Shown: in pieces, positions 1 through 64,000 of the stretch | Layout: each line of letters opens with the position of its first letter | How positions within the stretch are numbered: the stretch's first letter is position 1 | NCBI GenBank assembly: GCA_963816145.1 | Contig: CAWFJP010000024.1 | Span: 48,929-112,928 of the forward strand | From: an uncultured delta proteobacterium | GTDB lineage: Bacteria; Desulfobacterota; Binatia; UBA9968 | DNA: 64,000 nucleotides | Direction: 5' to 3' | The notes under the pieces: generated by a model | What the model was told of the DNA's origin: nothing | What the model saw: only the letters and a program-made list of their open reading frames with translations | The model's database searches: none | Made by a program: the position numbers and the translations under genes

Positions 1-781
1 ACCACTTGTTGTCGGCGGGCACGACGTACCACGGCGCGTCTTTCGTCGCGGTGTTACGAATCATATCTTCGTAGGCGTCCATATAATCGTCCCAGTATTG
101 GCGCTCCTTGGCGTCGTTAGCCGAGAACTTCCAGTTCTTCTCGGGCTCTTCGATGCGCTCGAGAAAACGCTTCTTCTGCTCTTTGTTGGAGACATGCAGA
201 AAGAACTTGAGGATGGCGACACCGTTGCGCGTCAGGTAGCGCTCGAAGCTGCGGATGTCCTGAAAGCGGTCTTTCCAGACATCCTTGGTGATCAGGTCGG
301 GCGGGATTTTTTGATGTTCTAAAAACTCCCGGTGCACCCGCACCACCAGGGTTTCCTCGTAATAGCTGCGATTGAAAATGCCGATGCGGCCGCGCTCGGG
401 CATACACTTGATACAGCGCCAGAGGTAATCATGGTCGAGGTCTTCGCTGGTCGGCGCCTTGAAAGAAAAAACCTGGCAGCCCTGCGGGTTGACCCCGGAC
501 ATGACATGCTTGATCGCGCCGTCTTTGCCGGCGGCGTCCATCGCTTGGAAGATCAGCAGCACGGCCCAGTTGTCCTGGGCATAAAGCATGTCCTGAAGCT
601 CGGCCAACACCTCGGTGCCCATGGCGAGCGCTTCCTTGGCGCGCGGCTTGTCCTCGGATGTCAAATCGAGGGTATCGCCGGGGTCGATGTCCTTCAGGCG
701 GAATTTGCCATCGGTCACGCGGAAAGGCTTGGCGAGCTTGCGCGCGTTCTTGATTAATTTCTTCATATCTTTGTTGTTCAC
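1..781 (-). CDS. ppk2: Polyphosphate kinase 2 family (polyP:nucleotide phosphotransferase), 3' end runs off the window
   Basis: Manual minus-strand translation (missing from the ORF track because there is no stop in the window): [50 protein letters not shown]; GGAGG RBS before GTG at 781 (alternative ATG at 766). Confidence 0.93.
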
Positions 782-804
782 AGAGTTGCCTCCTGGTTAA
801 TCAG

Positions 805-1728
805 TCAGTCTTTTTCGTTTGCCGTTTCGGTGATGGTCGGCAGCCGCAGGGTCTCGTCGGATTCGCTGCCAATCTTAATCTGTTGATTCTCTGGCGACTC
901 CATCGCCAGGCGAAATACGTTCTCGATCTCGTTGGCTTGGCGGCTGCGTTCCTTCTCCACTTCCGCCAAGAGTAACCGCACCGCTTGCATCTCGTTCAGT
1001 AAAACCTCCGGACGCGCCAGCGCTTCGGCAACCGCTCGGTGGAACACTTGGCGGTCGTGCCAGACGCCGAGAGCTTCTTGCAAAGCAGCCAACCATTTGA
1101 GCTGCGGCTTAAAGTGTTTGGCACCGACATCGTAAAGCAGCTCCGTCCGGTACCGTAAAACTTTGGTGGCGATGCGCAGCCGGTGCAGGTCGTCGGCCGC
1201 GCGAGTGCTCCGTGCCTGGGTCAAGCTCGACTGCCAGGCGATCTGCGCTTCTTGCACGCTAGCACCGAGCCGCTGCATCAGAATCTCCGGGCTTTCATCG
1301 CTGGCCTGTCGCACCACCCTTTGGGCTCGGGCCGCGTACTCTCCAAGGTCTTCGCGCACCACTCTCTTCGACGCGCGGGCAACCTCTTTCGTGCGTTTCT
1401 GTAATAAGTAGTCGCGGATACCGGTCCAGGCTTGCCGCTTGGCCACGCTGCGCGTGCGGCGCTGCTCCTGCGCGACGATCTCGAGCAGGACATCGAAATT
1501 GCGCCATTTACCGAGCGCGCGCCGAATCCGTCGAGGTGTTCGCCGCAAGCGCCGCACCTTGGCCGGACGTGGCTTGGCAAAGAAGGCATCGAGCGCCTGT
1601 TGGAAACGCCGGCTCCAAACGCGCGCGTCATGGATGGTTTTTGCTTCGGCGTTGGCGCGAATTTCCGGCGCCAGCGCGACGAACTTCTTCAGCCGGCTCC
1701 GCAGTAAGCGTGACAGCGCGCTTTGCAT
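805..1728 (-). CDS. CHAD domain protein (polyphosphate-binding)
   Basis: Two H-x-x-R motifs (IHDARVWSRR, LHRLRIATKVLRY) and LQEALGVWHD; polyP gene context. Confidence 0.9.
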   Translation of the reverse strand: MQSALSRLLRSRLKKFVALAPEIRANAEAKTIHDARVWSRRFQQALDAFFAKPRPAKVRRLRRTPRRIRRALGKWRNFDVLLEIVAQEQRRTRSVAKRQAWTGIRDYLLQKRTKEVARASKRVVREDLGEYAARAQRVVRQASDESPEILMQRLGASVQEAQIAWQSSLTQARSTRAADDLHRLRIATKVLRYRTELLYDVGAKHFKPQLKWLAALQEALGVWHDRQVFHRAVAEALARPEVLLNEMQAVRLLLAEVEKERSRQANEIENVFRLAMESPENQQIKIGSESDETLRLPTITETANEKD

Positions 1729-1869
1729 GGCCGCGGCCTCAGGTGGTTGGCGTCGCCGCCGCGCCGCCGCGGGTTGCGCCTCGCCAGACCGGGGCTTCAG
1801 GCGGTGGTTGATTATCTCCTTCCACGATCTTTTCTTTCACCCAGCGAGGCGTCCAATGGGCCAGGCTGT

Positions 1870-2373
1870 TCAACGCGCCAGCAACCGTAGATGCTTCGGC
1901 GCCAGCGCCCACTGCAGCACCGCGCTCTTGCGCGGCGCAACGGCGTCCACTTCGAGGCAGCAGAGCCCGCCCTTTTTCAGCTGAATTTGCGCCCCTGCCT
2001 TTTCTGACAATAAAAAAGAAACCGTGCTGCTGAGCAGCGGCTCATGACCCACCAATAGGATTTGTTCCTTGCCCGCGTATGCGGCCAAGCCGGACAAGAG
2101 GTCGCGGACCGATCGGTCGGGGCCGAGCTGCTCGAACTCCTCCAAGCGGTCCTCCAGCTGCAGCGCCTGGGCGACGATTTTTGCCGTCTGGCGCGCGCGC
2201 TCCAACGGACTGGTGAGAATTCGGTCAAAAGACAGTGAGAGGGTTATGAGCCCTCGCGCTTCTTTGTGAATTCTTTTGATCCCCTTTGGGGTCAGCGTTC
2301 GTTGCCAATCATCCGAGCTTTTGCCGGTGGCGCGGTCCGCCGCAATGCCGTGACGCATAAAGTACAGATTCAT
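1870..2373 (-). CDS. sixA: Phosphohistidine phosphatase SixA
   Basis: MNLYFMRHG, LTSPLERARQTA, LLVGHEP motifs. Confidence 0.9.
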   Translation of the reverse strand: MNLYFMRHGIAADRATGKSSDDWQRTLTPKGIKRIHKEARGLITLSLSFDRILTSPLERARQTAKIVAQALQLEDRLEEFEQLGPDRSVRDLLSGLAAYAGKEQILLVGHEPLLSSTVSFLLSEKAGAQIQLKKGGLCCLEVDAVAPRKSAVLQWALAPKHLRLLAR

Positions 2374-2434
2374 AAGCCGATCTCAGCTTATTTGCCACTC
2401 CATCGAATCATTTCCATTGTCGCTGCATCGGAGC

Positions 2435-3115
2435 CTAGCTCCGACCCCCGCGCCCGTATAAACTTACCAGACGGGCCACCATCACCGCTAGAAACAGTTG
2501 ACCGCCGACCCCTTCGACGATGGCCAGGCCGCGCGCCACATCGGTGCGCGGCACGATATCGCCGTAACCGAGCGTCGCCAGCGTCACAAAGCTGAAATAG
2601 AAAGCGCTCATGCGCGAAAAGTCGCCGGGCGCGGCGAACGTTCCCGGCCTCGTTTGCTCAAGCACCCAGTAGAGTAAGCCGAAAAAAATTCCCGCGAGCA
2701 AGTAAGCGCTGAGCGCAGCGTAGAGGTGTTCGGCATCGACCCGGGTTGCCCGCATGGCAAATCGCAAAGCGAAGCCGGCAGCGAGCAGGCCGATCAATAT
2801 CCACAGTCCGAGCGTGGCGGCAGAGAGCAGCGGATGATCGAACCAGACCGTCACCGGCCGCGCCAACCAAATCAAAGCAACGGCGAGCATAACGCCGGGT
2901 TTTCTCGCCTGGCCGATCGGGGTTACCGCGGCAAGCAGGCTCGCCGCCAGAAGGAAGTCGACCAGCGCGCCGGTAAAGCCCAAGGTGGTGATGAGCGGCA
3001 AGCCCCCCACGGTAAGCAAGAGCATATAAAACAGTATGGTGTATCGCCGGCGCAGATAACCTTGCGCGAAACCGTGCAAACCGCCGGCGCGCGTATCGAT
3101 CGCTGCGGACATCAC
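2435..3115 (-). CDS. Ion channel (Ion_trans_2 / potassium-channel family)
   Basis: Multiple TM helices and pore signature FYFSFVTLATLGYGDIVP. Confidence 0.88.
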   Translation of the reverse strand: MMSAAIDTRAGGLHGFAQGYLRRRYTILFYMLLLTVGGLPLITTLGFTGALVDFLLAASLLAAVTPIGQARKPGVMLAVALIWLARPVTVWFDHPLLSAATLGLWILIGLLAAGFALRFAMRATRVDAEHLYAALSAYLLAGIFFGLLYWVLEQTRPGTFAAPGDFSRMSAFYFSFVTLATLGYGDIVPRTDVARGLAIVEGVGGQLFLAVMVARLVSLYGRGGRS

Positions 3116-3280
3116 GCTTTACTCCCCGTCGCGCCCAGGACGACTGGATTGTTGGAGCACTGGAATGTTGGAAGGCTGGCGATTAAATGCATAACTCCCT
3201 TACTGCCGCACTCCATCGCTGCGTTTTGGCCGACCTCTCATTCCTTAACGGCTTGAACGTTTTGAACGTGTTTTTTTATT

Positions 3281-4676
3281 TTACGGTTGCCATCCGCCAC
3301 CGAGGGCGCGGTACAGTTGGACCACACCGATGAGTTGCAAACCGCGCGCTCTTGCCAGTTCGAGCTCGGCATTGAAGAGATCCTGATCAGCGATCAAAAC
3401 CTCGAGATAGTTCGAGAAACCGGCGTCGTAGCGCAGCCGCGAAAGACGGCTGGAATTTTGCAACGCGGCCACCTCCGATTCTTTCTCGGCCCGCAGGTCC
3501 TTAAGCTTGTCAAGGCTGACCAACGCATCGGCGACCTCGCGGAAGCCGTTTTGCGCGGCCTTCTCGTATTGCGCGAGCGCCTGGTCAAAGCGCGCCTTGG
3601 TTCCTTCATAGTTCCAGAATAGACGCCAGCCCTGGAAAATCGGTTGGAAAAAACCGCCGGCAACCGACCAAATCTGCGCCCGCTTGTCGAAGATGTTGGA
3701 GAAGTCGTGACTGTTGCCGCCAAGCGCGCCGCTCATGGAGAAATTGGGAAAGAACAGTGCCTTCGCCGCGCCGATATTGGCGTTGGCGGCCACCAGCAAC
3801 TGCTCAGCGCTTTGCACGTCAGGCCGCCGTTCGAGCAACGCCGACGGCAAGCCGGCGGGAATGGCGGGCGGATAATATTCGTCGGTCAACACGGCGCCGC
3901 GCGGAATCGCGCCGGGATTGCGCGCGAGCAGAAAATTGATCAGGTTTTCCTGCTGGGCGATGCGCCGTTCGAGATCGGGAATCACCGCCGCGGTGCGGGC
4001 GCGATTGGCCACCGCCTGTTCCACTTCGAGCCGGTTGGAAACCCCGGTTTCATAGCGGCTGCGGTAAAACCGCACCGTGTCGTCATTGAGCTTGAGCGTG
4101 CGTCTGGTGATCTCAAGCTCGAGATCGAGCTCACGCAAAAGTAAATAAAACTGCGCCACATCGCCAACTAGCGCGATGTAGACGCCGCGCCGGTCCATTT
4201 CGCTGGCCTCGTAGACGGCTTTGGCAGCTTCCGCTTCGCGGCGGATCCGGCCGAAGACATCGACCTCCCACACCATGCCGAACCCGCCGAACCAGTTTTG
4301 CCATGAGCGGTTGGCGCCGTCGGATTGGGAAGGATCGGTGGCCCGGGAAACCTGCTGGGCGCTGCCGCCGCTGTTAAGGTTAAAGCTCGGGTAAAGAAAC
4401 GAGCGCGAAACGCCAACCTGCGCCCTCGCCTCTTCCACCCGCGCGGCGGCGGTGCGCAGATCATAGTTGTTCTTCAACGCTTCGCGGATCAGCTCCTGCA
4501 GCACCGGATCCCTGAAGATTTCCCACCACGGCATATCGGCCAGCGAATCGGCCGCCGGCGTTCCTTGCAGGCCGCGGTAATTCTCCGGGGTCGATACTGA
4601 CGGACGCTGGTAGTCCGGACCCAGCGTGCAACCGGTGAAATACAAGAAATAAGACCAGCGCAATCCGTAACGCCAT
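3281..4676 (-). CDS. RND efflux outer-membrane lipoprotein (NodT/OprM family)
   Basis: Lipobox-like GCTLGPDY, LPSALLERRPDV, LYRALGGGW; probable indel in the signal peptide, true ATG at 4676. Confidence 0.93.
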
Positions 4677-4677
4677 G

Positions 4678-7600
4678 TTAGTGAGGTCCTCCTGACGGAT
4701 TGTGAGCTTCGGAAGGAGCGGCGTGAATCTCGGCCGGTCCGGGCGCAGGGCTTTTCTTCTTCGCGAAGCGACGAATTACGTCGTAAAACACCGGTGTAAA
4801 GACCAGACCGAAGAAAGTTACACCGAGCATGCCGCTGAAGACCGCCACGCCCAAGGCAAAGCGCATCTCAGCGCCGGCTCCTTTGGCGACGACCAGCGGC
4901 ACCACGCCGAGGATGAAAGCGAACGCAGTCATGAGAATCGGCCGCAGGCGCACGCGCGAGGCTTCGACCACGGCGTCGACGCGGCTCTTGCCCTCGTCTT
5001 CGAGCTGCTTGGAAAACTCGACGACGAGAATGGCGTTTTTAGCGGCCAGACCGATCAGTGTGATCAGACCGATTTGGGTAAAAATGCTGTTATCGAGTTT
5101 CATAAAGTTGACGCCGATTAATGCGGCCAACAGACACATCGGCACGATCAGCAGAATGGCAAAGGGCAACGACCAGCTTTCGTATTGCCCCGCCAGAACC
5201 ATAAAGACGAACAGCACGGATAACGGGAATATGATCTTGGTCAGGAAATCCTTCTCGGCGAGGATCTGCTGCAGCGACAGCTCGGTCCACTCGAAGCCCA
5301 ACCCGGACGAGAGCTGCTCGCCCACCAACTTCTCGCTGGTAGTGATCAGTTGGCCGGAGCTCACTCCAGGCGCTGGAATAATATTCACCTCGGCGGAAGG
5401 ATAAATGTTGTAATGGTTGACGATCGCCGGGCCGCTGGTGGTTTTAACTTTGATAAACGTGTCCAGAGGCACGCGGTCACCGGCGCCATTGCGCACTTCC
5501 AACCGGCCTATGTCCGGTGTTTTATCGCGAAAGCTCGGATCGGCCTGCACGTTGACCTGCCAGTTGCGCCCTTGGAAGGAAAAATCGTTGACGTAAATCG
5601 AGCCGAGATAAGTCTGTAATGTCGTATTGATCTCGTCGAGAGAGACATTTTGCGCCTTGGCTTTTTCACGATCGATATCGACAAACAGTTGCGGCTGGGT
5701 GACGCCGAAGGAAGTGAACATACCGGCAAAGGTCGGATCGCGCTGGCCCGCTTCGACGATCGATTGGACACCACCCTCCAAGGTCCTCAGTCCGGCGGCG
5801 CGCCGGTCTTGAACGTGGAGTTTCGATCCACCCGTGGCGCCTAGCCCATCGATCGGCGGGGCGTTGAAGATGCCGATGCGAGCTTCCTGGAAGCCGGCAA
5901 GTTTCTTGCGCAACTCCACGGCAATCTCGTTGGCCCCCAGTCCCGGGATACCGGCGCGCTCTTCGAAGGGATCGAGGATCACGAACATGCCGCCGATGTT
6001 GCTGATGTTGGTGCCCAGCAAGATTGAATAACCCGGCACGTCGATTGAGTAAGCGACGCCCTTGGTTTTGCGCGCCACTTCGCTGATCTGCGCGATCATC
6101 TTATCGGTGCGCTCCAGGCTGGCGCCTTCCGGCAGCTGGGCGTTGAGAACCAAATAACCCTTGTCTTGTTCCGGGATAAAGCCCTTGGGCGTTACGTTGA
6201 AGCCCCAGACCGTCAGCGCCAACAGACCGCCGTAAATAACCAGCACGATAAAACCGACCCGCACGAGGCTGCGCACGATCTTACCGTAGCCGTTGGCGAG
6301 ACGATCGAAAAAGCGGTTGAACACGCCGAGAAACAAACCGATGCCATGGTTGATCGGGCTCCTGAACATCCAGCCCACCCCGGTGCCCACTGCGAACACG
6401 CCGAGACGCACCGCCCAAAGACCCCATTGCGAAGTTTGGTGCACCGCTTCGGCTTCGGCGCCGTGAGCCGGCGCAGCCATGCCCAGGAGCGCCAGCACAT
6501 GGGGCGTGACATAGTGATAGACGATAAAACCGACGAGGGCGGCAATCCCCTGCGGCGGCAGGGCATCGCGGTGATGTCCCGGGGTGTGCGGCTTGATCAA
6601 TGTAACGGCGCGCGCCGGCGCCATGGTCATCGCGTTGATCGCCGAGATAATGACTGAAACCGCTATGGTCAAAGCGAATTGCCGGTAGAACTGTCCCGAT
6701 ATTCCCGCCAAAAACGCGGTCGGCACGAACACCGAGCTCAACACCAGCGTGATCGCGATGACCGGCCCGGTAATCTCGTCCATCGCCTTGATGGTCGCTT
6801 CGCGCGCCGGCATCCCCGTGGACATCCATCGTTCGATGTTTTCGACGACGACAATGGCATCGTCGACGACAATGCCGATCGCCAGAACCAGACCGAATAG
6901 CGTCAGGTTGTTGAGCGAAAATCCCATCACCGCCATTATCGCGAGCGTGCCGATCAGCGACACCGGCACGTCGATCATCGGCATCAGCGTCGCGCGCCAA
7001 TCGCCCAAGAAAATCAGCACGACGATAAACACCAGCACAAAAGCTTCGAACAAAGTCTTGTAAACCTCGTGCACCGATTCGTTGACAAACACCGTCGTAT
7101 CGTAAACGATCCGGTACTCGACTCCTTCAGGGAACCGGCTCTTCAGTTCCGCCATCTTGGCTTTAATCTGCTCGGCGGTCTCGAAGAGCGTTGGCGCCGG
7201 GCAATTGAAAAACCGCCAGGGTTGCGGCCGGCAACCTGTTCTCTTTGGAGCCGAGGTAGCTATTGACGTCGTAGTTCTTGGCGCCGAGCTCGATGCCGCG
7301 CAGAATCATCTTGCCGTCTTTGTCGTATTTGCTGTCGCTGACGACGTCGCGCAAATAGACGATCTGCCCCTGTTTGCCGGTCTTGATGATAATGTTGTCG
7401 AACTGCTCTTCAGCGGTGAACCGGCCTTGGGTATTGATCGGCAACTGGAACGGCACCGACGAGCCCTGGGGCACCGGCGGCTGGCCGATGCGGCCGGCGG
7501 CCACCTGCACGTTTTGCTCTTTGATCGCGCTAATGACATCGCTCGCGGTCATTTGACGGGAAGCGAGTTTGGTCGGGTCGAGCCAGACGCGCATGCTGTA

Positions 7601-8146
7601 GTCGCGCGCGCCGAGGAAAGTCACGTCGCCGACGCCTTTCACGCGCGCCAGATCGTCCTTGATATTCAAGGTGGCGAAGTTGCTCAGATAGAGTTGATCG
7701 TAGCGCCCGTTGGGAGAGACCAAATTAACCACGAGCAGGATGCTTGGCGATTTTTTCTTGGTCGAGATGCCGAGCCGTTTGACCTCTTCGGGCAGCTTCG
7801 CTTCGGCGATCGCGACGCGGTTTTGCACCAGCACTTGCGCGGCGTCGAGATCGGTCCCGAGCTCGAAGGTCACATCGAGCGTCAACTGGCCGTCGTTGGT
7901 GCTGCGCGAAAACATGTAGAGCATGCGCTCGACGCCGTTCACCTCTTGTTCGATCGGCTGGGCGACGGTCTCGGCGACCGTGACGGCGTTGGCGCCCGGG
8001 TACGTCGCTGTCACCTGAATTGTCGGCGGCACGACTTCGGGATACTGCGAAATCGGCAGCTGCGTCAGCGCCACCAATCCGATGAGAACGATCACCAAAG
8101 AAAGAACCGTTGCGAAAATCGGACGGTCAACAAAAAATTCGGCCAT
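4678..8146 (-). CDS. RND efflux permease (AcrB/HAE1 family), split by one frameshift near 7160-7190
   Basis: N-half FFVDRPIFA...PEVVPPTIQV; C-half GIVVDDAIVVVENIER, LAAKNAIL, RLRPILMT. Confidence 0.95.
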
Positions 8147-8181
8147 AGCTGGACTCTCTATTATTTACCGGCAAAGGGTCA

Positions 8182-9462
8182 TTAATGGGCTTTGGCCGCC
8201 GGAGCCGGTTGAGGCTCAGTGGTTTTGGCCTGGGCGATCGGCTTGCCTGAATTGTCCATCGGTTCGACCGGGTTGTTGATGCGCGCGCGTTGCAGACCGT
8301 TAACGATTACCCAATCGTTCGGCTTGATTTCCTGGCCTTTATCCGCGGCGCTTGCGACCCGCATGCCGTCTTCGAGCAATCGTCCGGGTTTGATGTCGCG
8401 CCGGAAAACTACATTCTGATCATTGATCAGTAACAAATATTTTTTGTCCTGGTCGGTAAGAACGGCGGTATCCGGAACCAACACCGCCTGGTAAGCGTCG
8501 CCGAACGGGATGCGCACCCGCACGCGGGACCCGGGAACGAAACGGCCCTGCGGATTGGCCACCACCCCGCGCACCTGGATGGTTCCGGTCGCGTTATCGA
8601 CGCGGTTATTGGCGAAATCCAGCACACCTTTGTTCGGGAAGCCGTCGTCGCTGTCGAGGCCGAAGTTGAAGGGAAACTTGGGCGGGGCGCCGGTCTTTTG
8701 CCGCGCCCTTTCCTGATTAGTTTTCATGTAGCGCTGCAGCGAGCGCTCATCGATATTGAAATAGAGAAAAATCGGGTCAATCGACACAATGGTCGTTAGA
8801 ACCGGATCATTACCGCCGGCGCTTACCAGATTGCCGACCGTCAGCTGCGCTCGGCTGACCCTGCCGCCGATCGGCGCGGTAATCCGCGCGTATTCGACAT
8901 CCAACTCTTTGCGCGTGATCTCCTGCCTCGCCGCTTCCACCTGGGCTGCCAGGGATAATGCGCGCGCTTCGGACTTATCGGCTTCGGTCTTGCTGACCGC
9001 GCCTTCGCCGACCAGTTGTTTCATGCGCTCGTAATCCCGGTCCGCGGCGACTTTCTGCGCTTCTACGACCCGGAGCTCGTCACGGGCGCGCCCGACCTCG
9101 GCTTCGAACGGCCGCGGGTCGAGCTGGAACAGCAAGTCGCCCTTCTTGACGATTTGACCGTCGGTAAAGCCGATCTTGGCGATATGGCCGCGCACCCGCG
9201 AACGCAGGTCGACATTCTCCGCGGCTTCGAGCCAGCCGTTGTAATTGTCCTCGTCGACCAGGGTGCGGGTTTCCGGATGGGCCACCGTAACCTTGGGCGG
9301 CGCCGGTGGCGGCGCCTCGGTTTTCTTCGAGCACGCAACCCCGGCCGCCAGAAAAAGACCGGCGATCAGCGCCGCCGGCTTGCCACGCCAGCGCTTGTCC
9401 CAGAAGTTAACATTTTTGGCATTCACAGTGATCCCCCAAATTTTGGCATAGTGCGGTTTCAT
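8182..9462 (-). CDS. RND periplasmic adaptor (MFP) subunit
   Basis: Lipoprotein Cys, RSRVRGHI...GDLLFQLD, ITAPIGGRV, VDNATGTIQVR. Confidence 0.93.
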   Translation of the reverse strand: MKPHYAKIWGITVNAKNVNFWDKRWRGKPAALIAGLFLAAGVACSKKTEAPPPAPPKVTVAHPETRTLVDEDNYNGWLEAAENVDLRSRVRGHIAKIGFTDGQIVKKGDLLFQLDPRPFEAEVGRARDELRVVEAQKVAADRDYERMKQLVGEGAVSKTEADKSEARALSLAAQVEAARQEITRKELDVEYARITAPIGGRVSRAQLTVGNLVSAGGNDPVLTTIVSIDPIFLYFNIDERSLQRYMKTNQERARQKTGAPPKFPFNFGLDSDDGFPNKGVLDFANNRVDNATGTIQVRGVVANPQGRFVPGSRVRVRIPFGDAYQAVLVPDTAVLTDQDKKYLLLINDQNVVFRRDIKPGRLLEDGMRVASAADKGQEIKPNDWVIVNGLQRARINNPVEPMDNSGKPIAQAKTTEPQPAPAAKAH

Positions 9463-9619
9463 ATCTCAGACAGCTCTTTATCGATCGAAGCCGATCACGG
9501 CGCGTTAAGTCGCCGCGGCTTGCTGCCGGGTGGTTCACTCTTAGAGCTCCCCCGGCATAGGCAAAACCTCGACTTCTTGTAATTAACGATATTTATTATC
9601 GAATTTCTTCGACACTGTA

Positions 9620-9639
9620 CATTGGACCTTAGTCCAATG
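9620..9639. promoter_or_regulatory. Palindromic operator-like site CATTGGAC-CTTA-GTCCAATG upstream of the RND operon
   Basis: Perfect 8-bp arms; near-identical copy at 49644-49659. Confidence 0.55.
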
Positions 9640-9708
9640 CCACGGTGCCGGATACCACTCCAACAATGATTTTGCTCGAAGAACTCATCGAAGGGTTATT
9701 CGAAATAA

Positions 9709-10077
9709 CTAGCGGCTATCCGCCTCGAGCCAGGCGCGGGCTTTGGCGAGATCCTCGGTAAGAAAATATTCCACCGCAGCTTGACGGAAACCTTTGGCGA
9801 GAAACGCCTCGGCAAAATCCCGCCATTTCTCGTCGCCGACAACTGCGATCTTGGAGATATCGCCATCGTGCTCGGTCAAAAAAGTGATATCGCCCCAATC
9901 CCCTGCCCGCGCCCATCCATTAAAATTTTCCAGAATGAAGAGCGCGCTGATCTTGCCGCAGCGCCCGATCGCCGCCAGGGCTGCGGCTTGCATCTGGCTC
10001 ACCTCGCTCTTGGTCAGTTCGCCGTTAATCTTGGCGCTGATAATCGGCCCGGACGCGTCGATGATGGTAAATGCCAT
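9709..10077 (-). CDS. STAS/SEC14 (SpoIIAA-like) protein
   Basis: 122 aa with ISKIAVVGDEKW and C-terminal ARAWL pattern. Confidence 0.85.
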   Translation of the reverse strand: MAFTIIDASGPIISAKINGELTKSEVSQMQAAALAAIGRCGKISALFILENFNGWARAGDWGDITFLTEHDGDISKIAVVGDEKWRDFAEAFLAKGFRQAAVEYFLTEDLAKARAWLEADSR

Positions 10078-10097
10078 TGTGCTCTCCGTTTGAATTT

Positions 10098-11529
10098 TTA
10101 CAGCGACGAAAAATCGTAGTTAAGAATAAATCGATAATTGTGTCTGGCTGTCTTTGGGGTTTTGATACTGATGCACCCTCGCATAACGGAAGCGCCACGA
10201 GAAGCCCTTGAGAAAACTCCACTTGGGACGCCATTGGAAATCGGCGTCAAATTCGTTTTCGTCAGGCACGCCGTTCTTCGTCGACGGATTGACTCTGCCC
10301 CAGCCATGGACAAAAAGCACGGAGGTCGACACGCCTTCGAGACCGAGGCGGGAGAAGTCGTAGGATAATTTGGTGATCAGGGCCTGTTCTTTAGCGCGAT
10401 TGAAATCCTGCACCTGGACGGCGGTGTAGCCGGGATAACCGCTCCAGGGATTTTGCATATCCTGCCGGCGCATCGTATCCGAGTAACCGAGCGTGAACAC
10501 CGCGCCGCCATAACTCACGTCGGCCTTCACGCCAATCTGATCGCCAAGGAACGATTGGCCATTCAAGAGATTTTCCCCGACGCTGCGCTGATCGGTAAAT
10601 TGAAATGACAATAAGGCGCCGATATCCTTGGTGATGGGAAAACTGTACTTGGTCTCGGTGTAGAAAATATTGATGATGTCGTTGGAAAAATAGTTGACGG
10701 CGCCGAGGGAAAATTTACCGTAGGTGAACGTGCCGCCCGCCACTGCGACGCCGCGTTTGACGTCGGCGCCGGCGTCTTTCGACATCCAAATGAAGTCGTC
10801 AGCATTCTCGCTTTTTGATCTTGGTGATATAGCCGGTGCCGTAACGGAATCCCGGCGCGCCGTCTTTGCCGCCGAACGATCCGGTTCAGCGTGTAGCCTT
10901 CAAACGTGTTCGGCGTCATCCGGATGTCGTCTTTGCCGATGAACGGCGTGTTGTATTCATAGCGATACAGATTCACGACGTGATCTTCGAAAAGTTTTAC
11001 CCGGCCGTAGGCCTGGCCCAACACGCTGTAACCATGCTGACCCGGCTTGAGCAGCAGCGTGCCATCCTTATCCTGCGGACCGTAGAGCCGGTTGGACCAA
11101 TAGAAAGTCGTGCCGACCTGAATTCGATCGAGCAGCCAGCCGGACTTGTACGCGAGCGCGCCGCCAAACGCCCAGGCCGCGCTGACATCGTCGCCGTATT
11201 TGTCGCGCTGCAAGTAGAAACTGCGCAGATTGAGGTCGAGCTTGGTATCGCGAAAGAAAGCTGGGGTGTCTTCTAATTGATCCTTGAGCCAGGGGAAGAA
11301 ACCCGGCGCGGCGAATTCCGTTCAAGAAAGGAGCGCTCGATGGGCGTAGTAATTTCATCGACTGCACGAGGGCGTCGGCTCTTCCTGTGAAATCACGTCT
11401 TGCGCGAAGCTCTCGGATCCGCACCGAACAGCAGCGAGACGAGAAAAGTTATTGTCTCGAGCCGGAACGAGGCGAACCAGACCCACTCCTCCCCACGGGA
11501 CTGTATAGTGCTCCTTGATCTTCTTTCAT
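10098..11529 (-). CDS. OprD-family outer-membrane porin (several frameshifts)
   Basis: Fragments: YKSGWLLDR, YSVLGQAYG, DIRMTPNTFEG, QDFNRAKEQA, C-terminal RFILNYDF; GAGG RBS before ATG 11529. Confidence 0.82.
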
Positions 11530-11556
11530 ACGCTCACCTCCGTCAAATGTGAGAAC

Positions 11557-12369
11557 TTACCTTTGCTCCTCCCACACCAGCGGCGGGCTGCTGCCAATCG
11601 AATCGAATCGGCAAGAACCCGCAACAAGAAATGTCGTCCCGATCGCAATCAGGGCGGCGCGTTGAACATCAAAATCGCGCCACCAGAATGAGAAAGACAA
11701 ACACGATGGCGCCGACCACGGCCGTCAACGCGTAAAACTGACCAGGTTTAAACAGCAGCGGAACTTCCCTTGTCAGCACATCGCGGAGCAGACCGCCGCC
11801 GGAGGCGTTGACAGCGCCGACCAGAATGGCCGCACCGATCGGCAAGCCGTGATCGAGAGATTTCTGCGCGCCGACCACGGCGTAAATGCCCAGGCCGAGC
11901 GCGTCGACAAGCGATAAAACCATGATGTAGGTCTTGGCCAAGCGATCTTCAAGATTGAGGCGCTCGAAAACGCTCCGGGGGCCGCTTTCTCTTCCTTCCA
12001 AAGGAGTCGTATGTGGCGATTTGACCAAAGGCAGCACGAATCATCGTTACTGGGCGTCGGCACGACGCTAAGTATGCGCCGCACCGGCGGCACGATGCGG
12101 CCGATTACGATTGTTCCGATCACCGCCACCGTAACCACCTGGAGATAATAAACATTGGTGATCGCAACCGGTGGTCCGACGGAGATAAAAATTCCGTCGC
12201 GAATCAGTCCGCCGCCGAGTGCCGCGGCAAACGCCAAGACAAAAACCCCGATGATGTCGTAATGGCGCCGCATGCCGGCCAAAGTGCCGGTGATCGCGAA
12301 CAAGAACGTCGCCGTCAAATCGAACGCCACCGGAAGGTGGAATTCGCCGCTTAAAGTGACAGCTCCCAT
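11557..12369 (-). CDS. TRIC / UPF0126 membrane protein (frameshifted)
   Basis: Two GGG-x-x-RD repeats (LGGGLIRD, SGGGLLRD) and DALGLG; 3' end approximate. Confidence 0.85.
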
Positions 12370-12373
12370 GGGC

Positions 12374-14077
12374 TCAGTTTCCCGCCGACATCAAGGCGAC
12401 GATGACGGGACCCCAGGCGGTGAGCACGATATTTCCGACGGCGTACGGCACCGTGTAACCCAACGCGGGGATCTTGCTTTGCGCCTCGTCCTGGATGGCG
12501 CGCAGCGCGGCGGTCATCGTGCCCGCCCCGGAGCAGGCGCCCAAGAGGATCACCGGATTCATCTTCAAGACGTATCGACCGAAGAGAATCGCCACCAAAT
12601 GGGGCAACAGAGCCGCGATAAAACCGACGAAGACCAGGCTGATGCCCGACTTCTGCAGGCCGGAAATAAAGCTCGGCCCCGCAGTCAAGCCAACCACGCC
12701 GATGAAGACGCTCAAACCGACCATGTCAAAAACCCACATCGCGGCTTCGGGAATCCGGCCGAACGCGGGAAATACCGAGCGCAGCCAACCGAACACCAGC
12801 CCCATGATGAGAGCGCCGCCGCTGGCGGTGAGCGTGATCGGCAGCCCGGCGACAGTCACAGTAAGCAGGCCGACGAGCCCGCCAAGCACGATGCCGCTGC
12901 CGACGAAAACCATGTCGGTCGCAGTGGTCGGCCAGTCGGCGTAGCCCAGCGCGGCCACGGCGCGATCGACATCGCGTTTGGCGCCGGCAAGACTGAGCAG
13001 ATCGCCGCGGTCCAGTTGGGTCGTCAGGGTAATCGGAATCTCCTGCCCGGCGCGCGTGAGCTTGCGCAAAAAGACGCCGCGGAATTGCGTCGGCCAGGGC
13101 TCCACCTTTACCAAATCCTCCATCGTTTTGCCGTAGAGAGCCTTGTTCGTCATCACCACATCCAAAACTTCGACGGGAAAATCGAGCAGCTCTTTGTCGT
13201 CGACTTCTGGGCCGACGACGCTGCTGCGCTCGACAAGGACTTCCGTCCGCCCCATCACTACGATCACATCTTCGCGTTGAATGACCGTGTTAGGCTCGGC
13301 CTCGATGATCGCACCGGCGCGGCGGATGCGCTGAATAAAGATCCGAACATCCTTGGGCATCGCTTCGATCTCTGCGATGCTTTTATTGACGAGCCGTTCG
13401 TTGCTCACACGGTAGGCGCGCACATCGAAGGAGCGCGAGGGAGAAATGATTCCAGGCTGCGCTTCTGTTCCGCCCGACGCCTGCGCCTGCATTTTTTTCG
13501 CCTCGTCCTTGAGATTGATCCCCATCAACTTCGGCCCAATGTTCGGCAGGAACCAAACCACCGCTGTGGTTCCGACCAGATAAGTTACGGCATAAGCGAC
13601 CGGAATATTATTGAGCAGACGCGCCTTCTCTTCCGCCGAAATCGCCAGGCGATTGATGGCATCACCCGCCGTGCCGATCACCGTCGACTCGGTAAACGCT
13701 CCAGCCAGCAGGCCGGCTGCGGTGCCGATGTCGTAGCCAAGCAGCTTGGCGGCGACGAAAGCGGTCGCCAGACAAGTGGTGCAGAGCACTAATGTGAGCG
13801 CCATTTGCGACAGCGCATCTTTCTTGAGGCCGCGGAAGAATTGCGGCCCGACTTTGTACCCGGTGGTAAATAGGAAGAGATCGAAAAAAACCGTCTTGAC
13901 GAGCGACGGGACCTTGATGTCGAGCTGGCCGATGATAACGCCGGCGAATAGTGTGCCTACCACCGTTCCAAGACTGAAACCGCCGATCTTCACGCGACCG
14001 ATCGCGAAGCCGACGGCGAGCGCGAGGAAGATCGCTAGTTCCGGATTTTGCTGCAAGGCTTTGATGAAATAATCCAT
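12374..14077 (-). CDS. aspT: Aspartate:alanine antiporter AspT (YidE/YbjL family), copy 1
   Basis: FFDLFLFTTGYKVGPQF, two central TrkA-C-like domains, PALGYTVPYAVGN; adjacent to aspD. Confidence 0.9.
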   Translation of the reverse strand: MDYFIKALQQNPELAIFLALAVGFAIGRVKIGGFSLGTVVGTLFAGVIIGQLDIKVPSLVKTVFFDLFLFTTGYKVGPQFFRGLKKDALSQMALTLVLCTTCLATAFVAAKLLGYDIGTAAGLLAGAFTESTVIGTAGDAINRLAISAEEKARLLNNIPVAYAVTYLVGTTAVVWFLPNIGPKLMGINLKDEAKKMQAQASGGTEAQPGIISPSRSFDVRAYRVSNERLVNKSIAEIEAMPKDVRIFIQRIRRAGAIIEAEPNTVIQREDVIVVMGRTEVLVERSSVVGPEVDDKELLDFPVEVLDVVMTNKALYGKTMEDLVKVEPWPTQFRGVFLRKLTRAGQEIPITLTTQLDRGDLLSLAGAKRDVDRAVAALGYADWPTTATDMVFVGSGIVLGGLVGLLTVTVAGLPITLTASGGALIMGLVFGWLRSVFPAFGRIPEAAMWVFDMVGLSVFIGVVGLTAGPSFISGLQKSGISLVFVGFIAALLPHLVAILFGRYVLKMNPVILLGACSGAGTMTAALRAIQDEAQSKIPALGYTVPYAVGNIVLTAWGPVIVALMSAGN

Positions 14078-14197
14078 ACTTGTTGTCTCCTGCTGGTCAT
14101 GCTCACTTCATCTTCGCATGCAATATCCTCAACGGTTTTACGGCAAATTCCCGTTGATCTCCTTGGCGCCCTCGCGCGCTGGCCGGCGCTAGGCAAG

Positions 14198-15842
14198 CTA
14201 GCGTTTTGCACCGGGTGTCTTCTGACCCGCCGGCTGGACAGTCTTCCCTGTGGCTGCCTCATAGGCCAGTCTGTAGCCGCGCGCGATGGCGCGCACCGCC
14301 CGGCCGATGTCGTCGTAGACGTGATCGTCCAGGTTGGCGAACGATATGCGCACCGACCAGTCCGGAGCGGCAAAGCCGCTGCCGTTGAGCAGCACGATGC
14401 CGTGGTCCTCGGCCAGCCGGAACACGATGTCGAGCGGATGCACGTTCGCCTTCATCCACTTGACGACGTCCTCGCCCAGGTACTTGCGGGCAAAGAACTC
14501 GAAGTCGATCAGGCCGTAGTAGTAGTCGAAGAGCGGGTTCTCGCCGACTTCGATGCCCAGCCCCTCGATCGTCGCCTCGACGCGCTTCTTGACGATGCCG
14601 ATGCAGGCTTTCTGGTAGTCCTTCTTTGTCGTCCATCAGCTCGCTCAGCGAGAACAGCGTCATCATGACCTGCTGCGGCAGCGACAGGCCCGCCGTGTGA
14701 TTGAGCGCGACGTCGCGGCTGTCCGCCACGATGCGGTCGATGAATGCGAGCTTGCGCGGCTCGAGCGTGAGCCCGCCGTAGCGCTTGTCGAGCAGCTTCT
14801 TGATGGGCTCCGGATGCGCGGCGATCATTTCGTCGAAGATGTTGTCCTCGTGGACCGCGATCGTGCCCAGGCGCCAGCCGGTGCAGCCGAAGTACTTGCT
14901 GTAGGAGTAGACGCCGATGGTGTTCTTCGGGAACTCCCCCATCAGCGAGCGGAAGCCCGGCACGAAGGTGCCGTAGACGTCGTCGGTCAGCAGGATCAGA
15001 TCCGGCCGCTTCTTGAGCACGGCGCCGATCTTCTTGATCGTCTCGGGCGAGAGCGCCACGGCGAACGGGTTGCCCGGGTTGACGATGAAGAACGCCTTGA
15101 TCTTCGGGTCGAGGAGCTTCTTGAGCTCCTCATCGGGGTACTGGAACCGGTTCTCCTGCTTGGCGTGCACCTCGACGAACTTGAGGTCGTAGTCCTCCAG
15201 GTGCGCCATCTCGAGGTACGGGGTGAAGATCGGCACGCCGAGCGCGATCGTGTCGCCGGGGTTGAGGATCCGGTTGCTCTTCAGCGACTTGAAGATGTAG
15301 CACATGGCGGCGGTGCCGCCCTCGACCGCGTAGAGCTTGAACTTGCCCTTCGGCCGCGGGGTTCCGCACATCGCCCACTGCAGGTACTCGTGGACGATCT
15401 GCTCGTTGTGCACCAGCATGCGGTCCGGCACCGGGTAGTGGTCGCCGATGATGGAGTCCACCAGCTCGTGCACGAACTTGTCGGCGTCGAAGCCGAACTT
15501 CTTCACGGCCCACGGCACCATCGCCTTCAGGAAAGGCGCACCCGGCATGTCGTCGTGCTTCGTCAGCCAGGCTTCAAGCCGGCCGGCAATGCCCGCTGCC
15601 TTGGGCATGCCGCCCACGCCCGGCGGCAGGTCGAGCACGCGCTTGCTCTCGGTGACCGCGAACTGCCCGAGCAGGAAGAACGCCTCGCGCGGCTCGGTGG
15701 CGACCCAGTTCGGGTTGCCGCGACCGGCGTTCAGGTACGAGCTGGACGATTCCTGCGCGGACTTCGATGCCACCTTGGCGAGGAAGTCCTTGATCTCGAA
15801 CGGGCCCAGCTTCTCGTACTGTTTAAAGTTTAAGTCGTTCAT
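14198..15842 (-). CDS. aspD: Aspartate 4-decarboxylase (PLP), frameshift near 14620
   Basis: LNAGRGNPNW, VEGGTAAM, TDDVYGTF, SYSKYFGCTGWRLG, HTAGLSLPQQ; C-terminus continues in ORF 14198..14455. Confidence 0.93.
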
Positions 15843-15886
15843 CGAATTCTCCTTTTTTATTCAATCATCGGAAGTAAATATGCTCC

Positions 15887-17578
15887 TCACGACAACAGCA
15901 TGATGACGACCATGCCCCAGATCGTCAGCAGCGTGTTACCGACCGCGTAGGTAACGGTGTAGCCGAGCGCCGGCACCTGACTCTTGGCGAGATCGCAGAC
16001 CATACCGAGCGACGCCGTCGTCGTGCGCGACCCTGAGATGATGCCGAGGGTGAGCGCGTCATGGAAGCGGAACACGTATTTGGCGACGAACATCCCGAGC
16101 ACCAGCGGTATCGTGGTCGCGAGAGCGCCCCACAGGAACAGGCCGATGCCCTGCGTCTTCAGACCGTTGATGAAACCCGGGCCGGCGGAGATGCCGACAA
16201 TGGCGATGAATATGTTGAGGCCCACCGAGTTCATGAACCAGACTGTCGGCGACGGGATGCGCCCGAAGGACGGGCGTACCGAGCGCAGCCAGCCGCCCAC
16301 GATCCCAGCGACGAGCGCCCCGCCCGCGGTCGAGAGCGTCACGGGCGCTCCGCCGACTTTAAAGACCAGCGAGCCGATCAGCGCGCCAACCACGATCCAG
16401 GCGCCGATGAACGCGACGTCGGCAACGTCGGTCGGCCGGTCCGCGACACCCAGCAGCTTGGTCACCGCGTTCGTGTCCTGCGTGCGACCGACGACGGTGA
16501 GGAGGTCGCCGCGCTCGATTTTGGTGTTCGGCAAGATGGGGATCGTGGTTGCAGTCGCGCCCCGCGTAATCTTCCGCAAGAAGACCCCGCGCGCGGCCGG
16601 CATCTTGGCCAGTTCGATAAGAGTCTTGCCGTCGACCGCCTTGTTGCTCACTAAAACGTCCACGCCCTCCACCGGCACGGCCAACAGTTCAGCATCGTCG
16701 ACCTCCTTCGCGCCTTCGCCGACCAACTTGACGAGTACGTCGCGGGCGCCGGCGAGCGCCACCACGTCCCCCTCGCGCAGCACCGTGTCCGCCGTTGCCT
16801 CCTCGATCGTCCCGTTGCGGCGGATGCGCTGGACGAAAACGCGCGCGTCGGGCACCAGCGCCTCGGCCTCGGCGGCCCGCAGGCCAACAGCCTTCCCGCC
16901 CGGCTGCACGCGGAAGGCGCGCAGCTCCCAGCGGTGCCAGGCGGAGCCGGCGCCGCCCAGTTCCTTGGTGCCGCCCTGCTTCTCCTCGTAATCTTTGCAC
17001 GCCGCGACGAGATCGATGCGCAGCAGTGCGGGACCGAGGATGGCGATCACGATCGCCGAGCCGACGGTGCCGAACATGTAGCTCACGGCATAGGCGACTG
17101 GCATCCCGTCGAGCAAGGCCTTGGCCTGGTCGGCGGCGAGGCCTAGCCGGTTAATGGCGTCGGTCGAAAGGCCCATCGCGGCGGAAATCGTCTGCGACCC
17201 CGAGTACAACCCGGCGGAGTAGCCAAGATCGTAGCCGGCCATCTTCGCGATCACGACGCAGGCCAACAGACTGAACACACATTGGACTGCCGCAAATATC
17301 GCCTGCGGCAGGCCATCCTTGGCGACACCGCGGACAAACTGTGGCCCGACGGCGTAGCCGACGGCGAACAAGAACATGAGGAAGACCGTCGCCTTGAGAG
17401 GCGGCGAGATGGTGATGCCGATCTGGCCGACCAGGACTCCGGCCAGCAGGGTGGCGGTCACCGCCCCGAGGCCGATGCCCTTGAAGGTAAACTTGCCGAA
17501 GTAGTAGCCGAGGCCAAGCGTGAGAAATATCGCGATCTCCGGGTAGGTGCGCAGTGTTGCAGCAAACCAATCAAACAT
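15887..17578 (-). CDS. aspT: AspT/YidE-family antiporter, copy 2
   Basis: Same architecture as copy 1; [26 protein letters not shown]. Confidence 0.85.
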
Positions 17579-17667
17579 ATTGTCCTCCGTTCAGCTTTTT
17601 GTGGCGTCCTGAACCGCCCGGTTCGCCATTTAGCCTATCGCCATTGCGGGTTGACCGTCGTCGCAGC

Positions 17668-20412
17668 TTACATGTCATTAAGTTTACCTTTCCGCTTGGC
17701 CAGCACCGCAGGTTTGAGCAGCTTCAAGCCATGGGCGGCGTGATAACCGTGGATCTCTTTCACGTCGAGCTTGCGCATGAACGTGATCGTGTCCGCGGTA
17801 ATCACCTGGCCCGGCACCATGATCGGAAATCCCGGCGGGTAAGGAATCACGAAATTCGCCGACACCAGCTCGGGACCTTTCTTGACCCGCTCGTCGATCT
17901 CCTTGCTGGCGAGCTTGATGAATTCGCAATTGGCGTCGTCATAAGCCATGAAAAACGCCGGCCGCATGTTGCCCTCGTTGCTCACGCTTTTGGGCCTCTC
18001 GCGAAAAACGTCGTGGAAGCGGCTGAAGTTCGGCAGGTCCGGCACATCGGTCATCAGCGACTTGACCCGCGTGGCGAAACCCTCCTGCGCTTCCCGGCCG
18101 CCCTGGGCGAGCCGTTGTTCGATCTCGCGCGCCAGATCGGCCAGCACTTTGATCAGCAGCGCGCCGTCGCTGCGGGTATTATTGATGTTGGTCTGAATCA
18201 GGATGCTGTTGCGCGAAGTTTTATTGATCTGAATATCGAAGCGCTCCGCCAACAGGTTCTTGAATTCCGTGCCGTCGAAGCCGCCAGAGCCGCAAATCAG
18301 CGTGAGACGCGTCGGATCGAGGGCGAACTCGTCCTCGTTCCACGCTTCGATGGCCTCCTTCCAGTTGGATTGCGGCGGGCCGTAGTCTTTTATGCCGGAG
18401 GCGCGGAATTCGGCGGGAATCATCTCTTCCGGCGTTGCCACGCGGAAATACTTGGAGATCAGCGGATGATTGTTCACTTCGCGGCGAATCTTGAGCGCCA
18501 ACTCGGTTGCCTTCATGGTCAACTCGTAGCCTTCAAGCTCCATTTGCCGGCGCGCCAGTTCGATGGACGCGATGATTTGCTGGTTCGGCGAAGTCGAGGT
18601 GTGCGTAAAGAAGGCTTCTTCGAAGGGGCCTTCGACTTGATGAAAGTCCTCGTCCCAAACCAGGATGATCGAGCCCTGGCGCAACGCCGACATCGACTTG
18701 TGGATCGAATTGGTTTGGTAGACGCGGATGCGCACCTTGTCGGGGTCCGGCAGCAGGTGCATATCGAGCAGCTTGGGACTTTTCGCGTCGAGCTTGCCGA
18801 GTTTCGCCGTGAAAGCCTTGTACTCGTCACGATAGGCGGGATCGCGGTAGCGCGCCGTCAACGCGGCGGCCGCGCCCATCGCCGTGCGCCGGCGGTGTAA
18901 CGGGTTGAAACGCGCGAAGCCGAACCAAGCTTCGTCCCAGAGAAAGATCAGGTCCGGCTTGATGGCGAGACATTCCTCCATGACGCGCCGGGGATTGTAC
19001 ATATGGCCGTCGAAGGTGCAGTTGGTCATGTCGACCACTTTCACGCGATCGAGCTTGCCCTCGGCCTTGCAATCGAGCAGCGCCTTTTTGATCGTGCGCA
19101 GCGGCACGCCGCCGTACATGGAGTACTCGGTCAGCGGATAAGCCTCGACGTAATAGGGCTGCGCGCCGGTCAGGACAAATCCGTAGTGGTGCGACTTGTG
19201 GCAGTTGCGATCGACGATGACGATATCGCCGGGCTTGCAGACCGCCTGGACGACAATCTTGTTGGAGGTCGACGTGCCGTTGATGCCAAAGTAGGCCCGC
19301 TTGGCGCCGAACGCGCGGGCCGCTTGTTCATGGGCTTTCTTGATGTTGCCGGTGGGCTCGAGCAGGCTGTCGAGCCCGCCGGAGGTTGCCGAAGACTCGG
19401 CGAGAAACAGATTGGTGCCATAGAACTGACCCATGTCACGGATCCAGTTGGAGCGGAAGATCGACTTGCCGCGCGCCACCGGCAGCGCATGAAACGTGCC
19501 GATGGGACGCTGCGCGTAGCGCTTGAGGTTGGAGAAAAACGGCGTGTCGTAGCGCTCGTTGACGCCGTCGAGAACCGAGAGGTGGACCTCCATGATCTCT
19601 TCGATGTTGTAAAACACTCGCCGGATCGGCGCGACCTCATCGCTGCCGGCGAGCTTCTCGATGGCCCGGTCGGTGAGCAGATAGATATCCAGCTCGGGGC
19701 GGTAGTTCTTGACTAATCGAGCCAGCGTCGTGGCCAGCGCCCCAGGCGCAATGGCGGCCGGATCGACGTTTGAATTGCGCACTAAAAAGTCGCGCATCAT
19801 CGGCAGCTCATGGTGCGAGCGGAACTGGAAACCGTCATAGATGACGACGGCTTGGACATTGTGATTGAAGATCGTGCCGATGACACCGTCTTCAAAGCTG
19901 CCGACCTGGACGATCTCGTAATGGAAAAGATCTTCCGGCCGGCGCAGGCGCTTCAATTCGTTGCGCGCGCGCTCCCAAGTGCTGGGATCGTTGGGCGTTA
20001 CCACAAGCACTTCGAAGTACGGCTTGCGGCTCTCGCCTACCTGAGCGTCCGGCGGCAAGGCATCGAGCGGGCGCGCCTCGCTTTCTTGCAGCGGGTCCCA
20101 AGCAGCGCTGTCGTGGCGGTATCCGCCGGTCAGCAGCGAATTAGAAATCTTTTGCACGAGCCGCGCGAACACGCCCTGCATTGGCTTCATCGATGCGCTT
20201 CGCGTACGGTCGTCATCAGGCGCGGATCCGGGGTAGGCCCAATAGCTTTCCATCGGGCTGATTTCTCCCAGGAACTGCGCCGCCTGAGCCAGTAACTTGT
20301 CTCCAGGCAGCCCTTGGGCAATTGCCGCCTCCCAAGCTCTCCCCACCGTGTTCATCTCGCACCAGCGATCGATTCGCGCCTCCGCCGCTGAAAAGAAATC
20401 TTTGAGATCCAT
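17668..20412 (-). CDS. Large Orn/Lys/Arg decarboxylase (PLP fold I) with N-terminal extension
   Basis: NGTSTSNK, DRNCHKSHH, WDEAWF, SIHKS (PLP lysine), TSTSPNQQI, PYPPGFP. Confidence 0.92.
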   Translation of the reverse strand: MDLKDFFSAAEARIDRWCEMNTVGRAWEAAIAQGLPGDKLLAQAAQFLGEISPMESYWAYPGSAPDDDRTRSASMKPMQGVFARLVQKISNSLLTGGYRHDSAAWDPLQESEARPLDALPPDAQVGESRKPYFEVLVVTPNDPSTWERARNELKRLRRPEDLFHYEIVQVGSFEDGVIGTIFNHNVQAVVIYDGFQFRSHHELPMMRDFLVRNSNVDPAAIAPGALATTLARLVKNYRPELDIYLLTDRAIEKLAGSDEVAPIRRVFYNIEEIMEVHLSVLDGVNERYDTPFFSNLKRYAQRPIGTFHALPVARGKSIFRSNWIRDMGQFYGTNLFLAESSATSGGLDSLLEPTGNIKKAHEQAARAFGAKRAYFGINGTSTSNKIVVQAVCKPGDIVIVDRNCHKSHHYGFVLTGAQPYYVEAYPLTEYSMYGGVPLRTIKKALLDCKAEGKLDRVKVVDMTNCTFDGHMYNPRRVMEECLAIKPDLIFLWDEAWFGFARFNPLHRRRTAMGAAAALTARYRDPAYRDEYKAFTAKLGKLDAKSPKLLDMHLLPDPDKVRIRVYQTNSIHKSMSALRQGSIILVWDEDFHQVEGPFEEAFFTHTSTSPNQQIIASIELARRQMELEGYELTMKATELALKIRREVNNHPLISKYFRVATPEEMIPAEFRASGIKDYGPPQSNWKEAIEAWNEDEFALDPTRLTLICGSGGFDGTEFKNLLAERFDIQINKTSRNSILIQTNINNTRSDGALLIKVLADLAREIEQRLAQGGREAQEGFATRVKSLMTDVPDLPNFSRFHDVFRERPKSVSNEGNMRPAFFMAYDDANCEFIKLASKEIDERVKKGPELVSANFVIPYPPGFPIMVPGQVITADTITFMRKLDVKEIHGYHAAHGLKLLKPAVLAKRKGKLNDM

Positions 20413-20556
20413 GACTTAATTCTCCTCTATTTGATTCACCACATAGGGCTTATTGCTATGCTTGCTTCTGTGCGACGCACCAATGCTGATTCTTCATCCG
20501 GCTCGGTCAAAGCTTAACGCACCATTCCTGAGCCTTCCGCTAGGAGAGATGGCTCG

Positions 20557-21524
20557 TCAATTCTTCACCGCCGTCCAAGTGGCATCGGGATTGTACTCTT
20601 TCATGCTTTTGGCAACGGTCGCGGTATTGGTACCGAGGTTTTTTTGGAACACTTTGCCGTCGTGGTTGACGATGAACGTCATCACACCGGAGTTGCCGTA
20701 CTCCGCCGGATACGCCACCACCGCAAAGCCGCCGATCATCTTGCCCTTGACCAGGTAACTGTACGCCCCGCCGGCCGCGTTCTTTCCCTGCGCCGTGAGT
20801 ATCCTGATAGTAGTAACCATGGTAGGGCACCGGCGTGCTGCTTGGTTTAAACTGATACCCTTGCCTTTGCGCTTGGCTCATGATCGGCCCGAGGGGGCTC
20901 TCCGGTTCGCCGGCCTTGGTCTCCCAATACAGCCCGTTCCTTTTCTTCGGATCGCTGACAAACTTCTGCGCGTATTCCAGCAGCCCGTTCTTGTCCCGAT
21001 CCTTTAGCGCATACTCACGCTCGGCATCGACCACCGCGAGCAAGGCTTGAATCGTGAACAGCTCGTTGTTACCGACGCGCCGGTTTAGAACCTCCTCCTT
21101 GCCCTTCTCCGCATCGAAAATCCAGCCATCGCCTCTCTTCACGATTGGGATTGGATATGGCCAGTCTTGTTTGCCGATGACCAGAATCCTCTCGTCCCCT
21201 TTTGTCTCAATGTGGTTCTTTTCATCGTAGGCCGCAAGAACTTGCCCGCGCCGCTGTTTATCGGCAACCGGATCGCCGGAAAACAATAGATTCTTGGCTG
21301 ACGCCCCGAAGATCGCCAGCATTTCTTTGTCGTTATTGCTGCGCGCCGCGGCCATGGCGGCCTTGACAGCCTCTTCGGGCGAAGCAAAGCTTTTTTGCTG
21401 GGACGCCGCTGAAAAAGCGCTTTCGGCAAGGCCTAACGTCATCAAGACCGCAAGGCCCATGACAAACCGAAAAGCATGACGGCGGAAACTTGTTCTGCTG
21501 AGTTGCAAAATTAAAAAGTTTCAT
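20557..21524 (-). CDS. DUF2950 family exported protein (frameshifts near the start and near 20810)
   Basis: FASPEEA, WPYPIPIV, RRVGNNEL, PYHGYY, PAEYGNSGVMTFIVNHDG. Confidence 0.9.
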
Positions 21525-21603
21525 TTTTTACTCCATCGCTCCATCGACAAACCGATCACCGATTACGGAACACCGTTCGCCGGATACCAATCCCTGATCG
21601 TTA

Positions 21604-23042
21604 CTATCTGCGCCGTCCGCCGCCGCCACCGCCTCCGCCGCGTGACCCGCCGCCACCGCCGCCTCTCGAAGCTCCACCGCCGCTAAAACTGCTCCGGCTG
21701 GCGCTGCCGCGACTGCTGGCACTGCGCGCCGCGCTGCCGCCGCGATCGGCGCCTTCAAAGGCGCCGCCGCGACTGCTTGATCCGCCGCCCAGGTTGCTCG
21801 CACCGCCAGCCGCACGATCCGCGGTCCCGGCGCGATTACCGCCGCCCACTTGGCCTGCGCCGCCGCGATCACCCGCGCCACCGCCGCCCGGTCCACCGCG
21901 GTCACCAACGCCGCCTTGTCCGCCGATTCCGCCGCGATCACCCGCGCCGCCCCGGCCGCCCGGTCCCAGCCGCGCGATCACCACGACGCCGCCGCCGCCG
22001 CCGGTCCACCGCGGTCACCAACGCCGCCTTGTCCGCCGATTCCGCCACGGTCGCCTGCGCCGCCACTGCCGAGATCCTGCCTGCCCTGTTCGGCTCGTCC
22101 ACGAAACTGCTCGCGTGACTTGATCGCGTCGTTGGTGCTGGCTTTGTTAAATTTTTGCGCCGTCCCTTGATCGCGATAGGACACTCCCTTGCGGTGCTCG
22201 GGATTATGCTGAAATTTGCCCTGACCGTTTTGGTTGATCTGTCCCCTCTGCTGTAAATTCTGCTTGGCTTGGTCTCGATTGATATTATTATTAATGTTGG
22301 TGTTCCGATTGACGTCGATGTCGACATCTCCTCCGTTCCAGTTGCAGTTGCCCCAGGCATAACCCCACGCCGCGCCCATGGCAACACCGGCGCCGAAGGC
22401 AAACATCGACGTGGCTACATAGCCAGGCGGATAATAGTAATACGGCGGATAAGCTGGGTACGGCCATGCGCCATAAACCACTGTCGGATTATAACTCGGC
22501 ACGTAAACGACTTGCGGATTAGCGGGTTCGATCTTGATGATTTTTTCCTCGACGATGACGGTCTGCTCCTTGGTCGTCTTGAGATTTCCCGACGCCTGCG
22601 CTTTGGCGCGCAGGCTTTGGATCGTATCCAGAACCTTTTTTTGATCCGCTAGAAAGGCGTCGCCGAGCTTTTGCGTCCAATCGAGCTTCTCGCTCATCAT
22701 GGTCAGCACCTGGGGAAAATTGACCAGCGATTTGATGCTTGGGTCCCAGTCTTGCGCTTCCAGCGCTTTGGTCAACGCATCGCCTTTTAGGCTGGCGTTT
22801 TGCTTGGCCCAGCGGTCGGCCTGCACGACCTCCAAAGGGTAGGTCGAAGCCATCAGGATTTGCGAAATCAATGAATCAGGGTGTAGCGCGATGGGCGCTA
22901 GGATTTGCTCCAATTCTTCCTGCTTTACGGCCGGCGCAGCTTCTGACTTCTGCTGCGCGATCAGCCCTGGCGGTAGCGCCAAGACTAGAATCATTGTCCA
23001 CGCCAACCCGCGCGCTAATGGATGTATTGCTTTCATGCTCAT
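21604..23042 (-). CDS. DUF3300 family protein with Gly/Arg-rich tail (frameshift near 21985)
   Basis: LAPIALHPDSL, WDPSIKSLVNFPQVL, YVPSYNPTVVYG; tail continues in ORF 21604..21984. Confidence 0.92.
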
Positions 23043-23944
23043 TCCTCTTTCATTGAGCTGTCCGCCAAGTCGACCAAGTTTCTTGGCACCAGATTTTAAT
23101 CACAGTGATCGTCAATTCGTGTTTGCATGCGAGAAGCGTAATTTGATGCTGCGCGTCATGCGGGATAAATCACTACGGCCAGATATTTACCAGCTATAGG
23201 CTTTATCGCATAACCCAGATTAGGTCCAGCGACGGCGGTTCTTTTTTAACGGGCAACGCCTCGCCCCTTGCAGTTGATCGCCAGGCACACTCGCGTCAGT
23301 AAGCTTTTTTTGGGGTCGCACGCGTGAATTGCATTCGCGTTAGCGACAACGCCTCTGTTGACGATTCGGAAACGCTTCCGCCGTCACAACATCGGCCTTG
23401 GCACATATCGTTGTGTCAGCTACGCGAACCTGCAGACACGCGCCTCAGAGCGATCACCCTGCTCCTTTCTTCAATGGCTATCACCTGTGGCAATTCTGCA
23501 GTCCTCTTGCGGTTCCCAGGAGCAAAAGCTGCAACGCGCCGTTGATCCAAGCTTTTCGCACGATCGATGCCACAAGATTACAACTGACCGAAGTGGAAAA
23601 TCACCTGTCGTAACGAATTCCGTTCCGCCATATAAATTTCAAAAACGGAAAAAATGACTCGACAAATTCTCACTTCCGAGCAGTCCGCAATTCCTTACCG
23701 CCAAGCACCTTCAATTCTCACCCTCGAACGTTAAGCAACCATGGAGATACCGATTGATCGGTCCGGCGTCTCTGCAGATAACGGTTGTATTTGCCGACCT
23801 TGGTCCAATGGCGCACATAGCACCGCTTCGCAGACCATGAGTAACTTGTTTTCGCGTATGACGCATCGGATCGCGCTCATCATACTTGAAGCCGTCAACG
23901 GTTTAGTCGACTGTAACAGTTGGCCAGCGTGTAAAATCGTAGAG

Positions 23945-24015
23945 CCCTTCGACCCAGCTCAGGGCGAACGAAGTACGGGAAACCATTCGTAGCGAGGCTC
24001 TCGAACCATGAACGG
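23945..24015. repeat. REP-like inverted pair (CCCTTCGACCCAGCTCAGGGCGAACG ... CATTCGTAGCGAGGCTCTCGAACC)
   Basis: Imperfect inverted repeat in a long gene-free stretch. Confidence 0.55.
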
Positions 24016-24319
24016 TAATCGCCATCTGCCTATTCCAGCTTACTGGTTTGCTTAAACGGCAATTGTTCCGTAGGTCGCGCCTCCGGACTTGTCAGACGGT
24101 GGCGCCATCGCGTACACTCGGCGAAATTTGAACACCGCACACCGATCATCCTCTTACGCCGGAGAATAGGAATGGCGAAGCGACCGGGCCAGAAACAATG
24201 CTGGAGCTCGCACAAGGGCAAGCAGCGGCGAACAAGCTGGAGTCGGCTTAGCGCAGAAGCATAATTACGAAATTCAGAAGCTGATTGGCGGCCTAGCGAT
24301 CGCGTTTGCAGTGCCCGAT

Positions 24320-24598
24320 TCTGCGGCTAGTCGGTCAACCGATGACGAAATCGATTGGGAGATGGCCGGAACGAATCGTCGAGAAGAAAGATGGCCAAGG
24401 TTGTAAAGCTCACTACCACAAAAACCCGAGACGGCGTCTCGGATTTCCCTTGATACGCCAGTTCGGTAGGGCGTCGAAGGGTTTCCCGACAAAGCTCTCG
24501 CGCGGGAATACAGACTGGCACTGACTGACAAACAACTCCCCGCACGGGACATCGAAAAGACCCGCAAAATGCTGGAGGCTCGTCGCCGTGTCGTGTAG
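24320..24598 (+). pseudogene. Decayed DUF1016 (YhcG-like nuclease) remnant
   Basis: 24476-24598 translates EGFPDKALAREYRLALTDKQLPARDIEKTRKMLEARRRVV*, like DUF1016 C-termini; a WE..RIVE-like trace near 24355-24385 resembles the N-terminus. Confidence 0.55.
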
Positions 24599-24655
24599 GA
24601 TCGGTGAAATCCCTTAGACAAACAGCGAAACGCTTGACAGCGGGAGCGTGAATCG

Positions 24656-24964
24656 ATGGCAAAAACGAAAGCGAGAAAGACCCCGGGCAACTCCAGGAAG
24701 AAACCCATCGAGCAGTACGCCCACAAGGGCAAGCAGCGGGCGAACAATCCGCCGGTAGGATTAGTGACGCCGGCGACGGATAAGGAAAGCGGAAAGAAGA
24801 CTTACGCCTACGATCCGCATCTCGATCCGCAACTCGTTTGGGCTGGGAAAGCGGAGCGGACATCGTTCGAAGTGCCGACGGTGTCGCTGCACGTCCACGA
24901 GCGCATCGACCCGCGATTTCGTCTCCGGCAAGCTAACGAACGAGCATCCCTAGGATTCGAATAG
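24656..24964 (+). pseudogene. N-terminal stump of a Type III-like site-specific DNA methyltransferase
   Basis: NNPPVGLV...YAYDPHLDPQLVWAGKAERTSFEVPTVSLHVHERIDP; similarity ends near 24915 with no catalytic motifs. Confidence 0.75.
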
Positions 24965-25253
24965 CGCGGCTTAAATCCTGATCTTTAATTTCTGCTACCA
25001 GAGCCTGTAATTTTTTGCGAAGAGCCTGTGGTGATTGGTTTTCGTATTCGATGTCGAACATTTCATGTATATCTGACTTTAAGCTTTGAGACAGACGGAT
25101 AAAAAGATCTAAAGTTGGGTTTTCCTCTCCCCTTTCAACGCTGCTCAAATATTTTGCGTTAATTCCTGCAAGTTCCGCCAGCTTTTCTTGGGAATAACCT
25201 TTCCCTGTTCGCAACCTCTTTATTCGCAGGCCAACCAGTTTCCGTGTCTCCAT
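24933..25253 (-). CDS. XRE-family HTH regulator, RM controller (C-protein)-like
   Basis: GLRIKRLR...SQEKLAELAGI...YLSSVERGEENPTL; divergent from mod. Confidence 0.85.
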   Translation of the reverse strand: METRKLVGLRIKRLRTGKGYSQEKLAELAGINAKYLSSVERGEENPTLDLFIRLSQSLKSDIHEMFDIEYENQSPQALRKKLQALVAEIKDQDLSRAIRILGMLVR

Positions 25254-25307
25254 AATGCCTCGCTCACCGGATTATGGTCAGCGCGACTTATTTCGAGAAC
25301 CTTGTAT

Positions 25308-25338
25308 TGCATAGAAAAATATTGATTTATTCTGTGCA
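25308..25338. promoter_or_regulatory. Imperfect palindrome between the C gene and mod (candidate operator)
   Basis: TGCATAGAA-AAATATTGATTTA-TTCTGTGCA in the AT-rich divergent promoter region. Confidence 0.45.
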
Positions 25339-25433
25339 TTGCCTATATAACTCTGTCCAATGCCATGAGGTGGTTTGAATTATCTAAAGCCAATGCATGA
25401 AGCCTCATTACTTCACAGAGGACAATAAGATCG

Positions 25434-27273
25434 ATGCCGGTTTTACAGTTCAAAGGAAAGACCGCGATTGAGTGCTATCACCACACGGTTCAGCATCACA
25501 CGTTGGAATTCGACGCCAAGTTGTCTGTATTAGAAAAGGGTGAGAAACCCGGACTCGACGGGAATCTGATTATAGAAGGCGACAATCTTATCGCCTTGAA
25601 GGCGCTCCTTCCCACCCACGCCGGCCGGATCAAGTGCATCTACATTGATCCTCCGTACAATACCGGCAACGAAGGGTGGGTCTATAACGACAACCTCACG
25701 CAACCGCAGTTCAAAGAATGGATCGGCCAGACGGTCGGCAAGGAAGGCGAGGACGCCACTCGCCACGACAAGTGGTGCTGCATGATGTATCCGCGCCTTC
25801 AGCTGTTGAAGGAACTGCTTCGCGACGACGGGGCGATCTTCATCAGTATCGACGACAACGAGATTGCCAGCCTGCGGATGCTCATGGATGAGGTGTTTGG
25901 GGCGGAGAATTTCATCGTGCAGCTTGTCTGGGAAAACGGGCGGAAGAACGACGCCAAACTTTTCTCAGCAGGACACGAATACATGGTTAGTTATACACGC
26001 TCGATGGAAACACTTCGAAAGCTCAAAACCGTCTGGCGGGAACCCAAGCCCGGTGGAAAAGAGATTTGGAAAGCCTATCGCGAGCTTCGCACGAAGCACG
26101 GAGATGACGACGCTAAAGTCCAGAGAGAAACTGAGAGAATGGTATCGTGCTCTCCCTGAAAAGCATCCATCGAAGGCGCTCGCTAGATACAAAAATGTCG
26201 ACAAAAACGGGCCGTGGCGCGATCGCGACATCTCATGGCCCGGTGGTGGCGGACCGCGATATGACGTAATTCATCCCGTGACAAAGAAGCCATGCCGGGT
26301 CCCGGAGCGCGGGTGGGGATTTGCGACGAAGGAGAAAATGGACGAACAAATTCGGCTCGGACTTGTTGTTTTCCGAGACGACCACAGCGAGCCGCCTTTT
26401 CGGAAAGCACATCTTGTCCCAATTGCGGAGGAACTGGATGATGAGATTGAGCCGGACGAATCCGAGGCAGATGACGCGGATGAGGTGGACGTTGGGATGC
26501 AAGTAATGGGTTCCTGCCTTTACAAGCAGTCTCAGGTGGCAGTGAAGCATCTCAGGAATCTGATGGGAGCAAAGGTTTTCCGAACCCGAAAGATCACGAA
26601 GTCATTGCGCGCGTCGTTCGCAATTGCACCGGCCCCGACGACCTCATTCTCGACTCTTTCGCCGGCAGCGGCACGACGGGACACGCGGTGCTGGCGTTGA
26701 ACCAGGAGGATGGCGGCGACCGCAAATTCATCCTCGTTCAACTTCCATACGACACCAAGGAGCACGAGAAGGACAATTTCAACATCTGCGAGAAGATCAC
26801 GGCGGAACGGGTTCGTCGGGTCATTCAGGGCTACTACATACACCACACAGAAAGCGTAGGAAGGAAAAGGTTGAAGGGCTAGGCGGCTCGTTTACCTATG
26901 CCTGCGTCGGCAAACCGCTCTTCGGGGAATACCGCGATTGGGGTAAGCAGTTGCCCGGCTATGAGGATCTCGCCAAGTACATCTATTATACGGAGACCAG
27001 CGGAGACTTCGACCGGAAGGCGGTGAACGAGAAGAGCGGCAAGATCGGTGAACATCACGGAACCAGTTACTATCTGCTCTACACTCCCGACGGTCAGGAA
27101 GACAGGCGATTGGACATGGAATGGCTCAAGGGTCTCGACAAGATCGGAGAAGAACAAAAACCTGGTGGTCTATTGTGAGAAAATGTGGGTGCACCGTGAT
27201 GACCTGGCGAAGTTTGAGCAAGAGACCAAGCGGACGGTGAGACCGATGATCGTGCCGTTTCAACTTGAAGTAG
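25434..27273 (+). CDS. mod: Type III restriction-modification methyltransferase Mod (several frameshifts)
   Basis: IEGDNL, IYIDPPYNTG (motif IV), ISIDDNE, and ILDSFAGSGTT (motif I) at about 26645-26680: beta-class order. Confidence 0.92.
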
Positions 27274-27284
27274 GAACCCTCGCA

Positions 27285-29832
27285 ATGCAACTAAAGCCCT
27301 CCCAGGAACGCGTCATAAAGGAGGTTAAACTTTACCTAGATGCGCTGGCTACAGAGCAGGCGGCCGGGGGGCAATACGCATCCTTGGCAGCGTGGGACAA
27401 AGCAAAGAAACTGTTTCATCTGCCCGGTGACTACCGTCAACGCAAGAACAGCTTGGAGAAAGGATCTCCCCAATGTTTTGTATCAAGGTACCAACGGGTG
27501 GTGGAAAGACGCTGCTGGCAACTCAGATTCTTGGACTCATCTATCAATCGATTCTGAAGTATCGTAATGGATGTGGGCTCGTGCTGTGGGTAGTTCCCAG
27601 CGATCAGATTTATAAAGATACGCTCAAGGCGTTTCGTGACCGCAGGCATTTCTACCGTGAATCATTGGAGTTCGCATTGTCACGCCGCATCGAGGTGTGG
27701 GAAAAACACGAGATTTTCCGCCTAACGCCAGGCCAATTGCGTAGTAATTTAAACATCCTGATCCTGAAACTCGCCAGCACAAATCGTGAGACTCGGGAGC
27801 AACTCAAATTCTTTCGCGATAGCGGCGGCAACATCGTCCAGCATTTCCCGCCCGGAGAATGAACCGGAAAACCACAAGGCGCTGAAGGCGCAGATCCCGA
27901 ATCTGGACATGCTGGGGGACGATGAAAAACAAGAGGATCACTTGGGTGAAGACTTCCTCGGCAATTTGGTTCGTCTCTGCGAGCCGGCAGTCATCTTGGA
28001 CGAAGGACACAAGGCCACAAGCGAGCTCGCGCGGAAGACCATCGAAGGATTCAACGCCTCGATCGTTGTCGAGCTATCGGCCACGCCGCATAAGGAAGCC
28101 AACGTTCTTGTTCGGGTAAGCTGGCAAGGAACTTCTTGACGAACAGATGATCAAGTTGCCGATCAACATCGCCAACTCCAACCAGCCGTCTTGGAGAAAT
28201 TGCTTGACGCAGGCGCGGGAGAAGCGGGAGCACTTGGCAAAACTGGCGGAACGGCATTACAGCGCAACCGAAAAGCTCATTCGCCCGATCGTGTTAGTTC
28301 AGGTCGAACGGACCGGGAAGGACCAACGCGACGCCGGATTCGTTCACAGCGAACAAGTGAAGGAATATCTAATGCAAAGGGAGGGTGTCGCTGAATCGGC
28401 TATCGCCATCAAGACCTCGGAAAAGGACGACATAGAAGGTATCGACCTCCTTGCCGAAGGTTGCCCGGTGGAATGGATCATTACCAAGGCGGCGTTGCAG
28501 GAAGGATGGGATTGTCCATTCGCATACATCCTTGTATCGCTCAACAATACCGGCAGCCAGCAAAGCATGACCCAACTCGTAGGGCGGGTCCTTCGGCAAC
28601 CCTATGTTGAACGAACGCCGTTTGATGAGCTCAACGAGAGCTACGTGTTCTGTTTACGACGAAAGGCCGCCGATATTTCTCGTGAGGTGAAGAAGGCGCT
28701 GGAGCAAGAAGGGTATGAAGGCGACGCAGCAAGTGTTGTAGACAGGAGCACCGATGATGGAAAGTCTCTGCCAAAGCGCCAGGCTACTATTCGGGAAGAA
28801 TTTCGTCGTTACTATCGGGATTTTGAGGGCAAAATTTATCTGCCTCGTTTTTGTGTCAAGCACGGAAACAACTATGAAGTGATGGACTACTTCCGACACT
28901 TGCTTAGTCAGGTAGATGTAAAGCGGTTCGATTACGCCGGAATCGACTGGAATATGGCGACCGCGCTCGAAGCAGCCAAGGACTCTGTCTATCGTCTGAC
29001 GCTCGAACAAGACGACCTTGAGCGTGTAGCGGAACGTGAATCGGTTACTTTGGAAACGGATGAGCAGGTAAAGGGCTGGTTGGTCGCCAGCTTGCCGTTT
29101 GATTACTTCAGTCAGAAACAGTTGCGGGTAGTAGTCAGCCGGGCAGCGGAGCGTTTGTATCAGCGCACGCCGGAGCTTGCCGGCCGGTTGGGATTGGTCA
29201 AGTTCGAAGTGCGTGAAAGGATTGTAGGACTGATCGAGCGCGGAACGGACCGCCAAACCCAAGAAGCTTTCGAGGCCCTGTTCAACAACAAACGACTACG
29301 ATTTTACCTTGAATGCGTGGAGGGGCGCTTTGAGATTCCACCCAAGATTGATATTCGGGGACCGAAGAGACTGATACACGATGATAACGAGCCTATTCAG
29401 CGGTCGCTCTTTGATTATGTGGCCGACGACCTCAACGAGTATGAAAAGTCGGTTGCTCTGTATCTCGACAAACATCCTGAAGTTCTTTGGTGGTATCGGA
29501 ATCTCATCGGTCCGCAGTATTTCTCAATCCAAGGGTACAGGCGCAATAAGATATATCCTGATTTTCTCGTTCAACAGGGGCATAACAAAAAGCCGGTGGC
29601 CTCTGTGGTCGTGGTCGAGAGCAAGGGCAAGCATCTTAAAGGGAACGAAGACACGAACTATAAACGCAAGATTGCCAATTACTTCCAAAAAGTTGGGTAC
29701 AAAGTACCTTGGCAGAAACTCGCAGCAGACTTTGAGGATGAAACATTCCGTGTTCAAGTCCTGGACGAGGGAGAGTACACGGATCGTGATTGGCGCGATG
29801 ATCTGAAAAAGCTCCTTGAGTCTGCGTCCTAA
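27285..29832 (+). CDS. res: Type III restriction helicase/endonuclease Res (several frameshifts)
   Basis: PTGGGKT, ILDEGH, LSATP, LQEGWD, QLVGRVLR, C-terminal YPDF...VVESKG nuclease motif. Confidence 0.92.
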
Positions 29833-29904
29833 GAATTAGGCTCCTAACACTAGCCTAGCTAACTTGACTGTCTTGTTAGTGGCCGTGTTTAACGATCAGC
29901 GACA

Positions 29905-30293
29905 AACTGTACGAATACACAAAGCGGTCGCACATCAACTTCTGCGTCTTCGACAGTACGTGGGAGGCCTCCGACGAATTCCAAATCGATCGCAACAAAA
30001 ACGTCGAGGCCTGGGTTAAAAACGACCATCTCGGTTTTGAAGTGCTCTATGTCTTCAAAGGCGAGGTGCACAAATACCGGCCGGATTTCATTATCCGCTT
30101 AAAGACCGGCAAGTTCTTGGTGCTCGAAACCAAGGGGCAGGATACCGATCAAGACAAAACCAAGCGCGCGTTTTTGGAGATTTGGGTCAAGGCCGTGAAT
30201 GAACACGGCGGGTTCGAGCAATGGAGTTGCGCGGTAGCGCGAAAGCCTGGAGACGTGGTCGATATATTGGCCGGAACCGGTCACAAATTGTGA
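29905..30293 (+). pseudogene. C-terminal stump of a different Type III Res (BPTD_3080-like)
   Basis: Start-less frame TKRSHINFCVFDSTWEA...AWVKNDHLGFEV...YRPDFIIRL...LVLETKG...WVKAVNEHGGF. Confidence 0.8.
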
Positions 30294-30446
30294 CCAGTTA
30301 GATACCCCACCGATGCCTGGCCACGCGGGTTCGCGTTACGTTTTCAACAAATCGAAATTCGTCGATTAAATGGCGGCGCTTCCATGACGATCACCAGGCA
30401 GCCGGTGGAGACCGCGATCGCCGGGAAAACAACCAAGAGCGACGCT

Positions 30447-30782
30447 CTAGCGCGCCACCTGCGCCTTGAGTTGGTTGAGCTCTTGTTGCTGCTGTTGGAT
30501 CTGCGCTTGCTGCGCCGCCATCTGCTGCTGCAGCGATTGTTCTTGCTGCTGCCGCTCCTGCACTTGATTGCCGATCAAGGCGCCGCCGATCAGGCCGATG
30601 GCGGCGCCGATGCCGGCGCCGGCGCCGGCATGACCCGTCGCCGAGCCGATGATCGCGCCCAAACCTGCGCCGGTAAATGTGCCGATCGCCGCCCCCTTCT
30701 CCGTCGTCGAAAGCGGTTGCGAACAGCCGGCGAACACCAGAGCCAATAGGATTGCTGAAATCGTCATGAAATTTTTACCCAT
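30447..30782 (-). CDS. Glycine-zipper lipoprotein
   Basis: AAGGAG RBS, lipobox FAGC, GAAIG...GAGLGAIIG repeats, Gln-rich coiled tail. Confidence 0.85.
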   Translation of the reverse strand: MGKNFMTISAILLALVFAGCSQPLSTTEKGAAIGTFTGAGLGAIIGSATGHAGAGAGIGAAIGLIGGALIGNQVQERQQQEQSLQQQMAAQQAQIQQQQQELNQLKAQVAR

Positions 30783-30893
30783 ACGTCGCTCCTTAAATTG
30801 TTTTAATCGCTGTGCCCCCGGCCGGTTGAACGACCCTCGGCTTAAAGTCGCGGGGTTCCGATGTCGTCGACTAGATGTCGACTCTTCCTTGTC

Positions 30894-31025
30894 GTCATTC
30901 CGGCGCAGGCCGGAATCCAGGTGACGGACAGCGTCCGTCATACCGTTGAAAAACGGTATCCAGATTCTGGGGGACAGGGGATGGACCCCGGTTTTCACCG
31001 GGGTGACGTTAGCCGCCGGCATGAC
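30894..31025. repeat. REP-like pair GTCATTCCGGCGCAGGCCGGAATCCA ... TGGACCCCGGTTTTCACCGGGGTGAC
   Basis: Inverted palindromic units; same family at 37185-37270. Confidence 0.7.
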
Positions 31026-31102
31026 CAACCTTCGCTTCGCCTGAAGGCGAGGGATTTCAACCACAACCGAAAGTAACATTCGCATCCATTCAATGAGCGA
31101 GT

Positions 31103-31553
31103 TCACTTTCCGCCGGCCGCTTTGGCGCGCTGCGGATGGAGTTCTTGAACCAGCGTGATCACGGCCTCGGCAAAATATTGCTTGCCGTTGGCCCGGCAGC
31201 CCTTTTCAAGCCGCGCCTTGATATCATCCATATTCAAGGTTCCCACCACATCATAAGTGTCTGACACGTATAGATTATGCGCCGTCACGAAAACCGGCGA
31301 TCCAATGCTCGACGATTTTATCGACGATCTCGTAGAGTTCGTCTTTGGTATAACGCTCGTGGTTCTCGAGTGTCTCGAGCCGTTTCTCTCTAAACTTGAT
31401 GTAATCATCACAGCTTCGCTGGCCAACGCCATAAGCAAAATATCGGCTGTTGCTATCGAGCGCGTAAAGCTCCGAACTCGCGACAACAACGAGCAGCAAT
31501 ATGCCGGTTAACATGCGCGTTGATTTCAAGATTGTTTTTGTCATGGTCAGCAT
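31103..31553 (-). CDS. Small exported two-Cys protein (one frameshift near 31290)
   Basis: Signal peptide then GQRSCDDY...WIAGF / VTAHN...KGCRANG, joined from two ORFs. Confidence 0.65.
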
Positions 31554-31603
31554 CCCCCTAAAGCATGCAAATTTGTTTAGCAACGACTGTGTCGCAGTAT
31601 CAA

Positions 31604-31948
31604 GGGACGAGTGTCGGGTGTCGAGGGAAAGAAATACAACTCGCCGGTCGACACTTCTTCACAGGAGGCAACGGAGGAAACAGAGATTTTAAGAAAACCC
31701 TCCGTTGACTCCGTTTGCTCCTCTGTCGTACCGAGGGTCGAGGGTCGGGTGTCGAGGGAATGAAATACAACCCGCCGGTCGTCACTTCTTAACAGGAGGC
31801 AACGGAGGAAACAGAGATATTTTTAAACTCTCCGTTAACTTCGTTTGCTCCTGTTAGATAGGATTTCTCTTCACTCGACCCTCGACACTCGACACTCGTC
31901 CCTCAATCTGCCCCTCGACACCCGACACTCTAACACTCTTTCACTCGT
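31604..31948. repeat. Composite repeat block: two ~131-bp tandem units each with an ACAGGAGGCAACGGAGGAAACAGAG hairpin, plus (CTCGACA/C)n heptamers
   Basis: 31612-31687 nearly identical to 31744-31818; inverted arms CTCCGTT..CTCCGTTTGCTCCTGT. Confidence 0.85.
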
Positions 31949-33259
31949 CTACTTTTCCCCCACCTCTTCCTGCGCCAACATTCCCATCACCTCGTCGGCG
32001 TAACGGTTGTGGCGTAACAGATTGGCCATCATTTTCATCGGCCGGTCGATATGTTTGAAAAATGCTTTGTACCCCGCGCACAGATAATTGAGCCCCGGCT
32101 CGCCCTCCGGCGTGGTGATGAAACGGTTCTTGGGGCACTCGCCGTGACAGGCGAAGCGCACTTCGCACTGCCGGCAGTATTTCGGCAATGTGTCGCGCTT
32201 GTCTTGGCCGAATTTGATCTGCGCCGGCGAGGTTAAGAGCTCGATCATGTGGCTCTGTTGAATGTTGCCGAGTTTGTACGCAGGTTCGACGTAGTGGTCG
32301 CAGCTATAGAGGTCGCCGTTGTGCTCCAGGGCCAGTGCACCGCCGCAGGTCTCGGCGAAGATGCACACCGCGCCGGGCACGCCGAGCCAGTTGGCCAAAG
32401 CCGAGTCGAAATGCTGGACATAAATTTTGCCGACGTCGCGGCGCACCCATTCATCGAAGATGGCCATGAGAAATTTCCCGAACGGCTCGGCCTGCACCGA
32501 ACGGTCGGTGACCAGACTGCCTTCGATGGTGTAAAGCGGCCGGTCGCCGCCGGGACGCTCGCTCCAGCCTTGGTTGGCGATCGGCAGCATGGCGTCGCTG
32601 ACGCGCTCGACGATCGGGATGAACTGGAGATACTGGGCGCCGAGTTCATCGCGGAAAAAATGGTAGAGTTCCAGCGGATGATTCTGATTGGCGGCGTGGA
32701 CCGTGCACATAATGTTGAAATCGACGTTGTGCTTCTTGAGATTGTCCAAGCCGCGCATGACCTGGTCGAAGCTGCCTTCGCCGCCTTTGTTGACCCGGTA
32801 GGTGTCGTGGATTTCTCTCGGCCCGTCGACGCTCAAGCCGACGAGAAAGTTGTTTTTCTTGAAAAAAGCGCAAAGCTCGTCGTCGAGTTGGGTGCCGTTG
32901 GTCTGCACCGTATATTCGATCCGCTGGTGCGGCCGCTTGTACTTGTCGGCGTACTGCACCGACTTTTGAAAAAACTCCAAACCCATCAACGTCGGTTCAC
33001 CGCCCTGCCAGGCGATAGTAACCTCCGGAGTCTGGTGACTTTCGAGCAACTGCTTGATGTAGGTCTCGAGCAGCTCATCCGCCATACGGAAGCGGCTGCC
33101 GGGATAAAGCATTTCTTTGGAAAGAAAAAAACAGTACTTGCAGTCGAGATTGCAGATCGCCCCGGTAGGCTTGGACAAAATGTGAAACGCCGGCGGCGCG
33201 TTCTTGGGCAGCGTCAGCCCGCTCGGGTCGCTTGCCGGCGAATTATTGGGATTGTTCAT
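31949..33259 (-). CDS. Anaerobic sulfatase maturase (radical SAM/SPASM)
   Basis: CNLDCKYC, WQGGEP, YSCDHYV, CRQCEVRFACHGECPK. Confidence 0.95.
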   Translation of the reverse strand: MNNPNNSPASDPSGLTLPKNAPPAFHILSKPTGAICNLDCKYCFFLSKEMLYPGSRFRMADELLETYIKQLLESHQTPEVTIAWQGGEPTLMGLEFFQKSVQYADKYKRPHQRIEYTVQTNGTQLDDELCAFFKKNNFLVGLSVDGPREIHDTYRVNKGGEGSFDQVMRGLDNLKKHNVDFNIMCTVHAANQNHPLELYHFFRDELGAQYLQFIPIVERVSDAMLPIANQGWSERPGGDRPLYTIEGSLVTDRSVQAEPFGKFLMAIFDEWVRRDVGKIYVQHFDSALANWLGVPGAVCIFAETCGGALALEHNGDLYSCDHYVEPAYKLGNIQQSHMIELLTSPAQIKFGQDKRDTLPKYCRQCEVRFACHGECPKNRFITTPEGEPGLNYLCAGYKAFFKHIDRPMKMMANLLRHNRYADEVMGMLAQEEVGEK

Positions 33260-33302
33260 TGTGATGGCCTATGGTCTGTGACATCAGTTGCCGATCTTTC
33301 GA

Positions 33303-33729
33303 TTTAACAGGAGCAAACCTGGAGGGATTTTACACAGGAGGTAACGAAGGTAACAGAGATTGATATTGCTAAGAATAACTCCTTTCCCTCTGTTTGCTCC
33401 TGTTCAAATCTCGATCTTCGTTATCTCCGTTGCCTCCTGTGATAAATTTCTTTTCCTCGTCTCCGGCTTGATTCCGTCATCACCGGTTCGCTCCCGGCAG
33501 AAACAGCCGCGGTCTTCCTATTTAACAGGAGCAAACCTAGAGGGATTTTACACAGGAGGCAACGGAGGTAACGGAGATTGATATTGCTAAGAATAACTCC
33601 GTTCCCTCTGTTTGCTCCTGTTCAAATCTCCGATCTTCGTTACTTCGTTTCCTCCTGTTAGAAATTTCTTCTTTCCCTCTTCTCCTGCTTGATTCGTCAT
33701 CACCGGTTCGCTCCCGGCAAAAACAGCCG
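33303..33729. repeat. Tandem duplication (~210 bp x2) of a composite hairpin plus the last codons of the GxxExxY gene
   Basis: 33303-33509 vs 33521-33729 align end to end with few differences. Confidence 0.9.
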
Positions 33730-34101
33730 ATGAACGCCGTTCGTCAATTTCATTTCGTGAAAGTTTATCAGCAATCCAACCGGCACATTGAGAAGCTTCA
33801 TGTAACTCAATAATTGCGCTTTGTGGATCGGCAGAATCTTTTCGACAGCCTTTGCTTCGACCAAAACGCAGCCGTCCACGAGCAGATCAAAACGTAACAG
33901 ATCCTCCCGCGTGAAACCCTTGTACTCGATCGACACACCCCGCTGACTCACAAAAGGCAGACCCCGCAATTCGAGCTCTTTCGTCAGGCACCACTCGTAG
34001 ATAGACTCCATCAAACCCGGACCTTTGTCGCGATGCACTTCGATGGCCGCGCCAATGATAACCTCGGTCAGGCCGTATGCTTTTTCGTACAGGAAATGCA
34101 T
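33700..34101 (-). CDS. GxxExxY protein (PD-(D/E)XK nuclease superfamily)
   Basis: GPGLMESIY, FDLLV...VEAK, AQLLSYMK, GLLINF; likely start at ATG 34101 (ORF track extends into the repeat). Confidence 0.93.
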   Translation of the reverse strand: MHFLYEKAYGLTEVIIGAAIEVHRDKGPGLMESIYEWCLTKELELRGLPFVSQRGVSIEYKGFTREDLLRFDLLVDGCVLVEAKAVEKILPIHKAQLLSYMKLLNVPVGLLINFHEMKLTNGVHRLFLPGANR

Positions 34102-34109
34102 CACTGATC

Positions 34110-34196
34110 TAACAGGAGGTAACGGAGGAAACGGAGCTTCCCCAAAAAACCATCCCATCTCTGTTACCTCCGTTAACTCCGTTTGCTCCTGTTCAA
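34110..34196. repeat. ACAGGAGG-family hairpin directly upstream of GxxExxY
   Basis: AACAGGAGGTAACGGAGGAAACGGAG ... CTCTGTTACCTCCGTTAACTCCGTTTGCTCCTGTT. Confidence 0.85.
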
Positions 34197-34231
34197 ATGA
34201 ATTCCCTCTTCACTCCACACCCGACACTTTT

Positions 34232-35200
34232 CTACTTCTTCCGCACGATGCAGCGAATGCCGATATGACTCATGCCGGTGTCGATCATCTGCGGTTGGCG
34301 CGCCGCCGGGCGATAACGCAAGCAATAGTTGGGCGCGCATAAGTGCGAACCGCCTTTGACGACTTTGCGCGGAATACGAAATTGCGGTTGTGCCGGATCG
34401 TAGCTTTTATCCGGCGATTCGATGCGCGGATTGACCGCCGGGCCGCAGCAGGGTTTGACGACTTCGTCGGCGCGCCGCGGCACGAACCAGTCGCAGGTCC
34501 ATTCCCACACGTTGCCGGCCATGTCATAAAGCCCATAACCGTTAGCCGGAAAGCTTCCGACCGGAGAAGTTCCCTCGTAGCCGTCGAGTAATTTGTTCTG
34601 CCAAGGAAATTCTCCCTGCCAACTATTGGCCATCGCCTTGCCGCCGGGAAAATCCTCATCGCCCCAGGTGAACTTCTTGCCGTCAAGGCCGCCGCGCGCG
34701 GCAAATTCCCACTCCGCTTCAGTCGGCAGGTTTTTGCCGGCCCAGCCGGCATAGGCCTCGGCGTCTTCGTAGGCGACGTGAACCACCGGGTGTTGCTCGA
34801 TACCGTCAAGTGAAGAGCCTGGCCCGAACGGGTGGCGCCAGCTCGTGCCCGGCGCCCAGACCCACCAGTTGGCGTAGTTTTTTAAATCGACCGCGCCGGC
34901 GGTTTTGTGAAACAACATCGAGCCCGGCACCAAATTCTCCACCGGCGCGCCGGGAAAGTCCGCGGCATTGAGCGGGCGCTCGGCAAGCGTGACGTAACCG
35001 GTCGCGGCGACAAAGCGCGCAAACTGCTCGTTGGTCACCGTGTAGCGGTCGATCCAGAAACCGTCGACACTGACCTCGTGTACCGGACGTTCTTCCGGGT
35101 AGAAATCTTCCGACCCCATGCGAAAAGTCCCGCCCGGAATCCAGACCATGTTGGGATGCGGCGCAGCATCAGGTTGGCTGACTGACGTTATTGTGTTCAT
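34232..35200 (-). CDS. Formylglycine-generating enzyme (sulfatase-modifying factor)
   Basis: LPTEAEWEFAARGG, GLYDMAGNVWEW, KGGSHLCAPNYCLRYRPAAR with both catalytic Cys. Confidence 0.95.
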   Translation of the reverse strand: MNTITSVSQPDAAPHPNMVWIPGGTFRMGSEDFYPEERPVHEVSVDGFWIDRYTVTNEQFARFVAATGYVTLAERPLNAADFPGAPVENLVPGSMLFHKTAGAVDLKNYANWWVWAPGTSWRHPFGPGSSLDGIEQHPVVHVAYEDAEAYAGWAGKNLPTEAEWEFAARGGLDGKKFTWGDEDFPGGKAMANSWQGEFPWQNKLLDGYEGTSPVGSFPANGYGLYDMAGNVWEWTCDWFVPRRADEVVKPCCGPAVNPRIESPDKSYDPAQPQFRIPRKVVKGGSHLCAPNYCLRYRPAARQPQMIDTGMSHIGIRCIVRKK

Positions 35201-35221
35201 GGACCACCTCTTAAAATCAAA

Positions 35222-35625
35222 TTGAACAGGAGTTCAGAGAGGCAAACAATACGGATTTTGCACAGGAGGTAACGGAGAGAACCGAGATATATTTCTTAAA
35301 GACAAACTCTGTTTGCTCCGTTTGCTCCTGTTTAAAATTCATTTCTGATATTTCAATTGCCTCCTGTTAAATTGAATCCCTCTTAACTCGACCCTCGACA
35401 CTCGTCACTCGTCACTTCTTCACAGGAGCTAACAGAGCAAACAGAGTTTAGTTAGATTCGTCTCCGTTCTCTCCGTTGCCTCCTGTTCAATTGAATCTCT
35501 CTTCACTCGACCCTCGACACTCGTCCCTCGACACTCGCCTCTTCTTCACAGGAGCTAACAGAGGAAACAGAGTTTAACAAAATTCTTTTGGGTTCCCTCC
35601 GTTGTCTCTGTTTGCTCCGGTTCAA
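35222..35625. repeat. Three ACAGGAG-family hairpins interleaved with heptamer repeats
   Basis: Units at about 35222-35370, 35420-35490 and 35547-35625; CTCGACCCTCGACACTCG spacers. Confidence 0.85.
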
Positions 35626-36902
35626 AATTTACTCTCTCGTGCCGCTGATGGCAGGTCCTTGCACCGCGAGGCATCGAACACCACCTGGTCATACCACCAC
35701 AAGCGCTCGAAGAGGGCGCGCGCGGTGTCGCGCTGACCGCGCGCACCGGCGATCTCGCCGGCGGAACGCGTGCCGTCGATCGCATCGAAGATTTTTTTCT
35801 GCTGCGCGTCGATCGGCAAGTAAAGGTCGGTGTAGCTGTGGCTCCGATTGATCAGCACCGCGGCGGCACCGGGCGGCAGCCGCTCTTGAACGCAGATCGT
35901 CGCCGACATGCGAATCGGCACATAGCCAAGCCAGGCGTCACCGGTAAAACTGATCGGTTGCCGGTCGCCAGGAACATCATCACGGTAAACGACCGCGCTG
36001 TGGCGCACCATCGTGCCGCGAAACAGTTCCACCGCGGCATACTGCTCTGCCAACGGAAGCTCTGCCAGCCGGGCCGCCTGCGGGATATTAGCGATCACGC
36101 CGCAACCAGGGCTGTAGGGAGCTTGTCTGATCCAGCGACCGAAGCCCAGTGCTCCGCGATTGATGAAATCGAAAAATTGCGCCACCGAATACGCGCGGTC
36201 TTGCGGGTGCAATAGCGCGTCGGCGAGCGCCGCCTCGTGCCGAAACTCCGGTGCTTCGCGCAGCAGGTTTCCCAGCGGATGCCCGGGTGGCAGCGCCTTG
36301 AGCGCGGCGCTGAGATCGCGAATCCCGTCATCGGTGGCGGAGATGCCGAGCCGCCGGCAAAACTCCTGCAGCATATAGATACCGGTGCGTCCGTACGGCG
36401 CGTACACCATAAGATGCATCGCGCCCTCCGGTTTGAGTACATCGCGCAGAGCTCTGAGCCCTGCGTCAGGGTCGGCAAGATGATGCAGCACTCCGGTGCA
36501 GACGATCTGATCGAAATTCTTTGCCAGTTCTTGTACCCGCTCGACGGCAAGCTGATGGACCTGGAGATTTTCTAATTTGTATTTGCGTTTAAGTTCCTCG
36601 GTACAGCGCACACTGGTTGCGCTGAAGTCGACGCCGGTGACCTGAGCCTCGGGCCAGCGCATGGCATGCTTGGCCGCCTGCGAGGTGCCGCAGCCGGCAA
36701 TCAAGATTGAGTAATCTTCCCGAAACGATCGAGCGGGCCAAAACAGATGGTAGTCCGCGCGGCGCTTTTGTCGGTCCTGCCAAAGCTGCCGATATTTTTC
36801 CAGACTGTCGATCGGCCGTGGATAAGGATAGCGCTCGTAGAAATCCCGGACTTCCTCGTCCACGGCAACTAAAGTCGAAGGATTTTTTTCTTGCCGGCTC
36901 AT
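35622..36902 (-). CDS. Class I SAM-dependent methyltransferase
   Basis: ILIAGCGT, GVDFS, FDQIVCTGVLHH, LKPEG. Confidence 0.88.
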   Translation of the reverse strand: MSRQEKNPSTLVAVDEEVRDFYERYPYPRPIDSLEKYRQLWQDRQKRRADYHLFWPARSFREDYSILIAGCGTSQAAKHAMRWPEAQVTGVDFSATSVRCTEELKRKYKLENLQVHQLAVERVQELAKNFDQIVCTGVLHHLADPDAGLRALRDVLKPEGAMHLMVYAPYGRTGIYMLQEFCRRLGISATDDGIRDLSAALKALPPGHPLGNLLREAPEFRHEAALADALLHPQDRAYSVAQFFDFINRGALGFGRWIRQAPYSPGCGVIANIPQAARLAELPLAEQYAAVELFRGTMVRHSAVVYRDDVPGDRQPISFTGDAWLGYVPIRMSATICVQERLPPGAAAVLINRSHSYTDLYLPIDAQQKKIFDAIDGTRSAGEIAGARGQRDTARALFERLWWYDQVVFDASRCKDLPSAARESKF

Positions 36903-36974
36903 GGGGACTTTCCAAGCAATTTATAAGTATGACGCCAGTTCATGAGAAAATCCCTCCCAACCTCCCTTTGCCAA

Positions 36975-37106
36975 GAGGCTGTGTCGCAACTGTCATTCCG
37001 AGGTGAAGCCGAGGAATCTCTTCTTCGTATGTGGCTGAAAATACGAGATCCCTCGCTCCGCTCGGGATGACAGATGTGGGGCATTTGCGCATTGCGACAC
37101 AGCCTC
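36975..37106. mobile_element. MITE-like element, 15-bp perfect TIR, 3-bp TSD (CAA)
   Basis: GAGGCTGTGTCGCAA ... TTGCGACACAGCCTC; removing it restores the palindrome CCTCCCTTTGCCAAAGGGAGG. Confidence 0.8.
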
Positions 37107-37145
37107 CAAAGGGAGGCGGAACTCCCCCTCTTTAGCAAAGAGGGG

Positions 37146-37320
37146 CCAGTGTGCCGACCCAAAAGTTCGCTACATAATTCATCCGTCATTCCGGGCAAGC
37201 TGGCGATCGCTAGCGCGACGCGGAATCCAGGACAATCGCGAACCTGGATGCCGGCCTTCTCCGGCATGACGATATCAGGCCGTCCGCCTTGTTTTGCGAA
37301 CCTCTGGACCACGACACTAG
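37146..37320. mobile_element. Degenerate MITE-like element carrying a GTCATTCCGG-type REP pair
   Basis: Imperfect 25-bp inverted ends (CCAGTGT...GTTCGC / GCGAAC...ACACTAG); removal restores AAAGAGGGGCTAGGGGAGATTT. Confidence 0.55.
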
Positions 37321-37428
37321 GGGAGATTTTTGAATTTGGCATCCAACCAATGTTCCTATGTGTCACCAACAGGTTCAACGTCTGTGTTACGGCAGCGGTC
37401 GTCTGGTAATCGGCGCATTAGAGTTATT

Positions 37429-37836
37429 TCACAGCAGAACGATGTCCCCGATTATCGTGACCAAAAGTATCGCCCCAAGCAAGAAAATCACGCCGGCCAT
37501 CTGAAAATTCGGGTTGCTAAAGACGCTCTCTTTCCGGCCCAATCTCTTCAAGGTCCGGTAATATTGAATCATCATGACAAACAAGGGGACGGTTCCCGCC
37601 ACCAGCATGAAGAGCGCGACATTCCTTGGCGTCTCAGGCCGAATTAGTTTCGTGGAAGTATGCTCAAGCACGTAGCGGAGCACATTGAATATCGTGAAAC
37701 CGAAGCCGATAAACGACAACGATGTGCGCACGCCGGCAAGCATGGTCCGGTCCGCCGCTAAAACCGTTCGTTCAACCGCAAGCTTGTCGCTCAGGTGAAG
37801 GTCTTCGGGCTTAATTCCGTTCTCTTCCATTGCCAA
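37429..37836 (-). CDS. DUF202 (YidH-like) membrane protein
   Basis: LAADRTMLAGVRTSLSFIGFGF and 3 TM segments; real start may be ATG 37879 via an indel. Confidence 0.85.
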   Translation of the reverse strand: MAMEENGIKPEDLHLSDKLAVERTVLAADRTMLAGVRTSLSFIGFGFTIFNVLRYVLEHTSTKLIRPETPRNVALFMLVAGTVPLFVMMIQYYRTLKRLGRKESVFSNPNFQMAGVIFLLGAILLVTIIGDIVLL

Positions 37837-37914
37837 TCCCGATGGTGGTGAGCGACTGACTGATTTGGTTTGTATCCATGTTTAATTTCAAATTGTTAAA
37901 AGTTTTACTGGCTT

Positions 37915-39819
37915 TCACTTGTTTACGTTCGAAAGATTACTCTCATTGAGCGCAGCCAATCCCTTTGCGTGCTCGCGCAAAATTCGTTTGACCTCGAGGA
38001 TCGTTTCGGGATTCCCCTGGACCGAGTGTCCGGATCGAATAATCTTTTCCGACTCGACGCCGTCGATATGCGCGCTCATATATTTCACCACCCCGTCGCC
38101 CGCTTCATCGAGCGGCGCGTCGCTGTTCACGGCGATGATCGAGTTCGCTGTGACGCCATCGGCGATCGGGATGGCGATTAAATTTTTGATAAAGGTATTG
38201 TTCGGGTTCATGTTATCGATACTGGTCGGGATACCGGACACCGAGCCGAGAAATACTCCCTCTTTTTGAAGAGTCAGCAGGTCGACGCTCAGTTTGGTAA
38301 GCCGGCCCGGAAGATTTACCAGCCACGAACCTATAGCGCCGAGAATTCCCAGCGCCTGATAACTGCCTCGATGCGGCGTGGCGACAAAGACGACACGCTT
38401 GACGAACGGCAGCGGTTTGAGAATCAACCCGCGGGTCAACGTCTCCCGAGTTTCGGCTCTGACATCGAGTTCATCGGGAGAAACGCTGAAAGGCCAAAGA
38501 CCCATGCCGCTGTCGATGGCGGTCATCTTGGTCAGCAACCCACCTTGGCTATGACCCATGACAATCATCTGTTTCAGGCCAGGATCTTTTCCCTCTGGAT
38601 CAATATCCGCTATGGTTTGAATTAGGGCGTCGCGCAAAAGCATCGCCGAGTAGGCGATCGGGTTCCCCGTGTTGTAAACAAAAAACCAGAGATCGAATCT
38701 GTTGAAGAGCTGAGGATCATTGCCTACTTCGTTCACCAACTCCGCCCACCGCGCGGGGCTGGAGGCGGTTCCATGCACGAGCACCACCGGAATATGGCCG
38801 TAACGGTGGGGACCAAACATGAAAAGGCCGTCTCCCGATCGTGTTAAGCTAAAATCGCCGGAGCGAAATCCGGCGAATTCAAAATCCCAGACGGGCGAAC
38901 CTTCCAGCGTATCGGCCAGGGCGGATGATATTTCGTATTCAATGGGCACGTCAACGTTGTTAACCTTTACCGTCCTTGCGGAGTCGGGATTGTAGAGCTC
39001 CAAGTGGCCGGTGAGTTTTCCCGATACGAGATCGCCGCGAGCATCGTCATAGCGGAGAAAAGCGGCAACCGGAATTTTCATTCTTACAGGGATGCGTTTG
39101 TATTGCGCGCTGGCCAACGATCCCACCGGTTCGAGTGCGGCCACCAGCGGCGCTCCGACGCCAGGCTCACGGTAACGATTACGCAGTCCGCGGACCTCCA
39201 GCTCTGCGGCGGAAACAAAGTCTTTAAGCCGGAATCCCGTCCACAGCAAATCTTGCTCGTCGAAGGTGACGGTCAATTCCCCGAACGGCAGAACAAACTG
39301 ACCGCCTTTCAACACAACGTGCTCGCCGTCGTCTGCGGTCAACCCTCTGGCCAACCCCCGATTCAAAATGTCTACTGCCCAGCGGGTTCGCGGGTCAATG
39401 GCTCTGGGCGGCGTGCCATTCTTTCCCGGCAGGAGAAAGGCCGACGCATACGCCGTCGCGGCAAGGTAATAAGACCGGTCGCCGCTATTCTCCGCATAGA
39501 GAAATGAAAGCTCGGCAAGGGCGAAGACGCGCTCCTCATCGCCGGTGGGTGCCAAACCCTTATGCAACTTGGCGAGCGCTTCTTTGGGATCATTGTCGAA
39601 CAGCTCGTAGAGGCCTAGATTGAGCAGTTGCCGGGAAGAAAAGGAACTGGGCTTGTCGGTGTTCAGCGCATTGGCGGTGAGATCATACTGGGCTGTGCGC
39701 GGATCCACTCGGGTTACGCCGATGGGCGTGACGCAACCGGAAGCGACGAGCGCAATGCAACTTGCCAGCAGCGCCCAGCATCTTAACCGCCGTAAAATTA
39801 TCTTTGATCCTTCAGACAT
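37915..39819 (-). CDS. Alpha/beta-hydrolase lipoprotein (esterase/lipase)
   Basis: Lipobox ASGC, VVLVHG, GHSQGG nucleophile elbow, ATPHRGS, GDGVV. Confidence 0.88.
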   Translation of the reverse strand: MSEGSKIILRRLRCWALLASCIALVASGCVTPIGVTRVDPRTAQYDLTANALNTDKPSSFSSRQLLNLGLYELFDNDPKEALAKLHKGLAPTGDEERVFALAELSFLYAENSGDRSYYLAATAYASAFLLPGKNGTPPRAIDPRTRWAVDILNRGLARGLTADDGEHVVLKGGQFVLPFGELTVTFDEQDLLWTGFRLKDFVSAAELEVRGLRNRYREPGVGAPLVAALEPVGSLASAQYKRIPVRMKIPVAAFLRYDDARGDLVSGKLTGHLELYNPDSARTVKVNNVDVPIEYEISSALADTLEGSPVWDFEFAGFRSGDFSLTRSGDGLFMFGPHRYGHIPVVLVHGTASSPARWAELVNEVGNDPQLFNRFDLWFFVYNTGNPIAYSAMLLRDALIQTIADIDPEGKDPGLKQMIVMGHSQGGLLTKMTAIDSGMGLWPFSVSPDELDVRAETRETLTRGLILKPLPFVKRVVFVATPHRGSYQALGILGAIGSWLVNLPGRLTKLSVDLLTLQKEGVFLGSVSGIPTSIDNMNPNNTFIKNLIAIPIADGVTANSIIAVNSDAPLDEAGDGVVKYMSAHIDGVESEKIIRSGHSVQGNPETILEVKRILREHAKGLAALNESNLSNVNK

Positions 39820-40040
39820 TCGTGATTCTCCTATGTCGCTTCTCCGTTCATCGCCTCGGGCAAGGGATACGGCTCTCGGTTTTGCCGAGCCGGCTTCGTC
39901 GCAAGTCGCACTGACTTGGCAGGGTCCGAAACACGGTCATCGGCAATTATTTTAGTTTGCCTGTGGCTTTCATGTTCTTGCAGGCGGTTTTGCTGGCTGC
40001 ATCCGGTCGGTGTTCGATTGACCGCCGGGTTGCTTTTTAT

Positions 40041-40259
40041 GGGTCATCGCGTAATCGAGTGGGCGCTGACTTAATGGCAAATTACTCTTCCATGGCCGGT
40101 TCCTCCCTTTCGCAAAGGGAGGTTAGGAGGGATTTTTCATGGCTTGAAAGATCGTCTTCTGGACAAAATCCCCCCAACCCCCCTTTTCTAAAGGGGGGTG
40201 AAACCTACAAGAACAGCATTTCTCAACAAATTTCACCCACTCGATTACGCGAAGAGCCC
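40041..40259. mobile_element. MITE-like element, ~25-bp TIR, 7-bp TSD TTTTTAT
   Basis: GGGTCATCGCGTAATCGAGTGGG ... CCCACTCGATTACGCGAAGAGCCC; TTTTTAT at 40034-40040 and 40260-40266. Confidence 0.8.
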
Positions 40260-40304
40260 TTTTTATTTTGTCCGTACCCATCAGCCCGCTTGCGCGCTTC
40301 CCTT

Positions 40305-40601
40305 TCAGTGCGCGCGTAGGGATGCGACGAGACTCAGCAGATTTTCCGGCTGCACGTGAATAATGCCGCCGCGCGGGCTATCGATGTCCGCGATAGAGAA
40401 AGAACGAGATCGACACGAAAATCCGACGATGAGTGCGAGCAGCGTCAGCGTAGCGCCCAGGATGATGCCGAAGTCTTCACGCTTGTCTTCTTCCCACTTC
40501 AGCAGCCGCCGCAAAACGTTCGCCCCTATCGGCACCGAAAGCGATAAGACGACTAAAGAAATCACGAATACAAGCAGCGGATAGTCCGATACCTTGATCA
40601 T
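40305..40601 (-). pseudogene. Internally deleted DUF4239-like membrane protein
   Basis: N-terminal GATLTLLALIVGFS fused almost directly to C-terminal IADIDSPRGGIIHVQPENL; the middle is missing. Confidence 0.65.
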
Positions 40602-40755
40602 TGGGTCCTCGCGAGTTGGTAATTCAGCGAATCCTATCAGCCCGCTTTGATCGCCCTAAGCTCCACGACGCGTTCATCGACCAGCCATGAACTCCCAGCG
40701 TGAGAGTGTCTGACGTTTCAAAAGGCAGCGCTATCACTTTTGGTTTTTACCGCGG

Positions 40756-40790
40756 ATCCCCCCGGCGGACTCCTTGTCCGCCCGGGGGAT
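40756..40790. terminator. GC-rich hairpin downstream of sulfatase 1
   Basis: CCCGGCGGAC-TCCTT-GTCCGCCCGGG; a similar stem follows sulfatase 2; no clear U-tract on the minus strand. Confidence 0.45.
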
Positions 40791-40892
40791 TTTGCTCATT
40801 CTGCGAGCCTAAGCGAAGCAGCCATGAACGGATCGTGCAGTCAGTGCGCAGGACAGCTGACCGCGACTAAATCCCTCGCGCGCCCGCCGGGG

Positions 40893-42422
40893 TCAGGAAT
40901 GACCATGACTCGTCACCTGCGCCAGCACCGCATCCAGGTTGAACGAAGCGGGTTTCTGCCGCGGCGGGAACTTGGCGAAGTCCGCGATCTGCCCCGCTAT
41001 CAGCGCCTGCATCTGGTACATCTGGGGCACGTGATCGACCATCCAGTCCAGGTAGGTATTCGAATTGACCTCGGCCCGCTCGAACGGGTCGCGGCGGAGG
41101 TTCATTATATACGGCAGCCGAAGCTTCACGAACGGCTCGGCCCACTGTCTCATCGTATTGGCGCGTTGTTCCGCCAAATGAAACTTATAGTCGCCGATCC
41201 GCACCGCGATGACTTCTCCGTCGTCGCTGAAGTACACGATGGCGTTTCTCGGGCTCTCCTTCACCGCGCCGGTCAGGTAAGGGATCTGGTTGTAGCCGTC
41301 GAGATGGACCTTGTAGGTCATGTCACCGACCTTGTAGCCGTTGAGGAGCTTCTGCGTGACGTCCGGATCGCCGGCGGCAGCCAGCAGCGTCGGCATCATG
41401 TCGATGTGCGAGACGATCCCGTTCAGGACCGATCCGGCTGGGATCTTGCCCGGCCAGCGCATAAAGCACGGCACGCGCCAGCCGCCTTCCCAGTTGGAGT
41501 CCTTCTGGCCGCGGAACGGGGTGTTGGCGCCGTCCGGCCAGGTGTCGTTCTCCGGACCGTTGTCGGTGGAGTACATGACGATGGTGTTGTCGGCGATGCC
41601 CAGCTCGTCGAGCTTGTCGAGCATCTGGCCGATCTGTTCGTCGTGCACGACCATCCGATCGCTGTAGGGATCCTGCCCGCTCTTGCCGAGATTCTTCGCG
41701 GCGACGTGGGTGCGAAAGTGCATGGCCGTCGAGTTGTACCAGAGGAAGAACGGCTTGTCGGCTTTGGCTTGTTTCTCCATCCAAGCGATCGCGGCGTCAG
41801 TGATCTCTTCGTCGACGGTTTCCATGCGCTTCTTGGTCAGGGGACCGGTGTCCTGGACCTTCTGCTTGCCCACCCGGCCCCAGCGCGGTTCTTCAGTCGG
41901 GTCGTCTGTGTCCGTCGCCCACGAGTGGAGCACGCCGCGCGGCCCGAACTTCTTTTTGAATTCCGGATCCTTGGGATAGTCGGGCAATTCCGGTTCTTCC
42001 TCGGCGTTCAGGTGATAGAGATTGCCGAAGAACTCGTCGAAGCCATGCACGGTCGGCAGGAATTCGTTGCGGTCGCCCAGATGGTTCTTACCGAACTGGC
42101 CGGTGACGTAGCCGAGCGGCTTGAGCATTTCAGCGATGGTCGGGTCTTCCTTCTGCAGGCCGACGGTGGCACCGGGCATGCCGACCTTGGTCAGGCCCGT
42201 GCGGATCGGGTTTTGCCCGGTGATGAAGCACGCCCGGCCGGCGGTGCAACTCTGTTGGGCGTAGTAGTCGGTGAAGGTGACCCCTTCCTTCGCCACGCGG
42301 TCGATGTTAGGGGTCTGGTAACCCATCATGCCGCGGCTGAAGTGGCTGACGTTCCATATGCCGATGTCATCGCCCCAGAGGATAAGAATGTTGGGCTTTT
42401 TGTCAGCTTTTGCTTGTGCCAT
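40893..42422 (-). CDS. Arylsulfatase (Cys-type), copy 1
   Basis: KPNILILWGDDIG, SCTAGRA, GKNHLG, YSTDNG; no signal peptide. Confidence 0.95.
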   Translation of the reverse strand: MAQAKADKKPNILILWGDDIGIWNVSHFSRGMMGYQTPNIDRVAKEGVTFTDYYAQQSCTAGRACFITGQNPIRTGLTKVGMPGATVGLQKEDPTIAEMLKPLGYVTGQFGKNHLGDRNEFLPTVHGFDEFFGNLYHLNAEEEPELPDYPKDPEFKKKFGPRGVLHSWATDTDDPTEEPRWGRVGKQKVQDTGPLTKKRMETVDEEITDAAIAWMEKQAKADKPFFLWYNSTAMHFRTHVAAKNLGKSGQDPYSDRMVVHDEQIGQMLDKLDELGIADNTIVMYSTDNGPENDTWPDGANTPFRGQKDSNWEGGWRVPCFMRWPGKIPAGSVLNGIVSHIDMMPTLLAAAGDPDVTQKLLNGYKVGDMTYKVHLDGYNQIPYLTGAVKESPRNAIVYFSDDGEVIAVRIGDYKFHLAEQRANTMRQWAEPFVKLRLPYIMNLRRDPFERAEVNSNTYLDWMVDHVPQMYQMQALIAGQIADFAKFPPRQKPASFNLDAVLAQVTSHGHS

Positions 42423-42482
42423 TTGTTAGCTCCTTTCTGTTTCCTAAACCGTTGGTATTTAAAGTCATCAAAACCGTCGCCA

Positions 42483-43200
42483 CTTAACAGTAGACAACCG
42501 AGGCAACAATGGTTTTCATATGAATTCTCCGTTAACTCTGACCGCTCCTGCTAAATTGCCCGCTCTCCTCTCGACACTTGAAAATAAAAACTCGCTTCCA
42601 ATCCTTTTTCATATCCACTACCGGACAGTTGCGCGTATCTCCGTTATCTCCGTTTCCTCCTGTAAAAAATCCGAAGCGAGACGAGGGACGTGGGGTCGGG
42701 TGTCTAGGGAGGGGAAATTCTCTCGCCACTCGACACTTCTCACCTCGACACTCGTGCGTCACTCGTCTCTTTCTAACAGAAGCTAACAGAGGAAACAGAG
42801 TTTTCTTCAAAACAGTGAATTCGATCCATCCCGTTTGGAGCATTGTATTTGTTTTTCATCATTTTGAATTTGTTTCGAGCTTCGTGCTTCGGATTTAGTG
42901 CTTTCAAAATTGCAAATTCTTTGGCTAGCTTTACACTCACGATCTTCGCGTTACTTCACCAATTCGAAATTGAACGGCCGTCGGGTCGTTTTCGAACCAT
43001 GATATTTTTCAGGAGGCAACGGAGGGAACAGAGGTTTCCTGAAAAATACCTCCGTTAACTCTGTTTGCTCCTGTGAAGTACCGAGGGCCAAGTGTCGAGG
43101 GGAAGCTAACAGCAACATCAACTCACTTCATTCCTTGCTCTCTGTGCCCAGCATTTTCACTCGACACTCTTCCCTCGACACTTTTTTTCACTCGACATCC
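42483..43200. repeat. Mixed repeat block (ACAGGAG hairpins, heptamers, TTTCGAGCTTCGTGCTTCGGATTT)
   Basis: Arms at about 42638-42663, 42773-42800 and 43010-43074; heptamer runs 42676-42770 and 43081-43200. Confidence 0.8.
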
Positions 43201-43211
43201 ATCAATCCCGG

Positions 43212-44408
43212 TCATGCCAGATCTTCCACAAGTCGTGGAATTTCCTGCCAGGGGACAGCAGTAATCTTCGCGGTGATCTTGAACTGCCGCGGCGTTCGAC
43301 AAACAACCACCGCCGTTTTCGCTTTGGAATACTCGGACAGGAAAGTTTGCAGATGCCGCGTGTCTCGTTCGGTCGGCGCATCGCTCCACTTTACTTCCAC
43401 CGGTAACCAGTGGTCATCTGTCACCACCACCCAATCCACTTCGGGTCCATCCGGATCCCGCCAAAACCGGAGCCCCGAGTTGTCTTTGGCCTGCCGGGTC
43501 GCGCGCAGCAGTTCCAGCCCAACAAACTGCTCAAAGATTGCGCCAAGCACGCGCACCGGCAGCCGGGGGCCTTCATCCGCGGCGGCTCGGCGCACGCCTA
43601 GGTCGAAGAACAAGTAACGAGGTGACTTAGTAAGCTTTTTCCTGGTGCGACTCTCGGACAACGCCTCAATCCGCTCGGCAATCAGGCAATCCTCTAGGAT
43701 TTCGTAATAGCCCGCTACCGTGGTGTGGGGCACGCCGAGTTCCTGCGCGATGCCGCGAAAATGGCTGATTCCGCCAGCCTCGAGCGCAGCCAGTTGTAGA
43801 AACCGCGCGAACATACCTAAATTGCGCACCAGCGCCTCGGCGCGTACTTCCTCCTCTAGGTACAGCGTCGTATAGGCGCGCAGATCCTCTTCCCGCGCCG
43901 CGGCGTCGCCGGCCAACGCGATACCCGGCAGGCTGCCATACAGCAACCCTTCTTCGAGCGTCGGCGGAACCCGCTCGGCGAGCGACAGGGGATCCAGCCG
44001 CAGTGGCACCAGGCGGCCCGGCAGCAAATTAACTCCGCCGCCGCGCCGCAGCTTGCGCGCCGACGAACCGGTCAGAATAAACCGCGCCACCTTCCTATCG
44101 ATCAGATCTTGCACCACGTTCACCAGTTCGGGGACGCGCTGAACTTCGTCCAGCGCGACCAGCGCTCGGCCGCCGCGCCGGCGTTCGCCGAGCGCCTCCA
44201 CTTCCGCGCCCAGCAGCTGCGGCGCGCGCTCGTAACGCTGGCGCACTTCCGGCCGAAGAAAGTTGAGTAGCAGATCCGGTTGGAGTGGCTGCAACAAGGT
44301 CGTCTTGCCGGTCTGGCGCGGGCCGAGCAGGAGCACGGACTTCTGCCGCTGCAACACTTGGCGAATGCGCGACTCGATGATTCGAGGGAGGATTTCCATG
44401 CCCACCAT
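43212..44408 (-). CDS. AAA_14 ATPase with DUF4143 domain
   Basis: GPRQTGKT, LDEVQ, LTGSS, YLFFDLG, EVDWV...PVEVK. Confidence 0.92.
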   Translation of the reverse strand: MVGMEILPRIIESRIRQVLQRQKSVLLLGPRQTGKTTLLQPLQPDLLLNFLRPEVRQRYERAPQLLGAEVEALGERRRGGRALVALDEVQRVPELVNVVQDLIDRKVARFILTGSSARKLRRGGGVNLLPGRLVPLRLDPLSLAERVPPTLEEGLLYGSLPGIALAGDAAAREEDLRAYTTLYLEEEVRAEALVRNLGMFARFLQLAALEAGGISHFRGIAQELGVPHTTVAGYYEILEDCLIAERIEALSESRTRKKLTKSPRYLFFDLGVRRAAADEGPRLPVRVLGAIFEQFVGLELLRATRQAKDNSGLRFWRDPDGPEVDWVVVTDDHWLPVEVKWSDAPTERDTRHLQTFLSEYSKAKTAVVVCRTPRQFKITAKITAVPWQEIPRLVEDLA

Positions 44409-44461
44409 ATTCGGCGAATTTGGAGCTTTGTCAATCCCGCCTGCAACCTGCCCGTTCAGAA

Positions 44462-44598
44462 CGGAGGGTCGGGGATCGAGGGGAAAAGGACCGCAGTTTC
44501 CCTTCTCCGCTTTCCGCGCTGTGTCCCTTGCTTTTCACTCGACACTCTTCCTCGCCACTCGACACTTTCTGCCCCTCGCCACCCGACCCTCGTCCCTC
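44462..44598. repeat. Heptamer-bounded ~130-bp element; related copies at 43081-43200 and 48285-48385
   Basis: CGAGGGGAAAA...ACCGCA...TGTCCCTTGC...CTCGACAC shared between copies. Confidence 0.75.
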
Positions 44599-46511
44599 AT
44601 CCCACTTTGATCGCCCGCACCTCCGCGGCGCGCTCATCGACCGGGATCACCGGCAATTCGCCCTTGTTCTTGACCGGCAGCCTGCGCAGGTGATCCATGA
44701 TCGCCTGCCACTCCTTGATTTCGCGGGTCGCGCCGTTGCCGCTCCCCGTGGCGATACTGTTTTTGTCCATCGTGCCGGGAGGTGCCAGCAAGTAACCCGA
44801 GTTGTCGTGCGGCGCATCGAGTGCCTCGACCCTCGATGTGAGGGTCTGACCCGTCTTGTTCTTGGCGACGAGAGTCAGCTTGCCTTTCGTGTACTTGGGA
44901 ATGCCCACCAAGATCACGCCGAGCATCAACGGGCAGGTGAGGCTGTAGAGACGCGCGTCCTTCCCGGTGATGTCGATCGCGGCATAGCCGCGGTCGAGGT
45001 CACCGAGTTCGATGGCCGTCACGACGTCGAACATCGGGCGCGACTTGTCGTAGCGGAACCTCATGCCGGAGACGCGCGGGAAATACTCGCCGGGGTGGGC
45101 CGGGTTGTCGACGAGAAAAAACTCGAGCAGATTCTTTAGCTCCAGGCCCGTGAAGTAGCCGGTCACCAGAGCGCTGCCGGCCGTCGTATCGACCACACCT
45201 GCGCCCAGCGGCGCCACCGCGAACACATCGTAAACCGTCAGCACACCCATCTTGCCGCGCATGAGTGGGGCGCGCATCATGCCGTTGGCGGTAAACCCAA
45301 TGTCCGCCTTCGTGGCCATTTTTAGGGCGTCGGTAACGAGATTGGCGAGGATCGTGCCGGCCGCGATGTCGGTAAACGTGTTGGGCAGATCCTGGGGCGC
45401 AATCGCCAGCGGCTGATCGATGCTGTAACCGCGCGACGCGAACACGGCTGTGGTGACCGACTTCTTGAGTTTGTCGATCTCCTCGGCAATGACGCGGTCG
45501 CCGGCAATGCTGTCGTCGATCGGATAAAGTCGATAGGAGTCGATTTTCAGCTTGTCGCCATCCACGCTGATCACCAGTTCGCCTAAATTCTTTCCTTCCA
45601 ATCCGGTCTGGACCACCGGCGTACGGTCGTTGACCATGATTGGTTCTTTGAGCTCGGTGTGGCTGTGACCGCCGATCACCACGTCGATGCCTGGCACTGC
45701 CGTGGCAAGACGCACGTCGTCACCGTCGCTGTATCGTCCGTCTTTTCCTTTCTCGACGCCGCCGTGGCTGAGCGCAAATAACGACGTCGACCTTCTCCGT
45801 CTCGCGCAGAATCTTCACCATCTCCTTGGCGCTCTCGATGGCGTCGGAGAACGAATGCGCACCGCGACTGGTGTAGAAGATGGCCTCCTTGCCGATCACT
45901 CCGAAGACGCCGAAGCGAATGCCGCCGCGTTCGATCACGAGGTAGCGACGGATCACGCCGTCCTTGGACAAGCGCTGGAGATCCGCGAGCGTTGCGTCGT
46001 TCCCGCGACAGTTGGTATTCGCGACAAGCACCGCCGGAACCCGGCCCACTTTGGCGGCGACGGCGATTGCTTTGCCAAGACCGTCCGGCCCGAGGTCGAA
46101 TTCATGGTTACCGAACGTGGTGGCGTCGTAACCCATCAGAGACATAATTCGCAGCTCGCCGCCGATCTCGCGGCTGGCGGCGGCGAACGCAGTCCCCATG
46201 CTGTAATCGCCCGCGTCGAGAATTAGGACGGGACCATCGCCGGCGCGCGCCTTCCTTCGCGTGGCGATCAGGCTCGCCAGTCGCGAGTACCCGCCCCGGG
46301 TCGCGTCGCTGTTGAGTGTGAACGGCGTGTAGTCCGAGGATGGACCCATGCCGATGAAGGCCGAATGCATGTCGTTGGTGTGCAAAATGGTAAAGGTCTT
46401 TTTCATCGTCTTCTCCTGTGCCGCTGCGGCCAGTGCTCTCGTGAGGATTGCCGCGCCGGTTGCCGCTGAGACGGCAATGAACTTGCGACGTGAGAACGTT
46501 TTGCGTTTCAT
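44597..46511 (-). CDS. Bifunctional UDP-sugar hydrolase / 5'-nucleotidase, Tat-exported (frameshift near 45775)
   Basis: SRRKFI twin-arginine signal, ILHTNDMH, LDAGD, FGNHEFD, IGGHSH. Confidence 0.92.
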
Positions 46512-46593
46512 GCGTACCTACGTCTTTTCTGTTCGCTGATGCCGGTTTTCGGGCGCAGTTTTTTGCACTCTTTGGCATTGTATAAAGCGGAAA

Positions 46594-46621
46594 GCCCGGC
46601 GGACCGATGGGTCCGCCGGGC
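46594..46621 (-). terminator. Hairpin downstream of sulfatase 2
   Basis: GCCCGGCGGACC-GATG-GGTCCGCCGGGC followed by TTT on the minus strand. Confidence 0.55.
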
Positions 46622-46689
46622 AAGACGTTACGTTGAACTTGGCCGATCGCAATTCAATGCGATGCACGGTTTGGCACCGCCGAGTTTTT

Positions 46690-48219
46690 TCAACCCGGAT
46701 GGGCGGCAGCTTTCAGTGCCTCCGCGTTCTTCTTGAGCTTCTCCATCATTGCTTCAGGAGTCCAGCTATCCGGACTCTGACGGGGCGGGAACTCCAACAT
46801 GGTCTGCATGTACTGAGCGACAAGAGCGCCGGCCGGCAACAGCATGAAGACACGATCAGCACGCCACTTCCAGTAGTAAATGTCACCGGATACGTCGGCT
46901 TCCTCGAACGGGTCGGAGCGAAGATTGACGAGCAACGGAAACTTCAGCGTTGTCAGTTGTTCCTGCCAGGCATCGACGCCTTCATGCTTTTGCACGGCGA
47001 AATGAACCTTCCAGTTGCCGTAACGCAGCGCCATCAAGTCGCCCTCGTCGCCCCAGTATAGGAAGCCCGGACGCGGGCTCTTCGCCACCTCGCCTTTCAG
47101 ATAGGGAATCAGGTTGAAACCGTCGAGATGGACCTTGTAGGTCTTGTCACCGGCTTGGTAGCCTTTCTTACATTTCTCGACGATATCCGGTTCCCCGGCC
47201 GCGGCCAGCAGCGTGGGCAGCATATCCTGGTGCGAGCAGATCTCGTTGCTGACGGTGCCCGGCTTGATCACGCCCGGCCAGCGGATCGCGCACGGCACAC
47301 GCCAGCCGCCTTCCCAGTTGGTGGCCTTCTCGCCGCGGAAAGGCGTGCTGCCGCCATCGGGCCAGCTGCATTTCTCGGCGCCGTTGTCGGTCGAGTACAT
47401 GACGATGGTGTTGTCGGCGATGCCCAGTTCGTCGAGTTTCGCGAGCAGCTCGCCCACGTGGCCGTCGTGCTCGACCATACCGTCGGGATAAACACCCAGC
47501 CCAGTCTTGCCCTTGGACTCCGCCTTTAGATGCGTCCAGACATGCATCCGGGTTGAGTTCCACCAGCAGAAGAAAGGCTTGTCGGCCTTGGTCTGGCGCT
47601 CGATGAAATCGAGCGCGCCATCGGTGATCTCCCGATCGATGGTCTCCATGCGCTTTCGGGTCAGCGGGCCGGTGTCCTCGATCGTCTGCCCGCCCTTGCC
47701 GTCCGCCTTGCTGTGCAGCACGCCGCGCGGCCCGAAGTTCTTCTTGAAGTCGGGGTGTTCGGACGCTTTCGGATAATCCTCGTTTTCCGGTTCTTCCTCG
47801 GCATTCAGGTGGTAGAGGTTGCCGAAAAACTCGTCGAAGCCGTGCACCGTCGGCAGAAACTCGTCGCGGTCGCCCAAGTGGTTCTTGCCGAACTGGCCGC
47901 AGACATAGCCCTGCGGCTTGAGCAGCTCGGCGATGGTCGGGTCTTCCGGCTGGAGGCCGAGTTTCGATCCGGGAAGTCCGACCTTGGTGAGCCCGGTGCG
48001 AATCGGCGACTGGCCGGTAATGAATGCCGCGCGGCCCGCGGTGCAGCTTTGCTGGCCGTACCAGTCGGTGAACATCGCGCCTTCTTTGGCGACGCGGTCG
48101 ATGTTCGGCGTCTTGTAGCCCATGATGCCATGGTTGTAGGCGCTGATATTGAACCAGCCAATATCGTCACCCCAGATGATTAGAATGTTAGGTCTCTTGT
48201 CAGCTTTTGCTTGTGCCAT
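46690..48219 (-). CDS. Arylsulfatase (Cys-type), copy 2
   Basis: RPNILIIWGDDIG, SCTAGRA, GKNHLG, YSTDNG. Confidence 0.95.
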   Translation of the reverse strand: MAQAKADKRPNILIIWGDDIGWFNISAYNHGIMGYKTPNIDRVAKEGAMFTDWYGQQSCTAGRAAFITGQSPIRTGLTKVGLPGSKLGLQPEDPTIAELLKPQGYVCGQFGKNHLGDRDEFLPTVHGFDEFFGNLYHLNAEEEPENEDYPKASEHPDFKKNFGPRGVLHSKADGKGGQTIEDTGPLTRKRMETIDREITDGALDFIERQTKADKPFFCWWNSTRMHVWTHLKAESKGKTGLGVYPDGMVEHDGHVGELLAKLDELGIADNTIVMYSTDNGAEKCSWPDGGSTPFRGEKATNWEGGWRVPCAIRWPGVIKPGTVSNEICSHQDMLPTLLAAAGEPDIVEKCKKGYQAGDKTYKVHLDGFNLIPYLKGEVAKSPRPGFLYWGDEGDLMALRYGNWKVHFAVQKHEGVDAWQEQLTTLKFPLLVNLRSDPFEEADVSGDIYYWKWRADRVFMLLPAGALVAQYMQTMLEFPPRQSPDSWTPEAMMEKLKKNAEALKAAAHPG

Positions 48220-48385
48220 TTATTTGCTCCTTATCTATGCCTTGTTAAATTGCCAATAAAATTTTCGTCAGTAAACCCGTTCAAGAGTCGAGGGGGAAAA
48301 ATACCGCACCATCCGTTCGCTGCTTTCTGCTCCATGTCCCTTGCATTTCCCCCGACACCCGACACTCGTCACGCGACACTTTTTT

Positions 48386-49321
48386 TCACTTCGGAAACAA
48401 AAACTGGATCTGAAAACGCAATTGCCAAGCCGGACCAAACTCCGGCTTGGCCACGTTACCGTACGCCGCCAGTTGCATGTTGATCGGCAGCTTGGCGATC
48501 GGATGGCCTTCCAGTGGAAATACACTGCCGAGTCGAAACAGCTTACCCAAGCCGCCGCCCATCGGCACGGTCCAGACATCGCCGGCCTTGTCGGCCTTCC
48601 AGTTGGCCGTCGCGATCGGCGCGGAGGTCAAATACCAACCGTCGGGAAGATTGTAATTGACGAACGGCTGCATCAGGAACGCGTTCACCGGCTTGTCGCC
48701 CCACCCGGCAACCGACCACTGATTGTTTGCCAGCGCGCCGAACACCCAATGGCCTTGCATCGTCAGCAACACTCCGGCCGGCCCCATGCTCCATTTGCCG
48801 GCGCCGATATCTCTATCGGTTGCCGTCGGCAGAGTGAAAGTCGGGCCCAAGCCCCAAATGAGATCGCCGGGTTTACCCGGAGAAAGAAAGAAGGTCGGAT
48901 TGATGTCGCCGAGGCCGGAGCCGGTGGTGCCAGGAACGGTTCCGCCGAAGCTTGGGAATAGCGAAGGTTGGTTGATAATCGGCATGATAGTCCGTGTGAT
49001 CAGATTCCAATCGTCGTTAAGTTTGATCGGAATCACCGGCTGGACGTTGAGAATATAAATCATATTATTGTGATGGAAACCGGCGCCGAAGTTGAAATTG
49101 CTTTGCAGCGGCACGCTGATCAGATTGGCCACTGGATTCTGCGTCTGTTTCGCCAACTCTTCCGTGCTGGCTCCTTGTTCCGCGCCAGTTGCCGTCGACA
49201 GAGTTGCAAACACCAAGAGCACAGTCCAAAACCAGCGAAACTCTCGCGCACTTGTAACCATCATTTTGCTTCCGTTTGCGGAGCGAAATTTCATCGCTTT
49301 CGACTGGTCGTTAATCCGCAT
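48386..49321 (-). CDS. Putative outer-membrane beta-barrel (family often auto-annotated 'neuromedin U')
   Basis: Signal peptide, LAKQTQNPVANLISVP, QPVIPI, C-terminal WQLRFQIQFLFPK. Confidence 0.8.
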   Translation of the reverse strand: MRINDQSKAMKFRSANGSKMMVTSAREFRWFWTVLLVFATLSTATGAEQGASTEELAKQTQNPVANLISVPLQSNFNFGAGFHHNNMIYILNVQPVIPIKLNDDWNLITRTIMPIINQPSLFPSFGGTVPGTTGSGLGDINPTFFLSPGKPGDLIWGLGPTFTLPTATDRDIGAGKWSMGPAGVLLTMQGHWVFGALANNQWSVAGWGDKPVNAFLMQPFVNYNLPDGWYLTSAPIATANWKADKAGDVWTVPMGGGLGKLFRLGSVFPLEGHPIAKLPINMQLAAYGNVAKPEFGPAWQLRFQIQFLFPK

Positions 49322-49643
49322 AGCGATTCGCCGGAACGGTGTTGGCCTCGACAGGTTCTCTCATAGCTTGAGCATCCTCGTCCCCAGCGCCAGCTCAGTT
49401 CCGGTTAGATTGATGGCGGCCCTTGGATTGAATCCGGGATAGAGAATTCTCTGACACCAGAAAATCCGTTACTCGAATTGTCATTCTAATGTATTTGCTG
49501 CGCCAGAAACCGGTCACTAACAAATGACCAACCGATCCGCACCGGCTGATCGTGAATCGATGCCCGGCAAGATCGAAGGACCAACTTGGTCACGCTTTTT
49601 GCTGTTCGCTATTAGCTCTATCGCGGCGTCAAAATCCGCGCTA

Positions 49644-49659
49644 TTGGACTTTAGTCCAA
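49644..49659. promoter_or_regulatory. Palindrome TTGGACT-TT-AGTCCAA upstream of the sulfatase operon
   Basis: Perfect 7-bp arms; 15/16 match to 9622-9637. Confidence 0.55.
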
Positions 49660-49799
49660 CAGGTAATGGCGCGCCGGACAAGCCAGCCGAGACTCGCTAA
49701 CTTCGGCCACGCACCAAAAAGTCGGCGCAGCTGCACCGGCGCCATGGTCCAGCATCGCCATCGCTAGAAACTCGTAATCGTTATTCGATTCTAACGCCG

Positions 49800-50230
49800 G
49801 CCGCGGAATCCGCCGCCGCCGAAACCACCACCCCAACTCTTCGAACCCCAAGACGAGGCAGCGGAGCGCTGATCGGCGGAATTGCCAGAAGCGGCGTCGT
49901 TATCGAGCGGCTGCGTCTTGGCGCTATCCTGGACACTGTTCCAACTGCCATTGTCGTTTTTCTGCCAGCCGCTGCCGGTGTTGCGTTAAACGTTGCCGTC
50001 ATGGTCGGCGTAAGTGTCATTGCCAACTTGGGCAACTCCGGCGGTATTTCCCCGCGGCCCGCTGACCTGCGCGCCCCGCGCTGTCTGTTGCTGGCCGGTG
50101 TAAGCGTTGCCGTAAGTCACAGAGCCGCCTCTCGCCGCCACGCCGGTTGACGGATTGTAGGTCGCGCCACACTGGCCGTTGGTAGAGAGTATACGCCGCG
50201 CCCGCCTGTTGAACGACTTTCGGCCATGGG
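49800..50230 (-). pseudogene. C-terminal relic of a Gly-rich exported protein
   Basis: Start-less frame YNPSTGVAARGGSVTYGNAYTG...NDTYADHDGNV*RNTGSGWQKNDNGSWN with an internal stop. Confidence 0.55.
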
Positions 50231-50317
50231 TCCGGGGTCACCTGCGATCCATATAGAATTGGGATTAGGTCAAAAGCTTTATGTTTTTTCGAACTAGACT
50301 CGTTTCGGAATTCGGAT

Positions 50318-51664
50318 TTAGGATTTCGAGCTTTCCGTCTCATGCGTAGTTGCGGCTGAAGTATGCTCGGTCTCCGACATCGCCGGCGAGCGTAATGTCG
50401 GCAACTGAACCAGGTCCTTCGAGAAAATCAGATCCAACGTCCAGTCGAGCGCAACTCGAACCTTTTTCTGCAGGCCGGGAAGCTTGCTCAAATAAATCGC
50501 GCGCCAGAGCGACCATGCGACGATCCCGGAGAATTGCCAGCCAAAAATCTCGGCCACGCCGTGGCGATGCCCGATGGTCGCGAGCAGTCCGATGGTTTTA
50601 AACTTGAACGACTGCGGAGTCCGGCCGCGCATCGCCGCGACAATGTTATCTGCCAGCACTGCAGCCTGGCGGATGGCATGCTGCGCGGTGGGCGGATAGA
50701 ACTGGCCGGGCTTCAGCGCGTCGGGCACCAGCGCGCAGTCGCCCAATGCCCACACTCCCGGCCAATCCGCCACCTGCAAAAAGCCGTTCGCGACGATCCG
50801 CCCGCGCTGCAGAGCACAGGGCAGGCTCGCCAGCAACGGCGGCGGCGTGGTGCCGGCGGTCCAGATCAGCATGCGGGTGGCGATCTTCGTGCCGTCGTCA
50901 AGGGCCACCTCCTCACCGTCGTAGCTTGTGACTTTGGTTTTCAGGCGAAACTCGACGCCGCGCCGGCCGAGTTGCTGCTCGGCGTAGCGGCCGAGGCTCG
51001 CGCCCAACTCAGGCAAGATGACTTCGCCGGGATGCACCATCACGACGCGGGACATGCCCGGTTTCAAATTGGGATAAAACTTCATCGCTTCACGCAAGAG
51101 ATCGTTGACCGCGCCGGCGGTTTCCACGCCGGCAAAGCCGCCGCCCGCCACCACTACCGTCAGCATCGCCCGGCGCTCGCTTTCGTCCGGCTGGTTGTCC
51201 GCCATTCCCATGGCGTCGATAAGAAGGTTGCGGGCCAATATGGCATCGCCCAAGGTCTTCATCGCAAGCGCATGTTCGGCGAGACCGGGCGTGCGATAGA
51301 AGTTGGTCACGGCGCCGAGGGCGATCACCAGTTGGTCATAGGTTATCTCGACGCCGTGCGGCATGCCGTTGTGGCGAATGCGCACCTGCTTCTTGGCAAG
51401 ATCGATCGCTTCGACCTCGGCGATCGCCAAACGGGTATGACGGAGCATTTTGCGCAGCGGTTGGACGATATCCGCGACCGCCACGTCGCCGCCGGCAACC
51501 TCGTGGAGCATCGGCGTGAACAGAACAAAATTCTCCTTGGCGACCAAGGCGATCTCGACGTCCGGCGCATCGTGAAATTGCTTCTCGAGATGCAACGCGG
51601 TGTAGGCGCCGGCAAAGCCGCCGCCGAGAATTAAAATACGCTTCTTCGCCGCCGAACTGTCCAT
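50318..51664 (-). CDS. Type II NADH dehydrogenase-like FAD oxidoreductase
   Basis: Two Rossmann motifs (ILGGGFAG, VAGGGFAGVE), LGDCA, PPTAQHA. Confidence 0.9.
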   Translation of the reverse strand: MDSSAAKKRILILGGGFAGAYTALHLEKQFHDAPDVEIALVAKENFVLFTPMLHEVAGGDVAVADIVQPLRKMLRHTRLAIAEVEAIDLAKKQVRIRHNGMPHGVEITYDQLVIALGAVTNFYRTPGLAEHALAMKTLGDAILARNLLIDAMGMADNQPDESERRAMLTVVVAGGGFAGVETAGAVNDLLREAMKFYPNLKPGMSRVVMVHPGEVILPELGASLGRYAEQQLGRRGVEFRLKTKVTSYDGEEVALDDGTKIATRMLIWTAGTTPPPLLASLPCALQRGRIVANGFLQVADWPGVWALGDCALVPDALKPGQFYPPTAQHAIRQAAVLADNIVAAMRGRTPQSFKFKTIGLLATIGHRHGVAEIFGWQFSGIVAWSLWRAIYLSKLPGLQKKVRVALDWTLDLIFSKDLVQLPTLRSPAMSETEHTSAATTHETESSKS

Positions 51665-51765
51665 GTATTTCCTTCAACACCGCTAAATTCTGGCTAACTT
51701 AATTGCTCTCTCGCCGCTGCCGCACCTGACACCTAGAACCAATGACACCCTCGACTTCATCGTCT

Positions 51766-52533
51766 TTACAGCCCCGGGCTGCTGTGCATGATGCCGCCGT
51801 CGGCAAAGACGGTCGTCGCAGTCATGTAGCTGGCACCGTCTCCGGCCAGGAACCCAACCACGCTGGCGATCTCTTCGGGCTTGGACATGCGACCGAGCGG
51901 AATGGCGTCGTCGAGTTTTTTCATCAGCGCCGGATCCTTCATGGTCGACAGGTTGATCGGCGTCGCCACCGCGCCGGGGCCGACACCGACGACAAGTATG
52001 TTACGCGGCGCCAGCTCGACGCCGGCGGTCCGCGTCAGCATGCGCATGCCGCCCTTGGACAGGCAGTAGGCGGTGTTCCCCGGCATCGGCCAATCCTCGT
52101 GCACGGAAGTAATGTTGATGATGCGTCCGCCGCCGCCCTGCTTGATCATCTGCTGCGCCGCGAGTTGAATGCCGAAGAAAGCGCTCTTCAAATTGATGGC
52201 GAGAACTTTTTCATATTGTTCTTCCGTGGTATCGAGCACCGAAGTGCGGGTTTCGACGCCGGCGTTGTTGACCATGATATCGACGCGGCCGAAGTTCTTG
52301 ACGGACGCGTCGACGAGCTTTCGCAGGTCGGCGACCTTGCTGACATCGGCCTGCACGCCGATGGCTTGGTCGCCCAACGCGACCACCTGTTTCTCCAGAG
52401 CCTCGGTGGCCTCGGGATGGCAGACATAATCGATGACAATGTTCGCGCCTTGTTTGGCCAGCTCCAACACGATCGCCATGCCGATGCCGCTGTTGCCGCC
52501 GGTAACGATGGCGACTTTACCTTTCAGACTCAT
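51766..52533 (-). CDS. SDR, glucose 1-dehydrogenase-like
   Basis: TGGNSGIG, NNAG, TSVHE, YCLSK. Confidence 0.88.
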   Translation of the reverse strand: MSLKGKVAIVTGGNSGIGMAIVLELAKQGANIVIDYVCHPEATEALEKQVVALGDQAIGVQADVSKVADLRKLVDASVKNFGRVDIMVNNAGVETRTSVLDTTEEQYEKVLAINLKSAFFGIQLAAQQMIKQGGGGRIINITSVHEDWPMPGNTAYCLSKGGMRMLTRTAGVELAPRNILVVGVGPGAVATPINLSTMKDPALMKKLDDAIPLGRMSKPEEIASVVGFLAGDGASYMTATTVFADGGIMHSSPGL

Positions 52534-52581
52534 AATGTTTTCTCCTTTGCATTTGCAGTTGACCGGGTTTCATGTGTGCAT

Positions 52582-52730
52582 GAGTGTTCACCACGAAGGC
52601 ACGAAGGGCACGAAGGTCGGAAATTGTTACTCCTACATTTCTTTTAACTTCGTGATCTTCGTGTCCTTCGTGGTAAGCCATTTCATTCCGAACTTTGCGC
52701 CCTTTGCGCCTTTGCGGGAGATATTCCGAG
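52582..52730. repeat. CACCACGAAGGCACGAAG hairpin plus TTTGCGCCCTTTGCG tail
   Basis: Inverted arm CTTCGTGTCCTTCGTGGT; homologous composite at 61546-61730. Confidence 0.85.
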
Positions 52731-52742
52731 GTGAGACTTGTT

Positions 52743-53957
52743 TCATGTTGGTTCGTAGCGGCCGCTCAGCGCACGCGCGTTTTGACGTTTGACAACGACG
52801 AAGGACAACGCCGACATTACCAACGCCACCAACGCTGTCGCGCCATAGATGGCGTTCAAATCCAAACCAACCCAGCTCTGCAATGGGCCAACGCCGAAAG
52901 CTCCGATGCCGTATCCGATCTGGTAAAAGGCGATCATGCCGCCGGCCACCGAAGCGGCTATGCTGGTCAATTCTTTTTGACCGAAACTGATGGTCAACGG
53001 CAGCAGCGCTGAGCAGCCAAGTCCGGCCAATCCAAAAGTCAGAATCCCGAGGAACAGATCTCCCTTCGGGATGAATGCAACGATGACAAGTGCGGCTGCG
53101 ACCACCAGCGGCAAAACCCGATAAGTGCGGTTCTCGGGAAACCATCGTTCGATGGCAGCGAAGAGAATGCGCCCGGCGGTTACGGCGGACCAAAACACCG
53201 TCAGGGCGAGGGACGCCACGGTTGTGCTCGCACCGAGGATTTGCGTCATATAAAGAGATGCCCAGTTGCCATTCATTGTTTCGCAAATGCCGTAGAGCAG
53301 CACGAACGTGGCAAAAACCCAGAAGCGCGCCGGCAGCGGCGCCGTGCCGATCGCCGCTTCGGCGGCGCGCTGTTGTGCGCCTTGGTTCAACGGCAGACGC
53401 AGGCTGAACAGCAGCAATCCGATCAGTAGTCCGCTAACCAACAACGGCAAGCCCCACCAGATGCCGAGTCCGACGAAGATGGCGATAAATACCGGCGCCA
53501 GCGCCGTTCCCAATCCCAGCAGTGCATTGAGCCCGAGCACAGCTTTGTCGACGCCGGTTGGGAAAAAACCTGCGGCAAAGGTATTGAGCGCCGGCACGGT
53601 GAAGCCGAAGCCGACGCCCATGCAAGCGGTGGCCGCCAACAAAATGCTGAAAGCCAGCATGTGCGCATGGATGACAAACTGACTGACGATCAGCAGAGTC
53701 ATCGCCAGCAGATTACCCGCCAGGCCCAGCAGATAGACCCGCTTGGCGCCCAGAGAGCGGGTCAAGCCGGCGCCCAACAGCGCCGAACCGATGGCGGTGA
53801 TCGCCTGGGGCACGAACATGGCGCCGTATTCCGTGCTCGATAGCCCGTATCCGCTGGCACTGGTGAATACCGCGCCGGCCGCCGGAAATGTCACCAGCGC
53901 CACGCCTTGAATGACACCGGCAACGTAGATCGCCGCGATTTCGTTTCGTTGCGCCAA
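52743..53957 (-). CDS. MFS transporter (FucP/TsgA-like)
   Basis: About 12 TM segments, LLYGICE..GNW, AGRIL. Confidence 0.88.
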   Translation of the reverse strand: MAQRNEIAAIYVAGVIQGVALVTFPAAGAVFTSASGYGLSSTEYGAMFVPQAITAIGSALLGAGLTRSLGAKRVYLLGLAGNLLAMTLLIVSQFVIHAHMLAFSILLAATACMGVGFGFTVPALNTFAAGFFPTGVDKAVLGLNALLGLGTALAPVFIAIFVGLGIWWGLPLLVSGLLIGLLLFSLRLPLNQGAQQRAAEAAIGTAPLPARFWVFATFVLLYGICETMNGNWASLYMTQILGASTTVASLALTVFWSAVTAGRILFAAIERWFPENRTYRVLPLVVAAALVIVAFIPKGDLFLGILTFGLAGLGCSALLPLTISFGQKELTSIAASVAGGMIAFYQIGYGIGAFGVGPLQSWVGLDLNAIYGATALVALVMSALSFVVVKRQNARALSGRYEPT

Positions 53958-53969
53958 CGTTTAACTTTC

Positions 53970-55523
53970 TTACTTGAGCCGTTCGAGCAGATGATCGCCG
54001 ACCCGCAGCGCGTTGGCCATCGCCGTCAAAGCTGGATTGACCGCGCCGATGCTCGGGAAGAAACTCGTGTCGACGACGTAAAGGTTGTCGAGTTCGTGCG
54101 CTTTGCAATTCACATCGAGCACCGAGATCTTGGGGTCCCCGCCGAAACGGCAGGTGCCGGCCTGATGCGCCACGCCGCCAATACCGATCTCGTTCTTCAT
54201 GTAGAGATTGCGCGGGATTAAATGATTCGGATGCATGCCCAAGTGATTGAGCATGGATTTTAATTTGTCGTAGAGCTTCTGCTTGGCCACTTGATTGTTG
54301 GGCGTGTAGCTTAGCTTGATGTTGCCGTCGCGTTGCAAGGTCACGCGATTGTCCGGCATCGGCAGATCTTCCGTCGACAGCCAAAAGTCGACGGCGTGCT
54401 TGGCCACTTCATCGAGCACAAACATCGGCGCCAGCCCCGCCTCGATGGGTTTCTCGCCGCGATACATCGGTCCTTGCGACTTGCCGACCATCTGAATATT
54501 GCCCATCGGATACTCGAAGTCCTTCATGCCGAAATAGAAGTCGTTCAAGCCTAACGTTTTCTGGAAAACCGTTGGATTCGGTTCTTTGGAAACGGCCAGC
54601 ACCGCGGCGCTGTTGTGGTACATGTAGTGGCGCCCGACTTGATCGGAGCCATTGGCAAGTCCGTTGGGATGCTTGTCGTTGGCCGACAGCAGCAGCAGCT
54701 TGGCCGAATTGGCGGCGCCCGCCGAAACCACGACGATGCCCCCCTCATAGGTTTCTTTATCGCCGCCGCGTTCGACCATCACCTCGGTGACCGCTTTGCC
54801 GGTGGCATTGGTGTTGAGCTTGACCACCTTGGCGTTGGTGCGCAGCGTGACATTGGAATACTTCAACGCCGGACGCACCGCCAGCACTTCGGCGTCCGAT
54901 TTGGCGTGGACCAGGCACGGGAACCCATCGCAATCCTTGCAGCGAATGCAGGCGCTGAACGGCGGGTTGCGCTCATCGAGCATGACGCCGCAGGGGGCGT
55001 GGAACGGACGATAGCCGGCGCGCGCTAAATCGTCATGGAGCTGTTGAATGCGCGGCTCGTGCGACACCGCCGGGAACGCATACGGCGCGCTCGACGGCGG
55101 CTCGGTCGGATCTTCGCCGCGGGCGCCGCGCACTTGGTACATCCGCTCGGCCTGGGTGTAATAGGGTTCCATGTCCTCGTAGCTGATCGGCCACGCCGGC
55201 GAGATGCCGTCGTAGTGCTTCAGCTCGCCGAAGTCTTCTTTGCGTAGGCGGTAGAGCGCCGCGCCATACATTTTAGTGGCGCCGCCGACGAAATAATGGA
55301 CGCCGGGTTGAAAAGGCTGTCCCATCTTGTCGTACCAGGTTTCCTGGGGAACATAGCGGTTCTTGATGAACACCTCTTCGACGTCCCAGTTCTGCTGTTC
55401 ACGTTTCAGCCAGTCGCCGCGTTCGAGAATAAGAATGCTCTTGCCCGACGGCGCTAAATGACGCGCCAAAGTGCCGCCGCCGGCGCCGCTACCAATAATA
55501 ATAACGTCATATTTCGTGCTCAT
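53970..55523 (-). CDS. GMC family oxidoreductase
   Basis: IIGSGAGG, VGGATKMYG, AHQAGTCRFG, NPALT. Confidence 0.93.
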   Translation of the reverse strand: MSTKYDVIIIGSGAGGGTLARHLAPSGKSILILERGDWLKREQQNWDVEEVFIKNRYVPQETWYDKMGQPFQPGVHYFVGGATKMYGAALYRLRKEDFGELKHYDGISPAWPISYEDMEPYYTQAERMYQVRGARGEDPTEPPSSAPYAFPAVSHEPRIQQLHDDLARAGYRPFHAPCGVMLDERNPPFSACIRCKDCDGFPCLVHAKSDAEVLAVRPALKYSNVTLRTNAKVVKLNTNATGKAVTEVMVERGGDKETYEGGIVVVSAGAANSAKLLLLSANDKHPNGLANGSDQVGRHYMYHNSAAVLAVSKEPNPTVFQKTLGLNDFYFGMKDFEYPMGNIQMVGKSQGPMYRGEKPIEAGLAPMFVLDEVAKHAVDFWLSTEDLPMPDNRVTLQRDGNIKLSYTPNNQVAKQKLYDKLKSMLNHLGMHPNHLIPRNLYMKNEIGIGGVAHQAGTCRFGGDPKISVLDVNCKAHELDNLYVVDTSFFPSIGAVNPALTAMANALRVGDHLLERLK

Positions 55524-55680
55524 AGGGTTCTCCGTGACATATTCCTAAATCAAAATCCAAAATCCGAATTTCGAAACAAATCCAAATGATCAAAAAGCAG
55601 AAAGAGTGATGTGTGGATGAAGGGGCAAAGGTTTTCCCCTCGACACCCGACCCTCGACCCTCTTTTACCCTTCTCCGCCC

Positions 55681-58375
55681 TCACGTCCGTTCCGTTTCCG
55701 TTTTACCGACGTCCATCAGCAGCGCGGCGACCAGCGCCGTCCAGCCAGTCTGGTGGCTGGCGCCCAGGCCCATGCCGGTGTCACCATTGAAATATTCATG
55801 GAACGGAATGTAGTCGCGCCAGTGCGGATCGGTCTGGAAATAATCATTATCGCCCCATACCGCCCGGCGCCCGCCGCGGGCCGGATCGCACAGGAAAATA
55901 TTGATCAGGCGGCCGGCCAGAGTCTGTGCGGCTTCGCCCAAGGTGAGCATTTTCCCGGAGCCGCTCGGACATTCCACCTTGAATTTATCGCCGTAATAAT
56001 CATCGAACTCCTGCAACGCGCGCACCAGCATGTAGTTCACCGGAAACCAGATCGGCCCGCGCCAGTTCGAGTTGCCGCCGAAGAGCCGGCTATCCGATTC
56101 CGCCGGCAAATACTTGACGGTAAACTGCCGCCCGCCGGCAGCAAAGACATACGGGTGATCGCGGTGATAGGCCGACACCGATCGGATACCGTAGTCCGAA
56201 AAAAACTCATTGGGATCGAACATGCGCCGGAGCACGGCCTTGAGTCTTTCGTCGTTCAGGATCGCAATCAAGCGCGAATCGTCCTTGCCGGGCAGCGTTA
56301 CCGATGCAATCAGCTTGAAAAGGTCCGGACGCTTCGCCGCCAGCCAGTGCACTCGGCTGATCAGCATCGACTGGTGCGAAAATCGGCTCGGATGAAATGC
56401 CAGGACGGCAAAAAGCGGTGTTAGCCCGACCATCGTGTGGATTTTCAGCGGAATGTTTTTACCACTGGAGAGGTGCATGACATCGTAAAAAAACTGGTCC
56501 GCTTCATCCCACAGGTCGATACCCTCGCCGCTCAGGTTGGTCATGGCGTGCGCCATGTTGAGGAAGTGCTCGACGTATTTCACCGCCATTGGTTCGTAAA
56601 TCGGATCGTGTTGGGCCAGTTCGGTGGCGATGGCGAACATGTTCAAACTCAGCTTCGCCATCCAGCTCGTGCCGTCGCTTTGTTCGAGCGTGCCGCCGTC
56701 GGGCAGCGGCTGGTCGCGATCGAACACGCCGATGTTATCCATGCCGAGAAATCCGCCGCCAAAAATATCGCGCCCGTCGGCGTCCTTGCGGTTGATCCAC
56801 CAACTGTAATTGAGCATAAGGCTGTGGAACATCTCGGCGAGAAACTCATAATCCTCCTGGCCATTCTGCTCCCGGTCGTGTCGATAGACGACCAGCGCCG
56901 CCCAGGCGAGCACCGGCGGATTGACGTCGTCGAAATTCCATTCGTAAGCCGGATACTGGCCGTTGCCGTGTTGGTACCACTCGTAACCCATGCGCAAGAG
57001 TTGCCGCTTGGCGAAATCGGCATCGATGCGCGACAGAGTCACGCAATGAAAAGCCAGATCCCAACTGGCGTACCAGGGATATTCCCAGGTGTCGGGCATC
57101 AAGATCACGTCATCGTTGCTCAGATGCTTCCAGGTATGATTGCGTCCGCGCCAGCGTTCTTCGGGCGGCGGTACTTCGGTCGGATCTCCCGACAACCAGT
57201 CAAAGACGTCGTAATGATAGAACTGCTTGGACCACAACAAACCGGCAAAGGCCTGGCGCTGCACGAGACGCTGGTCCGTGCTGAGCCGGGCGGGATGCAC
57301 GGCGTTATAGAACTCATTAGCTTCCGCGATGCGCGCGGCAAAAATGGCGTCGAAATCGGCAAACGGGTCGACTTGTGGTTCGGCGGTGAGGCGCACTTCC
57401 ACTGTGAAACTAGCGCCGGGGGCAACCATCGTTTTCGCGTGCGCCGCAAGTTTGCTGCCTTGCTCGGAATTAACTCGATCCCGCGCACCATTGACGACGG
57501 CGTCATTGATACCGTCCTTTACATAGGGGGATGGATTGGGCGCGTGGTACAGCCGTTCGAGGTTCGTTTCGTTTTCGGTGAAAAGCAGATCCAGGGGTGC
57601 GGCGTCGCCCGCGCGCGCGTACCACCAACGTTCGCCCACCGCGTCGTGGTCTGTGTGTGCGACGCCGGGGCTGATCGCTTTGATCACCGCTCGCTGCATA
57701 CCCGGCTCCCACGTCCAAGCGTTGCGGTACCAAAGATGCGGCAGAACATGAATCGGCGCCGCTTCGAGACCGCGATTGATCGCGCTAATGCGGCACAGGA
57801 TGTTTTCGGAATTCGCCTTGGCATATTCGATGACGACATCGAAGTAGCGATTGACCAGGAAAGTTTCCCTTAGGGCATCGAACAGCTTGAATTCTCGTTC
57901 AGCCTGCGAGCGCTGGCCATTGACCTGCACGAGCATCTTGATACGGAAAAGCGACCTGCGGATACTTGTAGAGCATCTTCATGTAGGAATGCGTCGGCGT
58001 GCCGTCGAGATAAAAATAATACTCCTTCACATCCTCGCCATGATTCCCTTGTTGATTGGTCAAGCCGAACATCCGCTCTTTAAGGATCGGGTCCTTTTCA
58101 TTCCATAATGCCACGGCCAAGCATAGGTACTGCTTTTCGTCGCAAAAGCCGCCCATGCCGTCCTCATTCCAGCGATAAGCGCGACTGCGCGCATGATCGT
58201 GGGGAAAATAATTCCACGCGTCACCGTTGGCGCTGTAGTCCTCACGCACGGTGCCCCACGCGCGCTCGCTGAGATAGGGACCCCAACGTTTCCAATTGGA
58301 TTTGCCCGCTTGGTTTTCCAACAGGCGGCTTTGCTCAGGGTTGGGAGTCATCGGGTTAAATTGTTTATAAGACAC
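55681..58375 (-). CDS. GH63-like glucosidase (MGH1 family), frameshift near 57940
   Basis: [51 protein letters not shown]. Confidence 0.92.
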
Positions 58376-58411
58376 TGGCCCACGAGAATATTACAAAAGT
58401 TTCGGCACCTT

Positions 58412-59317
58412 TTAGTCATAAACTTCATGCTTAAAATCATTTTTTTCTCGCGCCGAGCTGGTTCGCGGCGAGTCCAGCATTCGGATGGCAAGCACGGCAA
58501 CGGGGGCGAGAAAAAGCACCGAGCCGGGCACCCACATGATCGCGCCCGCCGCGGCCTGATCATCAAGCACCGAGATGCCCGACAAGCGCGGCATCACCGC
58601 GTAGGTCGGATACAGAACCCGCTCGGAAAAAATCATAAATGCCGACAACGCGGTGTTCTGGATATCGGCGAGCAACAGATAAGGAATCATCGTCCACCGC
58701 GGCCAGCGCATGCGGCTCGGCCAGGGCTGCACCACCGGCCACCAAAACAGCAGCCCCGTGCCGAGAAAACAAATATGCTGCGCGTCGTGCCAGAAACGAG
58801 AACGCAGGGCCAGTTCATAGGCGCTCGGCAGATGCCAGACGACGTTGCTCACGGTAAATGCGAGCAAGCAAACTAGCGGCTGGGTCAGCCACCGTCCCAA
58901 TCGTTGAAACGTCGATGACCCCATGACCCGGCTCAGTCCACTTCGCACCACCGGTCTCGGCAGTCCGCGCAACAGCGGTAAGATCGGCGCGCCGAGCAGG
59001 AGCAGCGGCGGCACCACCATCATGAGCAGGAGATGTTGGATCATGTGGAATTGCAGCAGCCGTTCGGCCAACGGATGCAGCGGCGATGCCAACGCGACAA
59101 ACAATGTGAGCAGCGCGGTTTGGAACGCAGTCAGGCGCCACATCGTGAAGCGCCGCGGCAGGCGGCGATGAAGCTGCCGCCAACCTTGCAAGTACAGACC
59201 GCCGGCAAGCAGCGCGGGAATTATGATCCAGGGATCAAACGTCCACGATTGCCATAGGGCAGCGATCCCGGGATCGCGGAAGTGTGCTGCCGTTTCAACT
59301 TGTACGCCGTGGCTCAT
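58412..59317 (-). CDS. ctaG: Cytochrome c oxidase assembly protein (Caa3 CtaG family)
   Basis: HMIQHLLL, WHLP, QHICFL, DQAAAGAIMWVPG. Confidence 0.88.
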   Translation of the reverse strand: MSHGVQVETAAHFRDPGIAALWQSWTFDPWIIIPALLAGGLYLQGWRQLHRRLPRRFTMWRLTAFQTALLTLFVALASPLHPLAERLLQFHMIQHLLLMMVVPPLLLLGAPILPLLRGLPRPVVRSGLSRVMGSSTFQRLGRWLTQPLVCLLAFTVSNVVWHLPSAYELALRSRFWHDAQHICFLGTGLLFWWPVVQPWPSRMRWPRWTMIPYLLLADIQNTALSAFMIFSERVLYPTYAVMPRLSGISVLDDQAAAGAIMWVPGSVLFLAPVAVLAIRMLDSPRTSSAREKNDFKHEVYD

Positions 59318-59360
59318 TTAGCTTTTTTTCCTTGCGCGGAAAGAATTTGCATTCGAGTTT

Positions 59361-60780
59361 TCAGCCGCCCGGTGCCGCCGGAACCGACGAGTCGCGTGCC
59401 GCCGGCACATGCGCTGGCCGTAACGTCTGCATGAAAGCGACCAGCGCGCTGACCTCCGCCGGCGCCAGATTCTTTCCATAGGCGGGCATGTTGCCGCCGC
59501 CTTGAATCACCTGCCGGGTCAATTGATCGCGGGTCAGACGCGTGGCCACGTCATCGAGAGCCGGGCCGCGCAACCCGCCTTCGCCCCCCAGGCTATGACA
59601 ATTCCGGCACTGCTTTACCTGCAACACCAGCGCGCCCTGCAACTCCAACGGCGACGCGTCCTTGAGACGTACTGCACCGGAGTGGGATCGCCGCTCCACG
59701 CTTCCATGTGCGGCGACCACGGCGCATACGTCCCGAGATGACGTCAAGCTGCCGAGTGTCAGAAAAACAAAAATCACACCTAAAACAGCAATCGGCCGGC
59801 GCCGCGGACTTTTTTCTCCGGTGTTGGAAATGAACGGCAGGGCGAACAGAAGACCGATGCCGACCACCGGCGCGGTGAGCAAAAGAACCGTTCTCCATGT
59901 AGGGCGGCAATAAGGCCAACGCGGCGTAGATCCAGAGAAAGAAGAAATCCGGCGCCGGCACCGTGTCGATGTAAGTCGGGTTCGGTATCCCTCTGGTCCT
60001 TTGGGACCGAAATAGGCGGCGCAAACGAGAATACCCATCATCAGCAAGCCGCTGAACGAGATCCTTATCGATGACTTTGGATAAAACGGCACGCCCTCTT
60101 TTGAGCAGCGCGTCATATTCTGCCGCGTACGATTTCTTTTACTTCTTGGCCGGGCACGGGATCTTCATTGATCCCTTTGGCCAAAACTTAGCGCAAGTCC
60201 GGCTTCATCAGCGCGATAAGCAGTCCGGGAATGACAAACACATGCAGCGTGAAAAACCGCGACAGGTTTCACCGGCAATGATCGGGCCGCCCAAAAGTAA
60301 GTGCACGAGGTTCGGGACCGATCAGCGGGGTCCGGCCCATGATCGCCGCGCCGATACCCAGCCCCCAGTAGGCGTCCTGGTCGAAACACATGATCTGTCC
60401 GGTGAACGCCATGCCGAGTGTGAGAAGCGAGAGCACGCAGCCTGATATCCAGGTCAACTGGCGAGGATACTTGAACGCGCCGAACAAAATCCCCTGGGTG
60501 CATGAGGATGGCCATGATGCTGACCATGAAGTTGGAACCCCCAAATGCAGCGCAGAGATACCAGCCGATGGGCTGCTGATGATTCAGATACTCCAGACTG
60601 GTGAAGACCTCGTCGGCGAAGGCACGTCGACGAAGCCGACAATGCCGGTGACGATTTCCGGCACCGAAGCGCGCGATGTGCCGCTGCCGAATACATGAAC
60701 CAACTGCCGGCGTTGGCGGGCACCATATGGCCCGCGGTCGAATCGAAGGGCTCAATGCAAACGCTCATCGATCCACATGG
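59361..60780 (-). CDS. Cytochrome b with fused C-terminal cytochrome c (heavily frameshifted; ends approximate)
   Basis: FGAFKYPRQLTWISG, FTGQ...DQDAYWG, PDFFFLW, CRNCH, GGGNMPAY fragments. Confidence 0.8.
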
Positions 60781-60862
60781 CGGCTTTTCTCGACGCGTGG
60801 ATCTTCCTCCTGGGTATAAGAACGCGCTGCGACGATCAGAGCTGTCGAGGTGAGCAACAGTT

Positions 60863-60958
60863 TCCCTTTTGAAAGGGGAATTAAGGGGTATTTTTCGGCG
60901 CTGTGAAATCGTCGATTGCTACAAAAATCTGCCCTAGCCGCTCTTTTACAAAGAGGAA
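60863..60958. repeat. CCCTTT-AAAGGG REP-like pair
   Basis: TTCCCTTTTGAAAGGGGAA and CTCTTTTACAAAGAG; same family at about 36950-37330 and 40100-40200. Confidence 0.6.
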
Positions 60959-61048
60959 ATCCTGCTCTGCACCTTTTCTCTCCTCACAGCGGTTCCGACA
61001 GCGTCGGCGGACTGCCCGCCGCGCACCCACAGTTGCCCTTGCTCGATC

Positions 61049-61511
61049 TTATATTGATATTCGTAAAGCCCTCGCGGCGGCAATTACCGAGGCCTGGGAG
61101 CCATCGTCATAATAGGCGCCGCCGTCGCACGGACACATGAACAGGTGAGACTGGAGCCATTCGCACCGGACGGCCGGATGCGTGATTGATCGCGAACCTG
61201 AAATTATCGCCGAGAAGACGCGCACCGACGGGGTCCTATCCACCATCTTGCCGTCCCAAGGTGGAGTATCAATTCGGATAACTGGCTGATGGGGTCTGAT
61301 TTTGGGAAAATATGTGCGAGCACGCCGAGCATGATCCAAGACTCAGATCCGACGCTGCGAGCGGAAACTCGAGAAGACGTAGCGGTTCACGGGAGACGGC
61401 CAGCAACGTCGCCGCGACGACATTGAGAGCCGCGCCAACCCTGAATAGGAAACTGCGCCGGGTCATAGGCGCCGGCTTGCTGTGAGTAGATTCAGATTCA
61501 TTCGCGGCCAT
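61049..61511 (-). CDS. Rieske iron-sulfur subunit (frameshifted)
   Basis: Tat motif TRRSFL, LFMCPC(D)GGAYYDDGS; position next to cytochrome b. Confidence 0.72.
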
Positions 61512-61545
61512 GATAGTTACCTCTCCTGCTTACTCATGCGCCCAA

Positions 61546-61730
61546 GAGTGTTTCACCACGAAGGCACGAAGGACGCCGAAGGTTCGCAAATTAAAATCCC
61601 ACCTTCGTGCTCTTCGTGTCCTTCCATGGTGGTCTCCTTTCCGACTTTTGCGCCCTTTGCGCGCTTTTTTGCGGTTAAATCTCCGATTCCGAATCCTTTC
61701 TTTGCGTCCTGCGTTCTCTCCGGTGAAATT
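61546..61730. repeat. Second CACCACGAAG / TTTGCG composite repeat
   Basis: Colinear with 52582-52730. Confidence 0.82.
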
Positions 61731-61769
61731 TTTTCTTTCTTCACAACCAACTTATCTCTTGGTTCCACT

Positions 61770-62470
61770 TCAGCTTGCCTGTCGATGTGACACGAGCCAT
61801 CCAGCCACATCGGAAATTTCTTCCGGACTCATAGCTCGCCCGGAAATATTCGCGCGCCAATCGGGCGTACCCAGATCCGACCGCCCAACGATAACCGCCG
61901 TGCGCAACGCTTGATCGCTAGTCAGCGTTCAGGTCAGGCCGCGTCAATCACCGATCGGCCTTTGGCACCACCGTTTGCCATCCGTACCGTGGCACTGCGC
62001 GCAGTAGATTGGAACGCTGCGGCACCGCGCTGGGTGCGCCGGGAGCCGAGCCCTTGGCGATGGCATCCTGGAGTTGCTGCGGGGCGGGCGACGTTATCGA
62101 AATTTTCCGCCTTGCCCATCGCGATTTCGTCCAGTCGACCAGGATATCGATCTGCTGTCGGTGAGATTGCCGCCGCCGGTTGCGCAAACGGCGGCGCGCT
62201 GGTGTCCCGGCACTCCACGCGCGATTACTGCACGATCACAGCGGGACTGGCGAGGGCCGGATGAAGGGGATCGTTCAACGGCCGCGCCGCTCCCAGTCGT
62301 CCATCGGCACCATGACAACCGGCACAATTCCCGGCGTAGAGTCGGGAGAAGTCCGTGACCTCCGTCGCCGGCTTCCCAGCGCTCTTCCGGGTTCGGCTTT
62401 CCTGGCAAACGGTGACAACCCCATGGCCAAGATCAGCATCAATAGAAATGGCGTGGCCGTTTCGGCGCAT
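61770..62470 (-). CDS. c-type cytochrome lipoprotein (frameshifted, probably dihaem)
   Basis: LYAGNCAGCHGADG; C-terminal GRSDLGTPDWR...EEISDVAGWL. Confidence 0.7.
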
Positions 62471-62489
62471 CGTTCTGTTCCAACAGTAT

Positions 62490-63381
62490 GCTGCTCCACT
62501 CTCCAAAACTCCATTACCGTGGCTCTCCCTATCGTCCATCAACCCGGGAGCTTCCAGTCCGGCTCTCGCGGCCAGGGGCCAGGTCTGCATGGTTTCCACC
62601 ATCTCTGCATGATGCACGACATAGCCGGTCGTCATTCCGAATGCGATTTGCGAAGCGACGGAACAATGCAATCGATCCGGGCATTGAGTGCCGGATCCCG
62701 ATCAGCCGGAGTGTTGCCCAGATAGACCGACCACATCAGCGGCGACACCAGGCTTCCCCAAAAAGCGGCCCGGCGCGATGGCAGCATCGGCAGCAATACG
62801 GCGAAGAGTAAACCGACCAGCACCAGAGACACGCCATGGCTAATCAAGGCGACGATAGAATCCGCTGGCGTTGAATGCGGTCAACTGCGGCAGGAGATCG
62901 GCTTCTGCCAGGGATGGCACGCCTGCCGCAGCGAGCAGATTGATCGGATACCATAGAGCTGGATGAGCAATGACGCCGTAGACGCAGGCCACGATTGCCA
63001 TTGCGAAGCCGCCGACGATGCCGCTTCTGATGCCCGACGATCAGGATGCCGATCTTCCGCCGGGACACGAACCCGGTGCCGCCAGGCCACGCCGGGCGTT
63101 AGCTGCGCGACGGCGCGCGGCGCCGGCGTGATCGCGCCGGCGCGTTGGCTGATTGGGCGCACGCGCAGCGATTCGTGCTTTGTCCACCGGCGACGCCTCG
63201 CGGAGACCGTCCCACTGCGCCGCGCACAGCCAGCGCCAGGCAGACCAAGCTGATGACCGCTTGAGTGACCAGCCCAGCGGCGAGCAATGCAAGGCCGAGG
63301 GCAGTGAGCGAAGGGCCAGACGGTGGGCACCAGCAACGGGATGCTGCCGGAACCGGTTCTTTCTTTTTGCTCGGATGCCAT
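62490..63381 (-). CDS. Membrane protein of the respiratory cluster (very fragmented)
   Basis: Hydrophobic fragments (PTVWPF, ISHGVSLVLVGLLFAVLLPMLP); ends approximate. Confidence 0.45.
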
Positions 63382-63451
63382 CTCTCTTTCTCCAACTTTC
63401 CCTCCTTCATCCTCCCCCGCGCGACGCGGGGGAGGAGGGGTGGGGTTGCGC

Positions 63452-64000
63452 TTAACGGCCGATGATGTACACCACGGTAAAAACAATCACCCATATGGCA
63501 TCGACAAAGTGCCAGTTGCAGGAGAGCGTCGATGTGCTCGGCGTGCGCCTCTTTCACACCTACGCGCAGACTCAAAAGCAAGACCAACGTGAGCAGGATC
63601 ATGCCCACGATCATGACTGGCATGCAAGAAGCCGATGAGCAAATGAAGAGTGGTGCCGAAGATTTGTCGCGATGGTGAGATGGTCTTCAAGATCGACCTG
63701 CGCCACTCCAGCGCGGTCGAGCTTGGGACTTTTCCACCGCGAGTAAATCGTTTGACCACCAGAGCCTGAAATTTTCCGGTGTCGCCGCGTCGAAATGCGC
63801 GTTTCGGCCGGCGCCGCATGGCTGCTGGACGACAGACGAGATGGTCGCGACGATCGGCGGGATCGTCGACACTGTTCAGGATAAAGGACCGGTCGAGCTC
63901 TTACCGATATAAAACAATACGCCGTGACAAAGATCGGTGAACAGCGGCTCTTCGGTCAAGATCGGACCCGATCAAACCCAATTTGCGGCGCGATGGCAGC
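63452..64000 (-). CDS. Cytochrome c oxidase subunit III (partial, fragmented)
   Basis: LIGFLHASH, MIVGMILL, WHFVD and VFTVVYIIGR* fragments. Confidence 0.7.

Follow-up and report, generated by a model that had tools for sequence, protein, structure and literature searches.

A GxxExxY nuclease gene enclosed by palindromes of 9-nt iterons: a candidate nuclease-plus-repeat element

Background

Among the closest described counterparts of the locus reported here are the REP/REPIN-RAYT systems (REPtrons) and the intervening sequences (IVS) of 23S rRNA. One end of a REP repeat is described as carrying the conserved tag GTAG, or CGTC (PMC3733652), and orphan repeat families that have no dedicated enzyme were noted by Di Nocera 2013. 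The IVS of Coxiella is presented in PMC4990558 as a selfish element, the mechanism of its mobility being given there as unknown. In a 2012 survey of the PD-(D/E)XK proteins (PMC3424549) the function of the GxxExxY family is entered as 'Unknown', and 'multiple transfers' are recorded for it. Here we compare with these systems a GxxExxY gene that lies among palindromic repeats in a 64-kb stretch of DNA (the window).

Results and discussion

A first-pass annotation of the window had described a lone GxxExxY gene that splits an fge-anSME pair in the same orientation, and this arrangement is confirmed by Pfam and NCBIfam searches, which identify three minus-strand genes (Table 1), and by tblastn, which finds a single GxxExxY gene in the window. 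The encoded protein exceeds the curated cut-off of PF13366 over the whole domain (127.2 bits against a cut-off of 22, E 5.4e-37) and that of the NCBIfam model TIGR04256 (133 bits, cut-off 35, E 5.9e-39). The E, D and ExK positions of the putative catalytic site are occupied by E32, D72, E82 and K84 in the window protein, and each of these four is at least 90% conserved in the family alignment (A1). In an AF2 model (pLDDT 97) the protein is predicted to possess the PD-(D/E)XK core within a restriction-endonuclease-like fold. The nearest folds in the PDB are PD-(D/E)XK enzymes (Cas4, lambda exonuclease, MGME1, EndA and Hjc), all of them weak matches (E > 1e-3, TM about 0.5), and no similarity to solved homing endonucleases is present among the PDB sequence or fold matches listed for this protein. 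The GxxExxY family comprises 16,292 clusters at 50% identity in a representative library (E up to 1e-3).

Table 1. Genes and repeat features surrounding the GxxExxY gene (positions in the window)
Feature	Position	Strand	Details
Two gene-less hairpins	31597..31935		31661-31724 and 31792-31854, in a 131-bp tandem unit
anSME (anaerobic sulfatase maturase)	31949..33259	minus	downstream neighbour of GxxExxY; TIGR03942, E 2.8e-146
Tandem duplicate of the 3' composite	33292..33509		218 bp, 93% identical; partner copy 33510-33729
Nested double hairpin 3' of the GxxExxY gene	33510..33699		partial arm 33521-33541; forward arm 33552-33576; reverse arms 33597-33621 and 33636-33660
GxxExxY / PDDEXK_3 nuclease gene	33700..34101	minus	133 aa, ATG at 34101; PF13366, TIGR04256
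Hairpin directly 5' of the GxxExxY gene	34108..34192		forward arm 34112-34136; reverse arm 34168-34192; extra unit 34159-34165
FGE-sulfatase domain protein	34232..35200	minus	upstream neighbour of GxxExxY; PF03781, E 1.8e-85
Three gene-less hairpins and partial arms	35222..35627		35262-35331, 35422-35486 and 35548-35621; between FGE and methyltransferase gene
Degenerate hairpin, lone arms and hairpin	42487..43074		hairpins 42487-42551 (degenerate) and 43009-43074; reverse arm 42639-42663; forward arm 42776-42800

Arms of the repeat in the window consist of three 9-nt units, each with a 7-nt core (AAC[AG]GAG) and two free bases and reading GGAGGNAAC or GTTNCCTCC; they end in ACAGGAG/CTCCTGT, with TTGA/TCAA or runs of T/A outside. 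The exact pattern CAGGAGNNAACRGAGNNAACRGAG has 13 matches in the window and 0 in each of 100 dinucleotide shuffles. Twenty-three arms (11 forward and 12 reverse) were found in the 64 kb by a regular expression that allowed up to 5 substitutions, 22 of them within 31661-43074 (~11.5 kb), while the remaining one, at 16781, has 5 mismatches and lies in coding sequence. Every repeat copy that the first-pass annotation had listed, from 31661 to 43009, is present, including those at 35222-35331 and, within the duplicated composite region, at 33303-33440. Its description of conserved arms and differing loops also holds, as the 10 hairpins in these 64 kb of genome, tandem duplicates excepted, vary in their free bases and also in loop sequence. 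Likewise the gene is bracketed, as had been described, by the 5' hairpin and the 3' composite: arms are located on both sides and are complementary across the ORF, with 17-nt complementary arms at 33646-33662 and 34108-34124, a pair that is reached in 0 of 200 shuffles.

Local tandem duplication (periods of 131, 126 and 218 bp) would account for most of the window copies; their free positions have diverged, and nothing points to a recent burst of the repeat among them. In the 218-bp duplication the final ~35 nt of the GxxExxY ORF are repeated at 33475-33509 (tblastn match 33518-33483; nhmmer E 0.025). The two hairpins of 31597..31935 are flanked by inverted arrays of ~7-nt CTCGACA-type units (31603-31627 and 31879-31903). 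For annotation purposes it may be noted that several ORF predictions extend into or across the repeats.

Other types of element were considered. Integron attC sites have boxes of the consensus R''/R' = RYYYAAC ... GTTRRRY; the units GGAGGNAAC and GTTNCCTCC have purines where pyrimidines are required, no integrase was found among the window ORFs, and this assignment was rejected. Intrinsic terminators were rejected as well: the hairpins lack a GC-rich stem with a T run and are followed by A-rich or TCAA sequence, and the 6 terminator-like sites in the window (5.7 expected in shuffles) include none at a hairpin. An Rfam search of 30-45 kb found no rRNA and no Rfam family for the repeat. With respect to MITEs and TIR transposons, target-site duplications accompany 0-1 of 68 hairpins for k = 4-8, which is the level of shuffled partners, and the short forms are not internal-deletion derivatives of the coding form. 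No transposase domain was detected in the 56 window ORFs scanned, and none recurs in the 128 listed loci that are described below.

The repeat had been proposed to be the private family of the GxxExxY gene, which proved incorrect, as the same repeat type is spread over very many genomes of the Planctomycetota and Verrucomicrobiota. A scan with the repeat alone gave at least 128 loci (326,566 bp), in which GxxExxY was sought with the family HMM; 113 of the 128 listed loci carry titles of Verrucomicrobiota or Planctomycetota. Five of the 128 hold GxxExxY, intact in L056, L041, L051 and L016 and internally deleted in L072, and the four intact copies and the window protein share 61-75% identity. 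All 5 matches lie within the 55,689 bp (17%) near or between arms and 0 in the other 270,877 bp, for which we calculate a chance of (0.17)^5, about 1.4e-4. GxxExxY is also the only ORF cluster (from 2,455 ORFs) to occur in at least 4 of the listed loci. These samples, namely the listed repeat loci and the plasmid records discussed below, are small; they support the conclusion that the link between gene and repeat is not a coincidence of the window.

Gene-less repeats predominate, and 75 of 80 flanked listed loci are without a GxxExxY gene within 2 kb. A DNA profile of the gene (nhmmer) revealed no remnants in the gene-less listed loci, except for L072 and positions 33482-33518 of the window. 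L056 and L041 both have a forward arm, then 6-7 nt before the ATG of the gene, and 4-12 nt between its stop and a reverse arm, while L051, L016 and L072 have a hairpin, the gene and then a reverse arm. A simple bracket test was passed by 7 of 13 gene-bearing loci and failed by L051, L130, L132, L133, L134 and L136; L132 has the 5' arm only, the arrangement in L133 is ambiguous, and the repeats of L136 are direct, not inverted. The six related copies (the window and five listed loci) reside in six unrelated gene contexts. Signatures of translated arms are found in N- or C-terminal extensions of 9 close relatives among the best 150 library representatives. Two further features of the listed loci are the nesting of other palindromes within the hairpin loops of L014, L015 and L060 and the occurrence of group II intron RT-like ORFs in three hairpin loci.

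The same design is found in other phyla. Eight plasmid records have a GxxExxY match, and among these, genes lie next to or between similarly built arms with other unit sequences, with gene-less copies located nearby. The genes of Bernardetia and B. finegoldii, for example, have inverted arms of 3 x 9 nt with C[AG]C[AG]GAG units (0 of 200 shuffles), and in the 24.8 kb of B. finegoldii there are also 2 gene-less pairs. In Treponema the arms that enclose the gene pair over 11 nt (reached by 2 of 200 shuffles), and the frameshifted copy of Gemmatirosa lies between 2 of 6 hairpins in 50 kb. Prevotella has a forward arm, the gene and a reverse arm, together with gene-less tandem copies in which forward and reverse arms are 15 nt apart. 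Genes in these records are wedged between neighbours of the same orientation (fabD and fabG, radA and a FAD-dependent protein, ade and mannose-1-phosphate guanylyltransferase).

Pairwise protein identities in the plasmid records match the type of flanking repeat and support the view that unit type tracks similarity of the GxxExxY protein and not host taxon, as judged from these sequence comparisons. The proteins of Treponema and Fusobacteria, which belong to different phyla and both have CACGGAT units, are mutual best matches (42% identity), and those of B. finegoldii, Bernardetia and Gemmatirosa share 46-55% identity; Prevotella belongs to the same taxonomic order as B. finegoldii and has a different unit, and its protein is 38% identical to that of B. 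finegoldii. The core C[AG]GAGG, which looks like a Shine-Dalgarno sequence, is common to protein clades with no more than 42-49% identity, and a common host factor would also fit.

We favour, with a probability of roughly 0.45, the interpretation that the hairpins and the GxxExxY gene represent one co-inherited and probably selfish element, in which an ORF for a small PD-(D/E)XK nuclease is placed inside or directly beside a palindrome with arms of about three 9-nt iterons. The protein would recognise the iterated core on DNA and cut at or near the palindrome, and repair or recombination between copies would then spread the repeat and, more rarely, the gene; the gene-less palindromes would be targets of the nuclease or non-autonomous relatives, and the arms may pair around the ORF in the transcript. 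Several observations weigh against this interpretation: the arms show neither covariation nor target-site duplications, the window copies are diverged and mostly attributable to tandem duplication, gene remnants are nearly absent from gene-less copies, most listed repeat loci have no nearby gene, 6 of the 13 gene-bearing loci fail the bracket test, and one core is common to distant protein clades. A wider and more tentative proposal, which we think rather doubtful, is that GxxExxY/PDDEXK_3 proteins are the enzymes of a previously unrecognised mobile or homing superfamily, a PD-(D/E)XK counterpart of RAYT-REP, in which each clade would recognise its own 9-nt iteron, build or invade its palindromes and seed the repeat families of Planctomycetota, Verrucomicrobiota, Bacteroidota, Gemmatimonadota and other phyla.

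It is less likely that the gene is an insulated passenger comparable to the 23S rRNA IVS. The arms would in that case have a role in RNA only, where they would enclose the ORF in a stem and undergo processing (e.g. by RNase III), allowing a small gene to sit in operons without polar damage; the gene-less hairpins would then be generic RNA elements of these lineages, and the nuclease would have an unrelated job and no contact with the repeat. Precedent for an ORF-bearing stem described as selfish is provided by the Coxiella IVS (PMC4990558), and GxxExxY genes occur in tight gaps of operon-like runs in the orientation of the host genes. Seven elements were folded as sense RNA, and in the predicted minimum free energy structure of all 7 the 5' and 3' arms pair with each other and enclose the entire ORF (10-37 terminal pairs); the predicted stems are stable on either strand (mean -25 to -27 kcal/mol). 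Against this, base-pair covariation of the arms is absent at six variable positions among 68 hairpins (Watson-Crick pairs observed/expected 23/26.0, 19/22.3, 33/30.6, 25/27.7, 12/19.0 and 30/30.1), from which we conclude that selection acts on the sequence of the units and that the folded hairpin is a prediction. On the transcribed strand G-U is not in excess of A-C (14 against 7 in the window, and 75 against 75 elsewhere, where orientation is unassigned), and the passenger explanation accounts neither for the match of unit type with protein clade across phyla nor for the absence of other gene families in such stems in the listed loci.

The conservation of the 7-nt cores as a motif, with free spacers and no covariation, is as would be expected for protein-binding sites, and would also be compatible with a host regulon in which GxxExxY is a trans-acting endonuclease or binding protein, beneficial to the host, for hairpin-tagged transcripts or DNA sites, with autoregulation through the sites at its own gene. 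The very wide occurrence of the repeats in two phyla, and copies that look old and diverged and not recently multiplied, would suit such a role. We nevertheless consider it improbable: gene copies decay (L072 and Gemmatirosa), related copies split conserved neighbours in unrelated contexts, and the family has many thousands of clusters and the 'multiple transfers' of the 2012 survey (PMC3424549), so that a selfish gene fits better than a regulator. That there is no functional link, a mobile small gene merely accumulating at palindromes that are hot spots for illegitimate recombination or insertion, as the other nested palindromes and the group II intron RT-like ORFs might suggest, is highly improbable given that GxxExxY is the sole recurrent neighbour in the listed loci, that in L056 and L041 the arms are 2-12 nt away from the two ends of the gene, and that gene and repeat occur together again with other unit types, in keeping with protein similarity.

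The recurrent arrangement of gene and repeat offers an initial clue to the function of a very large family that is uncharacterised, the 9-nt iteron arms that follow protein clade being a cis partner that gives a testable nuclease hypothesis for GxxExxY with a defined substrate. If the protein acts on the repeat, extragenic palindromic repeats would have a further class of associated enzyme, the second after the HUH RAYTs, and the origin of repeat families would be explained in phyla that have no known dedicated enzyme.

Comparison with known systems

The locus shares with REP/REPIN-RAYT a single enzyme gene flanked by a family of extragenic palindromes, the great majority of which lack the gene, the occurrence of repeats as inverted pairs, the lack of target-site duplication and a repeat type matched to enzyme lineage. 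However, the enzyme is a 133-aa PD-(D/E)XK protein and not an HUH/Y1 (IS200/IS605-type) transposase, the arms are arrays of 9-nt iterons without a GTAG or CGTC tag, the window copies are diverged, and one repeat type spans two phyla. The REP/REPIN-like nuclease system first suggested for this locus is partly supported: it stands in its recurrent link of gene and repeat, its lack of a transposase and its unit type that follows the protein, but not in those features that would make it a REP system proper, namely an HUH enzyme and a GTAG tag.

As in the 23S rRNA IVS, terminal inverted repeats surround a small ORF and a long stem is possible in the transcript (here predicted), but the element is located between protein-coding genes, whereas the IVS occupies helix 25 or 45 of 23S rRNA, from which RNase III excises it, and the ORF encodes GxxExxY in place of the S23p four-helix bundle. 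MITEs with an autonomous TIR transposon similarly have terminal inverted repeats and occur in a coding form together with numerous forms that do not code; unlike these, our element has no target-site duplication and no transposase domain, and its short forms are free of gene remnants. Free-standing homing endonuclease genes, finally, differ in having a unique gene site where the presumed target here is a multicopy palindrome, and solved homing endonucleases are not among the listed PDB matches, but they resemble this locus in being lone small nuclease genes that lie between conserved neighbours, in the orientation of those neighbours, and of which decayed copies exist.

The GxxExxY gene and its repeats in the window

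The GxxExxY gene lies between the FGE and anSME genes in a stretch of the window (31-46 kb) where every gene is on the minus strand, a methyltransferase, a sulfatase and others being also present. By tblastn, it is the sole GxxExxY gene of the 64 kb. We located 22 arms, each of the form ACAGGAG-NN-AAC[AG]GAG-NN-AAC[AG]GAG or its inverse, between 31661 and 43074; one more match to the arm pattern elsewhere in the window (5 mismatches) is in coding sequence. The hairpin repeat described in the first-pass annotation is real, and its exact IUPAC pattern gives 13 matches in the window versus none in 100 shuffles. Ten hairpins (loops of 13-31 nt) and a number of lone arms are spread over five intergenic gaps. 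Local tandem duplication, at periods of 131, 126 and 218 bp, accounts for several of these copies, and the final ~35 nt of the nuclease ORF are part of the 218-bp unit. A hairpin adjoins one side of the gene and a nested double hairpin the other. The window ORF also lies within a complementary pair (see table), whose score was reached by 0/200 shuffles.

Outside the hairpins lie inverted arrays of a second repeat family, built from ~7-nt units (CTCGACA/CTCGTCC, inverse GTGTCGAG); the arrays at 31603-31627 and 31879-31903, for example, are 96% complementary. Analogous lineage-specific short-unit arrays adjoin the hairpin in three loci matched by the arm pattern (L001, L006 and L106). The window also contains a distant 28-nt inverted pair (see table), and the sequence at 40126-40139 is similar to the GGAGGGATTTTACA piece that lies ahead of composite hairpins. 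Elsewhere in the window an AcrB-type efflux pump is split into two adjacent ORFs, which may reflect a frameshift or an in-frame stop, and a low-GC segment looks like a decayed restriction-modification island.

Coordinates of the features discussed, in the window or in loci found by the arm pattern (L0xx) or on other records (L13x)
Sequence	Feature	Position	Strand	Remarks
Window	AcrB-type efflux pump, two adjacent ORFs	4678-7155, 7163-8146	-	N-terminal 327 aa, C-terminal 825 aa
Window	Low-GC segment	24900-28200		GC 0.51-0.53; HTH protein, N6_N4 DNA methylase piece, ResIII piece, short ORFs
Window	Arrays of ~7-nt units	31597-31935, 35370-35550, 42690-42765, 43085-43200
Window	Anaerobic sulfatase maturase (anSME)	31949-33259	-	Pfam/NCBIfam
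Window	GxxExxY / PDDEXK_3 protein, 133 aa	33700-34101	-	Pfam/NCBIfam
Window	FGE-domain protein	34232-35200	-	Pfam/NCBIfam
Window	Complementary pair enclosing the nuclease ORF	33646-33662 / 34108-34124
Window	28-nt inverted pair	36947-36974 / 40109-40136		93% complementary, 3.1 kb apart
L056 (Opitutales)	GxxExxY			intact
L041 (Opitutaceae)	GxxExxY			intact
L051 (Verrucomicrobiota)	GxxExxY			intact
L016 (Bythopirellula, Planctomycetota)	GxxExxY			intact; start region ~1930-1945 looks one base shifted
L072 (Planctomycetota)	GxxExxY	2046-2247		internally deleted, without roughly residues 44-100
L014	Arm pairs with nested palindrome	2025-2369, 3029-3361
L060	Arm pair with nested palindrome	2025-2315
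L130 (Gemmatirosa)	GxxExxY	~986-1356		frameshifted, read in two frames
L132 (Sphingomonas)	GxxExxY	971-1399		splits fabD/fabG
L134 (Prevotella nigrescens)	'Hypothetical protein'	1419-1850		probably not a gene

Distribution of the repeat

The repeat is not private to the genome of the window. The arm pattern is present in at least 128 loci of the genome collection, and the titles of the 128 matches listed indicate 66 Verrucomicrobiota, 47 Planctomycetota lineages, nine unclassified entries ('bacterium') and six others, namely two Binatia, one Burkholderiales MAG, two overlapping loci of one Chitinophaga-titled contig and one Firmicute, the last being Gly-rich coding sequence. The complete chromosomes NZ_CP036263.1 and NZ_CP197417.1 are among the records matched. 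An origin from CRISPR-like, coding (Gly-rich) or chance sequence fits only odd matches such as locus L061. When up to four mismatches were allowed, a tight hairpin (loop ≤60 nt) was found in 56 of these loci, a forward and a reverse arm 61-700 nt apart in 22, and lone arms only in 50. Loci L014 and L060 have arm-pair loops of 291-345 nt that contain a nested second palindrome of CACGGAT-type units, indicating that other palindromic elements enter the loops as well. In three loci (L006, L023 and L024) hairpins have group II intron reverse-transcriptase-like ORFs within 2 kb.

Sequence units and folding of the hairpin

Among 68 distinct tight hairpins the 7-nt cores hardly vary, and at the six variable positions no covariation between the arms was detected, the Watson-Crick pairs observed against those expected under independence being 23/26.0, 19/22.3, 33/30.6, 25/27.7, 12/19.0 and 30/30.1. 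G-T and A-C mispairs are balanced, and strand asymmetry between the two gave no clear signal. Rfam returned no known RNA family at E ≤1 over 30-45 kb, with only a sub-threshold miRNA match (26 bits; gathering score 80), and sigma-70 promoter and terminator scans placed the hairpins at the level of shuffled sequence. As the cores are near-invariant, and as covariation and terminator, promoter and Rfam signals are lacking, the conserved entity is a series of short sequence units, repeated every 9 nt and arrayed in inverted orientation. This is the pattern expected of binding sites. The hairpin would form, and the covariation test gives no sign of selection on the pairing. An integron attC assignment was rejected, as the sequence does not match the box consensus.

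Two alternative explanations of the gene and its repeats may be mentioned here. The arms might only fold around the ORF, providing a form of RNA 'insulation' similar to that of 23S rRNA intervening sequences (IVS). The missing covariation speaks against this explanation, which we regard as unlikely. It is less probable still that the arrays constitute a host regulon with autoregulation. In a crude ORF-based analysis of context, arms outside called ORFs (with hairpin arms merged) fall into approximately 30 co-directional, 11 convergent and five divergent settings, a result of low reliability because gene calls in high-GC DNA are rough.

The nuclease and its association with the repeat

The AF2 model of the window GxxExxY protein has a pLDDT of 97, and its nearest solved folds are generic PD-(D/E)XK enzymes (Cas4 SSO0001, lambda exonuclease, MGME1, tRNA-splicing endonuclease and Hjc), all of them weak matches (E > 1e-3, TM ~0.5). 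No relevant solved relative was recovered by a PDB sequence search, and the modelled fold does not reveal the substrate. Because E32, D72, E82 and K84 are conserved in GxxExxY proteins, the window protein is likely to be an active nuclease.

We searched 5,736 ORFs (≥40 aa) from the listed loci and the window with a family HMM that combined 93 library representatives with the window protein; 2-kb flanks were available for 80 listed loci (five pairs of which overlap). The HMM detected GxxExxY in five listed loci besides the window (see table). The intact copies and the window protein are 61-75% identical, and among the matches listed the window nuclease is closest to the Verrucomicrobiota copies (74-75%). 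All five genes are situated within the 17% of listed-loci sequence that either lies between paired arms or is ≤150 nt from an arm, the other 271 kb containing none, a placement with a chance probability of ~1.4e-4 by our own arithmetic. The association of the repeat with GxxExxY proposed in the first-pass annotation extends to the listed loci. Mere co-accumulation of the two is very improbable. All-against-all clustering of 2,455 ORFs identified GxxExxY as the sole ORF family in at least four listed loci. The absence of a transposase, also proposed there, agrees with our data: a Pfam scan of 17 + 39 window ORFs found no transposase or integrase domain, and no other mobility gene recurs in the listed loci.

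In L056 and L041 the forward arm ends 6-7 nt ahead of the ATG and the reverse arm begins 4-12 nt past the stop, so that the ORF is itself the 'loop', and in L051, L016 and L072 a complete hairpin is followed by the gene and then by a reverse arm. The six copies occupy six unrelated neighbourhoods (FGE and anSME; NrdR...HIT; an unknown gene and a MobA-like gene; DUF362 and T2SSE; glycosyltransferases; DUF1501). Locus L063 was rejected as an empty fge junction, as gene order differs there. Translations of the arm (QEETERTE, LRFLRCLL, SVSSVFSC) are present in the N- or C-terminal extensions of nine close relatives among the best 150 library representatives, these extensions having been read by eye as protein sequence. 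A tripeptide-periodicity score on ORF extensions gave 0/49; its threshold is overly strict here, the units having two free bases.

Related arrangements in other phyla

A tblastn search with GxxExxY matched eight plasmid records and gave no match in a phage collection. Arrangements of gene and repeat of the same design are found in other phyla. In Bernardetia and Bacteroides finegoldii the gene stands between inverted arms, each made of three 9-nt units whose core is CACAGAG, CGCAGAG or CACGGAG (0/200 shuffles), and B. finegoldii has two more gene-less arm pairs in 24.8 kb. The gene of Treponema saccharophilum is inside an 11-nt inverted pair with a CACGGAT unit (2/200 shuffles). The Prevotella nigrescens gene has arms of ACAAAT-type 9-nt units on both sides, and gene-less copies (forward arm, 15 nt, reverse arm) then follow in ~120-nt tandem units; the annotated 'hypothetical protein' in this record lies entirely over these repeats, each with its gene-less hairpin. 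Six CGCAGAGGA-type hairpins occur in 50 kb of the Gemmatirosa record, and the frameshifted gene is located between two of them. The Sphingomonas record has only a 5' array, of CGCGAAG units, and here the gene interrupts a conserved fatty-acid operon, separated from its neighbours by 33 nt and 2 nt. A Fusobacteria record has direct, not inverted, repeats beside the gene, and a Persicobacter record shows no clear arm layout around it. A simple ungapped bracket test was passed by seven of 13 gene-bearing loci; three of the six that failed (L051, L130 and L134) show arms by eye.

Unit type tracks protein similarity, not host taxon. Treponema and the Fusobacteria record, from different phyla, have the CACGGAT unit in common and are mutual best matches at 42%, and B. 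finegoldii, Bernardetia and Gemmatirosa, with CRCRGAG units, are 46-55% identical, whereas Prevotella, which belongs to the order of B. finegoldii, matches that species at 38% and carries another unit. This comparison of GxxExxY similarity with flanking repeat type, suggested in the first-pass annotation, favours a link between gene and repeat in a small sample of 10 proteins.

Interpretation and relation to known systems

The gene and the repeat form a unit that is inherited together, and this unit recurs across phyla with matching changes of unit type. Some copies of the gene have decayed, and the sites occupied are unrelated, conserved neighbours being split. It is possible that the GxxExxY nuclease recognises its own iterons and promotes their copying, either through homing-like conversion between copies of the repeat or in some other way, in which case the gene-less hairpins would be its targets or non-autonomous relatives; we assign this reading a probability of roughly 0.45. 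Counted against mobility are the absence of arm covariation, of target-site duplications at the hairpins and of gene remnants in the gene-less copies, the growth of diverged copies mainly by local tandem duplication, and the fact that 75 of the 80 flanked listed repeat loci have no gene within 2 kb.

The main text of PMC8934634 merely names the GxxExxY domain, that of PMC3424549 gives the function of PDDEXK_3 (PF13366/TIGR04256) as 'Unknown', with multiple transfers, and that of PMC3733652 covers GTAG- and CGTC-tagged REPs, not the window repeat; no description of a GxxExxY-repeat pairing was found in the main texts of the literature searched. The likeness to REP/REPIN elements drawn in the first-pass annotation stands in part: the REP/REPIN-RAYT system is the closest known one in logic, but its defining features, the HUH enzyme and the GTAG/CGTC tag, are absent here. 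ORF-bearing 23S rRNA IVS also have an ORF inside a stem, whereas the present elements are outside rRNA and their ORF family differs. In its placement the gene resembles free-standing homing endonuclease genes.
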